From IMG/VR virus record IMGVR_UViG_3300043446_004613, positions 124,001 through 188,000 of that record: a DNA stretch of 64,000 bases. One strand, 5' to 3'. This document shows positions 1 to 64,000 of this stretch, in pieces. Every line of letters begins with the position of its first letter. Positions within the stretch are counted from its first letter, which is position 1. The notes under the pieces are model-generated. The model did not search any database and was not told the DNA's origin. It saw only the letters and a list, made by a program, of their open reading frames with translations. The translations under genes and the position numbers were made by a program.

Positions 1-44
1 TCTTCGCCTTGGTATAACCGTAATCGACGGAGCCATCCGTACTT

Positions 45-980
45 TTGACATCTAATTTTATGCGTAGCCTAATTGCAATCAAAACCTATCGCCGACTCCA
101 CGCCCTCAAAGCTATGATGTCGGGCATCGAACAACACTGTCCGCAGTATCACTGCATTATCAGCGAAGACTGCGGTCAGCGTGATGGAACGACAGATTTC
201 ATTACTAAAGGCCGTGTCGGCACAGCTGTGCCGGAACTGCTGTCGACAAAGCATGTCGTTGAAAGCGGCGACGCTAACTTCATTAACGCAGATGTATACA
301 CTGGAGACGTAAATCTGGGTGTTACAGGCAACAACAACCGTTTGCTCAAGCTGTTCATGGATGGCGAGTGGGATCACCTGCTGCTGTGCGATGACGATTT
401 GCTCGTGACGGGTGATTTCGTTGAAGCATACGCGAACGCCCATGCAGACCTTGGTGTGGACATGTTTTGCTTCTGCGACTTCACTGAAGCATCTCCAGCC
501 ATATCCGGTGCCCCGGAAACGTATAAATGGACTACTTATCCGATGCGCGGTTATCAAGTAAAGTTTCTACCCCGCTTCACCGGCATCATGATGTCGGTAA
601 CACGCAGCCTCATTGAAAAGATAGGCTACATGGATGCCGAGTTCGGCAAGTTTGGAGAAGAACACTGCGACTGGACAATTCGTGCGCGTATGGCAGGCGG
701 CATACGTCTGAACAACACGGATATGAATTGTTTGGACATCGCCCATAACCGCCTGACCCATCAAAACGTACAGACCAGTATGTCAGGTTCAGCGCGTAAG
801 CACGCTGATCAAGAAGCCCACGTCGCTATGCAGCGGGCTGCCTATGAATACCGTTTGCGTCACTATTACCGGCCCTTCCGTCTTACCTATCCAGTGATGG
901 CGGCAGGCCATTCCGGTGTCGGCGTGCCCTGCCGCCAGCTGGATCAGATCGGCTATAGACTCGTGAACGCCCCTGCGTAG
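45..980 (+). CDS. glycosyltransferase family 2-like protein
   Basis: N-terminal LIAIKTYRR/IISEDCG, DxD motif (LLCDDD), C-terminal GYMDAEFGKFGEEHCDW typical of GT2; the real start may be ATG at 60. Confidence 0.7.
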   Translation: MTSNFMRSLIAIKTYRRLHALKAMMSGIEQHCPQYHCIISEDCGQRDGTTDFITKGRVGTAVPELLSTKHVVESGDANFINADVYTGDVNLGVTGNNNRLLKLFMDGEWDHLLLCDDDLLVTGDFVEAYANAHADLGVDMFCFCDFTEASPAISGAPETYKWTTYPMRGYQVKFLPRFTGIMMSVTRSLIEKIGYMDAEFGKFGEEHCDWTIRARMAGGIRLNNTDMNCLDIAHNRLTHQNVQTSMSGSARKHADQEAHVAMQRAAYEYRLRHYYRPFRLTYPVMAAGHSGVGVPCRQLDQIGYRLVNAPA

Positions 981-983
981 TTA
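977..983 (+). promoter_or_regulatory. GTAGTTA upstream motif (first of 15 copies, see findings)
   Basis: GTAGTTA ends 4 nt before the GTG at 988; its TAG is also the stop of the upstream gene. Confidence 0.55.
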
Positions 984-987
984 GGCT

Positions 988-1635
988 GTGACTAAGAATC
1001 CGCATCTGAAGAAATTACTCGGCGAATCGGAACACGACGAGGTTCACCGCTACGCCGATGCTATGCAGCAAACGCCGCAGAACGGACGCGAAGCATACCC
1101 AGATCAGCCTGAGCTTGCCTCTGCGTTTGATCGGCTGCATTTGCAGGATAAGTCGTTGGACGAACTGCGCGACATGGTTGCCAATCAAGCGCTAAACGGC
1201 TTTGAGCTTGAGGTCGTAAACAACGAGATCGAGTTTTTGAGCGGACTCTCTGAAAATCTCGAAGATCAGCAGAATATGCCCGCACGTCCAAAAGACGAGA
1301 CGCAGGACGACACGCCGATCAAGCCGAAAAGTAACAAGGCGGCCAGCTTCGGAAACGTCAACGTGGAACTGGCTCCGAGCGTGCGGGAATTGATCGGTCT
1401 TTGGAAGCGCGGCGAGCACATGGCAGTTGCCGCCCGCTTGATGTTCACGCCAGCGAGCTATGTCGATTTCATTGCGTTATCTTTTACCATTGGTCAAGCT
1501 GGTGCAATGGAATTGGCTGGTTTACTGGATGAACTTTCAGATACCGAAAATATGCGACCGCCGTCCACCCCGCCAGAGTACAAAGAATTGCTTCAAAAAG
1601 TCGCAGGAGCAAACGCAGAGGAAAACGTTATATGA
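988..1635 (+). CDS. hypothetical protein, candidate internal head protein
   Basis: 215-aa ORF, N-terminal HLKKLLGE motif, overlaps next start. Confidence 0.6.
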   Translation: MTKNPHLKKLLGESEHDEVHRYADAMQQTPQNGREAYPDQPELASAFDRLHLQDKSLDELRDMVANQALNGFELEVVNNEIEFLSGLSENLEDQQNMPARPKDETQDDTPIKPKSNKAASFGNVNVELAPSVRELIGLWKRGEHMAVAARLMFTPASYVDFIALSFTIGQAGAMELAGLLDELSDTENMRPPSTPPEYKELLQKVAGANAEENVI

Positions 1636-2399
1636 GCAGCAACCCCCTTTTAGCCCGCGCCCTTGGTGAATCAACCGGCGATGTCGTGCCGGTTCTCGCC
1701 AATGTACCGCGCAGCACGCAACGCAGTCGTCTTGAGCGCCTGCGCCAGCGCCGTGATCCAGAAGGTATTGAATCCAAAAATGAAAGCCATCGGCGCGACA
1801 TCTCGCGCCTGATCGGTGAATCTGAAACCGATGAGCAGCAAAAGCGCAGCGATAGCGTTATCCCGGACGAAGCAGAGGAGATTGATAAGAGCGCCTACAC
1901 TGTAGGCAAGCCGATTGATCCGCCCAAGAAAGTCGTGCAGGAACCGTCGCATCCAACAGCTGATAAGGAGAAGTACATTACTCCGGCATCTGCTTTGACT
2001 GCTCCCGATGCGACACCGCAGGCCACGCAGCCGCTAGACGCTTCACAGGTACCGATGCCCGGCGCATCCGGGCCTCAGCGATTTAGCGCATCCGACCTTG
2101 AAAAAGCCCCGGCAGCCCCAGCAGCCGGAAAAACGACAGCTGAAATCGATCCGCTGTCTGTACTACTTGGTCATGGTCGGGTACCGCGCCCTGCGCCCGA
2201 AATGCAAACGTTCCAGCAGGCAGGCAACATCAGCACTGAAGAAGCCCAGCGCATGGTTGGCGTACAGCCGATGCTTGCCGAGGAGGCCAAATCTCGAGCA
2301 GCAGCGGCGCTTCAACAGGGCGGCGTACCGATGCCTGAACCGAGCGCGCCAACAGACGGAAAGCGCGTTTTGGAAGCTTTCCGTCGTTTTGTCGTATGA
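1632..2399 (+). CDS. Pro/Ala-rich hypothetical protein, candidate internal head protein
   Basis: 255 aa; LARALGE and ISRLIGE motifs; 4-nt (ATGA) overlaps with both neighbours. Confidence 0.6.
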   Translation: MSSNPLLARALGESTGDVVPVLANVPRSTQRSRLERLRQRRDPEGIESKNESHRRDISRLIGESETDEQQKRSDSVIPDEAEEIDKSAYTVGKPIDPPKKVVQEPSHPTADKEKYITPASALTAPDATPQATQPLDASQVPMPGASGPQRFSASDLEKAPAAPAAGKTTAEIDPLSVLLGHGRVPRPAPEMQTFQQAGNISTEEAQRMVGVQPMLAEEAKSRAAAALQQGGVPMPEPSAPTDGKRVLEAFRRFVV

Positions 2400-2911
2400 A
2401 AGCCGATGTCATCGCGTTTAAGCTGCTAGAGGCTGACGGCGAATACGTACCAGAAGGGTATGAGTTGCTGGACACGGTTGACGTTGGCGACTACACGCTG
2501 AAGCTGTGGCAGGGTGAAGGGCACGTTCGCGGCGTTGCCGTTAAATTTTACGAAATTAGCCTGAACGCTCACGGGCGCTCTTTTGCTCCTGAAGAGCAAA
2601 ATAAGAAGTTTGCGACAACGATGGCGATGCCTGCGCGTAGCGTTATGCGCGTTGTAGGTGAATGGATCAAACGCTACGGCGGTCTGTACATTGGTAGCTA
2701 TTCTCCGCGAAAGCTGGCTACATACCACCACATGTTTAAGCGCTATCTTCCCCAGCTGAAGGTCAGCGATCCGTTCGCTCCGTTCGATGAGTGCGAAGGT
2801 AAACCCGAGTATTTCACCGTAAACAGCATGCCATCAGCTTTAGAACGTGCGCTCGCTGAAGCAATAAAACGCTACGATGCGCAAGTTAAACGCGGGCAAG
2901 ATCAGCGATGA
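2396..2911 (+). CDS. hypothetical protein
   Basis: 171 aa, N-terminal VIAFKLLE motif; may continue by a 1-nt shift into 2877-3059. Confidence 0.6.
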   Translation: MKADVIAFKLLEADGEYVPEGYELLDTVDVGDYTLKLWQGEGHVRGVAVKFYEISLNAHGRSFAPEEQNKKFATTMAMPARSVMRVVGEWIKRYGGLYIGSYSPRKLATYHHMFKRYLPQLKVSDPFAPFDECEGKPEYFTVNSMPSALERALAEAIKRYDAQVKRGQDQR

Positions 2912-3059
2912 TAACCGTAACGAGTATGCGGAACAGATCGTTGAACAGGTTATCGTAGACTCTGACCTGCTTTCCACCGATGACGTTGAAACAATCGACA
3001 CGTTTAACCATGTTTTAGCCAAGCTGCTGGCGTATGCGTCAGGCAGTCCGGTAGCTTGA
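2877..3059 (+). CDS. short ORF, possibly the frameshifted C-terminus of 2396-2911
   Basis: 60-aa acidic helical-looking ORF overlapping the previous gene in the +1 frame. Confidence 0.3.
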   Translation: MRKLNAGKISDDNRNEYAEQIVEQVIVDSDLLSTDDVETIDTFNHVLAKLLAYASGSPVA

Positions 3060-3078
3060 CCTATAACCACTTAAATCC

Positions 3079-3369
3079 ATGTCTGATCTGCCATTACCCA
3101 ATCTCGGTGTGCCTGTTGTAAACAACGAGCTACACGTGCGCATACACCGCGAGATGTTTTCGGATTTCTTCACCATAATGCTGGATGACAATTCTAGCGA
3201 AGAGCTTGAAATTGAACCTCTTAGGGAATGGTTTAAGGTGCGTGGCGCGAACATGGATTCGATTGATAAGGTGCTCGACCATGTCTGGAATTTTGGTTAC
3301 GCGGAAGTCCTGATCTCCAACCCAAAAACACCTAAGCACCTGCGCCTTCCGCATGAGCCGGACATTTAG
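3079..3369 (+). CDS. hypothetical protein
   Basis: 96-aa ORF filling the gap before the protease gene. Confidence 0.55.
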   Translation: MSDLPLPNLGVPVVNNELHVRIHREMFSDFFTIMLDDNSSEELEIEPLREWFKVRGANMDSIDKVLDHVWNFGYAEVLISNPKTPKHLRLPHEPDI

Positions 3370-3483
3370 TAGACACCGGGCACCTGCAAGCCTCTGTAGA
3401 CGTAAGTGACGTAGCAAAAGTCTATTGGAAGTCCAATCGTATTAGGTGCGTTAAGCCAGTGTAAACGGTCGCTAGGGAGAAGT

Positions 3484-5178
3484 ATGCGTTGTTACGTACG
3501 CAGAATTTCTTGTATGCGACAATACCTTATTGAAGGCATAACGGGCGCGTTTCCGTTCATTGTGGATCGGAACAAAACTCCGGTAACGGAGAGTCGCCCC
3601 AACGGCGGTAGCTTCACCCGCATCCCCGGACGTTTCAGCGTTTGCGACTGTGTCAACGGCAACAATCGCCGTTACAGCAAGCGTGTCTGGGAAAAGAACC
3701 TCACTGAAGGCTCAGTCCTACAGGAGTCCATCAAGCGCAACGCTGCTTTCGGCCTCCTCGAACACCCCAAAGACGGTATTGTCACTCTTCTCTCTCCGAT
3801 TTCCCACCACGTTACCAAAGCAGAAATGGTTGAAACCCGCGATGCCTCCGGCAAGCCGGTTTATGAAGTCTGCGGCGAAATCGTCATTTTCAATACCGAT
3901 GAAGGCCGCAAGTTGACCGCTTTGATCGAAGGCGGCTACAACCCGCTCGTCTCCAGCCGTGGTTACGGCTCTCTGAACAAAGCCAGCGACGGTGTTGATG
4001 AAGTCGCTGAGGACTTTGTCTGCGAAGGTTGGGACGTGGTAATCAAGCCGAGCTTTGAGCAGGCTGAACTGACTCCGGCCCGCAGTACTTCTACGGCCAC
4101 TATGGCCACCCCCGTCGCTCCTAACCCGCAAGCTGAATCTAAACAGCCTGCGCCCGCTACAGTGACGGAAACCAAACAAAATTTGAAGGAGTCGACGCCT
4201 TCAACTGGTGCGGATAAACCGACCAGCGTAACCACAAACAAAAATAACACTATGGAACTGAACACATTGAAGTCGCAGATCGAGAGCCTCCGCTCCGCTG
4301 ATGCTGCGAAACCCAATCGGTTCGCTGAGTCCATGACGAAAGTCGAGGAACTGCACCAGCAGGTTGCTGAGTGGGCCGCTGCCGATCCCAAACGTTCTTG
4401 GGAAGCGCAGAAGCTCCACAAGTCCCTCGACTCCATCGGCGAAGGACTCACTGCGACCATTAACCGTCCCGCTGACACCGCTCGTAAGCTCAGCGAGAAC
4501 AACAACAAGCTGCTTCGCGTTATCGACGCCGTCGCCAAGACTGCCGTCACTTACAAGAAGAAGCTCGGCGAAGCCCTCAAATCCGACGGCAGCCGCGTCA
4601 AGATGATCGAAGAACTGACCCGTCGCGGTCAGGGCTGGCAGCGTATCGCCGAGAGCCGTAAGCAAAAGCTCATGGTTCAGGAAAAAGATTTCGATACCGC
4701 GTGCGAAGCGCTCGACATCATGGCCCAGCGCTATCACGAAGACGTGACCGAACTCGGTCGTCGCCTCATCGTCCTTGAATTCAAGGAGAAGGCCCAGACG
4801 CCTGAAATCCAGAAGTCGCTCAAAGAAGCGACCCGTCTGCGTCACATCGTTACCATCCGCGAACGGCTGGAAGGTAAAAAGAAACCCGTCTCTGAAACCT
4901 CTGCGGAAGGCAAGCAGCCCAAAGAAGGCGAGCAGCCTAGCCACGAAGGCATCAAGGACGAGAAGCAAAAGGGCGCTGGCAGCCCTGATGCTGGCAAGGT
5001 TGCTGAAGAACCCGGCAAGGTGAAAACCGAGTCGAAGGCTCCCGGCGACGCGGCCAAAAAGACTCAGACCGTTTCTGAGTCACAGGTGCTGAAGACGGAT
5101 CGCGCTGACATCAGTGTCCGCTCGGTCAATGAATCGGTGGAACTGGTGCGTCGGCTTAGCACCGCACCCGCCAAGTAA
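3484..5178 (+). CDS. prohead core protease (T4 gp21-like) fused to a coiled-coil scaffold region
   Basis: NGNNRRY, GLLEHP, VSSRGYGS and GWDVVIKPSF motifs of the gp21/U9 family, followed by about 300 aa of charged helical sequence; directly upstream of the MCP; likely start 3514. Confidence 0.88.
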   Translation: MRCYVRRISCMRQYLIEGITGAFPFIVDRNKTPVTESRPNGGSFTRIPGRFSVCDCVNGNNRRYSKRVWEKNLTEGSVLQESIKRNAAFGLLEHPKDGIVTLLSPISHHVTKAEMVETRDASGKPVYEVCGEIVIFNTDEGRKLTALIEGGYNPLVSSRGYGSLNKASDGVDEVAEDFVCEGWDVVIKPSFEQAELTPARSTSTATMATPVAPNPQAESKQPAPATVTETKQNLKESTPSTGADKPTSVTTNKNNTMELNTLKSQIESLRSADAAKPNRFAESMTKVEELHQQVAEWAAADPKRSWEAQKLHKSLDSIGEGLTATINRPADTARKLSENNNKLLRVIDAVAKTAVTYKKKLGEALKSDGSRVKMIEELTRRGQGWQRIAESRKQKLMVQEKDFDTACEALDIMAQRYHEDVTELGRRLIVLEFKEKAQTPEIQKSLKEATRLRHIVTIRERLEGKKKPVSETSAEGKQPKEGEQPSHEGIKDEKQKGAGSPDAGKVAEEPGKVKTESKAPGDAAKKTQTVSESQVLKTDRADISVRSVNESVELVRRLSTAPAK

Positions 5179-5215
5179 CAAGTAAGCCATCCAACAACAA
5201 AACTAACGAACTACT

Positions 5216-6679
5216 ATGGTAATTCTCACTGAAAGTGGAAGACCGGTATTGGCGTCTGATGGCGGGCACATCTCCCGTTTCATGGACGTCTTGGAGTGGG
5301 GCTATCGCCTCGCTGAAACATCGTTGGGCATCCCTGAAAAGAACTCACGCGGCCTTTGGGAAGCGCGGGGCTGGAAGGAATTTGTCCAACACATGCCTGA
5401 GCACAAGCGTCCTTTGGCCGCAATCATGCTCGAAAACTGCCGCAGCCGTTTTGGCCGCCTCGATGAAGTGACTCGTACCACGTCACTCGGCACGTTCGAT
5501 AAATGGATTTTCCCCATTATCGCCAACATGTCCGAGAACGACGTGATCGACCAGCTTGTCGCGCTCCAGCCGATGGCAGGCCCGGTGAGCCAGATCGTCT
5601 ACATGGACATCGTCACTGGCCGTCGCAAAGGCCGTACTCCCGCAGGTGCCCCGATGTGGCGTGCCTTGCAGGGCGCGGTTGACCGCGACGACGACGGCGA
5701 TGAAGTCGTTCAGGACGAAACCGGCACTGCGTCGAGCGGTGGCGTGTTCATCCTCGAATGGACGCCTATCCGTCCCGGTACCGTCACAGGTTCCTACAGC
5801 ACCGTGAACTTTGCTGACGACGGCAACGGTCAGATCATCAACGTAGCCACCAACGCCGCGATCGGTACAGTCGTGTACCAAGGCACTGGCGCTGGCACCG
5901 TGACGATCGCCGGGGCAGCCAACACGGACTACTCCGTGACCTACGCGTTCAATTCTGAAGGCAACCTCGCCATTCAGGATTACGAAATGAAGCTTTCCAG
6001 CACTCCGGTGACTGCGAAAGTGATGAAGCTCAAGACCCTGTGGTCTGAGGAAGCCGACCAGAACCTTCAGGCGATGTACAACATCAAGGCCGAAAGCGTT
6101 CTGCTCAACGCGCTCACCAACGCCCTCCAGTATCAGAAACACCGCCAAGTGATCTTCGATCTCCGCGCCAAAGCTGATGCCGGTTTCGTTGTCTGGGATG
6201 CGATCGCTCCGTCTGGTGTCAACTACCAGACCCACAAGTTCAGCATCATCGACGCGTTCGAGACTGCATCGAACTTCATCTACGGCGCTACGAACATGGT
6301 TGCCGGTAACTGGTTGCTGCTTGGCCTCCAAGCCGCTACCGTGGTTGCCACGCTGCCGCAGTTCGTGCCGAAGAACAACCGCGTGCAGATGCAGGGTATC
6401 ACCTACATCGGCGATCTTGGCAACAAGAAGGTCTTCGCTGACCCGCACTATCCGACTAACGAGTTCCTCGTCGGTCACAAGGGTGACCAGTTCCTGACCA
6501 CCGGCTACGTGTTGGCCGAATATCAGAAGCTGTACACCACCCCTGACGTGGTGCTGCCGGACTTCATCCATCAACGTGGCTTTGCGACGAGCTTCGCCCG
6601 GAAGATGGTTAACAGCAAGATGTACTGCCGTGGCCTCGTTCAGAATAGTCCAACGGCGTTCGGCCAAACGATTGGCTAA
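5216..6679 (+). CDS. major capsid protein (T4 gp23-like)
   Basis: DQLVALQPMAGPVSQIVYM motif, KLKTLWSEEADQNLQAMYNI segment, strongly biased codons, position after protease/scaffold, own terminator. Confidence 0.92.
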   Translation: MVILTESGRPVLASDGGHISRFMDVLEWGYRLAETSLGIPEKNSRGLWEARGWKEFVQHMPEHKRPLAAIMLENCRSRFGRLDEVTRTTSLGTFDKWIFPIIANMSENDVIDQLVALQPMAGPVSQIVYMDIVTGRRKGRTPAGAPMWRALQGAVDRDDDGDEVVQDETGTASSGGVFILEWTPIRPGTVTGSYSTVNFADDGNGQIINVATNAAIGTVVYQGTGAGTVTIAGAANTDYSVTYAFNSEGNLAIQDYEMKLSSTPVTAKVMKLKTLWSEEADQNLQAMYNIKAESVLLNALTNALQYQKHRQVIFDLRAKADAGFVVWDAIAPSGVNYQTHKFSIIDAFETASNFIYGATNMVAGNWLLLGLQAATVVATLPQFVPKNNRVQMQGITYIGDLGNKKVFADPHYPTNEFLVGHKGDQFLTTGYVLAEYQKLYTTPDVVLPDFIHQRGFATSFARKMVNSKMYCRGLVQNSPTAFGQTIG

Positions 6680-6698
6680 GAGTAAGCTGAAAATTCAT

Positions 6699-6727
6699 AA
6701 ACCCCGCAGGAAACTGCGGGGTTTTTT
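6699..6727 (+). terminator. Rho-independent terminator of the MCP gene
   Basis: aaaccccgcag-GAAA-ctgcggggttt hairpin followed by a T tract, 20 nt after the MCP stop. Confidence 0.9.
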
Positions 6728-6856
6728 GTTGCTTTATTTTGCTAACTAGCTAAAAGTAAGCTGGTGCAGGCAGGTAAGCTCAAGCTTGACCAGTTTCGGG
6801 AATATGTGAAGCGTGCGCTGACAACCAAGCTGTAGATAGTTACATAAAATATAATG

Positions 6857-6884
6857 TTGACTTTCAGCGCCGGGCGCTTACTCT
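6857..6884 (+). promoter_or_regulatory. sigma70-like promoter, probably giving a leaderless transcript
   Basis: TTGACT-N16-TACTCT, with the -10 box ending 6 nt before ATG 6891. Confidence 0.45.
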
Positions 6885-6890
6885 TACACC

Positions 6891-7268
6891 ATGCTATTTG
6901 AACCGACGGCCACCAACATCACCAAGCGCTACTTTGTAGACCGCGATGGCGTGCCGACATCCCGGATGCAGAACCGGCCCGGCATGGGCCACTTTGAGAT
7001 CGCGCAGTCTGTTGTAAATCTTGATCCGAATACTGATCTGTACCAGCAGATGTTTGCTTTGAAATACCTGCGCGTAGGCGAAGATGCGGCGAGCAATACG
7101 CTGTACGTCGACGCTCCTGTCAGCAGCGCGGATAAGCTCACTACGCGTCAACGGCGCTGGCTAAAGGACAAACAAGCGGAAGGCTGGAAAGTCGAGTTCA
7201 ACAATCGCTCGTTTGTTGAGGCCCGCGACACCCGCGCCACGCAGGTTGTAAAGCAGCTGCTCGGGTAG
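6891..7268 (+). CDS. hypothetical protein
   Basis: 125 aa, ends in ATQVVKQLLG motif. Confidence 0.6.
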   Translation: MLFEPTATNITKRYFVDRDGVPTSRMQNRPGMGHFEIAQSVVNLDPNTDLYQQMFALKYLRVGEDAASNTLYVDAPVSSADKLTTRQRRWLKDKQAEGWKVEFNNRSFVEARDTRATQVVKQLLG

Positions 7269-7275
7269 TTAGACT

Positions 7276-7518
7276 ATGCTGCATAAACGTGCCAATCAAA
7301 TCCGTACCCGGATCACGCAAATTGAACGTGAATTAGACAACGACCACGATGGTCAGCCTACCGCGCCGCTGACTCGCGAACTCGAAGACCTGCGTAACGA
7401 ACTCGCTTTCATTGAGGCCGACATCCCGCGTCGCACAAATGGTCGTTTTTTGGAAGGCCAGAACCCGCATAATACGACTCCTGCTGGGGCGCTGGTTTCC
7501 AAGATGCTTGATGCCTGA
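7276..7518 (+). CDS. hypothetical protein
   Basis: 80 aa, short coiled coil, ends GALVSKMLDA; GTAGTTA upstream. Confidence 0.55.
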   Translation: MLHKRANQIRTRITQIERELDNDHDGQPTAPLTRELEDLRNELAFIEADIPRRTNGRFLEGQNPHNTTPAGALVSKMLDA

Positions 7519-7523
7519 ATGAT

Positions 7524-8027
7524 ATGCTCTCCGCCGCTTTCATTGTAAACCGCCTGCTTGAAACCAGCGTCAATGACCATGTTCTGGTAAAAAGCAAAGG
7601 CTTGGTGCTGCTTAAAATGTCCATGATTGCGCAGTACTTGCTTGATAAGAATCGTTACCCTGATCTGCCTGAAGCTGCCGTGCAGGCTGAAATCAAAAGT
7701 GCCCGTTTGACGGCGGCTCAAGTCGACAACATTCTGGATGACGACGACGAAAAAGCGGAACGATCCGAAGCCAAAGCAGACGGTACAATCGATCAGTACT
7801 GGCAATCCAAGTGTGAAGATATTGCTGATAGCGTTGCTAACGACATTCGCAGAAGTGCCGGAATTAAAGAACCGACGTGGCAACAATGGAAGCAGGGCAA
7901 CGCTCACTATTTTAAGACTCCGTCCGGTGAAATCCTCACCGCGCAAACCGCAGAAGAGTACTGGGCAATTCAGGCCAGAATCGGAAAACAACGCGTTACT
8001 TTATGCTCTCCGCCGCTTTCATTGTAA
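7524..8027 (+). CDS. hypothetical protein
   Basis: 167 aa starting MLSAAFIVNRLLE. Confidence 0.6.
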   Translation: MLSAAFIVNRLLETSVNDHVLVKSKGLVLLKMSMIAQYLLDKNRYPDLPEAAVQAEIKSARLTAAQVDNILDDDDEKAERSEAKADGTIDQYWQSKCEDIADSVANDIRRSAGIKEPTWQQWKQGNAHYFKTPSGEILTAQTAEEYWAIQARIGKQRVTLCSPPLSL

Positions 8028-8042
8028 AGCGCCTGCTCGAAA
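7524..8042 (+). repeat. 40-bp direct repeat (7524-7563 and 8003-8042) encoding the N-termini of two adjacent genes
   Basis: atgctctccgccgctttcattgtaaa(c/g)cgcctgct(t/c)gaaa, 2 mismatches. Confidence 0.9.
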
Positions 8043-8500
8043 ACGACGATGATGACATCGGTCGCTATATCGACGCAGCAGCCCACCAGCTACGCTACGG
8101 CGCAAAGATGCTGGCAACACAACCGACATCTGCTGATCCTGTAACGTATACGCATTTTGATTGCTGGTCTGACACAGGCGACGACGAAGATGATGGCGGC
8201 GAAGTTTGGAACTGGGACAGCGATCAAGCCGTAGCTCAGGTAGGTGTGCTGTGCGACGAATGGGTGACCATACCCGGCGTTGATGCGGATAAAATTCGAC
8301 AGATACAGCGCAATTATCTAGCACTGGGTATCGAAGGGCCTGCCGACTATGGTTGTCCCGGACAGGCCGATGCGTTCAACGAGTTTGCTAAAGTTTTTAT
8401 TGAAGCTGGCTACAGTGTCTACCTAAGTGACAGCATGTTTGAAGTTTACGATCCCGAAGAATTATCGGAAGAGGACAACGTATCGGATGATGAGCTATGA
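8003..8500 (+). CDS. acidic hypothetical protein
   Basis: 165 aa starting MLSAAFIVKRLLE. Confidence 0.6.
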   Translation: MLSAAFIVKRLLENDDDDIGRYIDAAAHQLRYGAKMLATQPTSADPVTYTHFDCWSDTGDDEDDGGEVWNWDSDQAVAQVGVLCDEWVTIPGVDADKIRQIQRNYLALGIEGPADYGCPGQADAFNEFAKVFIEAGYSVYLSDSMFEVYDPEELSEEDNVSDDEL

Positions 8501-8904
8501 GCGGCTGCAACCAACCATCAGCTTTACCCGGAAGCCAGCGCACTGTTCCATGTGGAACAAGTGTAGACGGTCGCATCTTCCTATGCTCCAACTGCCACAT
8601 GAGCGAGTCCGGCCCGCGTAAAGCCAGCCGAATCGTAGAATCTCTCTTGGAGGATGAAGGTGAACTTAACGCGCAAAGCTACGTCGATGAATTACCTCGC
8701 ATCATCGACGACTGGCATGATCTTGCCGGTGATGACTGGATGGAATGGATGGAGATAGTGCGTGAGATCGATGGCGACCTGCCTGAAGAAGAACAGATGA
8801 CCAGCAAGGAAGCCGATCGGCTGGCTGGCCAGATTTATCGGGCGCACAACGGTGAACTACAGGCAGCGCGGGCAGCTTTTGGATTGGAAACCGGTGCCAG
8901 CTAA
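8497..8904 (+). CDS. hypothetical protein
   Basis: 135 aa, ATGA overlap with upstream gene, contains ASRIVESLLE. Confidence 0.55.
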   Translation: MSGCNQPSALPGSQRTVPCGTSVDGRIFLCSNCHMSESGPRKASRIVESLLEDEGELNAQSYVDELPRIIDDWHDLAGDDWMEWMEIVREIDGDLPEEEQMTSKEADRLAGQIYRAHNGELQAARAAFGLETGAS

Positions 8905-8938
8905 GCATGTGATTAGATCACGTGCTAGTAGTTAGAGC

Positions 8939-9157
8939 ATGAACGCTACAATTCGTAAAGTCATCGGCGAGATGCAAGAGCCGCACCCGGAAACGGATAT
9001 GTCTAACCCCGAGGAAAAGCGTGAGGTCGTGCTGGCCCGTAAGATCAAGCACTGCATTGGCGCACGTAAGGGCACCGCCGAAGATTACCGGGAAGCTCTC
9101 AAGCAGGCCGAGCGTTACGCTGACGAAATTATCACGATGCACGGACAGCAGCCTTGA
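8939..9157 (+). CDS. hypothetical protein
   Basis: 72 aa, TIRKVIGE N-terminus, GTAGTTA 4 nt upstream. Confidence 0.55.
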   Translation: MNATIRKVIGEMQEPHPETDMSNPEEKREVVLARKIKHCIGARKGTAEDYREALKQAERYADEIITMHGQQP

Positions 9158-9161
9158 TTCG

Positions 9162-9821
9162 ATGCCACAGTCCAAAGCCCATAGCGTAGTTTCGCACCTG
9201 CTTGAAGCGATGGAGGTTCGGCTGGACGGTTACGATTACCCGGTGGCTGTATACTTGATTGATCTGAAGGATAAGCAGACCGTCAAAAGCGGGTACGCTT
9301 ATTTCTCCCGGCCCTACCGTGACTGGCCGATCCCGGAGTCTTTCACGTACTTGATCGGCACAGAGAAACCTGCCCGGAAGTCCATCGCGATCCAAGCGAT
9401 TATCAACTTTGTAGACGGCCCGGCGACTGCTGCCAAGGTTACCGACGTGGACGAAGACTATAAGGCGTTTCTGCGTGACTATTACAAGCCATCGCAGCTG
9501 GACGACTACAAGTACTTTTCCAACTGTGCGCTGCAATGGGCGAAGCAGAACAAAATCATGCGTCCGGGGTACATAATGCAAGACGAACTGGACAGTTACA
9601 CGTACCCTATTCCAGAGCTACAGGCGCTTGTCAAATGGAGTTCTGACAACTGGCGCATGTCCGACCACTTTGGTTTGTTCCAAGGCAACTCTGGCGCTAC
9701 CCATGTCAGACTCACGCTCTACATCAGTGTAGACTACGCCGGTATACCGGACGAGCCGGATGCCGAAGCAGTCGAACGGTTGCTTCCTTACTTGGGGAAT
9801 GAAGGAGGGCGCAATGGCTGA
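9162..9821 (+). CDS. hypothetical protein
   Basis: in-frame ATG of ORF 9021-9821 just after the upstream stop; AHSVVSHLLE motif. Confidence 0.6.
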   Translation: MPQSKAHSVVSHLLEAMEVRLDGYDYPVAVYLIDLKDKQTVKSGYAYFSRPYRDWPIPESFTYLIGTEKPARKSIAIQAIINFVDGPATAAKVTDVDEDYKAFLRDYYKPSQLDDYKYFSNCALQWAKQNKIMRPGYIMQDELDSYTYPIPELQALVKWSSDNWRMSDHFGLFQGNSGATHVRLTLYISVDYAGIPDEPDAEAVERLLPYLGNEGGRNG

Positions 9822-10068
9822 ATTCACTCCTTGGCAGTTGACGCGCCGTCCCGAAGTAACCACACGAAAGAAAGAGGTTTTTGCGCGTGATCTCTACAAC
9901 TTTAGCGGACGCAGTGAGACGCAAGGCGCAAATAACCCGAAGGTAGGTATCCCAAGCATGGGGCCGCACGCTGCCGGGGCTATCCCGCCAACCAAGTATC
10001 CGACAGTAGTTGCCACCGAAGTTATCACCACCGGCACGCTGGGCACGGAATACGGAAACAATTTATGA
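9814..10068 (+). CDS. small hypothetical protein whose 3' end is duplicated at 11324-11404
   Basis: GGAGG SD before ATG 9814; the second copy differs only at synonymous sites, showing the frame is coding. Confidence 0.7.
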   Translation: MAEFTPWQLTRRPEVTTRKKEVFARDLYNFSGRSETQGANNPKVGIPSMGPHAAGAIPPTKYPTVVATEVITTGTLGTEYGNNL

Positions 10069-10145
10069 GTATAAGCGCACACAGGCTTGTCGACATGCTG
10101 GATAAGATTAGAGCCGATGAAGCCAGCGCCGCCTGTGATCAATAA
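10065..10145 (+). pseudogene. 5' stub of a phage gene interrupted by the rml insert
   Basis: ATGA-coupled start, MSISAHRLVDMLD motif like neighbouring phage proteins, then runs into antisense rmlB sequence and stops. Confidence 0.55.
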
Positions 10146-10151
10146 ATTCAT
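10090..10151 (-). pseudogene. rmlB: 5' fragment of dTDP-glucose 4,6-dehydratase
   Basis: MNLLITGGAGFIGSNLIQH is the RmlB Rossmann start; similarity ends after about 20 codons. Confidence 0.8.
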
Positions 10152-10166
10152 AGTGACAGTTGAAGA

Positions 10167-11114
10167 TTATTCCGGCTTCCAGTTTTTCAACGAGTGTTCG
10201 AGCGCTTCTTCTACGCTACGAACTTTGATACCTGTAGATTTCAATTTAGAAACATCCATGATGCAATTGGAGCGCGGCGTCTTAGCGGCGACTTTGTAAA
10301 ACTCATCGTCATTCGCCCAGAACTCAAATTTCCGCGCGGGCTTCAGGTGCTTTTCAATGAGTGCTACAACGTGCCGCGTGGTGACATAGCCTTCATTGGT
10401 GAGGTTGTAAACGCCGAACGGGGCGCGGCGTTCCCATAAATCCAGACAGATGCTCGCGAACTCGGCGCGGTGCGAAATGGAATTTACGTTTTCGTAAGCC
10501 TTCACATAACGCTGCACTTTGCTCAAGTAATTGCGTTTATTGTCAAATTCATCGAACGGAATCCGCAATCGCCAGACGTAGCTCTGACCAATACCTGCCA
10601 TCGCTTCCTCACCCAGCGCCTTGGTGCCGCTATAAAAACTACACGGCTGGTCGCGAAAGGAAAAATTCGGAGTATCGTTTTCGGTGAAACCGAAAATAGA
10701 GGAGGATTTCTGCTCAGCCAAAGCATGCAGGTACGACTTAGTCATATCCTTCTCCACACGCATCTTTCCGTTCTCCAAAATTTTGGCTCCGCTGTAGATG
10801 CAACCAGAAGAGACGTGTCCCCACGGAATTCCCGCCGCCGCACACGCGTGAGCGATGGTCTGGGGTAGCAGCGTATTCCCGACCAGCGTGCCAGCCTTGT
10901 CCAACTCGCAGGCATCCACATTCGGTTTTCCGGTGTAACCCGCGCAGTTAGCCACAAACTCTGGCTTTTTGGCTCGCAAAAATTCCAGCAATAAATCAAA
11001 GCGGGAATAATCCACCTGACTACGCGAAAGGGTGATGAACTCTTTTTTACGACGGCGTAATTCCGTAACGAATGCTTCGCCGATATAGCCAGTGGCTCCG
11101 AGAAGTAGAATCAT
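10167..11114 (-). CDS. rmlD: NAD(P)-dependent nucleotide-sugar epimerase/reductase (RmlD family, NRS/ER-like)
   Basis: GATGYIG, CAGYTGKPNVDACE, HVSSGCIY and FYSGTK (YxxxK) motifs; lies between rmlA and rmlB fragments. Confidence 0.85.
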   Translation of the reverse strand: MILLLGATGYIGEAFVTELRRRKKEFITLSRSQVDYSRFDLLLEFLRAKKPEFVANCAGYTGKPNVDACELDKAGTLVGNTLLPQTIAHACAAAGIPWGHVSSGCIYSGAKILENGKMRVEKDMTKSYLHALAEQKSSSIFGFTENDTPNFSFRDQPCSFYSGTKALGEEAMAGIGQSYVWRLRIPFDEFDNKRNYLSKVQRYVKAYENVNSISHRAEFASICLDLWERRAPFGVYNLTNEGYVTTRHVVALIEKHLKPARKFEFWANDDEFYKVAAKTPRSNCIMDVSKLKSTGIKVRSVEEALEHSLKNWKPE

Positions 11115-11120
11115 TTTTTT

Positions 11121-11322
11121 TTATTGCAGACGTTTGGCTTCGGCGATGACCTCTGTTTCCAGATAAGCGCGATATTCGCAATTTGGCATCAGGCTTACGA
11201 TTTTTTTCTAACTGAGTCAGCGTAACGATACCCGAGCGGAACGCTGCTTCTTCGGGACAGCCAATCTTGATGCCCGCGCGTTTTTCAATCGTCTGCACAT
11301 ACGCGCTCGCATCATGCAGGCT
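11121..11322 (-). pseudogene. rmlA: 3' fragment of glucose-1-phosphate thymidylyltransferase with a +1 frameshift
   Basis: SLHDASAYVQTIEKRAGIKIGCPEEAAF matches the RmlA C-terminus; removing one A from the 7-nt run near 11201-11207 restores LEKIVSLMPNCEYRAYLE...KRLQ*. Confidence 0.85.
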
Positions 11323-11449
11323 ACCGCCAACCAAATACCCAACAGTGGTCGCTACGGAAGTAATCACCACCGGCACGCTGGGAACCGAATACGGAAATAA
11401 TTTAAGATGAACTGCACATGCCTCAACCTTGGTGTGTAGTTATAGTGCT

Positions 11450-11680
11450 ATGAACGTAAACTATAATCCAAACGCTCGCTACGACATGGGTGCTAATGCC
11501 GCAGGCTGTGACCGTGTGTCGAATCAAAGCACACTGAACTCAGGCAGCGCCAAAGGGCTGGCCAGTGACAATGCACTATCCAGCGCGAACTTGCGTGCTG
11601 GTTTTAGTGCTGCTGGTAATCAGCGCACCAACAGCGGCCCCAACGTGGCCGGTGCTCCGCGCAGTATCAACGGCACCTAG
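11450..11680 (+). CDS. small Asn/Gly/Ala/Ser-rich hypothetical protein
   Basis: ATG 7 nt after GTAGTTA, biased codons. Confidence 0.5.
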   Translation: MNVNYNPNARYDMGANAAGCDRVSNQSTLNSGSAKGLASDNALSSANLRAGFSAAGNQRTNSGPNVAGAPRSINGT

Positions 11681-11877
11681 GTGTCGCTCAGCAGTCTTTT
11701 CTTGATGCGGTCGCAACGAGAACGTAGCCCGTCCATTACGTCGGGCCACTTCTCGTCTTCCGCTACTTCTGCGGTCAGATCGAAGCGCACGTTCTCGAAG
11801 TTACCGGTGTTCACTGTCAGCCCGTAGCTGACGCGGACAACTTTACCGGGAATTTTCTTTTTGGGCTGCGCTTCCAT
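11677..11877 (-). CDS. hypothetical protein
   Basis: 66 aa from ATG 11877; VSYGLTVNTGNFENVRFD resembles small phage proteins. Confidence 0.5.
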   Translation of the reverse strand: MEAQPKKKIPGKVVRVSYGLTVNTGNFENVRFDLTAEVAEDEKWPDVMDGLRSRCDRIKKRLLSDT

Positions 11878-11881
11878 ACAC

Positions 11882-12565
11882 TTAACGATGGCACCAAACA
11901 CTTTTACCTAGTAAGCGTACGTGAGGACTGTGTAAAAGACGGCAATAGCAGGCAGTACGTGTTATCTTATCGCCAGTTTTTTCAGTCCACGCTGTTAGTA
12001 CTTCTTTAGTACTGATACGTGGCTTTACGCTAATAGTTGCGAGCACAAAGTCATCAAAAGCAGCCGTACTGGCTGTCTTCCAATGCCTGCGCTGTTTAGT
12101 CACAAGTGCCGACTTATCATCCGCACTAGCTGGTTTAAGGCCGTTAATCGCACGAGTATACTCATCAATTTGGCTAGTGAGTTCTGCGATTTCGTTTATT
12201 AGCTTAGCCTTGGTAACATTGATTGATTCCAACTGCGCATTTTTGCGTTTAAGCGTAGATTCCGCTGTTGTGATACGTATCGAAAGTTCATCTTTAAGTG
12301 ACATAGCTTTTTGAATTTGCGCCGAAGGTTTAGTTAAAAACACGTGGGCGCTTTGAAGAATAGTGGACTTGGAGATGGTATCAGCCGTAAAGCCGCTATC
12401 CGCCAAGCTTTCGGTTAAATTGACGATGTCAGAAGAAACGTCTACAGTCGTGCGATCTGGCCGCAGTATTCCGACTAGAACCTGCGAAAGCTTTTGACGC
12501 AATGACGGGTCTTTTTCAACCACATCGCGCACCTTGATGTAAAATCTGAAGGATACTCTTTGCAT
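11882..12565 (-). CDS. hypothetical protein with coiled coil and possible C-terminal winged HTH
   Basis: C-terminal 227 aa of ORF 11882-12748; AT-rich; the upstream part overlaps the DUF932 gene and is ignored. Confidence 0.55.
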   Translation of the reverse strand: MQRVSFRFYIKVRDVVEKDPSLRQKLSQVLVGILRPDRTTVDVSSDIVNLTESLADSGFTADTISKSTILQSAHVFLTKPSAQIQKAMSLKDELSIRITTAESTLKRKNAQLESINVTKAKLINEIAELTSQIDEYTRAINGLKPASADDKSALVTKQRRHWKTASTAAFDDFVLATISVKPRISTKEVLTAWTEKTGDKITRTACYCRLLHSPHVRLLGKSVWCHR

Positions 12566-12576
12566 AAGATTTAGAT

Positions 12577-12602
12577 AGGGGCTGACCCGAAGGCCAGCCC
12601 CT
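12577..12602 (-). terminator. stable hairpin (terminator or mRNA stabiliser) after the DUF932 gene
   Basis: aggggctggcc-TTCG-ggtcagcccct on the minus strand, C(UUCG)G loop, weak U tract. Confidence 0.55.
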
Positions 12603-12608
12603 GTGATT

Positions 12609-13733
12609 TTAGTTGCGCAAAAAGTCCGATGGCGGCAGTTCCATGATCTTTCCACCCAAGCGTTCAATGTCCACAGCGCGGTCGTAGCTGGGCACATCTT
12701 CTGCCAAACGGGTAACTGCGTTGACCAAGCCGTACTGGCTGAAGTCACCGCCCTGTGCGAAATGCAGGAGCATGTTGGCTTTTTCCTGTTCGATCAGGTC
12801 AAAACGATCGGCAACGGCTTCCACGACCTTGCTCACGTCCGTGGCGTCTTTAGCCAGTTGAACGTTCTGCAACTTGCGCAGCCGTTCGATGTTTTCGTTG
12901 AACTTGATCTGATCGAGTGCGCCGGAAACAACGTCACTAACTTTGGCCCAGAAAGCTTTGTCATCGAGCTTGCGTGTTTCGTCGCTGAACAGTTCAGAGG
13001 TGTTTTCGTCGCCCCAGATTTCACCCTCGTTACGGCGACCGACATGGTGACGCTTGAGGGTACGCTGCAAGATAAGGCCGTTGGTGCAGACCAAATCGTG
13101 CATGATCGGATCGACAAAAATTGAACCGTTGCCTGTTTCAGAATTACCGATGATGACCCCGGCTTCGACGGTGCGCTGGATACGGTTGTGGGTGCCGATC
13201 TTCACATTCTGGTCGATGATGGCTTGGATGCGTGGGGTTGAAGCTTGGATATAGAAACGCTTCTCAGTGATCTCAGCGCTGCGGATAATGCAGCCTGCTT
13301 CCTTGAGCTTGGGCATGACAGCAGCGAAAAGGTCGAAGTTGTCGAGAATACGGTAACGGTCGCTCAGGAAGGCGCGAGCGATCTTGTGGCCGTTGCAGAG
13401 GGTGCGCAACATCCGGCGTTCCGGCTTGGAGGCGAACCAGTGGTTTACGTTGCGGCAGAGAAGCTCAGGAGCTTCGGTGCGCATGCGTTCGGCATACTTT
13501 GCCGGAATACCGACGCGGGCGGCGATTTGCTCAAGGCACTGTACAGTGGGCTTGAACACTTGTTGTTGCTGATTGACGGTAAACTGAAGGCCCACATCGG
13601 GGGTACCTTCGGACTCTGGTGGTTCGACTACCGTCATGCTCAGGGCACTGGTGTCAGCGACGAAATCCCGTTTGGTACGGTTCTCCTCAAGGATTTGCTG
13701 GCTGAGGTCTTGCAGTGAACGTCCTGCTTTCAT
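12609..13733 (-). CDS. DUF932 family protein
   Basis: RAFLSDRYRILDN, NSETGNGS and LVCTNGLI motifs typical of DUF932. Confidence 0.75.
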   Translation of the reverse strand: MKAGRSLQDLSQQILEENRTKRDFVADTSALSMTVVEPPESEGTPDVGLQFTVNQQQQVFKPTVQCLEQIAARVGIPAKYAERMRTEAPELLCRNVNHWFASKPERRMLRTLCNGHKIARAFLSDRYRILDNFDLFAAVMPKLKEAGCIIRSAEITEKRFYIQASTPRIQAIIDQNVKIGTHNRIQRTVEAGVIIGNSETGNGSIFVDPIMHDLVCTNGLILQRTLKRHHVGRRNEGEIWGDENTSELFSDETRKLDDKAFWAKVSDVVSGALDQIKFNENIERLRKLQNVQLAKDATDVSKVVEAVADRFDLIEQEKANMLLHFAQGGDFSQYGLVNAVTRLAEDVPSYDRAVDIERLGGKIMELPPSDFLRN

Positions 13734-13808
13734 GATATGTCTTTCTTTTAGTTTTATGGCCGTTAGTTGTTGCCTTGACTGGTCGGCCCGCCAGCCAAGG
13801 ATGGGTAC

Positions 13809-13836
13809 ACTGTATACAAAGTTTTTTAACGGTCAA
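13809..13836 (-). promoter_or_regulatory. sigma70-like (early) promoter for the DUF932 gene
   Basis: TTGACC-N16-TACAGT on the minus strand with an A/T-rich upstream tract. Confidence 0.45.
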
Positions 13837-13886
13837 CACCAAAAAACATAAAACTAGAACTTTTTTGCGGGTAGTTAAAGTAGCGT

Positions 13887-14294
13887 ATGCCTGCAAAATC
13901 TGAAAAACAGCGTAAGTTCCTAAACTGGAAATTTGGCCACAAATGGGTCAAGAACCATCACTTTGACAATCCCGGCAAACTGCCGAAGAAAGTCAAAAAG
14001 GAAGAGGCTTTGACGGCCCGTGCTATGTTTGGTCGCCTACAAGAGCGCGACGACGCGCCAAGCTTGCCCTTGGGCAAAGCCGGTCATGCGTATTCGCGCA
14101 TGGATAAGAGCGACATTATGGAGCAGCCCGGCGGTACGTCCAAGAAGTGGCACAAAAGCGTCGCGTTGCGCAAAGAGGTGACCAACCAGCAGGACGTCAA
14201 AGGCTTTCCGAGCATGGACAAGGTCGGCAAGGTGCCGCACGCCATGAAGGAAGCACTGACGTCAGCGCAGGTTGTCAGCGCGATGCTGGACTAA
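13887..14294 (+). CDS. basic hypothetical protein
   Basis: MPAKSEKQRKF start seen in many phage proteins; ends SAQVVSAMLD; GTAGTTA upstream. Confidence 0.6.
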   Translation: MPAKSEKQRKFLNWKFGHKWVKNHHFDNPGKLPKKVKKEEALTARAMFGRLQERDDAPSLPLGKAGHAYSRMDKSDIMEQPGGTSKKWHKSVALRKEVTNQQDVKGFPSMDKVGKVPHAMKEALTSAQVVSAMLD

Positions 14295-14653
14295 AGTTCG
14301 GGCGCAGGCCCGACCCATGCACCATGTTTACGGCGGCACTCGTCAAGATCAAGGCACTCTTGCTCAAATTTGCGCCGTTCCTCGGCACGCCGAGCGGGGG
14401 CTTGGGCAAGCTCAAGCGCTTTAGCCTCTGCGTGCTTAGCCGCATGGCGCTTAACGTCGTATTGGAACAGCATGCTGCCAACGCCGTAAAGGAAACCGTA
14501 GACCGGATTGATTGTGCTAAGGATGACTCCTGTCGCAACTTGATCCCACCTAAACCGGCGACTGTTCTGGATGCTTTCAAGCAGCACGCTTTCAGGGCCG
14601 CCGGGATTGTCAGCGGCAGCCCGTTCAACCGTCAAGACATCGTTGTCATTCAT
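14291..14653 (-). CDS. hypothetical protein, possible membrane segment
   Basis: 120 aa with a hydrophobic stretch; strand choice uncertain because a + strand ORF also spans it. Confidence 0.35.
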   Translation of the reverse strand: MNDNDVLTVERAAADNPGGPESVLLESIQNSRRFRWDQVATGVILSTINPVYGFLYGVGSMLFQYDVKRHAAKHAEAKALELAQAPARRAEERRKFEQECLDLDECRRKHGAWVGPAPEL

Positions 14654-14699
14654 GGTTTCAACGTATACGCATGTGTGTAGTTAGTCAACATTATATTTT

Positions 14700-17048
14700 A
14701 TGGCAACCGATTTTGCAGACATTGTAAAGCAGGCGGAGTTTTTGGGAAAACGCCTGACTGAGTCACAAAAAGCCGGTGATGCGCTTGAAAAGGCACTTTC
14801 CGGGGCTGCTGCGACTGTCACTGAGTTTACTGTGATGCAGAATGTGATGGCTCGGATGGTCGAGTCTTCGTCTGTATTAAGCTCTTCGTGGAACCTGATT
14901 AAAAACAGCAGCAAGAGTCAGGCTGAATTGTTGAAGCGGCAGGTCGACCTTACAGCGTCCAAAAACTTTTTTGAAAAAGAGCTTCTTACCGCTACAGGTG
15001 CTCAAGCCAAACTAGCGCAGGAACTTTACGATTCAGCTGAGCACGAGCTAGGAGTGCTCAGGCTTCAACGGCAAGTAAACGCCGAGCTTAACAAGCTCGG
15101 CAGTGTCCGGTTAACGATGCTGAAAGCATACATCGATGCCGGTAAACTTTTGTGGTCTAATGAGCGCAAGCTTAACGAGCAGCTTATCGAAGCCAACTCG
15201 TCCCATGCTCAGCGCACAAAGCTGCTTGAATCCAGTCTCATGCTTCAAGTGCAGACCGGTCTTTCATACGATAAGATCACAGAAGCTGCACGGGCACTGG
15301 TTTCCTATAACATGGATACGGCAGACAGCTTTGGTGAAAATCTGAAGCTGGTGGCACAGCTTAATACCGGGGTCGGTGTTTCCGTAAATGAGAGCGCCCA
15401 CCTTGCGGCTGTTGTGGAACGCCAAGTGAATGGTTCATTCAAGGATGTAGCCGAGACGGTTAGCCAGCTTGTCGATGATACGGCTCTAGCTGGCGATGAG
15501 GCCGCTAAGCTCGCTGCCAATCTCGGTACGGCAATGAGTCGTTTGCGTCCGGGCATTGCTTCCGCAGGCATCGCTGAAGTCACTAGAATTGTCGGAAAAT
15601 ACGAAGGTGCGCTAAAAGAGATTGGTGGACAGTCAGGCGCGTTCCAGCAGCTTATCACGTCGCTGACGACGCCAGAAGGTCTTGCTGGTGCTGGTGCTCT
15701 GGGCGTCAGTCCTGAATTTCTCGCTACGTCTAACGGCGTGCAAGATGTCATGAACCGTTTTGCCCGCTACGGTGACATGCTGGTCGGACAATCACAGGGC
15801 TGGGAACGTCAGATGCGTTTACAGGCGCTGGCGCAGATGTTCGGCGTATCTGCTGATCAAGCGAATCAGATGTTGATTGCGATCAAGCGGGCGAATGACG
15901 AGCAAATCGGGCAGATCAGTACGCAAGAGCGCTGGCGCAATCAGATGAGCGCTACGAACCAAGGAATTACACGACTGGGTAATTCACTTGCCGCGTTGCT
16001 TCAAGGAAGTATGTATCCGCTTGTGCGCTTTGTAGGCTGGGCAGCTAACGGCTTAGCCGATTGGATAAACAAAATTGCTGAATACAAGGACGTTGTATAC
16101 GGTGCTGGCATCGTATTGATGGGTGGCGCGGTCTTGCTGACCATTCGCTTGGCCAGCCTTGCCAAGTCACTTTATCAAGCAGCCATAGCTTCTGCTGTAT
16201 ACCAAAATACGCTTGGTAAAGCGGGTATTCCGGGATTAGGCGGCGGTTCAATCAAAAGCATTTTAATGACGCTAGGAACATCAGTCGTGACGTTTGGCAA
16301 AGATATAAAAACATGGGTTAGCTCAGCTAGTAATCTAAATTCACTCAGAAACTTGCCGAACATGTTGCGCATAGCCTTGATGAATTTCCAACTAACAGGT
16401 GTTCGTGGAATATGGTCTGTGCTAAGCGGTACCTTTCGGACGGCTGCACCTCGGTTGGCAATGGGTATCGGTGCTGATCTAGCTCTTGGTGCGGCTCCAC
16501 TGGTTTTTGCTGGGATCATGCTCAAAAAGATTTACGATGTAAACAAACAGTCTTTGGAAGATCAACGCGCTGCCAATAAAGTCATAATCAACCGCGAGAA
16601 GATGCTGGAAGATCAGACTCGTCGGCGCATTTATTCCGCTGCCCGTGCCGGTGACGCTTCCGAGGTTGAACGCTTATACGTCAAGCTCGCTCAGCAGGCC
16701 AACGCTAAGTTCAGTGACCTAAAAGACCCGCGTGCGCGTAAACAGGCGCAGGAAAACTGGCTTAATGAGCAGATGCAGGGTGTTAAACGTGATGTTGAAG
16801 TCGGCATGGCAACAAAGTTGATGTTTACGCCTATGGCTGAACGGACGCCCGAGCAAAAGCGCGAATCAACGGACATGCTGAAAGCTAACGAAAAGCTTGT
16901 AAAAATAAACGAAGCGCAGGAAAAGGTTTTGACCCGTACGTATAATAGCTCGGTTGAGCGCATGGAAGAGGAACGCATTGAACGGGCGAAAATGGGGGTA
17001 TGGGCAACTTCTGTTGATTACTGGAGCCGCCTCGGCGGAGATGAATAA
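14700..17048 (+). CDS. tail tape measure-like protein
   Basis: 782 aa, Ala/Leu/Gly-rich helical, hydrophobic central segments, myophage context. Confidence 0.7.
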   Translation: MATDFADIVKQAEFLGKRLTESQKAGDALEKALSGAAATVTEFTVMQNVMARMVESSSVLSSSWNLIKNSSKSQAELLKRQVDLTASKNFFEKELLTATGAQAKLAQELYDSAEHELGVLRLQRQVNAELNKLGSVRLTMLKAYIDAGKLLWSNERKLNEQLIEANSSHAQRTKLLESSLMLQVQTGLSYDKITEAARALVSYNMDTADSFGENLKLVAQLNTGVGVSVNESAHLAAVVERQVNGSFKDVAETVSQLVDDTALAGDEAAKLAANLGTAMSRLRPGIASAGIAEVTRIVGKYEGALKEIGGQSGAFQQLITSLTTPEGLAGAGALGVSPEFLATSNGVQDVMNRFARYGDMLVGQSQGWERQMRLQALAQMFGVSADQANQMLIAIKRANDEQIGQISTQERWRNQMSATNQGITRLGNSLAALLQGSMYPLVRFVGWAANGLADWINKIAEYKDVVYGAGIVLMGGAVLLTIRLASLAKSLYQAAIASAVYQNTLGKAGIPGLGGGSIKSILMTLGTSVVTFGKDIKTWVSSASNLNSLRNLPNMLRIALMNFQLTGVRGIWSVLSGTFRTAAPRLAMGIGADLALGAAPLVFAGIMLKKIYDVNKQSLEDQRAANKVIINREKMLEDQTRRRIYSAARAGDASEVERLYVKLAQQANAKFSDLKDPRARKQAQENWLNEQMQGVKRDVEVGMATKLMFTPMAERTPEQKRESTDMLKANEKLVKINEAQEKVLTRTYNSSVERMEEERIERAKMGVWATSVDYWSRLGGDE

Positions 17049-17050
17049 TT

Positions 17051-17908
17051 ATGCCTGACGAAACGATTAGACGTGATGAGCGCTTACTGTGTGGCAGGCT
17101 CGTAGCGCTGCCCAGCACAGGCGGTGATTTACTGAAGTCATTCAGTGAAAACGCAGGATTCCAAAACATCATAAGCATCGACTTTCCGGCGATGCCTGAT
17201 GTTGTTGAACTGGCGCGTACGGCTGATTACAAGGTGAACTACAACATGGTTCTGCCTGACGGTATTCACCAGTATACCGGAACTAAGCCGCTGGAGATAC
17301 CGATCAGCTTCAAGCTTCATGCGTTTGACAAGCAGTACTGTAAGCACGGTGCGCGAACGCTGCTCCAGTTAGCTGCACGGTTGCACTCGTTTGTCCTGCC
17401 TATAAGCAGCTTTGACAAAAACGCTTCAATTAGCGCACGTGTACCGGAGACTGGCGAGACGTCTGGAAAATCTAACGATGCTCAGCAGCAGGCAGCCGCA
17501 TCGCAGGAAACTGTCTGGGAAGTAAGCGGAACCGGTAACAAAAACGGCGCTATATTCTCGCCCATAACCTGCTTTTTGCACCTTATGTACATCGGTGCAA
17601 ACGATCCCGGCATATCAGCCATAGGTTATGTTCGCGATGTAAACGTAAAGCTGTCCGGGCCTTGGCTGCGCGGCCCAGACAACAGCTTCAATCTACCGTC
17701 ATCGGCAGAGTATTCGTTTACGTTCGTACACCGGCCAAATCACAATAATTCGACAAGCTACACGTCGAGCCAGAATCCCGTATCTATCGCCGAAGGCGGT
17801 CAAGCGTACGCCGATACGGTTAAGGATCGTTTGTTTAATACACGCGATCTGGTTCAGGCAGCCAATTATCAGGGCTTCACATCTAATCCCGAAGGCAGAA
17901 CAAGTTAG
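17051..17908 (+). CDS. baseplate/tail-tube initiator-like protein
   Basis: follows the tape measure; beta-rich with ISFKLH and VNVKLSG...SAEYSFTF pattern of tube-fold proteins. Confidence 0.5.
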   Translation: MPDETIRRDERLLCGRLVALPSTGGDLLKSFSENAGFQNIISIDFPAMPDVVELARTADYKVNYNMVLPDGIHQYTGTKPLEIPISFKLHAFDKQYCKHGARTLLQLAARLHSFVLPISSFDKNASISARVPETGETSGKSNDAQQQAAASQETVWEVSGTGNKNGAIFSPITCFLHLMYIGANDPGISAIGYVRDVNVKLSGPWLRGPDNSFNLPSSAEYSFTFVHRPNHNNSTSYTSSQNPVSIAEGGQAYADTVKDRLFNTRDLVQAANYQGFTSNPEGRTS

Positions 17909-19854
17909 CGCCAGCGGGCTGAACTGTATACACTCCCGGATTCGCTTACTTTCTCGACCAAAAGCACGTGGTCAGCGTAATTCGCTGCTACCGGGTTGTG
18001 ATCGACTAGAAACACAAGGATGCCGAGGCGCTGTGCTACTTCTTTCATGTAGGAATAGATGCTGTGGCAAACCTTTGGGTCTTGATGGGGCACGATCTCA
18101 TCATACCAGCGGTAACCGACACGACGTGATACCTGACCTACTTCCGAAAGGGTTTCTGCGATGATGAAGTTTGTTAGTCCGGCTTCTCCTTTCGAGCTAC
18201 CGCTCAAGTCTTTGTCCCCGAGCTTATTGTCCACTTCAATGTTCAGCTGGGCTTTCTCAAGACCGCTGGCAAGTTCACGGGTCGTGCTATAGCGCACTTC
18301 GATTGTACCGCCTGTCATGGCCGCGCTGATCCGGCGAGCTTCTTTGTTCAGCGGTGCAATCGCATCGCGCAGCACCATGTTCGGTATGCCGTACGGTGAA
18401 AAGGCCACGTTCCAGTACTCCAGAACCTTTATAGTGTCCTGATCATCGACAAGCGCCGCCGCTGCTGTTGCCAGCTTCTCTTTGGCCTGCTTCAGTGCGT
18501 CCTTGCGGTCGTTGTAGCGCACTTCGGCAGTCTTCAGCGCTGAGTCGGAAGGCCCGCTCTGCATACGGGCTGCCTCTAGCTCATAATCGCGGATTTCAGA
18601 CGTCGCCATCGCAATTCCCTGCTCCAACTCTTCAACCTGATCCGCGTAGTTTTCAACGTCAGCTTTGGCAGATAATTCCCGGTGTTTTTTGGCTACATCG
18701 CGATACTGGGTGTTAAGAGTCACGACGGTCTGCTCTGCCTTAACCCACTGTGCCTGCGCTTTTTCTGATGCTGCTTTGGCAACCTCCACGGCTTCGGCTA
18801 GTTCAACCTTACGGGCCTCGTCAATCTGACCCATAGGCCGTTTGCATGTCGGACACATACGAGCAGCGTTGACGTAGTTGCTGTATGCGGTACGTGCTTC
18901 ATGCAGGCAGATACCGGCAGCTGACCGCGCTTTGTCTAGCGGTTTACGCGCTTCTTCTGCCTGTTGAATGGCTTCCTCGATCTCGTGCATGCTGATCTCA
19001 AGCGCATGCGATTTATCGGCCCGTTCCTGCTCCATCTTGCGCAGCTGCTTGGCGATGCGGTCAATCTCGGCCTTTGCGTCTTGGATACTCTGTTTTTTAG
19101 TGTTGACGGCTTTCTCGATATTTTTGATCATGCGCTCGTTTTGGCGCACTGCCTCTTCGTAGTTTGTACGCTCTTGCGTATAAGCTGCTTTTGCAGTTGA
19201 AAGCGCGATGGCGGCCTGCTTTTCGGTGTCGAGTGCGACGCGGTGATTTGTCTCAGATTGATCCAGTGTACGACGATACTTCCCCAAAAAGCGCTTGCTG
19301 GCTTCGTGGTACTCATTCCACGGCGGTTGGCGCAGACTGGCCATTACCAGTTCAACAGAGTCTGCCTGTCCAAGTTTGTTGAACTTGATGCTGTCGCCGT
19401 CAATAAAAGCCGTCCATCCGGCAAGAAGGGGCGAAACGCCCAAAAGCTTGCTCAATTCACTGCGCGTCTGTTGAATCGTGCCGCGTTCAACCTTTTTAGA
19501 GTCATACGTGTAGCGCAAAGCTTCACCGGTTTTACTCATTTCCTTGCACTTATAGCCGGATTCGACGACTAGGGGCTTGCCGAGCAGGGTTGCCTCTACC
19601 TTGACGTAAGTATCCCCGGCTTTCTCGGAACTGAACTGTTTCAGCGACGTAAATCTGCCGTTGACGCCCAAGAGCGTACGACTGACGGCTTCGCCAATGC
19701 CGGTCTTACCGCTTCCGACAGATAGAAGCGCCCCGCCAGAGGCGTTGTTTACGCCTTGCACCAGCACCAAGCCTTTCTCTGGGAAGGTCAGGTCAACGCT
19801 GCGAAATTTCATCCAATTACGGATTGTGACTCGATCAAGTTTTAGGTCTACCAT
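17905..19854 (-). CDS. sbcC: SbcC/Rad50 (gp46-like) ATPase
   Basis: NWMKF start, Walker A ending GSGKT, long coiled coil with CPTC hook, LSG signature, WYDE Walker B, VDH switch. Confidence 0.88.
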   Translation of the reverse strand: MVDLKLDRVTIRNWMKFRSVDLTFPEKGLVLVQGVNNASGGALLSVGSGKTGIGEAVSRTLLGVNGRFTSLKQFSSEKAGDTYVKVEATLLGKPLVVESGYKCKEMSKTGEALRYTYDSKKVERGTIQQTRSELSKLLGVSPLLAGWTAFIDGDSIKFNKLGQADSVELVMASLRQPPWNEYHEASKRFLGKYRRTLDQSETNHRVALDTEKQAAIALSTAKAAYTQERTNYEEAVRQNERMIKNIEKAVNTKKQSIQDAKAEIDRIAKQLRKMEQERADKSHALEISMHEIEEAIQQAEEARKPLDKARSAAGICLHEARTAYSNYVNAARMCPTCKRPMGQIDEARKVELAEAVEVAKAASEKAQAQWVKAEQTVVTLNTQYRDVAKKHRELSAKADVENYADQVEELEQGIAMATSEIRDYELEAARMQSGPSDSALKTAEVRYNDRKDALKQAKEKLATAAAALVDDQDTIKVLEYWNVAFSPYGIPNMVLRDAIAPLNKEARRISAAMTGGTIEVRYSTTRELASGLEKAQLNIEVDNKLGDKDLSGSSKGEAGLTNFIIAETLSEVGQVSRRVGYRWYDEIVPHQDPKVCHSIYSYMKEVAQRLGILVFLVDHNPVAANYADHVLLVEKVSESGSVYSSARWR

Positions 19855-19886
19855 ACTCTTCAAAGAACAGGATGTAGTTAATCCGA

Positions 19887-20663
19887 ATGATACTCGCGCA
19901 CGCTATTGTTGACGTACTGCTCGAAGCCAGCCAACCGTCGGCTGGTGACGCAAAAGGTGTCTATGTTTTTGGTCGAGGATTACCGGCAAGTGGTTATCCA
20001 GCGCCCACCTTTGAAAAGCTTATTGAGCAATTTCGCGAATACGGTTTCATCGACGCAAACGTAAAAGACAGCGCTAATTTGATGAGCCAGCTGGTAAAGA
20101 CCGGGTACACTTTTATATTTAAGCGCAGCCAGAACGACATTGAAGTGATTGGACGTATTCCAGTTGAAACGTCTGCTGCGAAATACGTAGAGCAGTATCT
20201 CGGAATGGAAGATAAAACAGTCGTTCAGTATCGGCGCGATGTGTTTGCTACGCCTACAAAGATGAGCGCTGAAAAGATTTTCTCCAAAGAGGAATCTCAA
20301 GGGATGAAGCCCCTCAACAGTTCAACGCGGATTGGCATCGGCTACGAGACGGCAAAAGAAGGCATCAAAATCGTCGAAGTCCATCAGAACGGCCCAGCAG
20401 CGCAAGCTGGTCTTAAAGCGGGGATGATTCTGACTTACGCTTGGATTGATTTTGGTCAAGGTCATGGTTCTGACTGGTACAAGCTAACCTCTGAGGAAAG
20501 CCTTGCAGTAGTGCTAAGCGCAGCCCAGCCCGGAAAACCGTTGATGCTCAAAATTCTTGTTGGAGGTACCTACCAAAATTTTCCGGTAATCCCTGTCGCA
20601 AACCAGCAGGGAGGCCCACAGAAACCGCCAGCAGCCGGTTCAACCTCCGGTTCTAAACCTTGA
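19887..20663 (+). CDS. PDZ-domain protein, candidate internal head protein
   Basis: RIGIGY...IKIVEVHQNGPAAQAGLKAGMIL is a PDZ signature; N-terminal AHAIVDVLLE. Confidence 0.65.
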   Translation: MILAHAIVDVLLEASQPSAGDAKGVYVFGRGLPASGYPAPTFEKLIEQFREYGFIDANVKDSANLMSQLVKTGYTFIFKRSQNDIEVIGRIPVETSAAKYVEQYLGMEDKTVVQYRRDVFATPTKMSAEKIFSKEESQGMKPLNSSTRIGIGYETAKEGIKIVEVHQNGPAAQAGLKAGMILTYAWIDFGQGHGSDWYKLTSEESLAVVLSAAQPGKPLMLKILVGGTYQNFPVIPVANQQGGPQKPPAAGSTSGSKP

Positions 20664-20664
20664 T

Positions 20665-22095
20665 ATGCCTCTTTGGCTCGAAGAACGCCTGACGTTTGAT
20701 AAACTGTTTCGGATCAGCGATCCGAAGCGGGTCTATCGTTCTTTTACCGTACGCGGGCCGCCACTGGAGATCGACTCCTATCAGGATGTCGTCTATTACA
20801 TCTTCAATTTCAAGTCCAGCCCAAGCACAACCGGATTACGGCATCGCGGGTACGTCAAGTTTTTCAAACCGAAAAACAAGAGTCCCAAAAGCGTGCCGCT
20901 CCAGCATTTGGATTGCTTGGTTGATTGCACGTGTCCCGACTTCCGTTATCGCTGGGCATGGGCAAACAAGCAGCGCCAAAGCAGCGTTGTCGGCCCGAAC
21001 TCGCTTAATCAGGCGTGGAATAAAGCGCCGCGTAAAACGAATCCATCCGGTAAGCCGGGTCTGTGCAAGCACATCTTGGCGGCGCGGCAGTACATCTACG
21101 GTTTGATGTCCGCGTTCCCCGGTGATGAACCAGATACGGCATATAAGCTTGACCGTCTGACCAAATACGCGACCAAACGCTGGACTGATTTTGAAGGTCA
21201 GATGCAAGCAGCCAAGGAGCGTGAAAAAGAAATTCGCCGTCGGCGCGAACAGCGTAATCTTGGCCAGCTGCCACTGACACCACCACCGTTACCTGCTGCC
21301 TCAAAGGCTCCAGCGTCTACACCTGTACGGCCAGTGTCTACAGAACCGAGTGTCGATGCTGTGAAGTCAGCACCGCAGGCGCAAAAGCCCAAGGCGACCA
21401 CGGCGTTCAAAAGCGCATCACCGGAACCTTTGCCTACCGATGTTACCGCTAAAAAGCCTGCTACACCGCAGCAAAAACAAGTTTCCGTTAAACCAGCACT
21501 GACACCGACATCGAAGCCGAAACGTGTGATCGGAAACCGTATCGTGCAGCCGTATAATCCTAGTGACAAGTACTGGATCAAACCAGAGGAGGCACTGCTG
21601 TGTGTGCCGATACGCGATATTATTTTGGAGAGTGTAGTTAGTGCGAACGGTAAAAGTATGAGCAACATCAAAGAAGCCATCAAACTCGTCGAGGAACTGG
21701 AAGCTGACGAAATTCAGCTTGGTGACGAAATGCCTGCAACTGACATGGGCTTGGGTAGCGACATCGGCGGTGAAACGCTGGAACCGAGCGAACCTGCCGT
21801 CAGTGACAGCGCTATCGGTGCCGATACGGAAGGCGACACGGCGCTTAGCCTCCTCCGCTCCATCAAAACCTCTCTTGAACAGATTGCCGCCGCAGTCGCT
21901 CCTGTCGACGCTCTCCCTGCCCCCGGTGAAGCCGGTGAAGGCGTGGAAGGTGCCGAAGAAGCTCCGATGCCCGGCATGCCTCCCGCTGATCTCGGTGCCG
22001 AAGCCGCTGCCGAGGGTGAAACCCCGGAAGAGGAAGAAGCCGAGCACGAAGACGACGAAGCCGAAGCTGAAGCTGAAGGCGAAGAAAAAGAGTAA
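20665..22095 (+). CDS. SWIM zinc-finger protein with Pro/Lys linker and acidic tail
   Basis: VDCTCPDF...LCKHIL (CxC...CxH); possible internal start at 21658. Confidence 0.65.
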   Translation: MPLWLEERLTFDKLFRISDPKRVYRSFTVRGPPLEIDSYQDVVYYIFNFKSSPSTTGLRHRGYVKFFKPKNKSPKSVPLQHLDCLVDCTCPDFRYRWAWANKQRQSSVVGPNSLNQAWNKAPRKTNPSGKPGLCKHILAARQYIYGLMSAFPGDEPDTAYKLDRLTKYATKRWTDFEGQMQAAKEREKEIRRRREQRNLGQLPLTPPPLPAASKAPASTPVRPVSTEPSVDAVKSAPQAQKPKATTAFKSASPEPLPTDVTAKKPATPQQKQVSVKPALTPTSKPKRVIGNRIVQPYNPSDKYWIKPEEALLCVPIRDIILESVVSANGKSMSNIKEAIKLVEELEADEIQLGDEMPATDMGLGSDIGGETLEPSEPAVSDSAIGADTEGDTALSLLRSIKTSLEQIAAAVAPVDALPAPGEAGEGVEGAEEAPMPGMPPADLGAEAAAEGETPEEEEAEHEDDEAEAEAEGEEKE

Positions 22096-22113
22096 CCATT
22101 TACATTCGACACT

Positions 22114-22572
22114 ATGAACCCCGGTGAATATACAAGCCCGCTTGTTCGCAAGACGCTGGTTCAGTGTCCTGTTGTTTCCGGTTACGTGACTTCGCGCCTG
22201 TACACGCAGGACGATTATCCGCCGACCATTTCCGGCGGTACGACTGCGACGAACATGCTCGTGACGTTTGAGAACGTGGGTAACACCCAGTTCGCCGTTT
22301 ACTTGCGCGAAACCAACGACCGGAGCATCAGCGGCATCCGCTACAACCTGACCGATAATCCGGTCAATCTGGTACCCGGCGGTCAGCAGACCAAAATGCT
22401 CAGTGGCACCCGCAGCTTCCTTGAAGTGTATTGCTCTGGAACTACGGCTGGCCAGCTGCGTATGCAGATCGACTCGCAACGTCGTTGGAGTGAACTTGGG
22501 TTTGCGAAGGATGATCCGTTCTATCCGCCGCAGCTGTGGCAAGCCACGGTTCTTCCCGGCCCGATCACTTAA
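22114..22572 (+). CDS. putative virion beta-sandwich protein (paralog of 33345 and 50680 genes)
   Basis: shared hhhxNxGxN motif; biased codons. Confidence 0.55.
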   Translation: MNPGEYTSPLVRKTLVQCPVVSGYVTSRLYTQDDYPPTISGGTTATNMLVTFENVGNTQFAVYLRETNDRSISGIRYNLTDNPVNLVPGGQQTKMLSGTRSFLEVYCSGTTAGQLRMQIDSQRRWSELGFAKDDPFYPPQLWQATVLPGPIT

Positions 22573-23892
22573 TCAAACCGGTTTTCCGGTACTTGCGTCC
22601 GCCACGATCGCATAGGTTGTGGCGGACGACTGTTTTCCGGCACCGCGTGTGCGTTCTGAGGATTGGACTTCAGGGATGCTTGGGAAGTAACCCGGCGCTT
22701 GGCTTTCAGGAACTAGCTGGTTTTGCGCGTTCTGTACGGTAAGACTTTGATCCTGACCGCGAAATTCTCCGCGCTGCAATGTATACACCGAGTGAACAGA
22801 CTGCTTTCTTACGATGTGTAGCGCTTCTGTTACAAGGTAGTATCCGCTGTGGCTGCTGGCACGATCGGACTGCTGCGTCATCGATACGTTCAGCAAATCA
22901 CCGTGCCGAATAGTGATTGTCTTCTCAAGCTCGACAGTACAGACGAAAGTTTGCTGGCGTGCCCGCTGATACTGATACTGGGCGATTGCAGCAGCTTCGG
23001 CGGCCCCGTTATCGGACAGGTGGTAGGACATGGTGTACTGCCCATTCGGCACACTGCTGTACTGATAGATGTTATCTGAAAGCTTGAGTGCTTTTTCAGG
23101 CAAACTGGACACCTCTTTGGTTTCACCTGTCTTGGGATCGTACTGAATGATGCGCAATCCGGCGAGGCCTGTATCCCAAAGAACAGGTTCCTGACTCCGA
23201 TCGACTACGTTCAAGCTCGTGCCGTAAACGCTGTAGTAGTCCATCAAACGCACCGTAGATTGGTAGTCTGGCGTATGAAAATGCAGCACGTTATCGCGGA
23301 TGAAGAAGTAGTACCCTCCGTGCCCGACTGTGTTGACTGCACGCGGTAAAAGGCGCTCGATAACAAAACGCGTATCATCGATGAAAGTCTGGTAGTAGAT
23401 GAAGTCCCCGCTCGTTTCTTCCACCACGCAATCGAGCTTGTTTTCAGCGGCGATCGCTTTGACGATGTCACTGATCTTGCCTTTGCGGGCTACTACTTTA
23501 TTAGAGCGCTCAATTCGTAACAGGTCATTTGCAGTCTTGAATACGATCGTATGGCCAGACGTGTTAGCTATACCTTCAAATTTGCTGCTGTAGCATACGA
23601 TGATGTGTTGTTGCCAAGGCAGCCAGTACATTTTGGTGGGTGTGCCGAAACCAAGGCGAAATTCCAGCACCGGGTCTGCATCAGCCATAACCTGCTTTAC
23701 GCTCTCAACAAAAGCCGGGTCGTTCGTCGTAAAAGTGTGTGTACAAAAGCCCGTAGACATCATGCTTTCGCGCAATTCGGCTTGGTAAAGGGTAACAACG
23801 TTCGGATTGAACACGAGCGTCTTGTTGTCCTTCAAAACCAGCTTATACTGTAGCTGAGCTTGACCTTCTAGGGCTTGAACGGTTTCAGGCAT
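22573..23892 (-). CDS. baseplate hub protein (gp27/GPD-like)
   Basis: ISDIVKAIA, DTRFVIERL, YYFFIRDNVLHF and GYYLVTEALH pattern of hub/late-control D proteins. Confidence 0.72.
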   Translation of the reverse strand: MPETVQALEGQAQLQYKLVLKDNKTLVFNPNVVTLYQAELRESMMSTGFCTHTFTTNDPAFVESVKQVMADADPVLEFRLGFGTPTKMYWLPWQQHIIVCYSSKFEGIANTSGHTIVFKTANDLLRIERSNKVVARKGKISDIVKAIAAENKLDCVVEETSGDFIYYQTFIDDTRFVIERLLPRAVNTVGHGGYYFFIRDNVLHFHTPDYQSTVRLMDYYSVYGTSLNVVDRSQEPVLWDTGLAGLRIIQYDPKTGETKEVSSLPEKALKLSDNIYQYSSVPNGQYTMSYHLSDNGAAEAAAIAQYQYQRARQQTFVCTVELEKTITIRHGDLLNVSMTQQSDRASSHSGYYLVTEALHIVRKQSVHSVYTLQRGEFRGQDQSLTVQNAQNQLVPESQAPGYFPSIPEVQSSERTRGAGKQSSATTYAIVADASTGKPV

Positions 23893-23903
23893 AATGTATA
23901 CAG

Positions 23904-24212
23904 TCAGCCCTCATCCACAGCCACAAAACTGCGTTCAAGCAGTTCGAGAACATGGCTGGATAGGCCGACATCGTACAACGCGATTGACGCATCGTCGATT
24001 TCGATTGCGTCGATCATGCGCTCAACGGTGTTACTGTTGGCAAAAATCATGGAACATTCGGAAGCGCTCAGTTCGATGCCATCTTCTGCGACTGCCGCTT
24101 CATCGTTTGGATAAATCACGGCTTTTGACGTTTTAACCACGTCAACGTCGCTCTGGATGTGCTCAGAGCTAAGGTCTTCCAACAACTGTACAAGTGCGTT
24201 TGGTTTTTTCAT
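23904..24212 (-). CDS. hypothetical protein
   Basis: starts MKKPNALVQLLE. Confidence 0.5.
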   Translation of the reverse strand: MKKPNALVQLLEDLSSEHIQSDVDVVKTSKAVIYPNDEAAVAEDGIELSASECSMIFANSNTVERMIDAIEIDDASIALYDVGLSSHVLELLERSFVAVDEG

Positions 24213-24232
24213 TCTGCTAGAATAGTTACGGT

Positions 24233-24787
24233 GTGACATTCAACGAGCGCAAAGAGTGGCAATACGACATGGCTCAGTACGGTCTGGCTGATACCCAAAC
24301 CGCGCTGAAGATACACGCGGAGTACATCAACAAGATGTCTCCCCGGCCATATCCCAAATTCTATGAGATCGACCGCCGCTCTGAGCGCTACGATGACCTT
24401 TGGCACGTACCGTTGGACGATAGAACCAAGTTTAGCCGGGTTATTGATGAACTTCCGGTCATCGTTCAAGCGGAGCGCCCGGACTGGCGTTTGACACGTG
24501 TCGGTATCGTACCGCAGCAAAAATACAAGGTCTGGATGTCCAATCTCGGCCTACAGGCTGCGAACTACTTTCCAACCCGTGGTGACATCATGTACTACAA
24601 TGGTTATCGGAACATGATCATCAATGTGGTGATTGAGCCGACATCCATGTGGATGCAGACCAATGTCTGGCTGGGCCTGCTGGTCGAAACAACCATTCCG
24701 GCGGACGGCGATGCGCGTCCGTTGGTCAGCCCGAACGAACCAGCGCCGTCAGAACGTATACAAACACGCCCGCTGCCTGAAGCATGA
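24233..24787 (+). CDS. putative neck/head-closure protein
   Basis: 184-aa beta-rich protein with PTRGDIMYYNG motif, upstream of the tail terminator and sheath. Confidence 0.45.
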   Translation: MTFNERKEWQYDMAQYGLADTQTALKIHAEYINKMSPRPYPKFYEIDRRSERYDDLWHVPLDDRTKFSRVIDELPVIVQAERPDWRLTRVGIVPQQKYKVWMSNLGLQAANYFPTRGDIMYYNGYRNMIINVVIEPTSMWMQTNVWLGLLVETTIPADGDARPLVSPNEPAPSERIQTRPLPEA

Positions 24788-25131
24788 TAATGGACGCGCT
24801 AAAGCGGACTATCGACCAGTCGATTAAGACACGACTGGCGAACCCAGCGCAACGTAAACAGGTTGTAGACACCGTGCTGGCAGGATTTGAGCATCTGCGT
24901 AAAAATCCAGTGCCCGATTTGCCCGAGCGCACGCAAAAACTACGCCAGCGCGTTGAAAAGCTGGCGCAGGAAGTAGCGGTAGAGTTTTCCGGTGATAAGC
25001 TCGTAGTTAAGGTGGCCGGGGCGTCAGAGTCGTTGTTGGTAGAGCTTAGACGCGGCACAAACTGGTATGCGCCGTGGGAAGAGATTGACGTGATTGTTCT
25101 GGCTGCGATATTAAAAGACCCAAGCAAGTAG
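24784..25131 (+). CDS. hypothetical (possible head-tail) protein
   Basis: 115 aa, ATGA coupled, ELRRGT motif. Confidence 0.5.
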   Translation: MIMDALKRTIDQSIKTRLANPAQRKQVVDTVLAGFEHLRKNPVPDLPERTQKLRQRVEKLAQEVAVEFSGDKLVVKVAGASESLLVELRRGTNWYAPWEEIDVIVLAAILKDPSK

Positions 25132-25140
25132 TTAAGTCAA

Positions 25141-25404
25141 ATGAAAGACCTCAAAAAGATCATTTCGGAATCCGTCGTGAACGGCGGCAAGAACTATGTG
25201 AGCGAAGCCGTGAACCAGATTCTCGGCGAAGACGTCTCTAGCGGCCAAACGGTCGCAGTTGTTGACGATCCGATCAGCGGTATGACCGGTGCCAAAGGCA
25301 AGGTCAAATCCATCAGCGACTCCAATCCCGGATTCGCGGACGTGGAGCTTGAAAACGGCACCACGGTGAAGATGCAGACTTCGCTGCTCGTTCCCGTCAA
25401 GTAA
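25141..25404 (+). CDS. small SH3/KOW-like protein, probably abundant
   Basis: GQTVAVV...GAKGKVKSI...ADVEL pattern; own upstream motif and terminator; biased codons. Confidence 0.55.
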   Translation: MKDLKKIISESVVNGGKNYVSEAVNQILGEDVSSGQTVAVVDDPISGMTGAKGKVKSISDSNPGFADVELENGTTVKMQTSLLVPVK

Positions 25405-25422
25405 CACCGTGAGTTATTTTGC

Positions 25423-25468
25423 CAGCGAGCACGGCGGCTAAAAAGGCTGCCGTGCTCGCTGTTTCTTT
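25423..25468 (+). terminator. Rho-independent terminator
   Basis: 16-bp stem cagcgagcacggcggc / gctgccgtgctcgctg followed by tttcttt. Confidence 0.8.
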
Positions 25469-25488
25469 ACAGACCCGTAATTAAGTGT

Positions 25489-26562
25489 GTGAACGTACCG
25501 AATTGGAAAGGTAACACGCTGAACACGCAGGCCGGTGCCTTGGCTGGCACCAGTATGCGTTATCATGAACTGGCGCTCCAACAGTGGCTGAACACAGTGT
25601 TCAAACTGCGCTGGGGCGTGCCGGTGCCTGTTGTATTCTCTACACCGATGGACGCGTTCAGCGCGTTCAACAAGCTCTGGGCCGAAAACGACAACGTGTT
25701 CAAATACCTGTTGGACGTAAAAGACGAGGAAGGCCGACCGGTGTATCAGCCGTATCCACAGCCGGTGCGCTACCCGATCATAAGTGTATACAGAAAAGGC
25801 TGGAAGCTGCGTCAGTCGCATAACTTCTCGATTCACCGGATGCGCTACATCAACTGGCCCACGGTCAGCAGCACCGGCTCAAGTGTATACGGGCGACCCG
25901 ATCAAGGTGATAACCTTACCCAGTGCAACATGGGTCACGTGACAACGAGCCGTTTTCCGATGGCTTTCGATTACCGTTTCCAGATCGATCATTTTTGTAA
26001 CCGCCCGGATACGCAGGCATTTTATATTTCGCAGCTGTTCCGCGAATTTTGGCGTACAGGAGGCCCGACGATGCAGACATGGATCGTCGTGAATTATCCC
26101 GGTTTAGGCTCAAAGCTTGTTCGACTTTATGTCGACGGTGAAATCCAGAACATGACGCCGGAAGAACCGGAAGATGGCAAGAGCGTTGAATTTCGCACCA
26201 GTTTCACCGTCGTGCTGGAAGGTTACGATATTGACCTCGATTATCAGATTTATCCGACGCTATGGAAACTGGTGCTGCGCAGCGGAAGCGTTGATCCGGC
26301 GGCACTGACTGACGCGTTTAACGCACTAACCATAGACATGCGCGAACAGCCGGATAATAGCGTCGTAAACTATCGCAGCAAGATGGGTGCGATGCCACCT
26401 GAAGGCGATTGCCCGCAAAAACTGCGTGACGCTCGCTTGGAGCGCGAGCAGGTACAGGTTACCGTGCTTGAAGCATTACAGGTTACAACGCAAGGGCCTT
26501 CCGGTTATCCGCCAGCAGCCGGAGTTACCGCTTTCGGTACTGCTTCACTAGCTTCAGTGTAA
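25489..26562 (+). CDS. tail terminator/completion protein (gp15-like)
   Basis: position before the sheath; PMAFDYRFQID and FRTSFTVVLEG segments resemble gp15-type folds. Confidence 0.55.
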   Translation: MNVPNWKGNTLNTQAGALAGTSMRYHELALQQWLNTVFKLRWGVPVPVVFSTPMDAFSAFNKLWAENDNVFKYLLDVKDEEGRPVYQPYPQPVRYPIISVYRKGWKLRQSHNFSIHRMRYINWPTVSSTGSSVYGRPDQGDNLTQCNMGHVTTSRFPMAFDYRFQIDHFCNRPDTQAFYISQLFREFWRTGGPTMQTWIVVNYPGLGSKLVRLYVDGEIQNMTPEEPEDGKSVEFRTSFTVVLEGYDIDLDYQIYPTLWKLVLRSGSVDPAALTDAFNALTIDMREQPDNSVVNYRSKMGAMPPEGDCPQKLRDARLEREQVQVTVLEALQVTTQGPSGYPPAAGVTAFGTASLASV

Positions 26563-26670
26563 ACACCCGCGAGTACGTGGCGTTGCGTTAAGTGCGCTGA
26601 ATGATACTGGTAGTTAAAAGTGTGAGCGCGGTTTTAATAGATTAGCGCGTAGTTAAGACAGCAAAAGATT

Positions 26671-28968
26671 ATGACGATTACACCAAAAACCTTTCCGGGG
26701 GTTTACACGACTATTGTCGACAAATCCTTTTTTACTCCGGCGACCAGCCGCTTCAAACCCGGTTTGCTCGGTGTCGCCTCAAAAGGGCCGTTTGACGTGC
26801 CAACCCCGGTGCAGTCACTCAAGGACTTTGTCAACGCGTTTGGCCGTCCGATCACGACGACCTACTCGACGGACGCGACCAGCCGCATCACGACCCCAGA
26901 CGGTAACGGCTACTTTCTCGCTGACGCCGTGGACGCGATCACGGATTACACCGACGCGATCACGATCGTGCGCATCGGTAACCGCTACACGGAACTTCAA
27001 CCTTCCGACGCAATTTCCGGTGCAAACAACTACACGGTGTACAGCCCGTCAAACGCACCTCGGATTCAGCAGCTGATCGTGGATAACGACGGCCCGGTAT
27101 ATCTGCGTCTTACGCAGCCCGGCCTCCACTCGACAGTCAATGTTCTGGCTATCTCAGCCACAGGTACAACCATTGCGCTTGACCCGAGCAGCGACGGTAT
27201 GGCTGACGCCTACGGCCCCAATGCGACGATCTCGTACAGTCTTACGGACAAGGCAGCCAATAAAGCGGAAGGCGTTCTCTACGCTTACACCTACGGCACC
27301 GATGCAACTGACTATGCAGACGCGCTATTCACGTCTGTCGGTTCCATCTCTGGCAACAAGAATCAGTTCCAGTTCTACTGCGCATCTGATGCGGACAACA
27401 TTGCTGTCGGTGATGTTTTCAAGATCAAGGAAACGAACAAAGACACGTCGTACGAAGTGCGTGTTCGCGGTTTGCTCATTGACTACCTGAACAACAACGC
27501 TGGTACGGTCTATCTTGAAAAGACGGACATGCCGCAGATCGGCTATCAAGCGCTGCCGTTGCAAGACAACTACTCCAATGCCCAGCTGTACAAGCCCACC
27601 GGCAAGCTTCCGGCTCTTCGCCTCAAGGCGACCACGGAAGGCACATGGGCCAACGGCGCAAATTCCTCGCAAGGTCTTTACCTGCGCGTACGCCCCGGTT
27701 CTGACGGCGGTACCAAGAAGCTTGAAGTCTACTGGGATTCAGCGCTTGTTGAAACCCACGACAATATCACAGACGATCCGGCTGATACCGTCAATTTCTG
27801 GGAAGCCCGCTTGGCCAAAGGCAAGAGCCAGTTCGTTTACCTCGACGAAGATGCAGGCGTTACCGACTTGATTACCGGAGATTGGACTTGCGCCAACACG
27901 GTTCATCCGTGGGATGCCCGTTTCTTCGGCACTACCGCAACTCCCGGCCTGCCGGTTCCGATGCCGCTCGGTGCAACCAACGCCGGTATCTTGAACGTCG
28001 CAGTGAATACCATCGAAGACACTGGCGGTCAGTTTATCAATGGTTACAACGGCGAAAATCCGAACGATTCCGACTGGATTGGTACGCTCGACCCGACGAC
28101 AGACACCATGACCGGTATCCGTGCTTTTGAAGACACCGACACGGTTGAAATCAACTATCTCGCCGCGCCGATGGACAACATCAGCTTTGCGGTGATGGAA
28201 CAGATGGGCCGTACCTGCGCCAAGGTCAATGCGATGGCCGTTTGCGACGTGCCTGCTCAGTACAACGCTCGCGAAGCGATTGACTGGCACAATGGCAAGC
28301 TGCCGACTCAGGACGGTACCCGGATCGACAACCGCAACGTTGCGGTCTATTGGAATTGGTTCATGCGCACCAATAGCTGGGCTGAAACAAAGTTTGTGCC
28401 TCCGACGGTTGGATTGCTGGCACGTACCGGCTACACCTTCAACGCGGACAAGCCGTGGTATGCTGTCGCTGGCGAAACTCGCGGCTATCTCCAGATGGCT
28501 GAAAAGGTCGCGTTTGACCGCGTGTCTGATGACACCAAGCAGGCGATGTACGGTAACGGCAACAGCATTAACCCGATCCTCAAGATCAAGGGCAACCACT
28601 ACCTGTACGGTGAACGCACAATGCAACGTGCCGAAAGCAAGCTTACGGCAGTTCATAACGTTGTTCTCGTGAACTGGGTTGTAACCGGTATGGCGAACGT
28701 CGCCCGCCGCTTCGTGTTTGATCCGAACGACGCTGAATTGCTGATCCAGCTGAAGCTGGCGTTCACCGAGTTCCTTGACCGCATCGCTAACGATCGCGGC
28801 ATCGAACAGTACAATCTGGTCATGGATGATCGGAATAACACGGCTGAGACTCGCAATAACCGCGAAGTTTTAGTCGACTTGGAGATTATTCCGACCGACG
28901 TGGCGGAACGTATCTACATCAACGCGACTGTTCGCGAAAGCGGCGCAGTCCTGAACCGTTTAGTCTAA
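26671..28968 (+). CDS. contractile tail sheath protein (gp18-like)
   Basis: FPGVYTTIVD start; WYAVAG.TRG, INPI, YGERT and FVFDPND C-terminal sheath motifs. Confidence 0.93.
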   Translation: MTITPKTFPGVYTTIVDKSFFTPATSRFKPGLLGVASKGPFDVPTPVQSLKDFVNAFGRPITTTYSTDATSRITTPDGNGYFLADAVDAITDYTDAITIVRIGNRYTELQPSDAISGANNYTVYSPSNAPRIQQLIVDNDGPVYLRLTQPGLHSTVNVLAISATGTTIALDPSSDGMADAYGPNATISYSLTDKAANKAEGVLYAYTYGTDATDYADALFTSVGSISGNKNQFQFYCASDADNIAVGDVFKIKETNKDTSYEVRVRGLLIDYLNNNAGTVYLEKTDMPQIGYQALPLQDNYSNAQLYKPTGKLPALRLKATTEGTWANGANSSQGLYLRVRPGSDGGTKKLEVYWDSALVETHDNITDDPADTVNFWEARLAKGKSQFVYLDEDAGVTDLITGDWTCANTVHPWDARFFGTTATPGLPVPMPLGATNAGILNVAVNTIEDTGGQFINGYNGENPNDSDWIGTLDPTTDTMTGIRAFEDTDTVEINYLAAPMDNISFAVMEQMGRTCAKVNAMAVCDVPAQYNAREAIDWHNGKLPTQDGTRIDNRNVAVYWNWFMRTNSWAETKFVPPTVGLLARTGYTFNADKPWYAVAGETRGYLQMAEKVAFDRVSDDTKQAMYGNGNSINPILKIKGNHYLYGERTMQRAESKLTAVHNVVLVNWVVTGMANVARRFVFDPNDAELLIQLKLAFTEFLDRIANDRGIEQYNLVMDDRNNTAETRNNREVLVDLEIIPTDVAERIYINATVRESGAVLNRLV

Positions 28969-28972
28969 TCTT

Positions 28973-29614
28973 ATGTCAAAGATGAACTTCAACAATACGT
29001 TCGGCGCTATTTCAGACGCCAACGCTATTGACCTGCAACGCAGCGACCTGTGGAAAGTGGACATTGTCTTGCCACAGGTGCTGAACGCGAACTGGAACGA
29101 CAACGTGCAGTTCTTGCTCGAAAAGTTTCCGTTCCCGACCCGCGAACGCGAAATGATCGAGGTCAAGTACATGCAGCAGACCAACTTCATTATCGGGAAG
29201 GACACTCCGACAAACGCCATCGAAATTCCCGTCCGCTACGCTTTCGGTGTCAAAGTCGTCGAAGCGCTCGAAAAATGGAATTGGCTCGTTGCCAACCCGA
29301 TCACAGGTGGTATCGGTCTGACCTCGCAATGCAAAGCCAAAGGCAGCATGCGCTGGGTTGTACCGAACATGCAGAACCAAGTGAACGCCCTGAGCAACAA
29401 CGTTGCTGCCGGGGAGAACACGATGGACGACGGCTTGGTTTACAACCTTGAGGGCTGCATCATCAAAGGACTCAAATACTCAGATGCTGACATGACGCAG
29501 AGCGGTTATGTGAACATCATGTTCAATCTCCAGATCGATCGCTACTATCCGGCTGGCAAGTCTCGCAACGGCGCTCTGGATGACACAATCGTCAATCCTG
29601 TTGTTGCGCGGTGA
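28973..29614 (+). CDS. tail tube protein (gp19-like)
   Basis: directly after the sheath; FPTREREMIEV and YSDADM..VNIMFNLQID tube pattern. Confidence 0.8.
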   Translation: MSKMNFNNTFGAISDANAIDLQRSDLWKVDIVLPQVLNANWNDNVQFLLEKFPFPTREREMIEVKYMQQTNFIIGKDTPTNAIEIPVRYAFGVKVVEALEKWNWLVANPITGGIGLTSQCKAKGSMRWVVPNMQNQVNALSNNVAAGENTMDDGLVYNLEGCIIKGLKYSDADMTQSGYVNIMFNLQIDRYYPAGKSRNGALDDTIVNPVVAR

Positions 29615-30012
29615 AAATTGACGTATACAGCGAAGCGGTACTTCGGGTGCTCCCCGAAGTACCTGATCTCCCTCTGGAGGCACCGCCTGCGGAGGGCTTC
29701 GATCTTGTCGATGTCTGCATCTGTCCGGCCTGCGGCGGCCAAGACGCCGCTGTGAAGAAAGTGGAGGATGCGGAAGTTGCTAAATGCCCACAGTGCCAGT
29801 GTGAATTCTCGCCACGCTTGGAAGCTGTATCGGCGCAAGTCATTCGCCGTATTGGTGAGCACCGTGCCCGGCGCATGAGCCGCTTCCTTGAGTCATTGCC
29901 GTTGAATCCACCGCCGGGTGTAAATCCAAAAGATTACTCACTTTTCCGTAAAATCGTCGATACTGAGCCTTTGGCTGTTGAAAACCCTGAATCCGAACTT
30001 GAAAATGAATAA
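29611..30012 (+). CDS. zinc-ribbon protein
   Basis: CPACG...CPQCQ pairs. Confidence 0.55.
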   Translation: MKIDVYSEAVLRVLPEVPDLPLEAPPAEGFDLVDVCICPACGGQDAAVKKVEDAEVAKCPQCQCEFSPRLEAVSAQVIRRIGEHRARRMSRFLESLPLNPPPGVNPKDYSLFRKIVDTEPLAVENPESELENE

Positions 30013-30781
30013 ACTTATCGAAGCTGCTGTTGTTGAACCGCAGTACAGCAAAACAGAGCGTGAATTTGATCCTCGTCATCTCATGAGCAAGCTAGATGCT
30101 ATACATCGCCGCTTTGTAGATGAGCGCGTAGCTGGCTTTACGACTCCTGAAGGTGTCACTCACCCACCCTGTTCACGTGAAGAGGCTGAAGCTCGTTGGG
30201 CTAAAGCGGAGCAGGCCTTTATGAACGCGCTTTCAGGAAACGTTGCACCTGAGCACCGTGAAAACAGTAAAAGTTTGCAGCATAAGCTGGGACTTACCCG
30301 GCCTAAGTTAACAGGCGCGATTTACCGCGATGATCCAACCGTTCCAGACACGGAACCAGAAACTGACTGGGAAAGCTACGAAAAATCGTGGCATAAGCAG
30401 GAAAGTAACGTGAGCGCTGTCGTGCGTACGCTTGTAACCGAAGCGATCGATATGCCTACGCCCGAGTGGGAAATAGATAAACATTTTTTTGATCAGGCAC
30501 TGCACAGTATCCGCAGCCGCTTTGTAGATGAGCGCGTATCTGGTTTTATGACGCCTGACGGTGTCAAACATCCGCCGGTTTCGCGTGAAGAGGCGGAAGC
30601 TCGTTGGGCTAAAGCAGAGAATGTTTTCAAAAAAGCGCTTATGAATCCATCGCCAAAAGCGGCGAAAAGCTTGAAACTTGGACGTAAACTCAGCCCGTAC
30701 GAGCGCGGCATGCGCGATGAGCCTTCGCTACGTCGCGGCGAGTCAAAATCCAGTTCTATCGTGCGGAAGATGATTTCTTGA
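30005..30781 (+). CDS. internal-repeat hypothetical protein
   Basis: two copies of RFVDERVxGFxTPxGVxHPPxSREEAEARWAKAE. Confidence 0.65.
   Translation: MNKLIEAAVVEPQYSKTEREFDPRHLMSKLDAIHRRFVDERVAGFTTPEGVTHPPCSREEAEARWAKAEQAFMNALSGNVAPEHRENSKSLQHKLGLTRPKLTGAIYRDDPTVPDTEPETDWESYEKSWHKQESNVSAVVRTLVTEAIDMPTPEWEIDKHFFDQALHSIRSRFVDERVSGFMTPDGVKHPPVSREEAEARWAKAENVFKKALMNPSPKAAKSLKLGRKLSPYERGMRDEPSLRRGESKSSSIVRKMIS
30110..30618 (+). repeat. about 100-bp intragenic direct repeat (30110-30210 and 30518-30618)
   Basis: same-frame repeat, period 408 nt. Confidence 0.85.
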
Positions 30782-30783
30782 AC

Positions 30784-31320
30784 ATGAAGCGTCCTGAAGG
30801 ATTACTAACCATCAGCGGCATCAAGGATGCCGAAGGTAAACCGCTGTCTACACAGCAAGCGGTTGACTATGGTTGGATCACGCCTTCTGCCGGAAACTTT
30901 GCTGGCTGGGGTCTTGCACGCCACGAAGTGCCTTTGGGTAAAAACCTCTTTGTGGATCAAGGGCGTCAACTCGTCGCCTACGCTTTTGGTTTCCGCAGCC
31001 CTATCTCTGACTACACGGTTCAGAAGTTTGGAGTTGGCACTGGAACTACACCGGCCAAAGTTACCGATGTTGCCCTTCAAGCGCCGATCACGCTAAGCAA
31101 TAGCTCTACGCTCAAAAACATCGATTCCGTCGATTTCCTAGCACCATTTGTTGTGCGGGTGTCTTTCACGCTAGGAAACGACGACGCCAACGGTTACATC
31201 ATCAGCGAGATGGGCCTGTTCAGCGGCGGCAGTGCGCTGATTGCGCGTAAAGTCCGCAGCGTAAGCATCAACAAAACTTCCGACTACTCTCCGACATTGA
31301 CGTGGCGCATCCGGTTCTAA
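30784..31320 (+). CDS. tail-fibre/baseplate attachment protein (tail-collar fibre N-terminal-like)
   Basis: FGVGTGTTPA.VTDVAL, ISEMGLF and KTSDYSPTLTWRIRF pattern. Confidence 0.65.
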   Translation: MKRPEGLLTISGIKDAEGKPLSTQQAVDYGWITPSAGNFAGWGLARHEVPLGKNLFVDQGRQLVAYAFGFRSPISDYTVQKFGVGTGTTPAKVTDVALQAPITLSNSSTLKNIDSVDFLAPFVVRVSFTLGNDDANGYIISEMGLFSGGSALIARKVRSVSINKTSDYSPTLTWRIRF

Positions 31321-31324
31321 TTCG

Positions 31325-31331
31325 GTTCTTA
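31325..31331 (+). promoter_or_regulatory. GTTCTTA upstream motif (one of 9 exact copies, see findings)
   Basis: ends 5 nt before ATG 31337. Confidence 0.55.
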
Positions 31332-31336
31332 CCGGC

Positions 31337-31999
31337 ATGGAACACTCGCTATTAACGGTACCTCAGTTTGCACAGCATGTGCAGGACGCTATAGACAAAG
31401 CCTCTAAAAATGAGCATCGGCTCGACGATGAAACGCTGGCCGTAAAAGGATTCAGCACCGCGCACATGCGGAAGTTATACAACAACCTGTGCGCATATCC
31501 GGGCATGACTTACCTTGAAATAGGGCTTTGGTGTGGCGCGTCTTTCACAGCGGCGTGCTGTAATAACAAGCAACTTACCGCTTACGGAATCGAAAACTTT
31601 GATCAGAGTTTCGGCCTCGACAGTGTTCGCTACGAGTTGACTGTCAACCTCAACAACTTAAAGGCCAAGGCGGGTGATATAACAACACTGTTTACAGACT
31701 GCTGGCAGTGCGGCCCGGAACAGATCAAGCAACCTGTCGACTACTTTTTCTACGACGGTCATCACGACACACAGTGGCAGCTTAAAGCGCTGCCTCATTT
31801 CTTGCCCTGCATGTCGAACGTGTTTTTGTACGGTGTCGACGACTATAACTGGCCTGCTGTCCGCAAAGGCACAGAAGAAGCTTTCAGCAACCTTGCCGAC
31901 AAAATTGTAACAGAGCGCTCATGGGTGTGGGAAACACCCGGAAATGACGATCCAACGTTCCATAACGGTTTGGCGCTTTTTCTGTGCCGTAAGGTATGA
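31337..31999 (+). CDS. class I SAM-dependent methyltransferase (Methyltransf_24-like)
   Basis: YLEIGLWCGAS, FFYDGHHD and VDDYNW motifs. Confidence 0.8.
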   Translation: MEHSLLTVPQFAQHVQDAIDKASKNEHRLDDETLAVKGFSTAHMRKLYNNLCAYPGMTYLEIGLWCGASFTAACCNNKQLTAYGIENFDQSFGLDSVRYELTVNLNNLKAKAGDITTLFTDCWQCGPEQIKQPVDYFFYDGHHDTQWQLKALPHFLPCMSNVFLYGVDDYNWPAVRKGTEEAFSNLADKIVTERSWVWETPGNDDPTFHNGLALFLCRKV

Positions 32000-32760
32000 T
32001 CTCTGTTGTCGTAAACCTCGATACGCGTCCCGGATGGAAACTAGAAGCGACTCTGGCAACAAGTACGCTCAACGGAACACGCTCAGTCGATTTTTTCACT
32101 GAGGGCTTGATCAATAAGCGAAAATTCTTTGCAGGACATGAAATCGAACTGATTGCTTACGTAGACGAGCACGAGCCTCTGGATGTTGCCGTAAGCGGCG
32201 CGGATAAGCTGGTGGTTGTACCACACAGCAAGGAACGCTACCGCTGGAACGACCATGTTTATCTGGATGCGCTGGCACACGCACAAGGCGACTACGTCTG
32301 TCACTTTGATCAGGATACGGTGGCGTTTTGTGTTGATGGTGCTGTTATCGAGCAATACCTCAAGTTGCTTGACTCCGGCGTCGCTAACTTTGTCAGCCTC
32401 CCTTTGCCATCTGAGCGGACAGATACCTATTGGTGGGCCAGCACACGGTTTTTCATCACCAAGCGGGAATTTTTACCGCTGGACGAAATTCGTCACTACA
32501 TCACTGATCCGCAGGCTCTCGTTGAAAAATACCGTTGGCCCGGAATATCTTCTTTCCCGTGCTTAGAGCACCTGCTTGGAGCAATGAACGCAGGTAAAGT
32601 GCTCTATCCGGTTCAAGATGGTAAGGCTCACATCTACTCATGGTACAACTATCGTCAGGGTGTGCTCGCTGATATGAACCGATTGAGCTACCCAGAGGTC
32701 TGTGCTTTCATTGAAAGCAAATGCGGTACCGGCGGTGCTGGTGAGCTTTACCTGAAATGA
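31996..32760 (+). CDS. putative GT-A fold glycosyltransferase
   Basis: ISVVVNL start, DYVCHFDQD (DxD); sits between two methyltransferases. Confidence 0.5.
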   Translation: MISVVVNLDTRPGWKLEATLATSTLNGTRSVDFFTEGLINKRKFFAGHEIELIAYVDEHEPLDVAVSGADKLVVVPHSKERYRWNDHVYLDALAHAQGDYVCHFDQDTVAFCVDGAVIEQYLKLLDSGVANFVSLPLPSERTDTYWWASTRFFITKREFLPLDEIRHYITDPQALVEKYRWPGISSFPCLEHLLGAMNAGKVLYPVQDGKAHIYSWYNYRQGVLADMNRLSYPEVCAFIESKCGTGGAGELYLK

Positions 32761-33338
32761 AAACGATTATTCACGTCGGCTGCGGCCCGATCTACATGGA
32801 GTCTGATAGGAACTACCGCTGGATAAACATGGACATCAATCCAGCTTTTAAGGCGGATATTACAGGTGATTGTAGACAGCTTAGCGTTCTGATTGGGAAT
32901 AACGTCGGTGACTACTTGTGGTCGTGCCATCATCTGGAGCATCTGCCTTACCCGGACGGTGTCCAAGAGACATTGCGCCAGTTCCTAGCGGTGCTTAAAC
33001 CCGGAGGAATTGCGCGTATCGCCACACCTGACCTTGAAACAGTAGCGCAGGCTTACTGTGACGGCAGCAGCTTGAAGTTCATCTACGGCGAAGACTTCAA
33101 GGGCTACGCGCATATCGACTGTCCGGCGGAGCGGTTCTTGTTTTTCATGCGTGCGTGGGAACACACGTTTATCCCCGATTTCGTCCTTTTGTCTACACTT
33201 ATGCGTGAAGCAGGCTTTGAAAACGTCCGCCGTTGTACCGCAAATCAAAGCGCCATACCCGGCTGGTGCCATGACCGGTTTCAATCTGAGAGCCTATACA
33301 TTGAAGGACAGAAACCTGCGCAGACCGAGTGTATTTAG
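32757..33338 (+). CDS. class I SAM-dependent methyltransferase
   Basis: IHVGCG, NMDI, HHLEHL and LKPGGIARIATPD motifs. Confidence 0.82.
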   Translation: MKTIIHVGCGPIYMESDRNYRWINMDINPAFKADITGDCRQLSVLIGNNVGDYLWSCHHLEHLPYPDGVQETLRQFLAVLKPGGIARIATPDLETVAQAYCDGSSLKFIYGEDFKGYAHIDCPAERFLFFMRAWEHTFIPDFVLLSTLMREAGFENVRRCTANQSAIPGWCHDRFQSESLYIEGQKPAQTECI

Positions 33339-33344
33339 ATCAGT

Positions 33345-33698
33345 ATGATGATTCACGTTACAGATTCACAGGTGGTCGGCGAAACCCAGAGCACGCTTTT
33401 CAGTGTGCTTCAGTCGGGGCCGATCAACATGGCCCTTTTCATCAAAAATTCAGGTGTAAACACGATGAACTACCGCTTGCAGGAGTTCAACGGAACCGCT
33501 TGGGTTGACCTCGGTAACTCCGGCAGCGACTACTACAACACTTTGTCACCAAACGAAGTGAAGTTGGTTAAGGTCGTTTCATCGTACCCGCAGGTACAGA
33601 TGGTCGGCAACGCTTCCGGCGGCGCGTTCTTGGAGTTCTCAATCGACCGCTACTTCAACCGTCCTTCGGGCGGGGCGCTGCCGATTCTGAACCTCTAA
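33345..33698 (+). CDS. putative virion beta-sandwich protein (paralog of 22114 and 50680 genes)
   Basis: MALFIKNSGVNTMNYRLQEFNG motif. Confidence 0.55.
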   Translation: MMIHVTDSQVVGETQSTLFSVLQSGPINMALFIKNSGVNTMNYRLQEFNGTAWVDLGNSGSDYYNTLSPNEVKLVKVVSSYPQVQMVGNASGGAFLEFSIDRYFNRPSGGALPILNL

Positions 33699-34519
33699 TC
33701 TGAGTAGTAGGGGTAGACCTGACGATAATACAGGTCAATCTGCGGGACATCGAGTTTATCGACTTCAGCAGGTTTGCGTAGTTTCAAATGTGCCGGGCTT
33801 GGAACGCCCGGCACATCGTTTCTAAGCAATGTGCGCTCAAGGGCGACGTAGAATTCATCGGCTTGCGTAGGCGGAAGCTGACTGACGATTGTATCCATCG
33901 CTTCTTGAAACTTCATTTCCGGTGTAACAGCCTCAAACAGTTTCCGGCACTTCTTTTCGCCGTAACCGTGTACACCCTTGATGTTGTCGACAGAGTCACC
34001 CGTAACCGCCAGCGAAAGCGCAATCTGACTGGGACGCTTGATGTTTGGGAATTTCTTCAGGATCGTGGCTCGTGACAGAACAGCCTTATCGTGCAGCGAA
34101 TAATACTGGCAGCGTTCAGACATCAGCTGCATCAGGTCTTTGTCGCCTGATACGATGTATACGATGTCTTCCGGTGCTTTTTGGGCGCATACCGTGGCTA
34201 CGATGTCGTCGCCTTCAGCAGAGTCATTCTCCACGTTAGCTGCCCCGAGTATTTCACGCAGAATCTCCTTTAGGCGGTCTTTTGTCGCGTGGTAAGCTGG
34301 AGGCTTTGGGTCGCGATTTTTCGCTTTATTTTGCTGGCCGTCCCATGCGAACAAGATGCGATCAAACGTAAGCCCGATCTTGTTCGTGCCCGGATTCAGG
34401 AGCAGTAGCACGGAATTGATCGCCAGCCGCAAGGCTTCGCGAGGATCAGGGTTGTTGCGCTGGGCAGCAAACCACGACCTCGCGTAGAGACTGTTGGCGT
34501 CAAATACTAAGTCAGTCAT
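33695..34519 (-). CDS. 5'-3' exonuclease / flap endonuclease (PolI N-terminal, T4 RNase H-like)
   Basis: VFDANSL, AWDG, EGDD, SGDKDLMQL and GDSVDNIKGV.GYGEK motifs; ATG 34519. Confidence 0.9.
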   Translation of the reverse strand: MTDLVFDANSLYARSWFAAQRNNPDPREALRLAINSVLLLLNPGTNKIGLTFDRILFAWDGQQNKAKNRDPKPPAYHATKDRLKEILREILGAANVENDSAEGDDIVATVCAQKAPEDIVYIVSGDKDLMQLMSERCQYYSLHDKAVLSRATILKKFPNIKRPSQIALSLAVTGDSVDNIKGVHGYGEKKCRKLFEAVTPEMKFQEAMDTIVSQLPPTQADEFYVALERTLLRNDVPGVPSPAHLKLRKPAEVDKLDVPQIDLYYRQVYPYYSD

Positions 34520-34695
34520 CGTTTTGAGGCTTGTCGATTTTCTTCTTCTACGCGTTCGTTGCGCCAAACGGCAAACTGTTTAAGGATGTCGTCCGGCAAA
34601 TCGTTCATGATTAGCGATAGACCTTTACCGTCCCACGCTAAGTCGAACATCAGGCGGTATCTGGCGATGCGGCTCGTCCGAGCCGCTTCAACGAA
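34516..34695 (-). CDS. +1-frame extension of the tail assembly chaperone (or small separate gene from ATG 34650)
   Basis: 59 open codons starting at the TTTTTTC run and ending in an ATGA overlap with the exonuclease start. Confidence 0.6.
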   Translation of the reverse strand, partial: FVEAARTSRIARYRLMFDLAWDGKGLSLIMNDLPDDILKQFAVWRNERVEEENRQASKR

Positions 34696-35452
34696 AAAAC
34701 TCGCTATCGAAGCTCAACGGAAACGTGAACGAGCGACCGCACGCTGCTTCATCGCACTTGTGCGGAATGTTCGTATCAAGGTGTGGCGTGATCTTACGTC
34801 CCTCATCGTCAAGGAACTTACAATCACGCGGACTCAACGCACGGAACCACTGAATCATTTCATCCAAATTATCCGGCTTACTGTCGTTGATCTCAACGAT
34901 ACGTAGAATCGTACGCAGTTCACCATCAGGCACCGCATCGCGATTCGCACGCTGGCCGATAATGACCTTCTCGTCGGCGATCAATAGCGGACGCAGTTTA
35001 ACAACGTCCTTCACATCCGGCAGTGTAACCGTGTCGTAGCCGGGATAGCCGACAGCTTTTTCGCCAATTTTTCCAAGCTCGTCTGGAACTTTTATCGTCT
35101 CTTCAGTCTTGCTACCGCAGTACGGACACTGAGCAGTGTATACAACTGCCCCGTCCGTAGTCAAGGCACGACTGACAAGAAGCACCACATTGATTTCATC
35201 GGCCACGAAGTTGTCCAGCTTGCCGCCGTTCAAATCAGCTACCTGTCCGAGCAGGCCGAAGATCAAGTCTTGGCGGGAGAGCTTGCGCAGGTTGTCAACG
35301 ATCCACTGGTCAATCGTATTATCCCAAGGGTAAATCGTCAGCTTTCCACCCGCCCACGCAGGATCGTTGAATCCCTTGGAGAGAAGCGTGATTTCTTTCT
35401 TATACTGCTGGCGGCGCGGCGTCAGCGACTTCAGATTGGTTTTAATAGCCAT
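34688..35452 (-). CDS. baseplate hub / tail assembly chaperone (T4 gp26-like)
   Basis: CPYCG, VKLRPLLIADE, and C-terminal C...ACG...PLSFDSEFF. Confidence 0.7.
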   Translation of the reverse strand: MAIKTNLKSLTPRRQQYKKEITLLSKGFNDPAWAGGKLTIYPWDNTIDQWIVDNLRKLSRQDLIFGLLGQVADLNGGKLDNFVADEINVVLLVSRALTTDGAVVYTAQCPYCGSKTEETIKVPDELGKIGEKAVGYPGYDTVTLPDVKDVVKLRPLLIADEKVIIGQRANRDAVPDGELRTILRIVEINDSKPDNLDEMIQWFRALSPRDCKFLDDEGRKITPHLDTNIPHKCDEAACGRSFTFPLSFDSEFFR

Positions 35453-35472
35453 ACAAGGTAGAACGGCAAAAG

Positions 35473-36189
35473 TCAGGTTTTAGGCAGATAAATCGGATCG
35501 GTGATAGGCTGTGGTTCAGCCTGAACTGTTCCTTGCACGTTAGCCGTGATATTCCCGCCTGTAACGAAGTCGCTAAGCTGGGTTTGCGGGAAGTTGATAA
35601 CCGGTACTGGTATCGGCACTTTAACCATGATTGGCGGCGGTGCAGGAAACGGTATTGTGACGGTATAGTCGGCACCCACAGCGATGTTTGGAAGTTCCAG
35701 TTGAAAGGTCGGCACATCGACAACAACTGGTGTCTTTTTAGCCACCAGCTGGATGTTCAGCACGATGACAAACCCAATCTTGATCACGATGCTGACGGTA
35801 AGCTCTGGGATAGCCTGCACCAGTTTTATCGCGTCATTTACGATGTTCTGCACTCGTTTTACGATATTTGACGTAAGCCAGAGAGTTGCCTCTGGAATAC
35901 CGAGAGCCGTCAGTGCAGGGAGGACGAAATCGCCCAAAAGGTTGAGGTTAAGGCTCAGGTTAAGGAATGGAACAGGAATCTGAACGACGATCGTGTAGTT
36001 GTATGCGGCGGTAGCGCCACTGTCTGTACGGATTACAGTGCTGTCCGTCGTTACACCGTAGGACGTCAATCCGGCACTACTGGTCAGCGTGCTTGTTCCG
36101 TAGTTGCCGTTCAGCGTAAAAGTTGGATTGTCCAGTGTCGGGCCGGTATAGCTGGCACTGTTGGTTCCTGAATCGTATACAGTAGGCAT
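35473..36189 (-). CDS. hypothetical baseplate-associated protein
   Basis: 238 aa directly after the spike gene; Thr-rich start, hydrophobic middle, Pro-rich end. Confidence 0.5.
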   Translation of the reverse strand: MPTVYDSGTNSASYTGPTLDNPTFTLNGNYGTSTLTSSAGLTSYGVTTDSTVIRTDSGATAAYNYTIVVQIPVPFLNLSLNLNLLGDFVLPALTALGIPEATLWLTSNIVKRVQNIVNDAIKLVQAIPELTVSIVIKIGFVIVLNIQLVAKKTPVVVDVPTFQLELPNIAVGADYTVTIPFPAPPPIMVKVPIPVPVINFPQTQLSDFVTGGNITANVQGTVQAEPQPITDPIYLPKT

Positions 36190-36190
36190 G

Positions 36191-37213
36191 TTAAATAGTA
36201 CGGGTTGTCAGTGATCCAGTATCCAGCGGCGGTGCTCCAATCGGTGTTCCGGTAGGCTCACCGTCCTTTCCGTTATAGTGCGTGTGGGCTGTGATCCATT
36301 CCAGCATTGCCGGGGTTAGCATCATAACCTGATACTGAGCTTGCGTGCCTAGCGCGATGGCTGCGCTATTCATGACGAACTGCGGGGCGTTCATGGACAG
36401 TTTTGTGGCTTCACACACAACGCCTGTTCCACCAGCCGAGCCTATATGCGCTTTCGTAGCTTCCAGCGCCAAACTTGATCCGCCAGCTGAATTCAGTGAA
36501 ACATTGCCACTTTCGTCGATAATAAACGTCGCGCCGGAGGCGGTACTGATAACTGTGGAAGAAGCTTCGACGCTGATCATCGTGGAGCCGACCATCATCG
36601 TTAAGCGCTCCGACGCCCGCATAAGCACACTCGTGGCCGCGTTCAAGATGACGGTTTTGGCCGACATCACGCCTGTTTCAAGAGATTGGATGACGGCGGT
36701 TCCATTCAAGTCGTTCAGGGTCATCCGTTGACCCTTTGGCGTTTGTATGGAGGCCTGTCCGCCGCTTTCACTGGTACTTTCCTGTAGCAGCAGTTGATAG
36801 CCTTCCTTGGTGGTCATAACCAAGGAATCGGTTTTTAGCTCAATACTGTGCCCGTAGCGTGTCCAAATGGCCCGATCCGGGGCATTGTTCGTGTACTCGT
36901 TGAGCTTTAAGTTGCTGTGGTCGTTGTCTGATTGAACGGCCCATTCCCAGATTGGTTTTTCCGGTTCACCATCCAGAAAACGTACCCAGACCTTGTCGCC
37001 TTTCTCTGGTAAATGACTGAATCCGCCTGATTTGCTGGAGCCACCGGCAGGCATACCAGCAGGCAGTGCCCACGGCAAATCGTTGGTAGGCACGTAACCG
37101 CTACCCGTAGACAAAGAGCCGTATACGTGCGGAACGCGCACTTTTAACCGACCGACTTGGCGCGGATCAGCCGTCGACTCAACGATTCCAGCGTATGTGA
37201 ACCCGTAATTCAT
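36191..37213 (-). CDS. baseplate central spike (gp5/gpV/VgrG OB-fold plus beta-helix)
   Basis: DPRQVGRLKVRVP, LPWA, PEKGDKVWVRFLDGEPEKPIW, C-terminal HTH apex motif. Confidence 0.88.
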   Translation of the reverse strand: MNYGFTYAGIVESTADPRQVGRLKVRVPHVYGSLSTGSGYVPTNDLPWALPAGMPAGGSSKSGGFSHLPEKGDKVWVRFLDGEPEKPIWEWAVQSDNDHSNLKLNEYTNNAPDRAIWTRYGHSIELKTDSLVMTTKEGYQLLLQESTSESGGQASIQTPKGQRMTLNDLNGTAVIQSLETGVMSAKTVILNAATSVLMRASERLTMMVGSTMISVEASSTVISTASGATFIIDESGNVSLNSAGGSSLALEATKAHIGSAGGTGVVCEATKLSMNAPQFVMNSAAIALGTQAQYQVMMLTPAMLEWITAHTHYNGKDGEPTGTPIGAPPLDTGSLTTRTI

Positions 37214-37232
37214 TCTCTATTGTAGTTACAGC

Positions 37233-38066
37233 ATGGCGCGTCAGATCGACATAAGCACACAAGTAAATCTCTGGGGCAAGGCGACCGACCAAACGGTTGG
37301 ACTTGTACCTCAGCGAAGCGACTTGTTTTACGTTGACTTCAGAAACGCTGTGCGGGGTATAAACGCCACAGGCGCTTCACCGCGCCCTATCGACCCGGCC
37401 AGCATCCTGCCGCAATTTGTACGATCCACCACCTTACCAGAGAACAGACTAAAACCAGAAACTGTACGCCGGGATAGTGTGCCATACAACATGCCCTCGT
37501 GGGACGATCCGCTCGATCCGGTAAAAGTGGTGTTTTTAATGAGTAATTCTGACGATGTCAGTAAAAACGACCTTATATCCGTACTGGATACGTGGTTGAA
37601 ACTGACACGTGCCGGTCGTGGTTCTCGTCAGGATGGATACGGTAATTCTGGATACGTACTGTTGAACAGCAACTACTCAATCGACTATACGTTCGACGTG
37701 AGTATTCACCTACTGCGCGGTACACTGCTCAATGCTTCCAATACAGCAGCTAACACCTCAAATGCAAGAGTCATGGCTGTAAACAACGAGATTCAGCGGC
37801 ACCGTCGAAAAGCAAAAGGCTTGGCGCAAATGGGTAAACCCATACCAAAATCGATACAGAAGCAGCTTGCGTCATCACCCGGCGCAGTTAACAACATTGT
37901 CGAAACCGGCATGACTATCGATGCTACGTGGATCATGTACAACGCATGGATCGGCGGCTACAAGCTTTCTGACCTGAACACCGCAGAAACCGGGCTGGTC
38001 ACGGTTGAGGCCACGTTCTATACAGAAGCGTTTGAGCGCAACGATGCTCTGAGCAATCAACTATGA
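37233..38066 (+). CDS. tail-tube-like baseplate protein (gp54/gp19 paralog)
   Basis: VRSTTLP, DPVKVVF and YKLSDLN...TVEATFY tube-fold pattern. Confidence 0.55.
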   Translation: MARQIDISTQVNLWGKATDQTVGLVPQRSDLFYVDFRNAVRGINATGASPRPIDPASILPQFVRSTTLPENRLKPETVRRDSVPYNMPSWDDPLDPVKVVFLMSNSDDVSKNDLISVLDTWLKLTRAGRGSRQDGYGNSGYVLLNSNYSIDYTFDVSIHLLRGTLLNASNTAANTSNARVMAVNNEIQRHRRKAKGLAQMGKPIPKSIQKQLASSPGAVNNIVETGMTIDATWIMYNAWIGGYKLSDLNTAETGLVTVEATFYTEAFERNDALSNQL

Positions 38067-39232
38067 ATCTATCCACGCCGACGCTTAACGCGCTTGCCAA
38101 GTTAAGACCGCCGTTCGCACGGTCGGCTACTTTCTTATACCCGTTCACAAACGAAGGCTTGGTAAACCCCGGAATCACTGTGCAGATGCCTGCCGGTGAG
38201 CCGGTCGTTGCCGCAGGTGCTGGAACGGTCGTTGATGTATACAGGCAGCTTCCGATCTACCAAGTTTCCGACAATACGCTGCTAAAAGCGGTGGTTTACT
38301 ACGTGGTCATTGCCCACGGCGGACTGGTGTTCACTACCGTCGCAGGTCTTTCTGGCGTGAACGTCGTTAAAGGTTCGACTGTTCAGCGCGGCCAGCGCAT
38401 CGGCACGATGTCTAGTGACAATCTGTTTGTAGCGGCTCAAATCGACAACAAGGCGATAAATCCGCTGACATTAAATAAGCACTGGGCAATCCAGAACTCG
38501 GCGTTTGTCGTCGGTCAGGGAAATAAGATTCGATTCGCTCCTGATCAACTGCTGCGCGATTTGAGTAATGGCATCGTGGTGTTCCTGCATAACGGTATAA
38601 AATATTTCAAGCAAGCAGTCGCGCCTACACCTTTTCTGGTCAATATTGCGTTTAATGGCGACGGTACAAAGACCGGGAGCGCAGCTACTGGCATCACCGC
38701 TGATGACTACTGGAACGATTATCTGCCTGAAGACTTTCAAGCACTTGTAGACTCTGCATGCTATTACCCTTACCTAGGTTCATTTGGGATACAAGCATAC
38801 GACTTCACTGCACAGCCGGTGCTCCACCTGAGCGATTACGCAGGTAATCGCAATCAGGTACTGCTTGAGCGCGTTGCTCCGATGCTTTCGGCAGCAAATA
38901 GCGGTTTGAGTTGGGATGCTATGCTTGCCCGCTGGATTGGTGGTTATCTCGGGCCAGTACCCTACGAAAATATCTTTCGCCTGCGTAACGTTCCACCGGG
39001 AACGTATACACTTTACCTGTACGCTAATGCAGGAACGCTTGGCAGCGCCAGCACGTTTTACGTGTCAATCAACAGCGGTACGCCGACAGTATTGACCAAC
39101 AATCCTGTGCTGACACCCGCTTTCATCGAACACTACAACTACGTAAAAATTGATGTTACGCTTGCACGCAACGACGCCCTCACAATCAAGACAATCGGTT
39201 ATCTGTCAGGATTGCAGCTTCAGCGGATTTAG
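38063..39232 (+). CDS. degenerate M23/LytM-like domain plus beta-sandwich domain, probably virion-associated
   Basis: GEPVVAAGAGTV...VVIAH...VVKGSTVQRGQRIG matches the M23 fold but the HxxxD and HxH ligands are missing. Confidence 0.55.
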   Translation: MNLSTPTLNALAKLRPPFARSATFLYPFTNEGLVNPGITVQMPAGEPVVAAGAGTVVDVYRQLPIYQVSDNTLLKAVVYYVVIAHGGLVFTTVAGLSGVNVVKGSTVQRGQRIGTMSSDNLFVAAQIDNKAINPLTLNKHWAIQNSAFVVGQGNKIRFAPDQLLRDLSNGIVVFLHNGIKYFKQAVAPTPFLVNIAFNGDGTKTGSAATGITADDYWNDYLPEDFQALVDSACYYPYLGSFGIQAYDFTAQPVLHLSDYAGNRNQVLLERVAPMLSAANSGLSWDAMLARWIGGYLGPVPYENIFRLRNVPPGTYTLYLYANAGTLGSASTFYVSINSGTPTVLTNNPVLTPAFIEHYNYVKIDVTLARNDALTIKTIGYLSGLQLQRI

Positions 39233-39813
39233 ACCGTAGCGCCGATGTCAATCAGGCTGCCTTGGCTACGATCATGGAAAAACGGTGACGGAAAAATCAC
39301 CGCACTATTGAACTTGCGCCAAAAATAAAGATCATCAGGGAACCCGTCGAATTCTACCGAGCGAAAGCGCAGCGCCGCTTCTGGTGTTATCCAGTATGCC
39401 ATGCAGCAGCCGTTTATGCCGGACGATTTATCATTCGTGTAAAGGCCGTAACCGAATCCAAGATCAGCAACCTTACTGTACGCATTTACATCGAATTCGC
39501 GCCCGTGGAGGCTGATAAAATCGAATCGGTAGAGGTGGGAAAAAGCCTCAAGCGCTATCCTTTGCCAGTGGTTACTGATAGGCACGGCATCGTCTTCAAA
39601 AACCAAGGCCGGGCCAACGGCTTCCGCTAGAGCGTCTTGGTGCCCGCGAAAAGCCCGCAGGTGACCTACCTTGTTTGGCACGATATTGTGCTGGTCGACC
39701 CACCCATCCGGCAGTTCGTAGTCAGCGCAGAAATGCTGGTTGTAGTTCAAGCCGCGCAGGTGCGGCAAAATAAGCGCTTTGCGCTTTGTGTTTGCGACAA
39801 CGATTATGTTCAT
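39229..39813 (-). CDS. glycosyltransferase family 25-like
   Basis: GHLRAFRGH, ALVFEDDA and AYWITPEAA motifs. Confidence 0.7.
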   Translation of the reverse strand: MNIIVVANTKRKALILPHLRGLNYNQHFCADYELPDGWVDQHNIVPNKVGHLRAFRGHQDALAEAVGPALVFEDDAVPISNHWQRIALEAFSHLYRFDFISLHGREFDVNAYSKVADLGFGYGLYTNDKSSGINGCCMAYWITPEAALRFRSVEFDGFPDDLYFWRKFNSAVIFPSPFFHDRSQGSLIDIGATV

Positions 39814-40817
39814 GACCAGATACCTGCTTCACGGAGTGCTGGCACAACGTGCTCTTCCATGTATACACTGTTAATGTAGCGCCTTGCTTGCACACAGCCT
39901 GCAACATAGATTCGATACAGGTTTGCGTGGAGCGCCTGCTCAATTTTGTCTACAGCAGCTTTGACATCTATCCAGTGCGGAGGATTGCGATTGGGCCGCG
40001 TAAGGTTGGGTAAAACCACGCAGTTAACGCCATCTGTCCAAGGGTACGTAAAATCCACGGGAGACTCTTGCATAGCCATGACGCTATTAAAACTGGCTTC
40101 AGCATGGCGAAAACATTTCCAAGACGCACCCCGTAGGCATAGCGACAACTTGGCCTTGCTTTGATACGCCATCAAAGTGTCCAAAGGTATACGGCGGTAA
40201 TGCGGTGTATACAGAATCGCTGTTTGGCGCTTATGCCCTTTTGCAAAAGCGTAGTCCAAGTCCTCAAGCGACGTACACAGACCATTGCACAGCTTTCTTT
40301 TAACAAGTTCAGCGTGTAAAAGCGGACGATCACACGAGCTAAAGCCGTATGAGTAGAATATGTCAATCGGACGTGCGTTAAATGCCTCTTCAGTATCCGG
40401 CTCGTGTGGAGAAAAAGTACTCGTAAAGTCGATAACCTTGAGCGGGAACGCTGTTGTTGGAACAGTGCGCTTGGAGAATTCGCGCTTAAAGTAAAGCTTC
40501 ACTGCTGGGGCAAGATCAGCACAAGGCTTGTAGGCGCTCAACTTGCCGGGCCAGTTAAAGCTGTTGGTCAGAATTATTTGATAATCGTTTTCGCACTCAA
40601 GGTAGTCAAACACGACAACGGGTTTACCTGACAGCAGCACAGCTTTTACAGTTTCCGGGTCACACACGTATTCAGGGTGCCATGTCCAAAGGTAAAAAAC
40701 GACGTCGGCCTCGTTCAAAGAGGTGACAAACTCTGAGTCGCGTAAACCTTTTACACGATCAAGCACGAAGCCATCGACTTCGACGTTGCCGCATGTTGTG
40801 GAGTAGACTTTCACCAT
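39810..40817 (-). CDS. GT-B glycosyltransferase (exostosin/GT47-like)
   Basis: LYFKRE, RPIDIF and SKAKLSLCLRG...CFRHAE motifs. Confidence 0.6.
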   Translation of the reverse strand: MVKVYSTTCGNVEVDGFVLDRVKGLRDSEFVTSLNEADVVFYLWTWHPEYVCDPETVKAVLLSGKPVVVFDYLECENDYQIILTNSFNWPGKLSAYKPCADLAPAVKLYFKREFSKRTVPTTAFPLKVIDFTSTFSPHEPDTEEAFNARPIDIFYSYGFSSCDRPLLHAELVKRKLCNGLCTSLEDLDYAFAKGHKRQTAILYTPHYRRIPLDTLMAYQSKAKLSLCLRGASWKCFRHAEASFNSVMAMQESPVDFTYPWTDGVNCVVLPNLTRPNRNPPHWIDVKAAVDKIEQALHANLYRIYVAGCVQARRYINSVYMEEHVVPALREAGIWS

Positions 40818-41461
40818 TGGCCTTCTCCAACAAAGTTATAGGCGACATCTTCCGATATTCCGTTTACACCGCTGCCGTATATTCCGATGTGCTGTGCTAG
40901 TGAGTGCTTGGTGGCAATCTTGCGCTCAAACACCTTACTGATGCAATGATCCCAGTTATGAACCCACCAGCTGACGGGCATCTCATCAAACACGCACTGG
41001 GCTGTAGCACGATCGACGAATTGAATTGCACCGCCTACGCCATCCACCACCACCCAATCTTCGTGCTCTTCGTAGACCTTCTGCGTAACAGAGCGGTATC
41101 CGGTGAGCACCGTTCGGCGGTGCGGGTCTTTTGTGACCTCCCACAGCTGGCGTAGGCGATAATCGAACTGAGCGCCAAGGAGCAGATCGTTGTCCATCGC
41201 TAACAGGTAACGATACTGCTCAGGCGAACTCAAAAAAGCTTTGTAGCGGTTGTACGCTGCCATACCGACACCCACATGTTCGACATGCTGCTGCACTGGC
41301 CAGTCCCAGCGGGACAGAAAATCTACGCCGTACTTTTCGCTCTTGTCGTCGATGATCAAGACGTCGCTGGCAGCGCTTTTGTTGCGCTTTAAGCTGTCCA
41401 ACGTAATTCCTGTCAGATCGCGGCGATTCCACGTAGACACGATGATGAGGATGTCTTTCAT
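40811..41461 (-). CDS. glycosyltransferase family 2
   Basis: IIVSTWNR, LIIDDKS and MDND (DxD) motifs. Confidence 0.78.
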   Translation of the reverse strand: MKDILIIVSTWNRRDLTGITLDSLKRNKSAASDVLIIDDKSEKYGVDFLSRWDWPVQQHVEHVGVGMAAYNRYKAFLSSPEQYRYLLAMDNDLLLGAQFDYRLRQLWEVTKDPHRRTVLTGYRSVTQKVYEEHEDWVVVDGVGGAIQFVDRATAQCVFDEMPVSWWVHNWDHCISKVFERKIATKHSLAQHIGIYGSGVNGISEDVAYNFVGEGQW

Positions 41462-42336
41462 GCCATGATGCGGAAATGTGTCCGCGTATTGTCTTCCTCA
41501 AAGATGTCGAGCTTGGTCTGGCTATAGGAGCGCTGCCACGATTCTTCAGTTGTGTTCTCGCCCGTCTGTCCAACGTGCCACGCACGGTTAACAAGAGCTA
41601 CCGCATGAGAAAATCCAGCTAGACGCAAGGCCAGCGCCATAGCCCCGTCTTGACTTGATACAGGGCGTGACGTGAAGTACTCCTTGGCTGGCCAATGAAC
41701 CGGAAACGGTCGATTGCCGCAATGGACAGGCAGGCGCTCAGCAATACCACGCATCCAGTCGCCGATGCGGGCGATGTCGCGATCTTTGTAGGGGCACTGG
41801 AGGAAGCGCTGGACATATTCTTGCATCCACGGACGGGTTAAAATCCAGCACTCGCGGCTCATCATGTGATTACACAAGCTATAGCCGCAGTCCGATACCA
41901 GTCCGAGACTGGCTTGCTTTTCTTCCAGCGGCATGTTGCAGAATACGGCTGTGCTGACAACACACTCGTTGCTGTAGTTGGCTTTTATCCAAGCCATCAT
42001 GTTCTGCAACAAAGTCATCAAGTGCGGAGACATGCGGATGTCGTCCTCGACGTAAAATACCCGGTCAAACTTGCACTCTTCAAACAGATAGCGTTTAGCC
42101 TCGTACACGTTTCGACCGATACCGTAGTGCTCTGGGCGCATCAGCAGGTGCAACCCCGGAATCTTTGCCCGTATAGCGATGGCTGCGTTTTCATACTGGG
42201 CAGCGTCAGGGCCTCCGTCGCACGCCAGAACGACCGGCATGCCCATGCGTACCTGCGGAAATGCCAGCACGTCTTGCAGCACTTGAGCAAGCATGCCGGG
42301 TCGGTTATAGCACGGTATTAAAATAGCGGTCTTCAC
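41458..42336 (-). CDS. glycosyltransferase, GT-A fold (GT2-like)
   Basis: ILIPCYNRP, LACDG, GIGRNV and YVEDD motifs. Confidence 0.75.
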   Translation of the reverse strand: MKTAILIPCYNRPGMLAQVLQDVLAFPQVRMGMPVVLACDGGPDAAQYENAAIAIRAKIPGLHLLMRPEHYGIGRNVYEAKRYLFEECKFDRVFYVEDDIRMSPHLMTLLQNMMAWIKANYSNECVVSTAVFCNMPLEEKQASLGLVSDCGYSLCNHMMSRECWILTRPWMQEYVQRFLQCPYKDRDIARIGDWMRGIAERLPVHCGNRPFPVHWPAKEYFTSRPVSSQDGAMALALRLAGFSHAVALVNRAWHVGQTGENTTEESWQRSYSQTKLDIFEEDNTRTHFRIMA

Positions 42337-44057
42337 GCGACAACGGTAGAACGTTTCACCGCAAAGAACCGAATTTCCTCGCCGTTACCGGATGCCCATA
42401 CTTTTTCGATCTCTGCATCAATCTCTTCGGTCTTCATGACGCGGTTTTCGCGCTCTTGGATTAAACGGCGCAGTTCGTTTAAGTCGTAATCGCCTGTATG
42501 CGTGTACACACGGAGTACGTCAAAACCGAACTTCTCAAGCGTCGCTTTCAAAGTTGCCGGACTGTAGTGGACATAGTGCGTGTTGACGTCCAGCCATTGC
42601 CATTTTTCTTTGCGCTGTTCGCTACAATACGATTCGATGTTAGGAACGATACCGGCGAAAATGCCTCCTACTTTTAAGAGTTTGCACACACGGCTTAAAA
42701 CCTCAGCTGGCTTGGAAAGGTGCTCGAACGTGTGGATAGCGACAATCACGTCAAGGCTGTCGGCATCAATCGCACAATCCAGCAGTTCGTCGCAGGTGGT
42801 AGGTATGCCGAGCACAGAGTTGCTAAAATTGGCCGCCTTGTAGCAAACGTCGATACCCTGCGGCGTGAATCCCTTCTCGCGAGCATTTACCATGAAGGCA
42901 CCCCAGCCGCAGCCAATGTCCAGCATCTTACCGGGCGGTTTGGCGAATTCCATAAGCTGCTGCATGAAGTAGTCACGACGCAGTCCGCTCGTACGGATGT
43001 CGTCAAAATTCTTCGGCAGGCGCATGTGTGAGTGGTCATCGGCGTACTGCTGATAATAGAGCATCGTCTGCTCATGATCCGGGTGCGTGCGCAGATACAC
43101 GAGATTGCAGCTTGGGCACTTTACGATGTCAGTCTGCGCTCGATGCTGCGGAGCGTTGGCGGCATCTGCGTCGCAGATGGGACATTTTGTTAACACGGTA
43201 TTCATAGATTTTTTGTATAGTTTTGGTATATGAACAATAGCGCTTTCGCCGTAAATCGCGTTGCGCCGGTTGAAAATGCAGTTCGGGCCTTCGAGCCACA
43301 CTTCGAGCATGCTGTCGTGCTTCAAGCCTTCACAGATGGCGTAAGGCAGCGACTGGTTTCCAATGTACAAGCGGCAACCCGCTATGAGACGCGCAAGTTC
43401 AAGGAAGTCTTTTGTCGGCAAATACGTCAAATAACCCCAGTCAGCAACGAACGCGTTGTACTCGCTAGGCAATCCGACAAAGGCCGCTCTTTTGCCGTGA
43501 CGCTCCATGATCTTCGCCCACGGAAAATCAGAATTACGCCAACGCGGGCTGCGGTGGATAAGAACTGGATAGTCATTTAGCTCAGTGGGAGTGTCGATCG
43601 TAAGCCACGCGGATTGACAGGCATCTAGCGGCACTTTGAACGTGTATAGATGAGCTTCCGCTAGGTTGAGTCGCCGTGCGCCTTCCGCCATTTTGGTGTG
43701 CTCCGTCAGCAGGTATTCACGGAACTGGTTCAAGTCGATGTCGATTTCAGGGGCTTTTTCTACAAAGCTCAGTTCGTGGATATACGGTTGCATTTCCAGC
43801 AGAGGTCGCATTACTTCTACATGCTCTGCTGTCATCGACAAACGTGTCTTGTGTTGAACACTTGGGCCGATAAACAAGCTGCCGCCGCCCATCGCTTTTA
43901 TGGTCGGCAGCGCGTAAATGATGTCGCCAAAGTCACCGCTATGGAAAAACGAAAGACGGTGCTTCAGTGGAATGACGACGCTTCTTTCGGCAGACACGGG
44001 ATCAAAGTGTTCTGCTTTTAGCTTTTTAGCGATGTATTCAAACGATTTCACTAGCAA
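42333..44057 (-). CDS. fusion of a GT9-like glycosyltransferase and a Zn-binding class I methyltransferase
   Basis: HSGDFGDIIYALP and LIAGCRLYIGNQS (GT9-like); CPIC...CPSC, LDIGCGWG, HTFEH (methyltransferase). Confidence 0.75.
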   Translation of the reverse strand: MLVKSFEYIAKKLKAEHFDPVSAERSVVIPLKHRLSFFHSGDFGDIIYALPTIKAMGGGSLFIGPSVQHKTRLSMTAEHVEVMRPLLEMQPYIHELSFVEKAPEIDIDLNQFREYLLTEHTKMAEGARRLNLAEAHLYTFKVPLDACQSAWLTIDTPTELNDYPVLIHRSPRWRNSDFPWAKIMERHGKRAAFVGLPSEYNAFVADWGYLTYLPTKDFLELARLIAGCRLYIGNQSLPYAICEGLKHDSMLEVWLEGPNCIFNRRNAIYGESAIVHIPKLYKKSMNTVLTKCPICDADAANAPQHRAQTDIVKCPSCNLVYLRTHPDHEQTMLYYQQYADDHSHMRLPKNFDDIRTSGLRRDYFMQQLMEFAKPPGKMLDIGCGWGAFMVNAREKGFTPQGIDVCYKAANFSNSVLGIPTTCDELLDCAIDADSLDVIVAIHTFEHLSKPAEVLSRVCKLLKVGGIFAGIVPNIESYCSEQRKEKWQWLDVNTHYVHYSPATLKATLEKFGFDVLRVYTHTGDYDLNELRRLIQERENRVMKTEEIDAEIEKVWASGNGEEIRFFAVKRSTVVA

Positions 44058-44598
44058 AACGGGTTACGTAATGAGCCGCACTGTCGATTTCTGTCACGAT
44101 CTCGAACTGTTTCCTGAACTCCACAGGGTTTTCTGTAAAGCTCGCTGGAAAGAACCGGTAAAATCCCCAGCAATCACGATGACCTTCTACGATCACAAGC
44201 TTTCTGTCTTTTAACGCATAGACCCGCTGTTGGCGCAGTAAAGTGATCGAGTTCTTGGCCCGTTTGTCCATGTGTGCCCGGATATAGGCTGGATCGTAAA
44301 CAGCATCAGGTAGCCAGTTGAAGCACCATTCACCGATGGCATTATCGCGGCAAAGCTGAAGCATTGCCGGTACGGATTGGCGGCTGAGTTGAATCTCCAG
44401 AAAGTTAGGCCACCGCTTAAACCAAGGCTTGAGCTTGCTATTGGTCGTATTGTATACAACCATCTGCTTATTCGGCCAGTCTTGGTTGTAAAATGAAGCG
44501 ATGCTTGCTCTCGCGGCGGTTAGCTGCTGGGGACGGGTAAACGCCATGAGTCCCGATGCGATCGGGTATTCAATCCAACTGGTGTCGTTCTCAGGCAC
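44038..44598 (-). CDS. degenerate GT2-like protein
   Basis: TRPQQL...SF.NQDWPNKQMVVYN and GEWCFNW.PDAVY pattern, but no intact DxD. Confidence 0.45.
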   Translation of the reverse strand: MPENDTSWIEYPIASGLMAFTRPQQLTAARASIASFYNQDWPNKQMVVYNTTNSKLKPWFKRWPNFLEIQLSRQSVPAMLQLCRDNAIGEWCFNWLPDAVYDPAYIRAHMDKRAKNSITLLRQQRVYALKDRKLVIVEGHRDCWGFYRFFPASFTENPVEFRKQFEIVTEIDSAAHYVTRFASEIV

Positions 44599-44618
44599 AC
44601 GACAAAGAACGGTTTTTG

Positions 44619-44810
44619 TCAGTTGGATACTGGCGTGATCGGTGGCATCTGCTGCGGCATGCCTTGCGTCTGGTTTTGCGCAGCCATGCGTTGGGCTAGT
44701 TCGACACCGAAACCGACCTGATGGCTACGGTCAATCGTAGGCAGCTGGCTGTCCGAAGCAGGTGCGGTGTACTTTTGTGCCGTATCAATGAATTTGTTAA
44801 TATCGTTCAC
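44619..44810 (-). CDS. small hypothetical protein
   Basis: 63 aa from GTG, GTTCTTA 5 nt upstream. Confidence 0.45.
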   Translation of the reverse strand: MNDINKFIDTAQKYTAPASDSQLPTIDRSHQVGFGVELAQRMAAQNQTQGMPQQMPPITPVSN

Positions 44811-44830
44811 AGTTCTAAGAACAAGATAGC

Positions 44831-45889
44831 ATGATCGGGCCGGTACTAAAGCAGGAAATTGAGAATACGTTCATCGTGGTGCGCGAAAAGTGTACCACCC
44901 TCGAATTGGTATTCTGCTGCCCCGAGTGCGGCGATAAGACAGGCCATCGCAGCGTAAACCTCAAGTCCGGCAAGACTTTCTGCTGGAAATGCAACAAGGG
45001 CAAGAATAACAAAGGGAACTTTGTTGCGTGGGCGCGGGCGCTCGGTTTCCATTTTACGGCAGATACAGGGGCGAATAACGTTCCGGTTGAACAACTGCTT
45101 TATGCTGAAGATCAGCAGGAATCGGTTGTTCCCGTTATCCAAGAGGTGAAGCTGCCTGAAGGTTTTACACCAATCGCCCGGACACCCAAGAGCGTATACA
45201 CTAAGTTGATAACCAAGATGGCTGCACGTAAAAACCTAGACTACGCTGCATTTGCTGAAGCAGGAGCCGGTTATACCCCAGCCCACCCAAAATGGGAGCC
45301 TTTCTGCATTTTTCCGGTGCAAGAGTACGGTTTGACGGTCTACTACCAAGGGCGCACTTATGTAGACGTGCCGGGGGAGACAACCAAGAAATTTCCAAGT
45401 CGGAACGAGGTAACTTTTGGTGCTGGTAACTGGGTGTACAACATCGATACCGTTCGTGAGCAACAGCCGGAAATTGTTGTCATCGTGGAATCCATATTGA
45501 ACGTGCTGTCGTTGCGCAAAAAGCTTCGGCAGCTTGGCTGGAAAAATATCGTTCCTGTCTGTGTTTTTAAGCACCACCTAAGCCAAGTACAAGCACTTAA
45601 ACTACTGCGTTGCCAAGGTGTTCAAGAGTTCTGCATGCTGTTTGACCACGATGCGATCGATAAAACGTGGCAGAGTGTCAGCGCGATTGCGAACAAGAAG
45701 GTCGTGACGATCGCTGAGATGCCGTTATTAGACGGCAATAAGAAATGCGATCCAAACGACGATGTGGACGCCGCGATAAACGCAATCGAAAATCGTCAGC
45801 TGTATACAGCTTCGAGCTTCAGCCGTAAAATGCTGGAGGCAGATGATCCGAGAATTTTTAGTATCACATCACGAAATATCTGTTCTTAG
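44831..45889 (+). CDS. DNA primase (zinc finger plus Toprim)
   Basis: CPECGD...CWKC zinc finger, VIVESILN and LFDHDA (DxD) Toprim motifs. Confidence 0.8.
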   Translation: MIGPVLKQEIENTFIVVREKCTTLELVFCCPECGDKTGHRSVNLKSGKTFCWKCNKGKNNKGNFVAWARALGFHFTADTGANNVPVEQLLYAEDQQESVVPVIQEVKLPEGFTPIARTPKSVYTKLITKMAARKNLDYAAFAEAGAGYTPAHPKWEPFCIFPVQEYGLTVYYQGRTYVDVPGETTKKFPSRNEVTFGAGNWVYNIDTVREQQPEIVVIVESILNVLSLRKKLRQLGWKNIVPVCVFKHHLSQVQALKLLRCQGVQEFCMLFDHDAIDKTWQSVSAIANKKVVTIAEMPLLDGNKKCDPNDDVDAAINAIENRQLYTASSFSRKMLEADDPRIFSITSRNICS

Positions 45890-45893
45890 CACC

Positions 45894-46520
45894 ATGAACG
45901 TAAATCTATTCGGCCACCGTTGTCTCGTTGAATTCACACGTCTGAAAACGACGAGCAAAATCGTTATCCCTGACGCAGCCCAAACGCACGATACCCACCG
46001 CATCGGTATTGTTCGCTTTATCGGCGACGGTAAAGTGAAAGGCAAAGATGAACCAGTGCCCTCGTTGGTAAAGCCCGGTGACATGGTCATGTTCCAGATG
46101 AATCAAGTCATGGAGAACACGCAGAAGTATGTCGCTGATGGCAAGCACTACATGAACTTGCTTCAAACGGAGTTGGTGTGCCGGATCAATGGTGAAGATA
46201 TGTCCATCGACAACCTTGAAGCGCTTGGTGACTACACCATCCTCAAGCACTTTGTGCGTGAAGCGTCGGATACCATCATCCTGCCTGATAGCGTTGCCCG
46301 CCAGAACGCCAATGAATTCATCTATTTCAAGCTTTTGAAGAAAGGCTCAACTGTCGATCTGCCGATTAACGTCAATGATGAACTTATCGTCAATTTTGGC
46401 CGCCTTACGCCGATGTTTATCGTCACCAGCGGTCTTGAAGGTACCCGTAACGAGGAATACTGCTACACAAGCAAGGAATGGATCGACGCCGTCGTTTTCA
46501 ATGTCGACACCACACGTTAA
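45894..46520 (+). CDS. groES: co-chaperonin with two tandem GroES-like domains
   Basis: LFGHRCLV...IVIPD...IGDG...VKPGDMV and ALGDYTIL...IILPD...INVNDELI. Confidence 0.72.
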   Translation: MNVNLFGHRCLVEFTRLKTTSKIVIPDAAQTHDTHRIGIVRFIGDGKVKGKDEPVPSLVKPGDMVMFQMNQVMENTQKYVADGKHYMNLLQTELVCRINGEDMSIDNLEALGDYTILKHFVREASDTIILPDSVARQNANEFIYFKLLKKGSTVDLPINVNDELIVNFGRLTPMFIVTSGLEGTRNEEYCYTSKEWIDAVVFNVDTTR

Positions 46521-46551
46521 GCGCGGTACGACCGATCTCTGCGCCGGGGAG

Positions 46552-46758
46552 ATGGTTTGGGGAAAGACGTCCTTGCGGATGTCGAAAGCGCAGTTTCGTA
46601 GGCAGTGCCCTGAGTGCGGTCGGCGCGAAATTTGGGTACCGGCGCGGGGAGCCGCGAAAGGTTACTGGTCAGTTGTTGATCTTCACAATCTCGAACAGCG
46701 AAGCCCAGAATGGCTTGCTTCGCATTTGATGTCTTGGATAACAGGCGACCGTAGTTAA
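46552..46758 (+). CDS. small hypothetical protein
   Basis: 68 aa with CPECG. Confidence 0.35.
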   Translation: MVWGKTSLRMSKAQFRRQCPECGRREIWVPARGAAKGYWSVVDLHNLEQRSPEWLASHLMSWITGDRS

Positions 46759-46761
46759 TGC

Positions 46762-49700
46762 GTGATCGAGCTATTCGTCAATGATGCCCCTTTACCGGCG
46801 TCTCTAGCTGCTAATGCCAATTACACGCTAACCGTTCGTTTGAACGGTGCTGTGGTGTTGCCGTTAAATTGGTCGGTCACCGATGGCACCTCTACAGTCG
46901 CCGAGGGTGCGTCCAGCCCGGTAAAGTTTCAACCTGTAAGTCCGGTACCGCACACGATCGTTGTCCGGGTGATGGGTGAATTCGATTTGCCGCAAACCTA
47001 TGCCCAGACGGTAAATATTGTTGCACGGGGAAGCAGTGCGCAAGCCGGTGTGAACTGGAGCAACCTGATCTTTACGCCCGGCGAAAACATCACAGCCGTC
47101 ATTCAAGCCCGCGACAGTGTAGGTGCGCCTCCCCAAAGCATCCTCTGGACACTTTACCGGAACGGTGTCGAAGTGTTCAAGAGCAGCGGTTCATCCGTGA
47201 ATTACAGTGGTTCAGCGAGCGGTCTTTATCGGTTACGTGGAACGGCTTACTGCAACGATGGATCACAGCTTAGTTTCGACAGTACGGTGCAGTGCTCAGG
47301 TTCGGTTAATGTACGTCACAATCTTCCTGTGCCGGAGTTTGGAGGTAGTTTGGTTTATCTAGGATCGGTGTATACACAAACACTAGCTGCTAACGGCGGT
47401 ACAGCTACCAGCTTGCCGCAACAGATTGCTAGCGTCACCGAAGAAATTTTCCTGCTTCCGGGCACTACGCACTGGACTTTTGATATTGATCCCGGTGCCG
47501 GGCCTCTTGCGGATGAAGTCGTGTTGCGCACGCAAAAAGGTAACTGGTGCTTGAACGGTTTGTCTGGCGGATTGGCTGGTGAAACGGTCGGTTATGACTA
47601 CGGTTACATGCCGACATACATCCCCGCACCGGCAGACCAACACCTGCGTATCACAACGGACACTTTCAGCGTAAGCAGTTTGACCTATAGCGGTTACACA
47701 TCACGGTTGCGCTTAAACTGCTACCGCACCGTGCCTCAAGGCATCTACCGTTACGAGCGCTGCACTAATTCTGACCTGCCGGGTGGCGAAGGTCGGCGTA
47801 ATCGGCGCTGGGCCGCTATCATCACTGAGATGGATGTGCAAACTGACGCCAACACGCGCCTTGACCGCATGGGTGTCGGTGAAAGCCTTACACACTACAC
47901 TACGGTAGATGCTACCAGTGTTCCGTTGATGAATCTTGCCACGAACGGCGCACCGAATCCGATCCAAGCAAATACCGGACTCTTTTACACTGACAGTAAC
48001 TTGTACGCATTTTACGAGTCCGACGGGAAGTACGAGCTAAGCGCTCACGCCATCGCTGCGATTGAAGGTGTACGTCCTTGCTGCATGTCCTTATTGACGT
48101 TCGGCAACACACGTCCGCTGATCAACAACCGGATCAAGCGTTTAACTGGAAAGTTGAGTGTTTATCTTACGGATGGATCGGTAATGGCTGGTTCTGTGAT
48201 CAATGTAACCTTGCTTCGGCAGGAAGGATTAGCGTCAACAATAATTCCTGTAAATGTAACGGAAACTGCTTACGCGGACGACTCCAACACCCTACTTCGT
48301 GTGGGTCAGGCTGAGATCAATATCAGTGACTTTCAGTTCAGCGAGACTGGGCTGGTTATGTCTTTTTCTGTTGACGAGTCCGGTGTCACGGATTCGACGC
48401 CAAATCCGCTGCCTACGCCGATAAGCAGCCCGGATAACATCTACTCGCCGGTTTGGGGACGCACTGTAGTTTACGAAGGGGCTTGCTACACAAACCCAGT
48501 GTACGTTCCGGTATTTGACGGCGAGGGTGTGCTTGTAACGCCAATCGGCGGCTGTCAGACGCCAATCTGTGGCCCGGCAGCGCTTTACTGTTACACCTCG
48601 CTGGAATCACCAGTCACCAAGATCAACGTGGCACAGCCTTTTGGATTTCCTGCCCCGTTTGTCGCCTATGGCGCAGCCCCTGCACGTTGTTATGGTGATC
48701 CTAAAGCGCAGGCGTACTATAACGGCACAAACGTGTCTACAGCGGCGTTCACTGGAACGCAAGCGATTGACCTTTGGGCATATCAAACCACAGACTTTTG
48801 CGGAGAATCCTATCTCTATAACGCCTGCGTAGCATCCGCAGCGTACGCAGCTTCACTGGTAGTTGTTTATCCTACTGCGTCAACACCGCATGCTTACTTG
48901 AGCTATGGCGACCGCCTATACACGTTCGCCGGTACCGTGGATGACTACGGTTCGCGGATGCTCGTTTCCGCTGCTGACGTCATGCCTGCGCTGGATTGTG
49001 AACTAAACGCATCCGTCAACGGCGACTCAGTTGTATACATTGATACCCAGACAGGCATTGAAGTTCCGGTTCGTTTTGACCACCTAGCTGAAGGTATCGC
49101 GCATTACGGAGTAGCCAGCGAGATCATTGACGACTGGAACGACGGTGTAACCGATGGTCGTCGTTCGGTCGGGTTGAATCGCGCTGACACGCTCATCTAC
49201 AGCAGCACCGGCACAGGTAAGCTTATCTTTGACGTCGGGCTGGCTTACCCCAAGAGCCTCGTGCGCGAGCGTGCCGGAGTCCTGACCGCCTACACGATGC
49301 CGTCTGCCACTTATCGCCAGCTGGTTCAAGTGATCCCCGGAGACAAGGTCTATCTGCGCGTTTCTGATGCCTATGGCCGTCTGCCGCATCAGTTGACCGG
49401 TAAAACGGTAGCAGTCAGCTGGCAGGCTATACCTGCACTGCCTCGGCTATACCATGCTGCGCTGCTTGAATACGAAGGCAGCAGCGCCATAAACGCGGTC
49501 GGTTTTTGTGCGTACACCAACCAAGGTGAATACGTTTTTTATGGAACGCTGCCGTATAAAGGCTCGATGTCTGGCCCGGTCAATCCAGACAGTATTGTTA
49601 CAGTCACAGCTGAAGGTACGGAGTACAATCTTATCAGCGCTTCTGCGGTAGGCGACGTTAACTCTTACGAGCTTACGCACCTGCCGGATTACGCAGGCCA

Positions 49701-50070
49701 GCTGCTCAACGGCCCGTTCCTATTCAAGTTTTACGCCGGGCGTGAAGCCTTTGGTGCGCATGGCGAGATGGATGTATGGCTCGATACTGACGGCGAATTT
49801 CCAAATTACTTCCGTGCAGGACAGTTCAGCGCCTTGTCCGTTGGAACATATCGGCGTGACGTGGCTCCAACAGACACGCACCGTAATAGCTTTGCCGTGG
49901 CTGCTTCGGAAACGGTCGTAGATGCCGTATGGCCGCAGCTGGCGGTTGCTGCCGATGGTGAAGTCATTTCAGCCTACAATCCGACCGGTTATTTCGTATA
50001 CGGAGGTAAAACCTTCAATGCTGTTGCACCTGATCCCGGTTTATCTTACTCGATCATCCGGCTGGCATGA
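46762..50070 (+). CDS. large beta-rich virion protein (fibre/baseplate; PKD/Ig-like N-terminus)
   Basis: 1102 aa, Ser/Thr/Gly/Tyr-rich, Cys pairs, GTAGTTA upstream. Confidence 0.6.
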   Translation: MIELFVNDAPLPASLAANANYTLTVRLNGAVVLPLNWSVTDGTSTVAEGASSPVKFQPVSPVPHTIVVRVMGEFDLPQTYAQTVNIVARGSSAQAGVNWSNLIFTPGENITAVIQARDSVGAPPQSILWTLYRNGVEVFKSSGSSVNYSGSASGLYRLRGTAYCNDGSQLSFDSTVQCSGSVNVRHNLPVPEFGGSLVYLGSVYTQTLAANGGTATSLPQQIASVTEEIFLLPGTTHWTFDIDPGAGPLADEVVLRTQKGNWCLNGLSGGLAGETVGYDYGYMPTYIPAPADQHLRITTDTFSVSSLTYSGYTSRLRLNCYRTVPQGIYRYERCTNSDLPGGEGRRNRRWAAIITEMDVQTDANTRLDRMGVGESLTHYTTVDATSVPLMNLATNGAPNPIQANTGLFYTDSNLYAFYESDGKYELSAHAIAAIEGVRPCCMSLLTFGNTRPLINNRIKRLTGKLSVYLTDGSVMAGSVINVTLLRQEGLASTIIPVNVTETAYADDSNTLLRVGQAEINISDFQFSETGLVMSFSVDESGVTDSTPNPLPTPISSPDNIYSPVWGRTVVYEGACYTNPVYVPVFDGEGVLVTPIGGCQTPICGPAALYCYTSLESPVTKINVAQPFGFPAPFVAYGAAPARCYGDPKAQAYYNGTNVSTAAFTGTQAIDLWAYQTTDFCGESYLYNACVASAAYAASLVVVYPTASTPHAYLSYGDRLYTFAGTVDDYGSRMLVSAADVMPALDCELNASVNGDSVVYIDTQTGIEVPVRFDHLAEGIAHYGVASEIIDDWNDGVTDGRRSVGLNRADTLIYSSTGTGKLIFDVGLAYPKSLVRERAGVLTAYTMPSATYRQLVQVIPGDKVYLRVSDAYGRLPHQLTGKTVAVSWQAIPALPRLYHAALLEYEGSSAINAVGFCAYTNQGEYVFYGTLPYKGSMSGPVNPDSIVTVTAEGTEYNLISASAVGDVNSYELTHLPDYAGQLLNGPFLFKFYAGREAFGAHGEMDVWLDTDGEFPNYFRAGQFSALSVGTYRRDVAPTDTHRNSFAVAASETVVDAVWPQLAVAADGEVISAYNPTGYFVYGGKTFNAVAPDPGLSYSIIRLA

Positions 50071-50618
50071 TTTAGAATCTCAGCGGCATCCTGCACGGTA
50101 GGTGGAGCGGCTTTCTTCGTGAAGGCGCTGCGGACTTTTTCGTCCTTTTCACAGATAATAGACAGCGCTCCCAGTACGTTTTCTACGATATAGCGGGCGA
50201 TGTCCTGTTCCGTTTTGGGTACCGGCACGTAGATCACTTGATGATTTTCCACGATCAGCTGCACCGTAAGTTCTGCACCAAGTACATCACTGGCTTTTAC
50301 GACTTTCGCGTTGACCTTGTGGATCGGTGTACCGTCAGGCGCTTTGCCTACGACTTCATTCGTATAAGTGTAACCGGGGAAGGATGTAACAAAAGCAACA
50401 CGCTGTGGTTCAGCTATTTTTAGATCGATAAGGATACCGGACTTTTCGTAGGCATACGTGGTTGTGCTTCCTTCCACGAGTGACGTGAATTCGCGCTGTT
50501 TCATAAACACATCGAGTGCCAGCAAGGCAAATCGATACTGCTGATGGCGCTGACCAGACAAGAGTCTGGCCTTGCTGTCTGAGGCCGCTAGGGAACTGCT
50601 TGCCGGTACTATGTCCAT
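50046..50618 (-). CDS. hypothetical protein
   Basis: C-terminal 190 aa of ORF 50046-51176; ATG 50618 has GTTCTTA 6 nt upstream. Confidence 0.55.
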   Translation of the reverse strand: MDIVPASSSLAASDSKARLLSGQRHQQYRFALLALDVFMKQREFTSLVEGSTTTYAYEKSGILIDLKIAEPQRVAFVTSFPGYTYTNEVVGKAPDGTPIHKVNAKVVKASDVLGAELTVQLIVENHQVIYVPVPKTEQDIARYIVENVLGALSIICEKDEKVRSAFTKKAAPPTVQDAAEILNHASRMIE

Positions 50619-50631
50619 ACAGGCTAAGAAC

Positions 50632-50656
50632 AAAAAAGCCGCCCCGAAGGGCGGCT
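50632..50656 (-). terminator. Rho-independent terminator
   Basis: agccgccc-TTCG-gggcggct followed by T tract on the minus strand, after gene 50680-51207. Confidence 0.88.
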
Positions 50657-50679
50657 CGTGATCTACGCAGACGGCTCGA

Positions 50680-51207
50680 TTAGATGGTCGTGCCGTTGGG
50701 ATTGATGTTACCGGGGCCTGCGTTGATGTTGGCAACGGTAGAGGCTGGGCCAGTAACAGAACCCCACTGCTTGATGAGTTCGTTGCGGCACCAACCTTCG
50801 TCGTAGCCCCAAGCGCGGCGGCCCGTGGCAACGATGTCGATCTGCGCACCGCGCAGGTCGGACTTGTTGCGAAGAACAGCCGAGATGTTGACGGAGGTGT
50901 TGCCAGAGCCGAAGAACGCCACGCGCTTGCTAACAAGCGTGTAGTGACGGGTGACAGTACCACCGGGAGCCACTGCGAAGCCACGGAATCCAGCAGTGAA
51001 CGGAGACGCGGTGTAGGTCGTGTCGATTGTGGCGAAGCCGGAGGGCGACGTTGTACCGTCATATTGACCGAGACGGATGTAAGCGGTGTTAGGCCCCGTG
51101 TTTTCAAACACGAAGTCGATTGCGCCCAGCCGGTCATTGGCGGATTCGGCATAACCTTGGAACACGTTGGCGTCAACGCCGAACGGTACAGAGGATACTT
51201 GGTTCAT
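50680..51207 (-). CDS. abundant virion protein, candidate capsid decoration protein
   Basis: strong codon bias, (CAA)n leader, own terminator, paralog motif FVFENTGPNT. Confidence 0.6.
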   Translation of the reverse strand: MNQVSSVPFGVDANVFQGYAESANDRLGAIDFVFENTGPNTAYIRLGQYDGTTSPSGFATIDTTYTASPFTAGFRGFAVAPGGTVTRHYTLVSKRVAFFGSGNTSVNISAVLRNKSDLRGAQIDIVATGRRAWGYDEGWCRNELIKQWGSVTGPASTVANINAGPGNINPNGTTI

Positions 51208-51335
51208 AGTGATGTTTTGGTTTGTTGTTGTTGTTGTTTATCAGCCAGCCACATGACCGGCATTTGTTGCACCATAACAACGTGTTCACTGCCTACTGCA
51301 TCGAACACTGTTGAAATTCAATGCGCTTAGACGTA

Positions 51336-52358
51336 TCAGCCATTCAATACGTGCCCGCTCATCTCGATCATCTCATCTTCATTCAGGCTGATTCCAACTT
51401 TTGATGGCGGTACTGACTTCAAATAGCGGCGAAGCGTGCCTTCAAACGAGAAATCCGTTTGTTCCGTCTGCTCCTCTGGTGCCTGTTCTTCGTATTTGTA
51501 TTCGGCGACTGCGCGGTTGAACAGCGGATGCCGGAAAAACTGCTCGGATTCGTCGTGGCTGGTCAGCACGACGCGGTAGCGATCCTCGCTGGCTGTGCCT
51601 ACAGAAGTCATGAACTCTGTCAGCGACAGCGTGCGGTATTGCGGGTATCCGGTAAGAGGAACCCACTTCACGGAACAGGTATCAGTGTCTACAATAGCGA
51701 CGCGCTTATCTTGACCGGCTTCACCCCAGTCCTGCTGAAAAGGTGAGCCGATATAGTGGATTTTACTCGTGAGTGACTGGGGCATGTGAATGTGTCCCAT
51801 CAGCACTAGGTTGCACGCAGAAAGCAACTTTTGCGGCACGCCTGTCAGCGCTTTGGCATTATTGAAAAAGGAGCCTTCAATCTCAAAGTGCCCGAATAAT
51901 ATAACCGGGCCTGCACAAGCACCGAGTTTTTTATCGATCCACTCACAGAGCTTCTTATAGTCGCCGGGATAGGATGCAAAAAGCAGGTTCACGTCGTCTA
52001 CTATTTCGTGCCGATAGCGGTCAACTACGGTAAAGCTGTGGTCGAACAAACGGCGATTGTTGACCGAAGCATCGCGTAGGTATTGCTCATGGTTTCCGGT
52101 CAGTTTCCAGCGCGGGCAGTCTGGCAGACCAGCGATGCCCGAGCCAAGTACCTCAACAGTCGTCATCGGTATCGATGACCGATCATCTGTTGTGTCCCCT
52201 AGATCGACTATTCCATCGCAACCTTCCGCCGTGTATATCTCGGCGATGTCCTTAAAGAACTTTTGCGTTCGATAGTGCTGGAGTGTTGTGTTGGGCTTCG
52301 TGAAGCAGAGTTCGTCGCCGTCAGTGGCCTGTAGATCAGCGTAGCATAGCAGTTTCAT
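51336..52358 (-). CDS. sbcD: SbcD/Mre11 (gp47-like) nuclease
   Basis: ADLQ, DLGDTTD, GNHE, GHF, GHIH and YIGSP metallophosphoesterase motifs. Confidence 0.85.
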   Translation of the reverse strand: MKLLCYADLQATDGDELCFTKPNTTLQHYRTQKFFKDIAEIYTAEGCDGIVDLGDTTDDRSSIPMTTVEVLGSGIAGLPDCPRWKLTGNHEQYLRDASVNNRRLFDHSFTVVDRYRHEIVDDVNLLFASYPGDYKKLCEWIDKKLGACAGPVILFGHFEIEGSFFNNAKALTGVPQKLLSACNLVLMGHIHMPQSLTSKIHYIGSPFQQDWGEAGQDKRVAIVDTDTCSVKWVPLTGYPQYRTLSLTEFMTSVGTASEDRYRVVLTSHDESEQFFRHPLFNRAVAEYKYEEQAPEEQTEQTDFSFEGTLRRYLKSVPPSKVGISLNEDEMIEMSGHVLNG

Positions 52359-52439
52359 GCTTTTTAAGAACAGCGTCTGCTTGAAGTTCAATCAGGAAAG
52401 ATGCGTTAAGGGGTTTGCTGTTATTGGTTCTTATTGAAA

Positions 52440-52661
52440 GTGGAACTTACATTGATGACAAAGCTATATTCACTGGCTGTAAACAGACAGGAAGTCTGTC
52501 GGGTCGAAATTGAAGCCCCGGCATGGCTGCCGGTAACGCCGCGTGTACCGAAAGAATGGCTGCGCGGAGTCGTCACCAAGGCGCTTCACCGCTATTTTTC
52601 TGAGTCGTCCCTGTATTTAGATTGTCATGACCGAAGCACGCGCAGCACAATTTTTAATTGA
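52440..52661 (+). CDS. small hypothetical protein
   Basis: GTG 6 nt after GTTCTTA. Confidence 0.4.
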   Translation: MELTLMTKLYSLAVNRQEVCRVEIEAPAWLPVTPRVPKEWLRGVVTKALHRYFSESSLYLDCHDRSTRSTIFN

Positions 52662-53004
52662 AGACCTGCCCTTTAAGCTCAAGAAAGCAGGGGCAGACGA
52701 GAAAGTCTCAGCCGTAGCCAACCGGATGGCTTTGCAGGTCTTTAGTGTCCCTTCGTTGCAGGCTTTTCTTTCTGACTGGAGCGTCACCGATAAAGGCTGT
52801 TCTGACGGTGCCGTGAAAGTTCAGCTGGACTTTTTGCGTTTGCCGCAGGAAATCATCCCCGAGCTTGAGAAATTACTGTGCGTTGACCAGTTCAAGAACC
52901 ACCGGCTGCTAAAATACATCAAGAACGGTCAAGCGCGTACAGGGCTGGAGATTGAGATCAGCCCGAAAGACCTGCCGGGTACGCCTTACAACTATGCCTT
53001 CTGA
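52627..53004 (+). CDS. hypothetical protein
   Basis: 125 aa, RAAQFLIE start. Confidence 0.55.
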   Translation: MTEARAAQFLIEDLPFKLKKAGADEKVSAVANRMALQVFSVPSLQAFLSDWSVTDKGCSDGAVKVQLDFLRLPQEIIPELEKLLCVDQFKNHRLLKYIKNGQARTGLEIEISPKDLPGTPYNYAF

Positions 53005-53302
53005 TGAAGCCAAGAAAGTGGCAGGCACCTACGTTCCCGATGAAGTGAACAAGCTGTCAGAAACGATGGCTTGGCTTACCAAGGAATGTCGTTCTGGCTC
53101 TCTTTCTGAGCACGTAGCTCAATTCTGCAACGAGCAGCGTGAGTTTATAGACAAATCGCTGGTGATCGTTGAAAACGTCACCAGCGACTGTATACACTGT
53201 AGAATTCCCTGCCGCTGCTACGACCACGAAGATGCAGGCACTTTTCCGGTCGATGTCCGCTTCACGCTTAATCCGAAGACGGGGGCGTGTGCTCGGATTT
53301 AA
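52994..53302 (+). CDS. hypothetical protein
   Basis: 102 aa with a Cys cluster. Confidence 0.45.
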   Translation: MPSDEAKKVAGTYVPDEVNKLSETMAWLTKECRSGSLSEHVAQFCNEQREFIDKSLVIVENVTSDCIHCRIPCRCYDHEDAGTFPVDVRFTLNPKTGACARI

Positions 53303-53559
53303 CCGATCTTTTCGTGGTCAACCAGACGATCTGCCGGATTTTTGTATACAAGGCGGCCATCAATGAAGTCATTGACCACCTTACGGGCCTGTTGATTCAG
53401 TGAATTCACGCCGGTAGCTTCGCCGCGCTCGAAGATTTCGGAAAGCTTGCCGTGCTTGTCGCCGCTGAGGCGGAAGCTGACAACGTGTGGATGTGTGATC
53501 GCCTCGCGTTGAACGGCGGCGCTTTTCTTTGTTTTTGGTGCTTTAGTGTTTTTAGCCAT
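53299..53559 (-). CDS. putative ribbon-helix-helix DNA-binding protein
   Basis: HVVSFRLS...KLSEI...SLNQQARKVV pattern; GTTCTTA upstream. Confidence 0.5.
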   Translation of the reverse strand: MAKNTKAPKTKKSAAVQREAITHPHVVSFRLSGDKHGKLSEIFERGEATGVNSLNQQARKVVNDFIDGRLVYKNPADRLVDHEKIG

Positions 53560-53611
53560 ACCTCTAAGAACAGCATTTTGAGAATTTTCTGTTCTCGTAG
53601 TTAAAGATATT

Positions 53612-55585
53612 ATGGCTGATACCAAAACCAGCAGTTTGTTGCGCTACATGGGACTTACGGGTTCGAGTGGGGCGCACACCGGTTCTCTAGTGCCTCGTGC
53701 CCAAACGCCCGACGCCGATCAACGGCTATGGCAGGAATTTCAAGATGCCGGTCGTGTAAGCGATCCTGAAATCTGGACGAAGTTCAATTCCATGATGAAG
53801 CGTCCGACGACGTTCGACGCGATGCTTCAGATGTGGGATGAGATGAGTCAGTGGGACTTGCTGGCGGCAGCGCTCGTCGAAATTGTCGATGAAGCAACGC
53901 AGGCCGATGCCAACAGCCCCGGCACGTTATGGTACCAGTGCAACGATACGGCTTTTGAGGAAGAACTGAACGACATGCTTGTTCGCCTCGATGTCGAGTC
54001 CTTGATTCAATCTCAGGTCTGGTATATCGCCGCGATGGGTAATCACTTCGAGAAATTGGAGTACGCACCGCACGACGGCATCATCGGGATGTCTTTTGTT
54101 CACCCAATGGAGATGCGTCGCTACTGGCTGGAGCGCAACCGCAAATGTATCGGATTCCGCTGGCTAAACCATAAACCGAACAAAGAAGACGTTTTTGTAC
54201 AGCCCGACAACTCGACGCCGGTTGAACGTGTTTCAATGGCCAGCGGCCAGAACGTCGAAGATTTGTGGTATCCGTGGGATTTTATGCACTTTCGCCGCAT
54301 GTTCCGCATGCGCATGAGTGAGCACGGTGAACCAATTTTTTCTGAAGCTGACGGCATCTATAAGAAGCTGCGCTTAGCTGTTGACCAGATGGTCGTCTGC
54401 CGTGCGCAAGTTCAACCTGATCGTTACGCGGTCAGCATCGACACACAAGAGCAACCGCCGATTGAGCAAATGAAAACGGTGCAGCGCTGGCGTCAGACGC
54501 TACGCAGCAAGCTGGCGTTCGGGCAGGTTGGATCGCCGAACGAGATGAATAGTGCCAGTGACTTTACGGCTTATTACAACGCGCTGGCTTTGGACACCAT
54601 GCTGTACATTGCACAGCCCAAAGGTTTCAACAACGTCATCACCAAGCTGCCCGGTACAGCAGACGTGCCTGATGTATACGACATCGAGCTTTTAACCGAC
54701 CTTTTCTACAGCATCATCGGCATGCCAAAGTCATGGTTCAGTAACCAAGGTGGTGGCGGCGGTGGCGGCGGTGAAACACCGTCCGGTCGTGCGTTGCTCG
54801 CTCAAGACATCCGTTTCCTGCGCAAGATCAAGTCCATCCGCAAGCCGATTACCAACTGTTACCAGTGGCTGGCTTACTTCCACGCCGTACTGAAAGGCAA
54901 GGATGTCAGCAAGCTCGACATCAAGGCCATGATGCCTCAGATCGGCAGTCTGGAAGAGCAGATGAAGATGGAAATGCTCGGTATCCAAGCCGACATCTTG
55001 CAGAAGCTAGGTGACGTCATGGAGCAGTACAAGTTGCCCAAGGAAGCGTGGATTGACGTCGTTTTCAAGCGCTACATGCACCTTCCAGACGAAGTTGTTT
55101 CTGTTTTCATGACGGCGCTGCCCTCTGAAATCGAGCAGCAGGAAGAGAGTCTTGGTCGCAAGGGTGCGCCCAAGATGGATAAACTGATCGAAGAGATCAA
55201 CGCCAAGATCGGCAATAGCCGTGAAGGTCAGGCAGCCATGAACATGCTGCGGGAGGTCTACTACAAAGAGAAGTTGCCGCAGGAACCGAAGACCAAGTGG
55301 ACAAAGGAACGTGTCCTTGAGCGTGCGCCGATGAAAGAGAACGACGTTGTTGTATCAAGCTTTGGTCGCCATCCGTTTGAGCTTAAACGCCGCACAAATT
55401 CTGACGGAAAACTCTCCGAGAGCAAAGTCGGCGAAAATGGTGCTGCCGGGGTCATCCAAGCCAAAGTCGATGCTAAGTCTGCGGGCTGGGACGATGACGG
55501 CGCTACGAAGCCTGTCAACGAGTCACAATCAGGTTCCGGCGAGGGCATGGGCGGCCCGTCCGTGTACCGTAAATGGATCGGCTAA
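53612..55585 (+). CDS. portal protein (T4 gp20-like)
   Basis: AALVEIVDEA, MHFRR, YKKLRLAVDQMVVCR..VQPDRYAVSID, ITKLPG, LAQDIRFLRKI. Confidence 0.9.
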   Translation: MADTKTSSLLRYMGLTGSSGAHTGSLVPRAQTPDADQRLWQEFQDAGRVSDPEIWTKFNSMMKRPTTFDAMLQMWDEMSQWDLLAAALVEIVDEATQADANSPGTLWYQCNDTAFEEELNDMLVRLDVESLIQSQVWYIAAMGNHFEKLEYAPHDGIIGMSFVHPMEMRRYWLERNRKCIGFRWLNHKPNKEDVFVQPDNSTPVERVSMASGQNVEDLWYPWDFMHFRRMFRMRMSEHGEPIFSEADGIYKKLRLAVDQMVVCRAQVQPDRYAVSIDTQEQPPIEQMKTVQRWRQTLRSKLAFGQVGSPNEMNSASDFTAYYNALALDTMLYIAQPKGFNNVITKLPGTADVPDVYDIELLTDLFYSIIGMPKSWFSNQGGGGGGGGETPSGRALLAQDIRFLRKIKSIRKPITNCYQWLAYFHAVLKGKDVSKLDIKAMMPQIGSLEEQMKMEMLGIQADILQKLGDVMEQYKLPKEAWIDVVFKRYMHLPDEVVSVFMTALPSEIEQQEESLGRKGAPKMDKLIEEINAKIGNSREGQAAMNMLREVYYKEKLPQEPKTKWTKERVLERAPMKENDVVVSSFGRHPFELKRRTNSDGKLSESKVGENGAAGVIQAKVDAKSAGWDDDGATKPVNESQSGSGEGMGGPSVYRKWIG

Positions 55586-56346
55586 TGTCACTGCGCATAA
55601 CCAACTTAAACGGGGTAAACCTCATCGAGCAACCACCAGAGACGGTAGCAGTTGCTGCTTATCCGGTAACCGGCGGTGCCGCAAACATCCAGTGTTTGTT
55701 GATTGAGGACTCAGCCCTGCCGGTTGACTACATCACCGGTACGCTTTACTGGGATGATGGCTCATTACCGGTTGTATACAACGGTACCAGCGCAGGCACG
55801 ATTGTCATTGATGCGACCCGTAACCTACAGCCCGGACAATACGTGGCGCGGGTGGAGGCGCACAATTATGCGGTGATACCGGAGGACTGCGGACGACCGC
55901 ACTGGAACACTGTCAGCGTAAACTTTGGATTCTATGTCCAACCGATTGATAAGCAACCGGTCAAGACGCCGTTGATCTACGGCCCGATTCTGCCAAAGGA
56001 CACCGGTTATCCGAACCAAGACCAATGGAACTGGAATCGCGGTGAAGACATTGAGATTCTTGCTTCTTCTGTAAAGATGCTGCTCACCACGCGCAAAGGC
56101 GAGCGGATCATGCAGCCGGGTTACGGTACCAATCTGCACGCCATCTTGTTCGAGCTTCAGACCACCGGTATTGAAACATTGGTTCAGCAAGAGATTGTAG
56201 ACGCGCTGGTGCTTTGGGAGCCTCGTGTGAGTTTACGTTCTATACTTGTGGAACGAACGGCAGAACGTGACGTAACAGTGACTGCCGATTTCGTCAGTAA
56301 ACTGAACCAACGGGATTTTACGATCCCAATGACATTCAACACGTGA
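55585..56346 (+). CDS. baseplate wedge protein with C-terminal gp25 domain
   Basis: SVKMLLTTRKGERIMQPGYGTNL...WEPRV gp25 signature, preceded by a PKD-like domain. Confidence 0.85.
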   Translation: MSLRITNLNGVNLIEQPPETVAVAAYPVTGGAANIQCLLIEDSALPVDYITGTLYWDDGSLPVVYNGTSAGTIVIDATRNLQPGQYVARVEAHNYAVIPEDCGRPHWNTVSVNFGFYVQPIDKQPVKTPLIYGPILPKDTGYPNQDQWNWNRGEDIEILASSVKMLLTTRKGERIMQPGYGTNLHAILFELQTTGIETLVQQEIVDALVLWEPRVSLRSILVERTAERDVTVTADFVSKLNQRDFTIPMTFNT

Positions 56347-56702
56347 ACGAAATTGACGCGAAAACGTTTGACCGGCGGACTTTTATCGATCGGTACATGA
56401 AAGAAGGTGGATTGACGTACAGTCAAGCCTGCCGCCTGCACACCGTAACCTGTAACGTATTTGAAGAGGCTATCATCACCGGCAGTAAAGTTACCATCGG
56501 GCGTGTTGGAGCCATCGTTCCCTGCTGGCGTTCACCGCGAGAAATCCAGATGCACTTTCGGCGGACGGGCCAGAAGGTCGAAAAAGGTGTTCACCGCACT
56601 TTTTTCATGGACGGACGCTACGAGTTCAAGTTCCGCCTCTACCGGCGATTCTTGGAATCTCGGAACCTAAAGTGGATGGTAGATATGCCGGTCAGTAGTT
56701 AA
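56343..56702 (+). CDS. HU/IHF-like DNA-binding protein
   Basis: EAIITGSKVTIGRVG...RSPR arm...FKFR pattern. Confidence 0.65.
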   Translation: MNEIDAKTFDRRTFIDRYMKEGGLTYSQACRLHTVTCNVFEEAIITGSKVTIGRVGAIVPCWRSPREIQMHFRRTGQKVEKGVHRTFFMDGRYEFKFRLYRRFLESRNLKWMVDMPVSS

Positions 56703-56708
56703 AAGCGT

Positions 56709-58043
56709 ATGGCAATAAAACCACTCGATTTACCGGCAGCAGCTGGTGTTGATTATAGCGGCGGCGATGTGCGGCACTTCTCGCAAGGTGACGCTGTTAA
56801 CGTGCCCGGCTTGAGCGCCCCGACACGCAATCTAGCTGAGCGCGACAATCTTATCGGGGAAAAAGTCAACGAGATCATCAGCACGGTGAACAACCGCGAA
56901 CAGTTTGTTCCCCTGCCGGTAATCCGCACCACCGTACCTCCCGGCGAAGAGATCATCGTCACAAATTACCGTATTCCGGCAGGCTATGAATCGCGGGTGC
57001 TTAACGCAGTCATCAGCGCCACGCCAACCAGCAATCTGGCGCAGCTGAACGTCTATTACTCGGATACGTATGGCGGTTCGACGGGTACAGCTGTGGTTAC
57101 AACCACACCTAGCAGCGAATTCAACGGTGACGTCAATTTTTATCAGACCGGCGAATTCATCGTTTCACTGAAAAACACTGGAGCCGCCACGCTCGAACTG
57201 GCCGCCAGCTTGATGCTGACGATGCGTCCGTTGGGTGCTGAAGGTACGCTTCTTGTCGGCACGGTCATCCAAGGCGAACAAGGGCCTCCCGGCCCGAAAG
57301 GTGCGCCCGGCCCGCAGGGGCCTCCCGGTACCGGCGGTGTTGGTTCTCCCGGCATGATCTGGCGCGGCGCTTGGTTGAACGCTACAGGCTACCTGACAAA
57401 CGACGTGGTCAGCTATGACTACAGCGGAACGTACGGGTCTTGGATTTGCCGTAATGCTCATGTGTCATCGCTGGGTGTTAACGATCCGGCTGTTGATCCG
57501 GCCACTTGGAATTTTGTTAGCTACGGTATCTATGCCCAAGGCCCCGCAGGCCCTACAGGCCCTACCGGTGGTGAGCCTGTGTTCAGCCAGCAAGACATCA
57601 GCGGTACGATCTTTACGTCGAATACCTACGTGTCGCGTCCGTACAGTGCCGATTACACGGCAGGTGTCGTATCAGCTGCGAGCACTAAATATCCGATTGC
57701 TGTGCGTGAATCGGTCATCACTAACGCTTCAGGTACGATCGGCTTTGCTTTTCTGGAAGCTTCCTACAAGACATGCTTCAGCGGAAGTCTGTCTATCATA
57801 CTACCGAACAAGGCGTTCAACGGCGCGGCTGCGAACTACAACACGTCCAGCATCAGCCTTCAAGTAGCAGCGGCAGGTACATTCGTGTCCGCAGGTACAG
57901 CCACGAACTCTTCAGTTTCCGGCGGGGTTTATTCCAAGCTGTTTGAGCAGACAACGTACAGTTACGGTTGGGGTATCAAGGTGCTGTCACCGGACGCGCT
58001 TCCAATGTCATTCCTGATTTCTGGCGTTCAGTCCGTTCCTTGA
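56709..58043 (+). CDS. tail fibre-like protein with collagen-like Gly-X-Y repeats
   Basis: GEQGPPGPKGAPGPQGPPG and GPAGPTGPTG; WRGAW...Y..NDVVSY module. Confidence 0.75.
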   Translation: MAIKPLDLPAAAGVDYSGGDVRHFSQGDAVNVPGLSAPTRNLAERDNLIGEKVNEIISTVNNREQFVPLPVIRTTVPPGEEIIVTNYRIPAGYESRVLNAVISATPTSNLAQLNVYYSDTYGGSTGTAVVTTTPSSEFNGDVNFYQTGEFIVSLKNTGAATLELAASLMLTMRPLGAEGTLLVGTVIQGEQGPPGPKGAPGPQGPPGTGGVGSPGMIWRGAWLNATGYLTNDVVSYDYSGTYGSWICRNAHVSSLGVNDPAVDPATWNFVSYGIYAQGPAGPTGPTGGEPVFSQQDISGTIFTSNTYVSRPYSADYTAGVVSAASTKYPIAVRESVITNASGTIGFAFLEASYKTCFSGSLSIILPNKAFNGAAANYNTSSISLQVAAAGTFVSAGTATNSSVSGGVYSKLFEQTTYSYGWGIKVLSPDALPMSFLISGVQSVP

Positions 58044-58368
58044 TGAACTGAAGGTAGCTGGGAAAAGTACAGTCAGGAAAAAGGTCATCCACTGAAATTT
58101 TAAGCTGTTCCGCTATGCGGTTCATCGCTTCATCGTCTTTACCTTCACGGTGTAAGCGAACAAGTTCCAGATCAAAAGCTGCCAGCGCCTGCCAATCGTA
58201 GCTGCTGCGCTCCTCAGCCCTCATGACCAATGTTCCTTGGGTGTGGTGATAAGCTGCAACCAATATCGGCCATTCCCGAAGCACATAAGCAAAAACCCGG
58301 CGCATATCGTCTTTTTCGTCCTGCGTCCACGCGTGAACGTTTTTAACATGCGCACAGATTGTGTTCAT
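57976..58368 (-). CDS. hypothetical protein
   Basis: 130 aa, ATGA coupled to the upstream minus-strand gene. Confidence 0.5.
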   Translation of the reverse strand: MNTICAHVKNVHAWTQDEKDDMRRVFAYVLREWPILVAAYHHTQGTLVMRAEERSSYDWQALAAFDLELVRLHREGKDDEAMNRIAEQLKISVDDLFPDCTFPSYLQFIKERTERQKSGMTLEARPVTAP

Positions 58369-59504
58369 ATCGGAGGCCCCGGCGGATAGTAATAGTTGTC
58401 AGAGTAGACCGGATCATTCGCCAGTGTGATACGCGAAGCCGATTGATTCGTATCAGGGCCGGAAAATATCCAGCTGCCATCCTCGTCGTTACAACGGAAA
58501 TAGCACCAATTTGTATACGTTGATCCAGCCGCGTTCGTAAACTTACCCCGCACCAAAGCTCCGGGTTGACCACTGTTATTGCCTGAAGCTGTCCTGATAA
58601 CAAGTTCGTACGGGTATTCCGCAGTTCCGACCATCTTCGAGTGTGTATTAACCCAGCTTACTTGAGCCGGTACAGCGGTAAATCCTGTGCTGTATACAAG
58701 AGATACCCATTCGCCTGAGCCTAAAAGCGGATCAGTTGGGCCGGTAGGCACGTAGCTGTTGAGTTGCCATTCAAAAATGTACGGAAGGGTACCGCCAGCA
58801 GGCAAATTAACGTAGAAGTAACCAAACTGGGTATCATCACGCCCCATCGAGCAGTAGTTGCAGTTAGTTCCGATCAAAGTCGTTATCCCCGGAAAAGCCG
58901 GACGTACCGGCTGTAGCGGGCCGCCCAGTCTGCGACTGCATGGAAGCAAAAGCTCAACGCCGTCTACGATGATACGCGCAAGGTAATCCGCAACCCGATG
59001 GCCTGCGCTATCGACCGTGACCTGTGGGATCACTTGGTACAAGCCGCCGCTGTGTGTTTCCCAGTGTGCTTCCTGCGTGTGCGGCAGCAGCACCTGCGTA
59101 TTCGTATTGATCAAGTCTTGCTCGTCTTGTGGTGTGAAGTCGGTGACCCACGCAGTACCTCCGGGCGCGGTGGTAATCGTCGGCGTGTTGAGCGTGCGGC
59201 TTATGCCTGTCTCGGGGTCTTTACCCGGAAGTGACGTGGCTTCAATCGGAACAAAGTAGTTGATGCGGTTGTAGTTCAGCACCATGTAGTAGCGACCAAC
59301 GCGATCACCGTGGCTGTCCAGATACATGCTTACGTCGTTACCGGCGGCATCGTAGTAGGGCACCGGCAGGTAGCGCAAGTTGATGCCGTGCGCTTTAGAC
59401 AGCGAAGCGTTAGCGTGCTTGAACAAGTTGTTTACAAGCTCAGTCTGTGCCGCTTTTATCTGCTCAAGTCGCGCACGGGTAACGAGATTTTGTTGTGAAG
59501 CCAT
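58365..59504 (-). CDS. virion/fibre protein with an Ig-like C-terminal region
   Basis: 379 aa, YIFEWQ...GKFTNAAGS Ig-like strands. Confidence 0.55.
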   Translation of the reverse strand: MASQQNLVTRARLEQIKAAQTELVNNLFKHANASLSKAHGINLRYLPVPYYDAAGNDVSMYLDSHGDRVGRYYMVLNYNRINYFVPIEATSLPGKDPETGISRTLNTPTITTAPGGTAWVTDFTPQDEQDLINTNTQVLLPHTQEAHWETHSGGLYQVIPQVTVDSAGHRVADYLARIIVDGVELLLPCSRRLGGPLQPVRPAFPGITTLIGTNCNYCSMGRDDTQFGYFYVNLPAGGTLPYIFEWQLNSYVPTGPTDPLLGSGEWVSLVYSTGFTAVPAQVSWVNTHSKMVGTAEYPYELVIRTASGNNSGQPGALVRGKFTNAAGSTYTNWCYFRCNDEDGSWIFSGPDTNQSASRITLANDPVYSDNYYYPPGPPI

Positions 59505-59507
59505 AGG

Positions 59508-60638
59508 TTATCCAAGGGGCGGCAGAATCACGTTAGTTCCGGCGCTGCTTATACTGGCAGGCCCGGATATGTGGGCCAGCCCGTACATCGCGAAATTGAA
59601 GAATCCTTTCCAGAAACTGTTATGTGCCACGTAGCCATTGACCACGTACACGTCGGTAGGTTCAACATCCAGATTGTAGGTTTCAACATGTCCGCGCACG
59701 TATGACATGCGATCGATCGTTACCGACATCCCATCTTTCCAGAGAAGGTCGCCAACAACCAAGTCCTGAACCTGACGAAAAGCCCAGATGCCAGAGCGAC
59801 AGGTAAGCAGCGGATGTTCGTAAGTAACACGAAGGTCGAGCAACTGAAAGTAACCGGTGAACTGCTGATGCAGGACGCGCTTGACCGTTGATGGTGACGC
59901 ACGCATCACCAGTTCCTTAGCCGACCACGTTTTCCACGCGTCCTCGTTATCTGGATTTAGGCCGTTGATCTTGTATGACATGACCTTGTCGCCGACTTTG
60001 ACATCGCAGATGAGCTTTTGCGTGCCATCAGCCATTGTAACCGGCGTGTCTGGCAAAAAGCAGCCGTCTTTGTGGTATCTGAAACCTGAACTGATCGGCG
60101 ATACCGTCAAATGCGCGGAACTGCTGACCGTTGTTCCGTAGCTGTTCGATACGACTACATCGTAATTTCCACTGTTCGCTGTAGTGCAATACGGTATGAG
60201 GTAAGCGGCTGTATTTCCGTTAGCTACGTTTGTGCCGTTGAAACGCCACTGATAGCTCATTTCCACCGGGCTGATAGCTTTAACCACAAACTCTGCCGGA
60301 TCAGTTGTATACACAGATAGCGGCTCCGGTTGGCGCACAATGTACGGCGTGCTTCCAACCTCGTAGGCTGTCGAACCGGATATGATTGCAGGCAGTGTAA
60401 AGGCAGCATCGCCGGTACCGTCTACGTTGGTACCTGTCAGCTGCACCCGCAGCAGAAAAGCGCCGTTTATGGTATGACCCGTGTCGTGCTCAGCGAAAGT
60501 TGTGCCGTAAAAGCGCACTTGATTATGAGCGCCCCAGTCCCCAGATGCGTGGGCGGCGGCGGAGTTCTCGTAACCGGTAACGGCTTGATAAACGGCAGCT
60601 TCGCTGGCAGACGTCAGTATGTTTACGTTCTGCCGCAT
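59508..60638 (-). CDS. Ig-domain virion protein containing a Hint domain
   Basis: IVRQP...SYQWRFNG...NSGNYDVVVSN I-set-like Ig domain, then a Hint domain and a 36-aa tail. Confidence 0.8.
   Translation of the reverse strand: MRQNVNILTSASEAAVYQAVTGYENSAAAHASGDWGAHNQVRFYGTTFAEHDTGHTINGAFLLRVQLTGTNVDGTGDAAFTLPAIISGSTAYEVGSTPYIVRQPEPLSVYTTDPAEFVVKAISPVEMSYQWRFNGTNVANGNTAAYLIPYCTTANSGNYDVVVSNSYGTTVSSSAHLTVSPISSGFRYHKDGCFLPDTPVTMADGTQKLICDVKVGDKVMSYKINGLNPDNEDAWKTWSAKELVMRASPSTVKRVLHQQFTGYFQLLDLRVTYEHPLLTCRSGIWAFRQVQDLVVGDLLWKDGMSVTIDRMSYVRGHVETYNLDVEPTDVYVVNGYVAHNSFWKGFFNFAMYGLAHISGPASISSAGTNVILPPLG
59619..60062 (-). mobile_element. 148-aa mini-intein / Hint domain without endonuclease
   Basis: starts CFLPDT, block B TYEH (TxxH), block F TYNLDVE, ends HN with +1 Ser. 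Confidence 0.8.
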
Positions 60639-60645
60639 GTTTTAA

Positions 60646-61104
60646 TTATTCGCGTGGCGGCTCAGGCAAAGCAATCTCTTCTTCGCCAGCACCTTCAGGT
60701 GAAGCCAGTTGTTCGGCTGTTTCTGCCTCGCTGGGTTCTTCGCCGGGTTCAGGCAGACCAGCTTCTGGGCCGCCTTCGACCGGAGCTTCCATGCTCTCAG
60801 GCTCTTGTGTCGGCACCTCTTGCGCGTCTTCTGGCGCACCGGCATCTGGCGGCGCATTAGGCGGGAGCGGGATAGCCATATCGCTTTCCGCATCACCTTC
60901 GCCCTCACCTTCACCCTTGCCTTCATCCTCCTCTTCGCCGGGGCCGGGCACGCGTTCCATGTACCACTGCCATTCCGCGTTGAGTTCGTCGGCAACAGGA
61001 TCACTGTGGTTATTGGCCAGCGCTGCTGCGATCGCCTCGATTTGACCCCAGCTAAGTTCTAACTTATAATCGTTATAAGTTTTTTTAATCTTTTCGAGTT
61101 TCAT
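60646..61104 (-). CDS. acidic Glu/Pro-rich hypothetical protein
   Basis: 152 aa with a low-complexity C-terminal half. Confidence 0.6.
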   Translation of the reverse strand: MKLEKIKKTYNDYKLELSWGQIEAIAAALANNHSDPVADELNAEWQWYMERVPGPGEEEDEGKGEGEGEGDAESDMAIPLPPNAPPDAGAPEDAQEVPTQEPESMEAPVEGGPEAGLPEPGEEPSEAETAEQLASPEGAGEEEIALPEPPRE

Positions 61105-61290
61105 GGTTTTGCTTTATTTTTGTGTAAACGCGGACGCACCAGTCGTAAAACTCGGCCAAGCTGTTATCGCTTTTAGCATAGTTGCATACTTTACAGCAGG
61201 GAACTGCGTTTTCAGGAACGTACGCCATATCATTATCTACACGATCAAGATCGCTATAGTTAAAGCCGCCGTTTATTCCGTAGCCGTGTA
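61085..61290 (-). pseudogene. remnant of an HNH endonuclease gene
   Basis: frame reads DLDRVDNDMAYVPENAVPCCKVCNYAKS...EFYDWC, the C-terminal half of phage HNH nucleases; no N-terminal part. Confidence 0.6.
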
Positions 61291-61326
61291 TAAGAACAGA
61301 ATCGGCGGCTTGCTGTTCTTAACACC

Positions 61327-62463
61327 ATGAATCTGATCACATTCAATGACCCGATCACAATCGCCTTCAAGAAAAGCGCCGGTGGCGTCACTCAAACCTT
61401 TGAAGCCAACCGTCCATACCTGATCGCCAATGCGCAGATTGAGCGCATCATGCGCGATCAACAAGTCAGCGGACGCGCTTACAAAATCAGCCGCGCCGAC
61501 ACACGTATTCCGAACGCGCATAAAGCCGCTTTCAACCGTAATGACAGCGTTCTGATCTACAACGGCAGCGGCGGCTACGGCGACCAGATTTTGACTTGGC
61601 CGGTGGCGCGTTATCTTGCCAATCAGGGTTTGAAAGTCCACGTCTTAACTGACCCCGGCAACAACGTATGCTGGTGGGGATTTGACTTCGTCAAGACGGT
61701 GAACACGATTCCGTTGCTTTGGGAGACTGTTCAGCTATATGACCACTTCATCCACTGGGAGGCGGTGGTTAACATGGACGAGCATCAGGATCAGGAGCAT
61801 CCGATTGACATGATGTTCCGCAAGATAGGCTACGATCCGGCGGATATTTCGGCTGAGGACAAGTGCGTGCGCCCTGTGTTTACGCCAAGTGAACTAGGCA
61901 CCTTGAACAAATACGTGACTTCCGGCAAGCGCGTCGGTCTTTACCAGCTATCCAGTGCCAATCCAGTGCGCTGCCTGCCTGCGGCGGACAGCGTGTTCTT
62001 GATCATGAAGATTGCTGAAGCCTATCCTGACATTCACTGGCTCTGCCTGCATGACGAGTTTGTGCCCAAGGAGTACAAAGAGACACTGGCTGTTGAAATT
62101 ACCAAGCGCGGTTTTACGAATGTGGAAGGTTTTACGGCTCCTAATCTGCGCGAACTGTGGGCGCTGACAGAGCACGTGAATGTGGTTATCAGCCCTGACA
62201 GCATGATGGCCCACATCGCCGGAGCTTTCGGTACTCCCTGCGTAGGTCTTTGGGGGCCGATGTCACCGGAAAGTCGGATGAAATACTACAAGAACCACCA
62301 CCCGATCTACCATCGCGAGTTCTGCCCGCACAGCCCCTGCTTTGTATACAGTAACACATTCCCGAAATATTGTCCGCCTCGCGCAAATCGCAATGTCTGC
62401 GACGTTATGGCCGGTATTTCGCCTTCGGAAGTGATTAGCGCTATCGGTCACATCTGTAGATAG
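61327..62463 (+). CDS. glycosyltransferase family 9 (heptosyltransferase-like)
   Basis: GGYGDQILTWP and VISPDSMMAHIAGAFGTPCVGLWGP signature. Confidence 0.85.
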   Translation: MNLITFNDPITIAFKKSAGGVTQTFEANRPYLIANAQIERIMRDQQVSGRAYKISRADTRIPNAHKAAFNRNDSVLIYNGSGGYGDQILTWPVARYLANQGLKVHVLTDPGNNVCWWGFDFVKTVNTIPLLWETVQLYDHFIHWEAVVNMDEHQDQEHPIDMMFRKIGYDPADISAEDKCVRPVFTPSELGTLNKYVTSGKRVGLYQLSSANPVRCLPAADSVFLIMKIAEAYPDIHWLCLHDEFVPKEYKETLAVEITKRGFTNVEGFTAPNLRELWALTEHVNVVISPDSMMAHIAGAFGTPCVGLWGPMSPESRMKYYKNHHPIYHREFCPHSPCFVYSNTFPKYCPPRANRNVCDVMAGISPSEVISAIGHICR

Positions 62464-62597
62464 TTCATGAACGATGAACCGATAAATACTGAGTATATTG
62501 ATCCCGAGGCTGAACGCTATCGGTCACATCTGTAGATAGTTCATGAACGATGAACCGTTAAATCCTGAGCATCTTGATCCCGAAGCTGAACGCTATC
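62439..62597 (+). repeat. 76-bp tandem duplication bounded by CGCTATC
   Basis: CGCTATC at 62439, 62515 and 62591; first 43 nt identical, 5 substitutions in the remainder. Confidence 0.92.
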
Positions 62598-63271
62598 TCA
62601 GCCAGCTTCCGCCCGCGCCGCCAGACGATACGCTTCAAGGTGTCGTTTCCGCGCTGCAACCGTTGGGCATTACAGAGCTTAAGGTGCAATATTCCGGCTA
62701 TGGTGACAGTGGAGACATCGACTACATCAGCATAGAGCCGTCTGACATCGTTTTGCCGGATAAGTTCGATGAAGTGGTTAAAGACGTTGCGTGGAAAACA
62801 GCCTACAATCTACACTCCGGATTTGAGAATAACGAAGGTGGTCAAGGTCATGTAACTTTTGATTTTAACGATAGAACGGTCACGGTATATCACACAGACA
62901 ATGTTGAGTTCGACGAGGAACTGAACATGCCGAATTTACCTTTGCCGGAAGAATTTCGGGAATACACTGGGGATGACGGATCGTGCTACATTAGCTTCTA
63001 CATGGGCAGCGATGGTGATGTCTACTTCAATGATAAAACTGAAGGCATCGATGAAGATGCAAACAATGTTGGGGCTATTTCAACGCTTGTTTTTGATAAC
63101 GCAGACTTAGGGGAAAATGATTCCTACTCTGGAGCAGTGCGCTGGCAAAATGGCTCAGACACCTGCTCTATCAGAGGCACGAAATCATGGACAGCGACTG
63201 ACGAGGATAATGCCTCTGTAAACACGTATACGTTCGATGAAATTTTAGCGAATGAGCAGCTAGGTACCTAA
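62543..63271 (+). CDS. acidic DUF6878-like protein
   Basis: LGITELKVQYSGYGDSG and GFENNEGGQG motifs. Confidence 0.6.
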   Translation: MNDEPLNPEHLDPEAERYLSQLPPAPPDDTLQGVVSALQPLGITELKVQYSGYGDSGDIDYISIEPSDIVLPDKFDEVVKDVAWKTAYNLHSGFENNEGGQGHVTFDFNDRTVTVYHTDNVEFDEELNMPNLPLPEEFREYTGDDGSCYISFYMGSDGDVYFNDKTEGIDEDANNVGAISTLVFDNADLGENDSYSGAVRWQNGSDTCSIRGTKSWTATDEDNASVNTYTFDEILANEQLGT

Positions 63272-63291
63272 CCGGAGGAGTTACCTTAAAC

Positions 63292-63681
63292 ATGGCCACA
63301 TCTTACCACCACGCAGTGAGCAGCGCCCGTAAGTGGGGCGGTAAACCGGATGATTACATCAAGGTTCACACGTGGTTTGATGAATCGAAGATGTTCATGG
63401 CCGATTTCCGGCACCGCGCATTGCGTCACCATGCTGAAGGTATCTTCATGGCTGAACGCTTGTTCGGTACAGTCATCATCAATTCCTTGGGTCGGGAGAT
63501 ACCTGTGCGTTGGATCGGAGAGCAGCATGTGCTTGAAGACCTTGGGTTTATCCCTTCCATGCAAGATTGGTTTGAGCACATCACCCCGGTTCATTGGATG
63601 CGGAACACCAAAAAGCTTCCCGTTGAGATTGAAGCAGAGAAAGCGGCCAAAGCAGCTGCAAAAGCACGTAGTGCGAAGTAA
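63292..63681 (+). CDS. DUF6915-like protein
   Basis: HHAVSSARKWGG, WFDESK, RHRALRHHAEG and EQHVLED motifs. Confidence 0.7.
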   Translation: MATSYHHAVSSARKWGGKPDDYIKVHTWFDESKMFMADFRHRALRHHAEGIFMAERLFGTVIINSLGREIPVRWIGEQHVLEDLGFIPSMQDWFEHITPVHWMRNTKKLPVEIEAEKAAKAAAKARSAK

Positions 63682-63753
63682 TTGTTGATTATTGTTGACG
63701 GTTACTATACCGTCGAGGTGCGACGTTTTTCTGGTTCTTAACGTCGGCCCGCT

Positions 63754-64000
63754 ATGATCACACTTTACGAAAACGCTACGCATGTCACCGTCACCGGTAA
63801 CGCGCAAGAGATTGACGAGCTTGTAACCACTTTCCGCTTCCGCCCGGATGGGTACTTCTTTGCTCTCAGCTACCAGCGTAATGTAAAAAGCCAAGGCGAA
63901 GAAGGCTGGGATGGCTACACCTACCCTTTACAGCGCACCGGCAGGACAGCGGCCCGCGCTCTGCGCGGACGTAAAGACGAAATCATCCGGGCAGCCAAGA
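63754..64000 (+). CDS. 5' part of a probable UvsW-like helicase (cut by window edge)
   Basis: FRFRPDGYFF..SY...GWDG resembles the UvsW N-terminus; GTTCTTA upstream. Confidence 0.5.
   Translation, partial: MITLYENATHVTVTGNAQEIDELVTTFRFRPDGYFFALSYQRNVKSQGEEGWDGYTYPLQRTGRTAARALRGRKDEIIRAAK

What the first reader, a model, noticed from the sequence alone, without database searches (positions are those of the whole stretch)
39229..44598. Six consecutive overlapping GT genes with a GT9-methyltransferase fusion
A 5.4-kb minus-strand run in which every gene overlaps the next, headed by a GTTCTTT motif; each enzyme appears to be of a different family or subfamily, as in an O-antigen or LOS locus, yet no flippase, polymerase or priming transferase is seen. 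The absence of membrane components favours a cytoplasmic acceptor such as assembling virion proteins.
Basis: partly seen in the sequence, partly recalled or inferred. Interest (0 to 1): 0.6.

Follow-up and report, generated by a model that had tools for sequence, protein, structure and literature searches.

The report
Variable glycan-building island in jumbo phage
An uncultured freshwater giant phage carries six tightly packed sugar-transferase-like genes, one fused to a methyl-adding enzyme, and the set changes from one related phage to the next; the phage therefore builds its own methylated sugar chain, but whether on its own particle or on the host's outer-membrane lipid is unresolved.

Summary
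Six minus-strand ORFs (39229-44598) overlap head to tail. Five are credible glycosyltransferases: p1 is GT25-like, p2 has a GT-B fold, p3 and p4 are GT2, and the N-terminal half of p5 is a GT-B closest to GT9 structures. p5 also carries a zinc ribbon and a class I SAM methyltransferase. The sixth, p6, is a divergent GT2-like protein. It is predicted to dock on the N-terminal tail of p5 and is fused to GT9 domains in a sister clade.

The window lies in a 211-kb, about 93% complete, T4-like jumbo phage from freshwater. No ORF in the genome has more than 3 predicted membrane helices. There is no WbaP/WecA-type priming transferase, no route to hydroxymethyl-pyrimidine DNA and no integrase.

In every sequenced relative the slot between the M23 tail-lysin-like gene and the primase holds a glycan cassette. 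Its content varies (3 to about 9 genes), with p5 as the conserved core. The phage also encodes an L-rhamnose-forming epimerase/reductase and two more GTs beside the head genes.

The acceptor is unresolved. I favour virion proteins (0.4). However, cellular relatives of the core enzyme sit beside MsbA-type exporters in LPS-core-like loci of Bacteroidota, so remodelling of host lipid-linked glycan is a close rival (0.3). This is a new variant of a known kind.

The parts
44038..44598 (-). p6: 186-aa divergent GT2-like protein, first gene of the cassette. Predicted partner of the p5 N-terminal tail. Catalytic competence uncertain.
   Evidence: ORF. Orthologues in L004, L006, L019, L021 and L025 at 37-49% identity. 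11 of 24 family members give weak PF00535 hits. Atlas feature score 0.95 to viral GT2 clusters. Fused N-terminally to GT9 domains in the L029 clade. Complex prediction ipSAE 0.73 against a best control of 0.07.
43968..44057 (-). p5 residues 1-30: N-terminal tail predicted to dock on p6
   Evidence: Interface residues 1-30 of chain 1. This segment has low confidence in the monomer model.
43203..43970 (-). p5 residues about 30-285: GT-B domain closest to GT9 structures (heptosyltransferase-like fold); donor sugar unknown
43107..43184 (-). p5 residues 292-317: CxxC...CxxC zinc-ribbon linker that travels with the methyltransferase module
   Evidence: Sequence. Stand-alone viral methyltransferase homologues (L002, L003, L020) align from residue about 287-291 onward. 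Weak zinc-finger hits.
42510..42962 (-). p5 residues 366-516: class I SAM-dependent methyltransferase domain
   Evidence: PF13489 Methyltransf_23 at E=5.8e-22. PDB methyltransferases 3cc8 and 3dli.
41458..42336 (-). p4: GT2-type GT-A glycosyltransferase (EDD motif)
   Evidence: PF13641 at 27.1 bits against a cut-off of 27. Orthologues at 47-71% in close relatives and 31% in L031.
40811..41461 (-). p3: GT2-type GT-A glycosyltransferase (DND motif)
   Evidence: PF00535 at 23.6 bits against a cut-off of 23.3. Orthologues at 65-67%.
39810..40817 (-). p2: GT-B fold glycosyltransferase of no assigned family
39229..39813 (-). p1: short GT25-like GT-A glycosyltransferase (EDD motif). Last gene; absent from some relatives.
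   Evidence: Atlas structure TM 0.83 to a GT25 cluster. Pfam GT25 only E=0.16. Present in L021 and L004, absent in L019.
44604..44610 (-). GTTCTTT just upstream of the p6 start: one instance of a genome-wide gene-start motif
10167..11114 (-). Likely sugar-donor supply: NRS/ER (UGER)-like bifunctional 3,5-epimerase/4-reductase that makes NDP-L-rhamnose
   Evidence: PF04321 at E=1.4e-26. Best PDB hits are 4qqr (Arabidopsis 3,5-epimerase/4-reductase, E=5.6e-29) and 7jid (mimivirus UDP-L-rhamnose synthase, E=1.4e-13).
45..980 (+). Further glycosyltransferase (311 aa), first gene of the plus-strand run that leads to the prohead protease and major capsid protein
   Evidence: phrog_2456 glycosyltransferase at E=1.1e-21. 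Weak PF13641 hit. Its divergent neighbour at G000 122091-123626 is a 511-aa GT2.
38063..39232 (+). Flank: M23-peptidase protein (tail lysin-like). Conserved left border of the variable slot.
   Evidence: PF01551. Orthologues at 38-57% in all relatives.
44831..45889 (+). Flank: primase-like gene. Conserved right border of the variable slot, followed by a Cpn10-like gene.
   Evidence: phrog_47. Synteny.

Best explanation
The six genes are a translationally coupled, fully soluble glycan assembly line of a virulent, T4-like freshwater jumbo phage. The host is probably a member of the Bacteroidota.

Shown:
- Five credible glycosyltransferases of four fold/family types are present, plus a SAM methyltransferase fused to the GT9-like enzyme.
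- The cassette occupies a fixed slot between the M23 tail-lysin-like gene and the primase in every sequenced relative.
- Its gene content varies in the way an O-antigen/LOS locus does.
- p5 is the conserved core.

Supported by prediction:
- p6 (GT2-like) binds the N-terminal tail of p5. Together they form a GT-A/GT-B/methyltransferase unit, which exists as a single polypeptide in a sister clade.

Inferred:
- The p6-p5 unit lays down and methylates the conserved inner part of an oligosaccharide.
- p4, p3, p2 and the dispensable p1 extend it.
- Donors are host nucleotide sugars, plus NDP-L-rhamnose completed by the phage's own epimerase/reductase.
- The chain is built directly on an acceptor in the cytoplasm, without a polyprenol carrier, flippase or polymerase.

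My leading guess for the acceptor is the phage's own structural proteins, giving a strain-variable glycan coat on the virion. Precedents are mycobacteriophage capsid and tail-tube glycosylation and the capsid glycans of chloroviruses.
For: - Anatomy and families.
- No membrane machinery anywhere in the genome: no ORF with more than 3 hydrophobic segments and none in the six proteins; no PF02397 or PF00953.
- No route to glycosylatable DNA bases: no thymidylate-synthase family, no C5 DNA methylase and no TET/JBP hit.
- No tyrosine integrase, so a lytic life style is likely. In lytic viruses the proven roles of multi-GT sets are virion or DNA glycosylation.
- Every relative with the slot sequenced carries a GT/methyltransferase cassette there. 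p5 is as conserved as, or more conserved than, the flanking structural genes: 46-68% against 38-57% for M23. That suggests a core function rather than an occasional moron.
- p6-p5 complex: ipSAE 0.73, 0.72 and 0.73 against a best control of 0.07. The mark was reached by 58 of 80 solved complexes and 2 of 110 mismatched pairs. Contacts agree at 77% or more, and partner pLDDT is 84 or more. Fusion of the two domains in L029 gives independent support.
- Further GTs sit at the head of the head-gene run, and a UGER-like rhamnose enzyme lies near the capsid gene.
- Precedents: PBCV-1 A064R is a GT-GT-methyltransferase protein that finishes the capsid glycan with methylated L-rhamnose; its GTs are soluble; mimivirus L780 is the UGER (PMC9614988).
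- GT9 and GT25 both include protein-glycosylating members: TibC appears among the fold hits, and a viral GT25/PLOD-GT cluster appears.
Against: - No direct evidence for any acceptor.
- The only cellular relatives of the core GT9-like domain lie in LPS-core-like loci of Bacteroidota next to MsbA-type exporters. The ancestral acceptor of the family is therefore probably lipid-linked.
- Closeness to structural genes may only reflect a hyperplastic region between modules.
- No obvious Ser/Thr-rich acceptor tail was found on the capsid or other large structural proteins.
- Large T4-like cyanophages carry similar GT-rich clusters that the literature ascribes, untested, to host surface modification (PMC12801897).
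- p6 lacks the canonical Asp residues of GT2 nucleotide binding and may not be catalytic.
Confidence: 0.4

Rival explanations
1. Host envelope remodelling. The soluble or peripheral enzymes extend or rewrite the host's lipid A-core (LOS/LPS core), or another host lipid-linked glycan, on the cytoplasmic face of the inner membrane. The host's own MsbA-type exporter and Lpt machinery then carry the product to the surface. This would change the receptor landscape: exclusion of superinfecting phages, less loss of progeny on debris, or altered grazing and recognition.
For: - GT9, GT25 and GT2 are the classic LOS/LPS-core families (established knowledge).
- Cellular homologues of the p5 N-domain are confined, in the scan made, to Bacteroidota: 307 loci were found, and the best 80 were mostly Mucilaginibacter and Dyadobacter, with a few Pedobacter and other Bacteroidota.
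- In 30 loci sampled, the two genes on each side are dominated by GT2 (25 of 118 ORFs), fused ABC exporters (ABC_membrane 22, ABC_tran 23), DUF5672 (14), GT1/GT4 (10) and true GT9 (5).
- DUF5672 and FkbM-type methyltransferases also occur in the phage cassettes.
- Such a pathway needs no phage-encoded membrane protein, so the genome-wide absence does not count against it.
- Cassette variability mirrors host surface-glycan variability.
- The cyanophage literature favours this reading for similar clusters.
Against: - Only the GT9-like domain has BLAST-level relatives in those bacterial loci. p1-p4 and p6 do not.
- No integrase was found. In a lytic infection without growth, newly made LPS only dilutes the old, so the benefit is doubtful.
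- To my knowledge, proven phage seroconversion systems belong to temperate phages and use one to three enzymes, often membrane ones.
- The cassette is universal in the lineage and p5 is highly conserved, which is unusual for a host-specific accessory function.
Confidence: 0.3
2. Phage DNA hypermodification. The transferases glycosylate modified bases in the phage genome to evade restriction, as in T-even phages and the TET-linked systems.
For: - The cassette abuts replication genes (primase).
- Multi-GT DNA glycosylation is documented in phages (preprint 10.1101/2023.12.21.572611, listed).
Against: - There is no thymidylate-synthase-type hydroxymethylase, no C5 DNA methyltransferase and no TET/JBP hit (the control genomes were also silent, so this item is weak).
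- Six transferases plus a Methyltransf_23 domain are far more than known DNA systems use.
- The p2 match list is a flat, generic GT-B list.
Confidence: 0.04
3. A soluble product or another cytoplasmic target. This could be a free methylated oligo- or polysaccharide (as in mycobacterial methylmannose polysaccharides), a small-molecule glycoside, or a host protein such as a translation factor or a defence protein.
For: - All enzymes are soluble.
- Methyltransferases are abundant and varied in the cassettes of relatives: TylF-type sugar O-methyltransferase, Methyltransf_21/24.
Against: - I know of no precedent in phages.
- Strain-level variability of the gene set is typical of exposed, selected glycans rather than of an internal metabolite.
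- The 7qsg match is within 1 Z unit of dozens of unrelated GT-B enzymes.
Confidence: 0.12

Closest known systems
Chlorovirus PBCV-1 capsid-glycan machinery (A064R: two rhamnosyltransferase domains plus a methyltransferase domain; A061L; A111/114R) and the mimivirus UDP-L-rhamnose pathway (R141/L780)
   Same: Virus-encoded, soluble, cytoplasmic GTs without a lipid carrier. A GT-GT-methyltransferase unit, here as the predicted p6:p5 complex and as a single chain in a sister clade. A virus-encoded bifunctional 3,5-epimerase/4-reductase for L-rhamnose. Multidomain and variable gene sets (PMC9614988).
   Different: Those are eukaryotic viruses. No sequence relationship was shown. The domains here are GT2-like plus GT9-like rather than GT-A plus a novel GT. 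The acceptor here is unknown. The phage lacks the 4,6-dehydratase; only a roughly 20-codon remnant remains.
Mycobacteriophage virion glycosylation operons (Freeman et al. 2023, as cited in PMC12619734 and PMC12801897; that paper is not held in the library)
   Same: Tailed-phage-encoded GT sets that modify capsid and tail-tube subunits in the cytoplasm. Gene content is variable between phages. The methyltransferase content of those operons is my recollection and was not checked.
   Different: Those hosts are Actinobacteria and the phages are siphoviruses. No homology was detected: tblastn of p1, p2, p4 and p5 found nothing in 50,697 GenBank phage records. The cassette here is larger and has a GT9-like core.
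LOS/LPS-core biosynthesis loci (WaaC/WaaF GT9, GT25 Lgt/Lic2A-type, GT2), including the Bacteroidota loci that hold the cellular homologues
   Same: The same fold families, sequential carrier-independent assembly by soluble or peripheral enzymes, and phase- or strain-variable outer extensions. The p5 N-domain is 31-35% identical to the Bacteroidota proteins.
   Different: Encoded by a lytic phage. There is no Kdo transferase or exporter in the phage. p5 fails the Pfam GT9 model. A low-confidence alignment (E 0.022) places Gln where WaaF has the Asp of its N-D-S motif. The fusion to a methyltransferase and the pairing with p6 were not looked for in the cellular loci.
GT-rich 'LPS / cell-wall modification' clusters of large T4-like cyanophages (P-SSM2, S-SCSM1, S-SCSM2R)
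   Same: Large T4-like myoviruses with many GTs (GT2, GT25 and others) and NDP-sugar epimerases or rhamnose enzymes. Function untested (PMC12801897).
   Different: No detectable homology by tblastn. A different host phylum is likely. Here there is a fixed slot with a conserved GT9-like-methyltransferase core and a defined pattern of cassette replacement.
Bacterial autotransporter heptosyltransferases (TibC/Aah, GT9)
   Different: TibC is tied with the lipid-acting WaaC and WaaF. The TibC iron-finger and dodecamer features were not examined. The Cys4 ribbon of p5 belongs to the methyltransferase module.

Membership tests
CAZy GT9 / Pfam PF01075 (p5 N-domain) | Matches the family HMM above the gathering score | tested here: not met
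   No PF01075 hit even at E<=10. A profile of 28 homologues finds no GT9 chain in PDB sequences. hhalign against E. coli WaaC and WaaF gives only E 0.0097 and 0.022. Sister-clade proteins do pass (L029 908-aa protein: 38 bits against 22), but hhalign did not link that region to p5 significantly.
CAZy GT9 / Pfam PF01075 (p5 N-domain) | Two-Rossmann GT-B fold closest to heptosyltransferase structures | tested here: met
CAZy GT9 / Pfam PF01075 (p5 N-domain) | Conserved Asp in the C-terminal (N/V)-D-(S/T)-G sugar-nucleotide motif and use of ADP-heptose | tested here: inconclusive
   A low-confidence hhalign alignment places the family's G-N-Q-S opposite N-D-S of WaaF, that is Gln for Asp (conserved columns). 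The donor cannot be read from sequence.
GT2 (PF00535 / PF13641): p3, p4 | HMM above the gathering score and a DxD-type motif | tested here: met
   p3: 23.6 against 23.3 bits. p4: 27.1 against 27 bits. DND and EDD motifs are visible. Both scores are marginal but are backed by orthologues.
GT2 (PF00535): p6 | HMM above the gathering score; nucleotide-binding Asp residues | tested here: inconclusive
   p6 itself has no hit. 11 of 24 relatives hit weakly, best E 8.6e-4. The L029 fusion hits at 21.4 bits, below the 23.3 cut-off. Profile-profile comparison with p4 is negative. The usual DD position reads N-x-T, and only one Asp of the DxD region is invariant.
GT25 (PF01755): p1 | HMM above the gathering score | tested here: not met
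   12.2 bits against a cut-off of 24, E=0.16.
GT25 (PF01755): p1 | Fold shared with GT25 family members | tested here: met
   The Atlas model of the identical sequence matches a bacterial GT25 cluster at TM 0.83 (187 residues aligned) and a viral GT25/PLOD-GT cluster at 0.78. Feature score 0.96. These are predicted models on both sides.
Wzx/Wzy- or ABC-dependent O-antigen/capsule locus | Priming phosphoglycosyl transferase, flippase or ABC exporter, and polymerase encoded with the GTs | tested here: not met
   No PF02397 or PF00953 hit in the genome. No ORF has more than 3 hydrophobic segments. The genome is about 93% complete by CheckV.
LOS/LPS-core type pathway (carrier-independent, on lipid A-core) | Soluble or peripheral GT9, GT25 and GT2 enzymes acting in sequence; acceptor is lipid A-Kdo | not testable with these tools
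   The enzyme set fits, and the cellular homologues sit in such loci. The acceptor cannot be determined computationally.
Phage virion-glycosylation systems (mycobacteriophage / chlorovirus type) | A glycan covalently attached to capsid or tail proteins by virus-encoded soluble GTs | not testable with these tools
   Soluble virus-encoded GTs and a methyltransferase are present. No virion data exist for this uncultured phage. No RNA or protein data were found.
Phage DNA glycosylation systems | A pathway that makes a hydroxymethylated (or otherwise glycosylatable) base | tested here: not met
   No PF00303, PF00145 or PF12851 hit in the genome. The PF12851 control was silent, so that item alone is weak.

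The most novel reading that the evidence does not exclude
A lineage of freshwater T4-like jumbo phages, probably of Bacteroidota, autonomously coats its own virion proteins with a methylated, rhamnose-containing oligosaccharide. The chain is built in the host cytoplasm by a heteromeric GT2-like/GT9-like/methyltransferase core enzyme. Its outer part is swapped between phage strains by cassette replacement at a fixed locus, so that virions have 'serotypes'. This would extend virion glycosylation from mycobacteriophages and giant viruses to phages of Gram-negative bacteria. It would also define a new protein-acting branch of the GT9 fold.
Probability: 0.35. Interest if true: 0.75.

Novelty: new variant of a known kind. 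Interest (0 to 1): 0.5.

Why it matters
Many large phages carry clusters of glycosyltransferases, and their purpose is almost never known. This island is unusually tractable:
- It sits at a fixed locus.
- It has a conserved core (p6 plus the GT9-like-methyltransferase p5) and a variable periphery across at least a dozen relatives.
- It needs no membrane machinery.
- It comes with a matching sugar-donor gene.

If the acceptor is the virion, phage particles in freshwater carry strain-variable glycan coats. That would affect adsorption, grazing, stability and any use of such phages. If the acceptor is host LPS core, lytic phages rewrite the host surface during infection. Either answer would explain a widespread class of 'auxiliary' phage genes. 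The p5 N-domain family (cellular members so far only in Bacteroidota) and the p2 family are uncharacterised glycosyltransferase families with good models.

Tried and rejected
- Megablast of the 5.4-kb region and tblastn of p5, p2, p1 and p4 against 50,697 GenBank phage records found nothing. No cultured relative of the cassette is available.
- Single-sequence and profile searches of PDB sequences for p5-N, p2 and p6 gave only chance-level hits.
- PHROGs recognised only the methyltransferase. NCBIfam gave nothing specific.
- hhalign of the p6 profile against the p4 profile was negative. hhalign of the p5-N profile against the L029 908-aa protein and against E. coli WaaC and WaaF was weak.
- The methyltransferase half resembles only generic class I enzymes. 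It gave no match to sugar C-methyltransferases with an N-terminal zinc domain, an idea I dropped.
- The small conserved ORF s63 (44619-44810) was considered as a seventh gene or carrier. I set it aside because in the L027/L029 clade it stays with the primase, on the strand opposite the cassette.
- A scan for Ser/Thr-rich acceptor tracts in structural proteins gave nothing convincing.
- Isoelectric points did not discriminate membrane-peripheral from soluble enzymes.
- The 'moraphage' paper (PMC12619734) reports four core GT groups in another aquatic jumbo lineage. I could not tell whether it is the same lineage.
- The 'atlas' fold library was not available. The genome of locus L005 is not held for the genome search. 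The full A1 alignment was too diverse for a collection scan.
- No RNA run holds the region.
- Only genetic code 11 was used.

Full report
WHAT THE WINDOW IS

The window is bases 124001-188000 of a single 211,113-bp contig, with 52% G+C and no N. IMG/VR holds it as a virus record that CheckV rates about 93% complete. It encodes:
- a T4-type portal and a Gp23-type major capsid protein at window 5216-6679;
- a prohead protease and a gp5/gp27-type baseplate hub;
- an M23-peptidase protein, a Cpn10-like protein and a primase.

The capsid protein is 30% identical or less to that of any GenBank phage. Runs holding the sequence are freshwater metagenomes. It is therefore an uncultured T4-like jumbo phage. 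No tyrosine integrase was found.

THE OBSERVATION

Six minus-strand ORFs lie exactly at 39229-44598, and each overlaps the next. I call them p6, p5, p4, p3, p2 and p1 in the order of transcription.

- p3 and p4 pass the Pfam GT2-type models, just above the cut-offs.
- p5 has a strong class I SAM methyltransferase domain at residues 366-516 (E 5.8e-22). A CxxC...CxxC ribbon precedes it at residues 292-317.
- The N-terminal 290 residues of p5, and all of p1, p2 and p6, have no significant Pfam, PHROG, NCBIfam or PDB-sequence match.

Structure prediction and family tallies resolve most of these.

At the sequence level, GT9 membership is not met. There is no PF01075 hit, and hhalign to E. coli WaaC and WaaF gives only E about 0.01-0.02. 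That low-confidence alignment puts Gln where WaaF has the Asp of its N-D-S motif. I therefore call the domain GT9-like in fold, with an unknown donor, and not a heptosyltransferase.

p1. The Atlas holds this exact sequence. Its model matches a GT25 cluster at TM 0.83 over 187 residues.

p6. This is the weakest case. A language-model search points to viral GT2 clusters (score 0.95). 11 of 24 family members give weak PF00535 hits and no other family recurs. However, the usual Asp residues are changed and a profile comparison with p4 is negative.

So five credible glycosyltransferases are present, plus one GT2-like protein of uncertain catalytic status and one methyltransferase. The enzymes fall into four family or fold types, not six.

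THE GTTCTTT MOTIF

The motif is there (44604-44610). In the window as a whole it occurs at chance frequency: 10 sites against 9.5 expected. Genome-wide, however, GTTCTT lies within 40 nt upstream of 19 of 266 ORF starts against 3.3 expected, peaking at -12 to -15. GTTCT is kept before the p6 orthologues of L004, L006 and L021. A second motif, GTAGTTA, precedes 34 ORFs at -11. Both sit where a Shine-Dalgarno sequence would, and no AGGAG-type signal is enriched. The motif is a general gene-start signal of this phage and not a mark of the cassette.

NO MEMBRANE MACHINERY

A hydropathy scan of all 266 ORFs of the genome finds none with more than three hydrophobic segments. It finds no such segment in the six proteins. 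Searches of the six frames for Bac_transf (WbaP/PglC type) and Glycos_transf_4 (WecA type) are negative, with positive controls.

COMPARATIVE ANATOMY

Homologues of the cassette proteins led to contigs of related phages. A scan with the flanking M23 protein gave nine more loci besides the phage's own contig. In all of them the order is hub, 277-aa protein, M23, [cassette], small ORF, primase, Cpn10. The cassette itself differs:

| Locus | Cassette content |
|---|---|
| L021 | the same six genes |
| L019 | five genes (no p1) |
| L004 | six genes plus an extra GT2 on the other strand; frameshifts split p5 and join p4-p3 |
| L025 | three genes (p6, p5, p4) |
| L006/L007 | p6, two tandem GT9-like genes without the methyltransferase, DUF5672, three methyltransferases and two unknowns |
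| L026-L030 | on the other strand: a 701-aa and a 908-aa protein in which a p6-like domain is fused to GT9 domains (the 908-aa protein passes PF01075, 38 bits against 22), a methyltransferase, a GT34-like protein and a GT2 |
| L031 | the p5 fusion, a p4-like gene, two unknowns and a TylF-type sugar O-methyltransferase |

p5 is 46-68% identical across these loci, against 38-57% for M23. Similar GT9-like/methyltransferase/GT2 sets occur in unrelated phage contigs, for example L008 beside an SU10-type adaptor gene and L020. This is a fixed-locus glycan island with variable content and a conserved core, present in every relative examined.

THE p6-p5 UNIT

p6 and the GT9 fold are one polypeptide in the sister clade. 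I therefore tested whether p6 binds the p5 N-domain. The complex model scored ipSAE 0.73, 0.72 and 0.73, against a best control of 0.07. That mark was reached by 58 of 80 solved complexes and 2 of 110 mismatched pairs; these counts hold only roughly, because my own alignments were used. Contacts agreed at 77% or more, and the partner pLDDT was 84 or more. The interface joins residues 1-30 of p5, a tail that is poorly ordered in the monomer model, to the C-terminus and two strands of p6. This is what a split of a once-continuous chain would give. The result supports binding but does not prove it.

SUGAR SUPPLY AND OTHER GTs

The genome encodes an intact 315-aa RmlD-family protein at window 10167-11114. 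Its best solved relatives are the bifunctional 3,5-epimerase/4-reductases that make NDP-L-rhamnose: Arabidopsis 4qqr (E 5.6e-29) and mimivirus L780/7jid (E 1.4e-13) (PMC9614988).

The gene is flanked by remnants of an rml operon: the last 55-70 codons or so of an rmlA-like gene and the first 18 codons or so of an rmlB-like gene. Other viral contigs keep all three genes intact. The phage would therefore depend on the host for the 4-keto-6-deoxy sugar.

Two further GT genes form a divergent pair at the start of the window. One of them heads the run that leads to the prohead protease and the capsid gene.

THE ACCEPTOR

DNA is unlikely. There is no hydroxymethylase of the thymidylate-synthase family, no C5 methylase and no TET/JBP hit.

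Two readings remain close.

For virion proteins:
- The phage is probably lytic (no integrase).
- The cassette is universal in the lineage, with a well-conserved core.
- The phage has its own rhamnose enzyme, and further GTs sit beside the head genes.
- The proven precedents for multi-GT sets in lytic viruses are the chlorovirus capsid glycans (including the GT-GT-methyltransferase protein A064R, PMC9614988) and the mycobacteriophage capsid and tail-tube glycans (cited in PMC12619734 and PMC12801897).

For a host lipid-linked acceptor:
- A scan of one genome per prokaryotic species found 307 loci encoding relatives of the GT9-like domain. The best 80 were all Bacteroidota, mostly Mucilaginibacter and Dyadobacter, with a few Pedobacter and others.
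- In 30 of these loci the two genes on either side are mostly GT2, fused ABC exporters of the MsbA type (about 22 of 30 loci), DUF5672, GT4 and true GT9 (first seen). That is an LPS-core-like setting.
- Such a pathway needs nothing from the phage but soluble transferases.
- On the other side, only the GT9-like domain has relatives in those loci.

The restriction of cellular relatives to Bacteroidota, together with the non-Shine-Dalgarno start signals, also suggests a Bacteroidota host. That is inference only.

VERDICT

It is a new variant of a known kind: GT-rich islands in large phages and giant viruses. Its new features are a fold-level GT9-like/methyltransferase core, a predicted heteromeric partner, and cassette replacement at a fixed slot. 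Which molecule is glycosylated is the open and experimentally approachable question.

My estimates are:
- virion or other phage protein: 0.40
- host LPS-core-type glycolipid: 0.30
- soluble or other cytoplasmic target: about 0.12
- DNA: about 0.04

The remainder is unassigned. No step had to be referred. Read laying, alternative genetic codes and the large representative-protein search were not used.

Noticed in passing
whole genome; e.g. window 37214-37232, 44599-44618, 46740-46761, 53590-53611: Two short motifs sit where a Shine-Dalgarno sequence would: GTAGTTA (34 ORFs, starting at -11) and GTTCT(T) (19 ORFs against 3.3 expected, at -12 to -15). No AGGAG-type signal is enriched. In the examples seen, GTAGTTA precedes many structural genes (portal, the 1102-aa protein, the 277-aa baseplate-region gene), while GTTCT precedes p6, p4 and s63. 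They may be unusual translation-start or timing signals, and they fit a host that makes little use of Shine-Dalgarno pairing.
   Followed up: partly
window 10098-10151 (-) and 11154-11322 (-), flanking 10167-11114 (-): The intact rhamnose epimerase/reductase gene is flanked by dead ends of an rml operon. These are the 3' end of an rmlA-like gene (55-68% identity to the last 55-70 codons or so of viral RmlA-like genes) and the first 18 codons or so of an rmlB-like dehydratase, inside an 85-aa ORF. Other viral contigs (L035-L038) keep rmlA-UGER-rmlB intact. At least 208 viral contigs encode relatives of the enzyme.
   Followed up: partly
G000:C1:122091-123626 (-) and window 45-980 (+): A divergent pair of further glycosyltransferase genes (511 aa GT2; 311 aa, phrog_2456). 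The second opens the plus-strand run that leads to the prohead protease (3484-5178) and the major capsid protein (5216-6679). The phage therefore has at least eight GT-like genes.
   Followed up: partly
window 44619-44810 (-): A conserved 63-aa ORF lies between the cassette and the primase. Its start is only 20 nt from the divergent primase start, across the palindrome GTTCTTAGAAC. It stays next to the primase even where the cassette is on the other strand.
   Followed up: partly
L004:9995-13229: In the 228-kb relative, the p5 fusion is split into 202-aa and 376-aa ORFs in different frames, and p4-p3 read as an 85-aa plus a 491-aa ORF. These are either assembly indels or real frameshifts and fusions.
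   Followed up: no
window 38063-39232 (+): The M23-peptidase protein that borders the cassette has a C-terminal domain with a weak match to a polysaccharide-lyase family 4 beta-sandwich (fn3_3, E 2.4e-4). This may be a carbohydrate-binding module on a tail lysin.
   Followed up: no
L020:4962-10996: An unrelated 61-kb phage contig carries a p2 homologue (37% identity) among three methyltransferases, a second p2-like gene and a GT_PLOD (collagen-type protein glycosyltransferase) domain protein, next to an RNA ligase. This may be another phage glycan set built from some of the same parts.
   Followed up: no
G000:C1:58797-59399 (+): A 200-aa protein has a hydrophobic N-terminus and a 30-residue stretch that is 60% Ser/Thr (an S/T/H/N-rich tract). 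It is the most Ser/Thr-rich segment in the genome, and its role is unknown.
   Followed up: no

What the first reader, a model, noticed from the sequence alone, without database searches (positions are those of the whole stretch)
58460..60062. Mini-intein in an Ig-domain virion protein, with a possible empty site in the neighbouring gene
All splicing residues are present (C1, TxxH, HN, +1 Ser) and there is no endonuclease. It sits just after the last Ig strand, at HKDG^SFW, with only 36 aa beyond. The adjacent gene has NDEDG-SWI after its own last Ig-like strand (about 58469-58490), resembling the spliced junction. Known: inteins favour conserved enzyme sites, while Hint domains on surface proteins tend to cleave or ligate. 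Inference: either a true intein in an unusual structural host, or an autoprocessing device that releases the aromatic tail peptide or couples the Ig domain to another molecule through the thioester.
Basis: partly seen in the sequence, partly recalled or inferred. Interest (0 to 1): 0.62.

Follow-up and report, generated by a model that had tools for sequence, protein, structure and literature searches.

The report
Resident intein-like domain on phage decoration protein
A jumbo-phage Ig-domain virion protein carries a 148-residue self-processing Hint domain that is an inherited part of the protein, not a mobile intein, and belongs to a large, apparently undescribed group of phage fibre and decoration proteins that end in "Hint plus a short lysine-bearing tail".

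Summary
The Hint domain is real. It is Cys193 to Asn340 of the 376-aa gene at 59508-60638 (-), that is 59619-60062, with TxxH, terminal His-Asn, Ser+1, no endonuclease and a 36-aa tail.

It is not a typical intein:
- About 45 orthologues in the same gene order keep it. It is as conserved as the rest of the protein and diverges in step with it.
- The +1 residue is Asn in 31 of 38 orthologues and Ser in only 4.
- A lysine at +4 to +8 is always present.

A search of 1.8 billion representatives with the Hint alone found 270 clusters at E<=1e-10. Among the best 150, 93 proteins carry the Hint at the extreme C-terminus. All 93 tails contain Lys, and only 7% of copies have Ser, Thr or Cys at +1. Where annotatable, the N-terminal parts are tail-fibre, collagen, Ig, fn3 or BACON modules.

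The nearest solved structures are bacterial intein-like (BIL) domains. They include Tetrahymena BIL2, which makes a Lys isopeptide.

The suggested empty site in the neighbouring gene is not supported: the two proteins are not detectably homologous. Real Hint-free orthologues do exist, one with the tail fused at the predicted junction and three that end just after the Ig domain.

Best reading: a type-A-BIL-like autoprocessing module. Whether it ligates, cleaves or cross-links is untested.

The parts
59508..60638 (-). Gene A (P0001, 376 aa): Hoc-like Ig-domain virion protein carrying the Hint module
   Evidence: ORF and translation. About 45 orthologues in the same gene order. PHROG hits to tail and Hoc-like decoration families over the Ig part.
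60354..60638 (-). N-terminal region (residues 1-95): long helix plus small beta domain, presumed virion-binding part
   Evidence: AF2 secondary structure, low to medium confidence. The role is inferred by analogy with Sf14 gp20, whose N-terminus binds the capsid (PMC11821841). It is not shown.
60099..60347 (-). Ig I-set domain (residues 98-180)
   Evidence: Pfam Ig_3 and I-set, below cut-off for this copy. The family profile matches the Ig repeats of Sf14 gp20 (PDB 9C2D chain S) at E 5e-51. pLDDT is about 87-96.
60063..60098 (-). Linker (residues 181-192) ending in Gly192, the -1 residue that would carry the thioester
   Evidence: Gly at -1 in 38 of 38 orthologues.
59619..60062 (-). Hint (BIL-like) domain, Cys193 to Asn340, 148 aa, no endonuclease
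   Evidence: Weak Pfam and NCBIfam Hint hits. pLDDT above 90. The family profile matches BIL2 (6TMM, 6Y75) at about 2e-10. Foldseek top hits are BIL2 and C. thermocellum BIL 2LWY. C193, T272, H275, D329, H339 and N340 are identical in at least 95% of the family; H339 is Pro in one member, P0030.
59511..59618 (-). C-terminal tail (residues 341-376): Ser341 at +1, aromatic pair, Lys344 at +4, then a hydrophobic stretch
   Evidence: Lys at +4 in 37 of 38 orthologues and at +8 in one. Tail predicted disordered. The tail is homologous to the tail of the Hint-free orthologue P0038.
58365..59504 (-). Gene B (P0002, 379 aa): conserved neighbour with no known family. Its beta-sandwich ends at about residue 338 and a disordered tail follows.
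   Evidence: Always downstream of gene A in relatives.
58467..58490 (-).
   Evidence: Present and conserved in close homologues of gene B. It marks a domain boundary. There is no homology to gene A.
60646..61104 (-). Upstream gene of the same four-gene minus-strand block: 152-aa acidic protein
   Evidence: The same position is occupied by 154-186-aa genes in L001, L002, L004, L012 and L013.
57976..58368 (-). Last gene of the block (130 aa, no family hit); its start abuts the stop of gene B

Best explanation
Gene A encodes a Hoc-like decoration or fibre protein of a jumbo myovirus (N-terminal anchor plus one Ig domain). Its C-terminus carries a resident, vertically inherited Hint domain that works like a type-A bacterial intein-like (BIL) domain.

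Proposed mechanism:
1. Cys193 attacks the Gly192 carbonyl (N-S acyl shift, helped by T272 and H275), giving a thioester at the end of the Ig domain.
2. Asn340, helped by His339, cyclises and cuts the Hint from the tail.
3. The thioester is resolved by a nucleophile of the short Lys-bearing tail. Candidates are Ser341 by the canonical route in this copy, or an amine as the +1-independent family route: the freed alpha-amine as in type-A BILs, or the Lys344 epsilon-amine as in Tetrahymena BIL2.

The net result is that the 148-aa Hint excises itself and the Ig domain ends up capped by, or joined to, the tail.

Shown: the anatomy, conservation of the catalytic residues, the universal tail lysine, vertical inheritance, the clade-wide C-terminal architecture, the fold relationship to BIL domains, and Hint-free orthologues. 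Inferred: that the domain is active, and which nucleophile resolves the thioester.

My split for the outcome: ligation to the own tail about 0.4, cleavage only about 0.25, cross-link to another protein about 0.15.
For: Catalytic set: C1, TxxH, a block-F Asp and the terminal Asn are invariant in 38 orthologues, and the penultimate His is kept in 37 (Pro in P0030). Gly is at -1 in 38 of 38.

Distribution in the wider clade: 202 of 204 complete copies end in His-Asn, so C-terminal cleavage is under selection. Ser, Thr or Cys at +1 occurs in only 14 of 204.

Tail lysine: all 93 single-copy C-terminal relatives have a Lys in the tail. For tails of 12 aa or less it is 69 of 69, against 10 expected from composition. 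The position is flexible, +1 to +8. In the gene family it is at +4 in 37 of 38.

Nearest solved relatives: BIL2 of the Tetrahymena BUBL locus (family profile about 2e-10; Foldseek 9e-10). BIL2 uses a lysine of its C-terminal flank to form an isopeptide (PMC8616854, section 2.4). Next is the C. thermocellum BIL, 2LWY. Type-A BILs splice without a +1 nucleophile by aminolysis, though cleavage dominates (PMC4031507). A single +1 mutation turns BILs into efficient splicers (PMC7664689), which bears on this copy's Ser341.

Hint-free orthologue: P0038, in the same gene order, has the tail fused to the Ig domain within 2-3 residues of the predicted junction.

Inheritance: the Hint is as conserved as the flanks (63% against 67% and 56% mean pairwise identity) and diverges with them (Spearman 0.72). 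It shows no compositional anomaly. No other Hint or intein was found in the 211-kb genome.
Against: There is no experimental evidence of any processing. Three orthologues end right after the Ig domain with neither Hint nor tail, so the tail-joined product is not essential; this fits a cleavage-only role at least as well. In characterised type-A BILs cleavage products dominate (PMC4031507, PMC7664689). The tail lysine could serve catalysis or recognition rather than act as the nucleophile. The AF2 model gives no reliable position for Lys344 (pLDDT below 50). Pfam and NCBIfam Hint models score below their curated cut-offs for this copy, so subfamily assignment rests on structure and profile matches.
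Confidence: 0.4

Rival explanations
1. Cleavage-only maturation device. The Hint cuts at Gly192/Cys193 by thioester hydrolysis and at Asn340. The mature virion protein is the 192-aa anchor-plus-Ig fragment. The Hint and tail act only before cleavage, for example in folding, assembly or timing, and are then discarded, much like the self-cleaving C-terminal chaperone domains of phage tail spikes.
For: Three orthologues in the same gene order (179-181 aa) stop just after the last Ig strand, with no Hint and no tail. They arose at separate places in the tree, so the short product is viable. A possible out-of-frame tail remnant follows one of them. BIL domains without a +1 nucleophile give mainly cleaved products (PMC4031507, PMC7664689). 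Deep-branching orthologues have tails of only 4-7 aa.
Against: This reading does not explain why the terminal His-Asn (202 of 204 copies) and a tail lysine (93 of 93) are kept when only a 4-7-aa peptide would be released. It also does not explain why the long tail is conserved in the crown group, or why it was kept fused in the Hint-free P0038.
Confidence: 0.25
2. Cross-linking device. The Gly192 thioester is attacked by a lysine, or another nucleophile, of a different virion protein or ligand. This attaches the Ig domain covalently, as BIL2 does when it conjugates a ubiquitin-like domain to other proteins. The tail lysine is a fallback acceptor.
For: BIL2, the nearest solved relative, conjugates its N-terminal flank to several substrates through Lys isopeptides without ATP (PMC8616854). 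Gly is invariant at -1. The module is attached to fibre, adhesin and decoration proteins.
Against: No acceptor has been identified. By analogy with Sf14 gp20 the anchor is N-terminal, so the thioester would lie at the distal end, away from the virion (PMC11821841). Hint-free orthologues are viable.
Confidence: 0.15
3. Ordinary selfish class-1 mini-intein. It once invaded the gene, lost its endonuclease, and simply splices through Ser341 to restore a 228-aa host protein.
For: The window's copy has every class-1 residue: C1, TxxH, block-F Asp, His-Asn, Ser+1. One Hint-free orthologue has the flanks joined at the same point. Mini-inteins (DnaB, gp41-1) are the next fold matches after the BILs. 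Vibrio phage helicase genes hold related Hints.
Against: The +1 residue is Asn, Val, Pro, Leu, Gly or Ile in most orthologues, and Ser in only 4 of 38, scattered on the tree. The Hint is ancestral to the family, and the Hint-free forms are nested inside it, so they are secondary losses. It is as conserved as the host protein and co-diverges with it. The insertion point is a linker after the last domain, not a conserved functional site. The wider clade is C-terminal, with 4-12-aa tails.
Confidence: 0.12
4. Catalytically dead Hint kept as a structural or binding domain at the tip of the decoration protein.
For: No processing has been shown. Pfam scores are below cut-off.
Against: C1, TxxH and the terminal Asn are invariant in 38 orthologues, and 202 of 204 copies in the wider clade end in His-Asn. 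That pattern is what selection on chemistry produces, not selection on a scaffold.
Confidence: 0.05

Closest known systems
Type-A bacterial intein-like (BIL) domains (Amitai et al. 2003; Dassa et al. 2004; C. thermocellum BIL, PDB 2LWY)
   Same: Hint fold. Cys at position 1. Terminal His-Asn. The +1 residue is usually not a nucleophile. The domain sits in variable, surface-type proteins rather than in conserved enzyme sites. It is fixed rather than mobile. 2LWY is among the top fold matches. The mechanism (thioester, Asn cyclisation, aminolysis or cleavage) is described in PMC4031507.
   Different: Here the host is a phage virion protein. The domain lies at the extreme C-terminus with a 4-36-aa tail that always contains Lys. 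The Pfam PT-HINT model scores below its cut-off for this copy (16 against 27.7 bits). Some natural copies, including this one, carry Ser at +1.
BIL2 domain of the Tetrahymena thermophila BUBL1 polyubiquitin-like locus (PDB 6TMM, 6Y75)
   Same: Best sequence-profile match (about 2e-10) and best fold match (9e-10, TM about 0.76 on the target) in the PDB. Gly precedes Cys1. A lysine in the C-terminal flank is the nucleophile there and gives an isopeptide (PMC8616854). Here a flank lysine is universal.
   Different: BIL2 is flanked by ubiquitin-like domains in a eukaryote. Here the flanks are an Ig domain and a short peptide in a phage. Identity is only about 21%. No zinc-site or isopeptide evidence exists here.
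Class-1 mini-inteins (for example Ssp DnaB, gp41-1)
   Same: Same fold and the same catalytic blocks A, B, F and G. The window's copy has Ser+1, and a Hint-free orthologue has joined flanks.
   Different: Not sporadic, not in a conserved site, no endonuclease and no trace of one. The +1 nucleophile is absent from most orthologues and from 93% of the wider clade.
Hedgehog (Hog) C-terminal autoprocessing domains
   Same: A C-terminal Hint that activates the C-terminus of an N-terminal 'cargo' domain as a thioester. 6TYY is among the fold matches.
   Different: Hog domains lack the terminal His-Asn and have a sterol-recognition region. Here His-Asn is almost universal (202 of 204 copies in the wider clade, 37 of 38 orthologues), and what follows is a short Lys tail.
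Hoc-like Ig decoration proteins (T4 Hoc, Sf14 gp20, T5 pb10)
   Same: The Ig domain of the family matches the Ig repeats of Sf14 gp20 (9C2D chain S) at E 5e-51. PHROG Hoc-like and tail-protein hits. The layout of an N-terminal anchor followed by Ig domains is as in Sf14 gp20 (PMC11821841).
   Different: None of the characterised Hoc-like proteins is reported to carry a Hint domain. The location of gene A's product on the virion is unknown.
Erwinia and Dickeya jumbo-phage 'virion structural protein' (phrog_38766; for example Dickeya phage AD1 gp108) and Phage NCTB 'large intein domain protein'
   Same: Same module order: fibre or collagen part, beta-sandwich, Gly|Cys-Hint-His-Asn, then a 7-10-aa tail with Lys. 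44 of 73 clade members match phrog_38766.
   Different: Different N-terminal parts (collagen repeats, very long fibres). Only about 25-30% identity in the Hint. These are database annotations with no functional study that I could find.

Membership tests
Intein (class 1, protein-splicing element) | Hint splicing fold with blocks A, B, F and G; N-terminal Cys or Ser; C-terminal Asn, usually His-Asn | tested here: met
   C193, T272-x-x-H275, D329 and H339-N340. Hint fold at pLDDT above 90 with intein and BIL fold matches.
Intein (class 1, protein-splicing element) | Cys, Ser or Thr at +1 of the C-extein, conserved because splicing needs it | tested here: not met
   The window's copy has Ser341. 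Across orthologues, however, +1 is Asn 31, Ser 4, Val 2, Pro 1. Added orthologues show Leu, Gly, Ile and Pro. In the wider clade Ser, Thr or Cys occurs in 14 of 204 copies.
Intein (class 1, protein-splicing element) | Sporadic presence or absence among close homologues, insertion in a conserved site, and mobility (an endonuclease or its remnant) | tested here: not met
   The Hint is present in nearly all orthologues and in every deep branch. Hint-free forms are nested inside, so they are secondary losses. The Hint co-diverges with the host protein. The site is a linker after the last domain. The domain is 148 aa with no endonuclease.
Intein (class 1, protein-splicing element) | Demonstrated excision with ligation of the flanks | not testable with these tools
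   Needs expression and mass spectrometry.
Type-A BIL domain | Hint domain with Cys1 and C-terminal His-Asn but no conserved +1 nucleophile | tested here: met
   The definition is taken from PMC4031507 and PMC7765530.
Type-A BIL domain | Found in variable regions of non-conserved, surface or secreted-type proteins, and fixed rather than mobile | tested here: met
   Host proteins in the clade are fibre, collagen, Ig, fn3, BACON and PASTA modules with N-terminal parts of 15 to 1466 aa. Inheritance is vertical.
Type-A BIL domain | Sequence membership, meaning the A-type motif set. I take the Pfam PT-HINT model as the nearest curated proxy; that equivalence is from memory and was not checked. | tested here: inconclusive
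   PT-HINT scores 16.1 bits against a cut-off of 27.7 for this copy. 35 of 73 clade members match PT-HINT at E<=1e-3, and 32 also match Intein_splicing. The fold match to 2LWY ranks 6th.
BUBL-type BIL (isopeptide-forming) | Closest sequence and structure relationship | tested here: met
   6TMM and 6Y75 are the best Hint hits by profile (about 2e-10) and by Foldseek (9e-10).
BUBL-type BIL (isopeptide-forming) | Flanked by ubiquitin-like domains | tested here: not met
   The flanks are an Ig domain and a short peptide.
BUBL-type BIL (isopeptide-forming) | A lysine of the C-terminal flank acts as nucleophile and gives an isopeptide | not testable with these tools
   A flank lysine is universally present. 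Its role is not shown.
Hedgehog (Hog) autoprocessing domain | C-terminal Hint without a terminal Asn, followed by a sterol-recognition region | tested here: not met
   His-Asn is conserved. The tail is 4-36 aa.
Phage tail-spike intramolecular chaperone (Peptidase S74 type) | Sequence match to the self-cleaving C-terminal chaperone domain | tested here: not met
   No such Pfam or PHROG hit for gene A.

The most novel reading that the evidence does not exclude
Phages widely use a C-terminal 'Hint plus lysine mini-tail' module as an ATP-independent protein-ligation device. The thioester formed at the end of a fibre or decoration protein would be passed to a lysine epsilon-amine, either of its own tail or of another virion or host-surface protein, giving isopeptide-capped or cross-linked virion proteins. 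This is the chemistry known so far only from the ciliate BUBL locus. The tandem poly-Hint proteins with His-Asn|Lys-Gly(n)|Cys linkers would be multi-shot versions of the same device.
Probability: 0.25. Interest if true: 0.85.

Novelty: new variant of a known kind. Interest (0 to 1): 0.6.

Why it matters
Inteins are usually treated as selfish elements in replication enzymes. Hint domains with a host function are known mainly from Hedgehog, bacterial toxins and a ciliate ubiquitin locus.

This window points to a large, uncharacterised clade: 270 clusters at E<=1e-10. In it a Hint domain with a complete cleavage and ligation toolkit, plus an always-present tail lysine, is a standing part of phage fibre and decoration proteins.

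If the module is active, it would be a new post-translational maturation or cross-linking step in virion assembly. It would also be a natural source of small +1-independent ligation domains.

The gene family also offers natural variants for a direct test of what each part does: Asn against Ser at +1, 4-aa against 36-aa tails, Hint deleted with or without the tail.

Tried and rejected
- Neighbour gene as an 'empty site'. BLASTP and profile-profile comparison show no homology. The neighbour's family (43 members) never carries a Hint there. Rejected as homology; only an architectural parallel remains, a beta-sandwich end followed by a flexible tail.
- Other inteins or Hint copies in the 211-kb phage record. 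None was found with the Hint itself, Intein_splicing or PT-HINT.
- Recent invasion. GC and GC3 of the Hint segment do not differ from the flanks.
- Curated family assignment. Every Pfam and NCBIfam Hint or intein model is below its cut-off for this copy, so no subfamily label can be taken from them.
- Literature. Seven searches and several papers gave background on BIL and BUBL domains and on Hoc-like proteins. None described Hint modules on phage fibre or decoration proteins. The Dickeya AD1 paper holds no proteomic data on its homologue. Dassa 2004 and Chiarini 2021 are not held.
- Position of Lys344 relative to the active site.
- Not used, because no claim needed them: reads tools, RNA tools and complex prediction.
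- Joined (Hint-deleted) sequences. They were built only inside a local script to align natural phage proteins. Searches used the whole gene or the Hint segment by reference.
Full report
**Setting.** The window is part of a 211,113-bp virus record estimated 93% complete. It encodes a T4-type portal (53612-55585), a gp25-like baseplate wedge protein (55573-56346) and a collagen-like fibre protein (56709-58043), so this is a jumbo myovirus. The finding lies in a tightly packed minus-strand block of four genes:
- a 152-aa acidic protein (60646-61104);
- gene A (59508-60638, 376 aa, P0001);
- gene B (58365-59504, 379 aa, P0002);
- a 130-aa protein (57976-58368).

The same block, between a GT9-type glycosyltransferase gene and the fibre, gp25 and portal genes, recurs in every related contig I fetched.

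**The observation.**
- Residues 98-180 form an Ig I-set domain.
- A 12-residue linker ends in Gly192.
- Cys193 to Asn340 (59619-60062) is a 148-residue Hint domain. Block B is T272-x-x-H275, a block-F Asp is at 329, and the terminal pair is His339-Asn340.
- Ser341 is at +1 and the tail is 36 residues.
- There is no room for an endonuclease.

An AF2 model built on 38 orthologues gives pLDDT above 90 for the Ig and Hint domains and below 50 for the tail. In the AF2 model of gene B (mean pLDDT 63) it sits at the end of the last strand of a beta-sandwich, followed by a disordered tail. That model has weak Ig-like fold matches.

**The neighbour is not an empty site.** Genes A and B share no detectable homology: BLASTP E>6 and profile-profile probability 5%. 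The 43 homologues of gene B never carry a Hint. In some of them a different module of about 100 aa follows the same D-x-x-G-S-W point. So that motif marks a domain boundary and nothing more. The four-residue match D-G-S-aromatic is rare, occurring once in 35.7 thousand residues of long frames. It is still only four residues found by eye.

**The Hint is resident, not mobile.** The word search found 38 full-length orthologues at 32-61% identity, and all of them carry the Hint.
- Cys1, TxxH, a block-F Asp, the terminal Asn and Gly at -1 are invariant. The penultimate His is kept in 37 of 38 (Pro in P0030).
- The Hint is 147-149 residues long in every copy.
- Its mean pairwise identity (63%) matches that of the flanks (67% and 56%), and its divergence tracks theirs (Spearman 0.72).
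- GC and GC3 are unremarkable.
- No other Hint or intein is present in the genome.

The +1 residue is not conserved: Asn 31, Ser 4 (including this copy), Val 2, Pro 1. Further orthologues show Leu, Gly, Ile and Pro. The four Ser+1 copies are scattered on the tree. A family that depended on canonical splicing could not tolerate this. By contrast, a lysine follows at +4 in 37 of 38 copies and at +8 in the other. One orthologue ends exactly at that lysine.

**Hint-free orthologues exist.**
- P0038 (236 aa, L001 2987-3697) sits in the same gene order. Its tail is fused directly to the linker after the Ig domain. It aligns with the Hint-deleted forms of the others within 2-3 residues of the predicted junction.
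- Three further orthologues of 179-181 aa (P0262, P0264, P0267) stop right after the last Ig strand and have neither Hint nor tail.
- Behind one of them, the 144-nt spacer reads a possible tail remnant in another frame. This is tentative.

On a tree of the N-terminal parts, every deep branch has the Hint with a 4-7-residue lysine tail. The 20-36-residue tail appears at the base of a crown group of 40 sequences. The four Hint-free forms are nested separately inside that crown group. So 'Hint plus mini-tail' is ancestral, the long tail is a later addition, and the Hint was lost three or four times.

**The wider clade.** I searched 1.84 billion cluster representatives with the Hint segment alone. 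This gave 1341 clusters at E<=1e-3 and 270 at E<=1e-10. I analysed the best 150 with an HMM of the family's Hint:
- 202 of 204 complete copies end in His-Asn.
- The +1 residue is Lys 86, Ala 24, Val 21, Ile 18. Ser, Thr and Cys together make 14 (7%).
- 93 proteins have one Hint at the extreme C-terminus, and 69 of these have tails of 12 residues or fewer.
- Every one of the 93 tails contains a lysine. For the short tails that is 69 of 69, against 10 expected from composition. The first Lys is mostly at +4 to +6.
- 40 proteins are tandem poly-Hint arrays with linkers His-Asn|Lys-Gly(1-5)|Cys.

N-terminal parts range from 15 to 1466 residues. Where they can be annotated they are collagen repeats, Ig, fn3, BACON and PASTA domains, tail-collar fibre, Gp38 and Gp53-like fibre parts. 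PHROG families include tail fibre, tail protein and Hoc-like decoration, and 44 of 73 members match the jumbo-phage 'virion structural protein' phrog_38766.

Named examples show the same order. Dickeya phage AD1 gp108 has collagen repeats, a beta-sandwich, Gly|Cys-Hint-His-Asn|Thr and a 10-residue Lys-containing tail. Phage NCTB BN7874_132 has Gly6|Cys ... His-Asn|Ala and a 7-residue tail with Lys. BFVD holds many phage models with a beta-sandwich followed by a Hint, auto-named 'Hint domain containing protein' or 'Fibronectin type III'.

**What it resembles.** In the PDB the Hint's best matches by profile and by fold are the BIL2 domain of the Tetrahymena BUBL1 locus (about 2e-10; 9e-10) and the C. 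thermocellum BIL domain 2LWY. Mini-inteins and a Hedgehog domain come next.
- Type-A BILs keep Cys1 and His-Asn and lack a +1 nucleophile. They mostly cleave but can splice, when the freed amino group of the C-flank attacks the thioester (PMC4031507).
- A single +1 change turns BILs into efficient splicers (PMC7664689).
- BIL2 places a lysine of its C-terminal flank at the N-terminal junction and makes an isopeptide. It can also pass its N-flank to other proteins (PMC8616854, section 2.4).

The Ig domain is closest to the repeats of Sf14 gp20, a Hoc-like capsid decoration protein whose N-terminus binds the capsid (PMC11821841). By that analogy the Hint would sit at the outward end. This is an inference.

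**Mechanism.** What is shown is a complete, conserved set of residues for thioester formation at Gly192-Cys193 and for Asn340 cyclisation, plus a universally present, positionally flexible lysine in the flank, all in a domain that is part of the protein's heritage.

From this I infer that the domain is active and excises itself. Keeping His-Asn when only a 4-7-residue peptide lies beyond it makes little sense for a pure N-terminal cleavage device. It makes sense if Asn cyclisation resolves or enables a ligation onto that peptide. The flexible position of the lysine suits a substrate nucleophile better than a fixed catalytic residue.

My best single reading (0.4) is therefore self-excision with rejoining or capping onto the tail. 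In this particular copy that may go through Ser341 by the canonical route. In the family at large it would go through an amine. Rivals:
- Cleavage-only (0.25). It is well supported by the three orthologues that simply end after the Ig domain, and by what characterised BILs mostly do.
- Cross-linking to another protein (0.15).
- A plain selfish mini-intein (0.12).
- A dead domain (0.05).

None of these can be separated without an experiment.

**Novelty.** Hint, BIL and intein chemistry is known, and databases already flag 'Hint' in some phage proteins. In seven literature searches I did not find any account of a fixed C-terminal Hint module on phage fibre or decoration proteins, of its invariable tail lysine, or of the tandem arrays. 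I rate it a new variant of a known kind.

- No other genetic code was used.
- No reads tools were used.
- The Hint-deleted joined forms were made only inside a local alignment script and were never sent to a search or fold tool.

Noticed in passing
relatives P0113, P0114 and others; L011 5335-9192: 40 of the 150 best relatives of the window's Hint are tandem poly-Hint proteins with up to 9 matched stretches. The linkers are His-Asn|Lys-Gly(1-5)|Cys, so almost nothing lies between the domains but a lysine and glycines.
   Followed up: partly
window 61327-62463 (+); L002, L004, L012, L013, L011: A GT9 (heptosyltransferase-like) glycosyltransferase gene sits beside the Ig-Hint block in all related contigs. 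A GT9+GT2 gene also lies three genes from the poly-Hint gene in L011. A link to the Hint chemistry is pure speculation.
   Followed up: no
window 60522-60551 (gene A residues 30-38) and 59388-59417 (gene B residues 30-39): Genes A and B both begin with a long predicted helix carrying two histidines 8-9 residues apart, starting at residue 30 in each. In A they are His30 and His38, identical in at least 90% of the family; in B, His30 and His39, invariant. This may be a shared attachment motif even though the proteins have no detectable homology.
   Followed up: no
L013 4541-4684: Behind the 179-aa Hint-free, tail-free orthologue, the 144-nt spacer reads ..SWLWWITP.. in another frame. This resembles the family tail consensus ..SIWRWITPETAI.. 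and may be a deletion scar.
   Followed up: partly
gene B homologues P0102-P0109 (alignment A2): In some homologues of gene B the Pro-rich tail after the D-x-x-G-S-W point is replaced by a different module of about 100 aa, with a conserved W-P-D-C motif in several. The C-terminus is therefore modular.
   Followed up: no
window 60646-61104 (-): The first gene of the block encodes a very acidic, Glu-, Pro- and Gly-rich 152-aa protein with no family hit. Genes of 154-186 aa occupy the same position in relatives.
   Followed up: no
window 56709-58043 (+): A 444-aa protein with a collagen-like Gly-X-Y stretch and a weak tail-fibre PHROG hit, convergent with the Ig-Hint block.
   Followed up: no
window 62543-63271 (+): A 242-aa acidic protein with a DUF6878 domain; function unknown.
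   Followed up: no
phage records OQ622096.1, MW824434.1, OZ196347.1 and others: Vibrio phage helicase or P-loop NTPase genes hold Hint segments 28-30% identical to the window's. These are probably genuine inteins, so this Hint clade and phage mini-inteins are not far apart.
   Followed up: no
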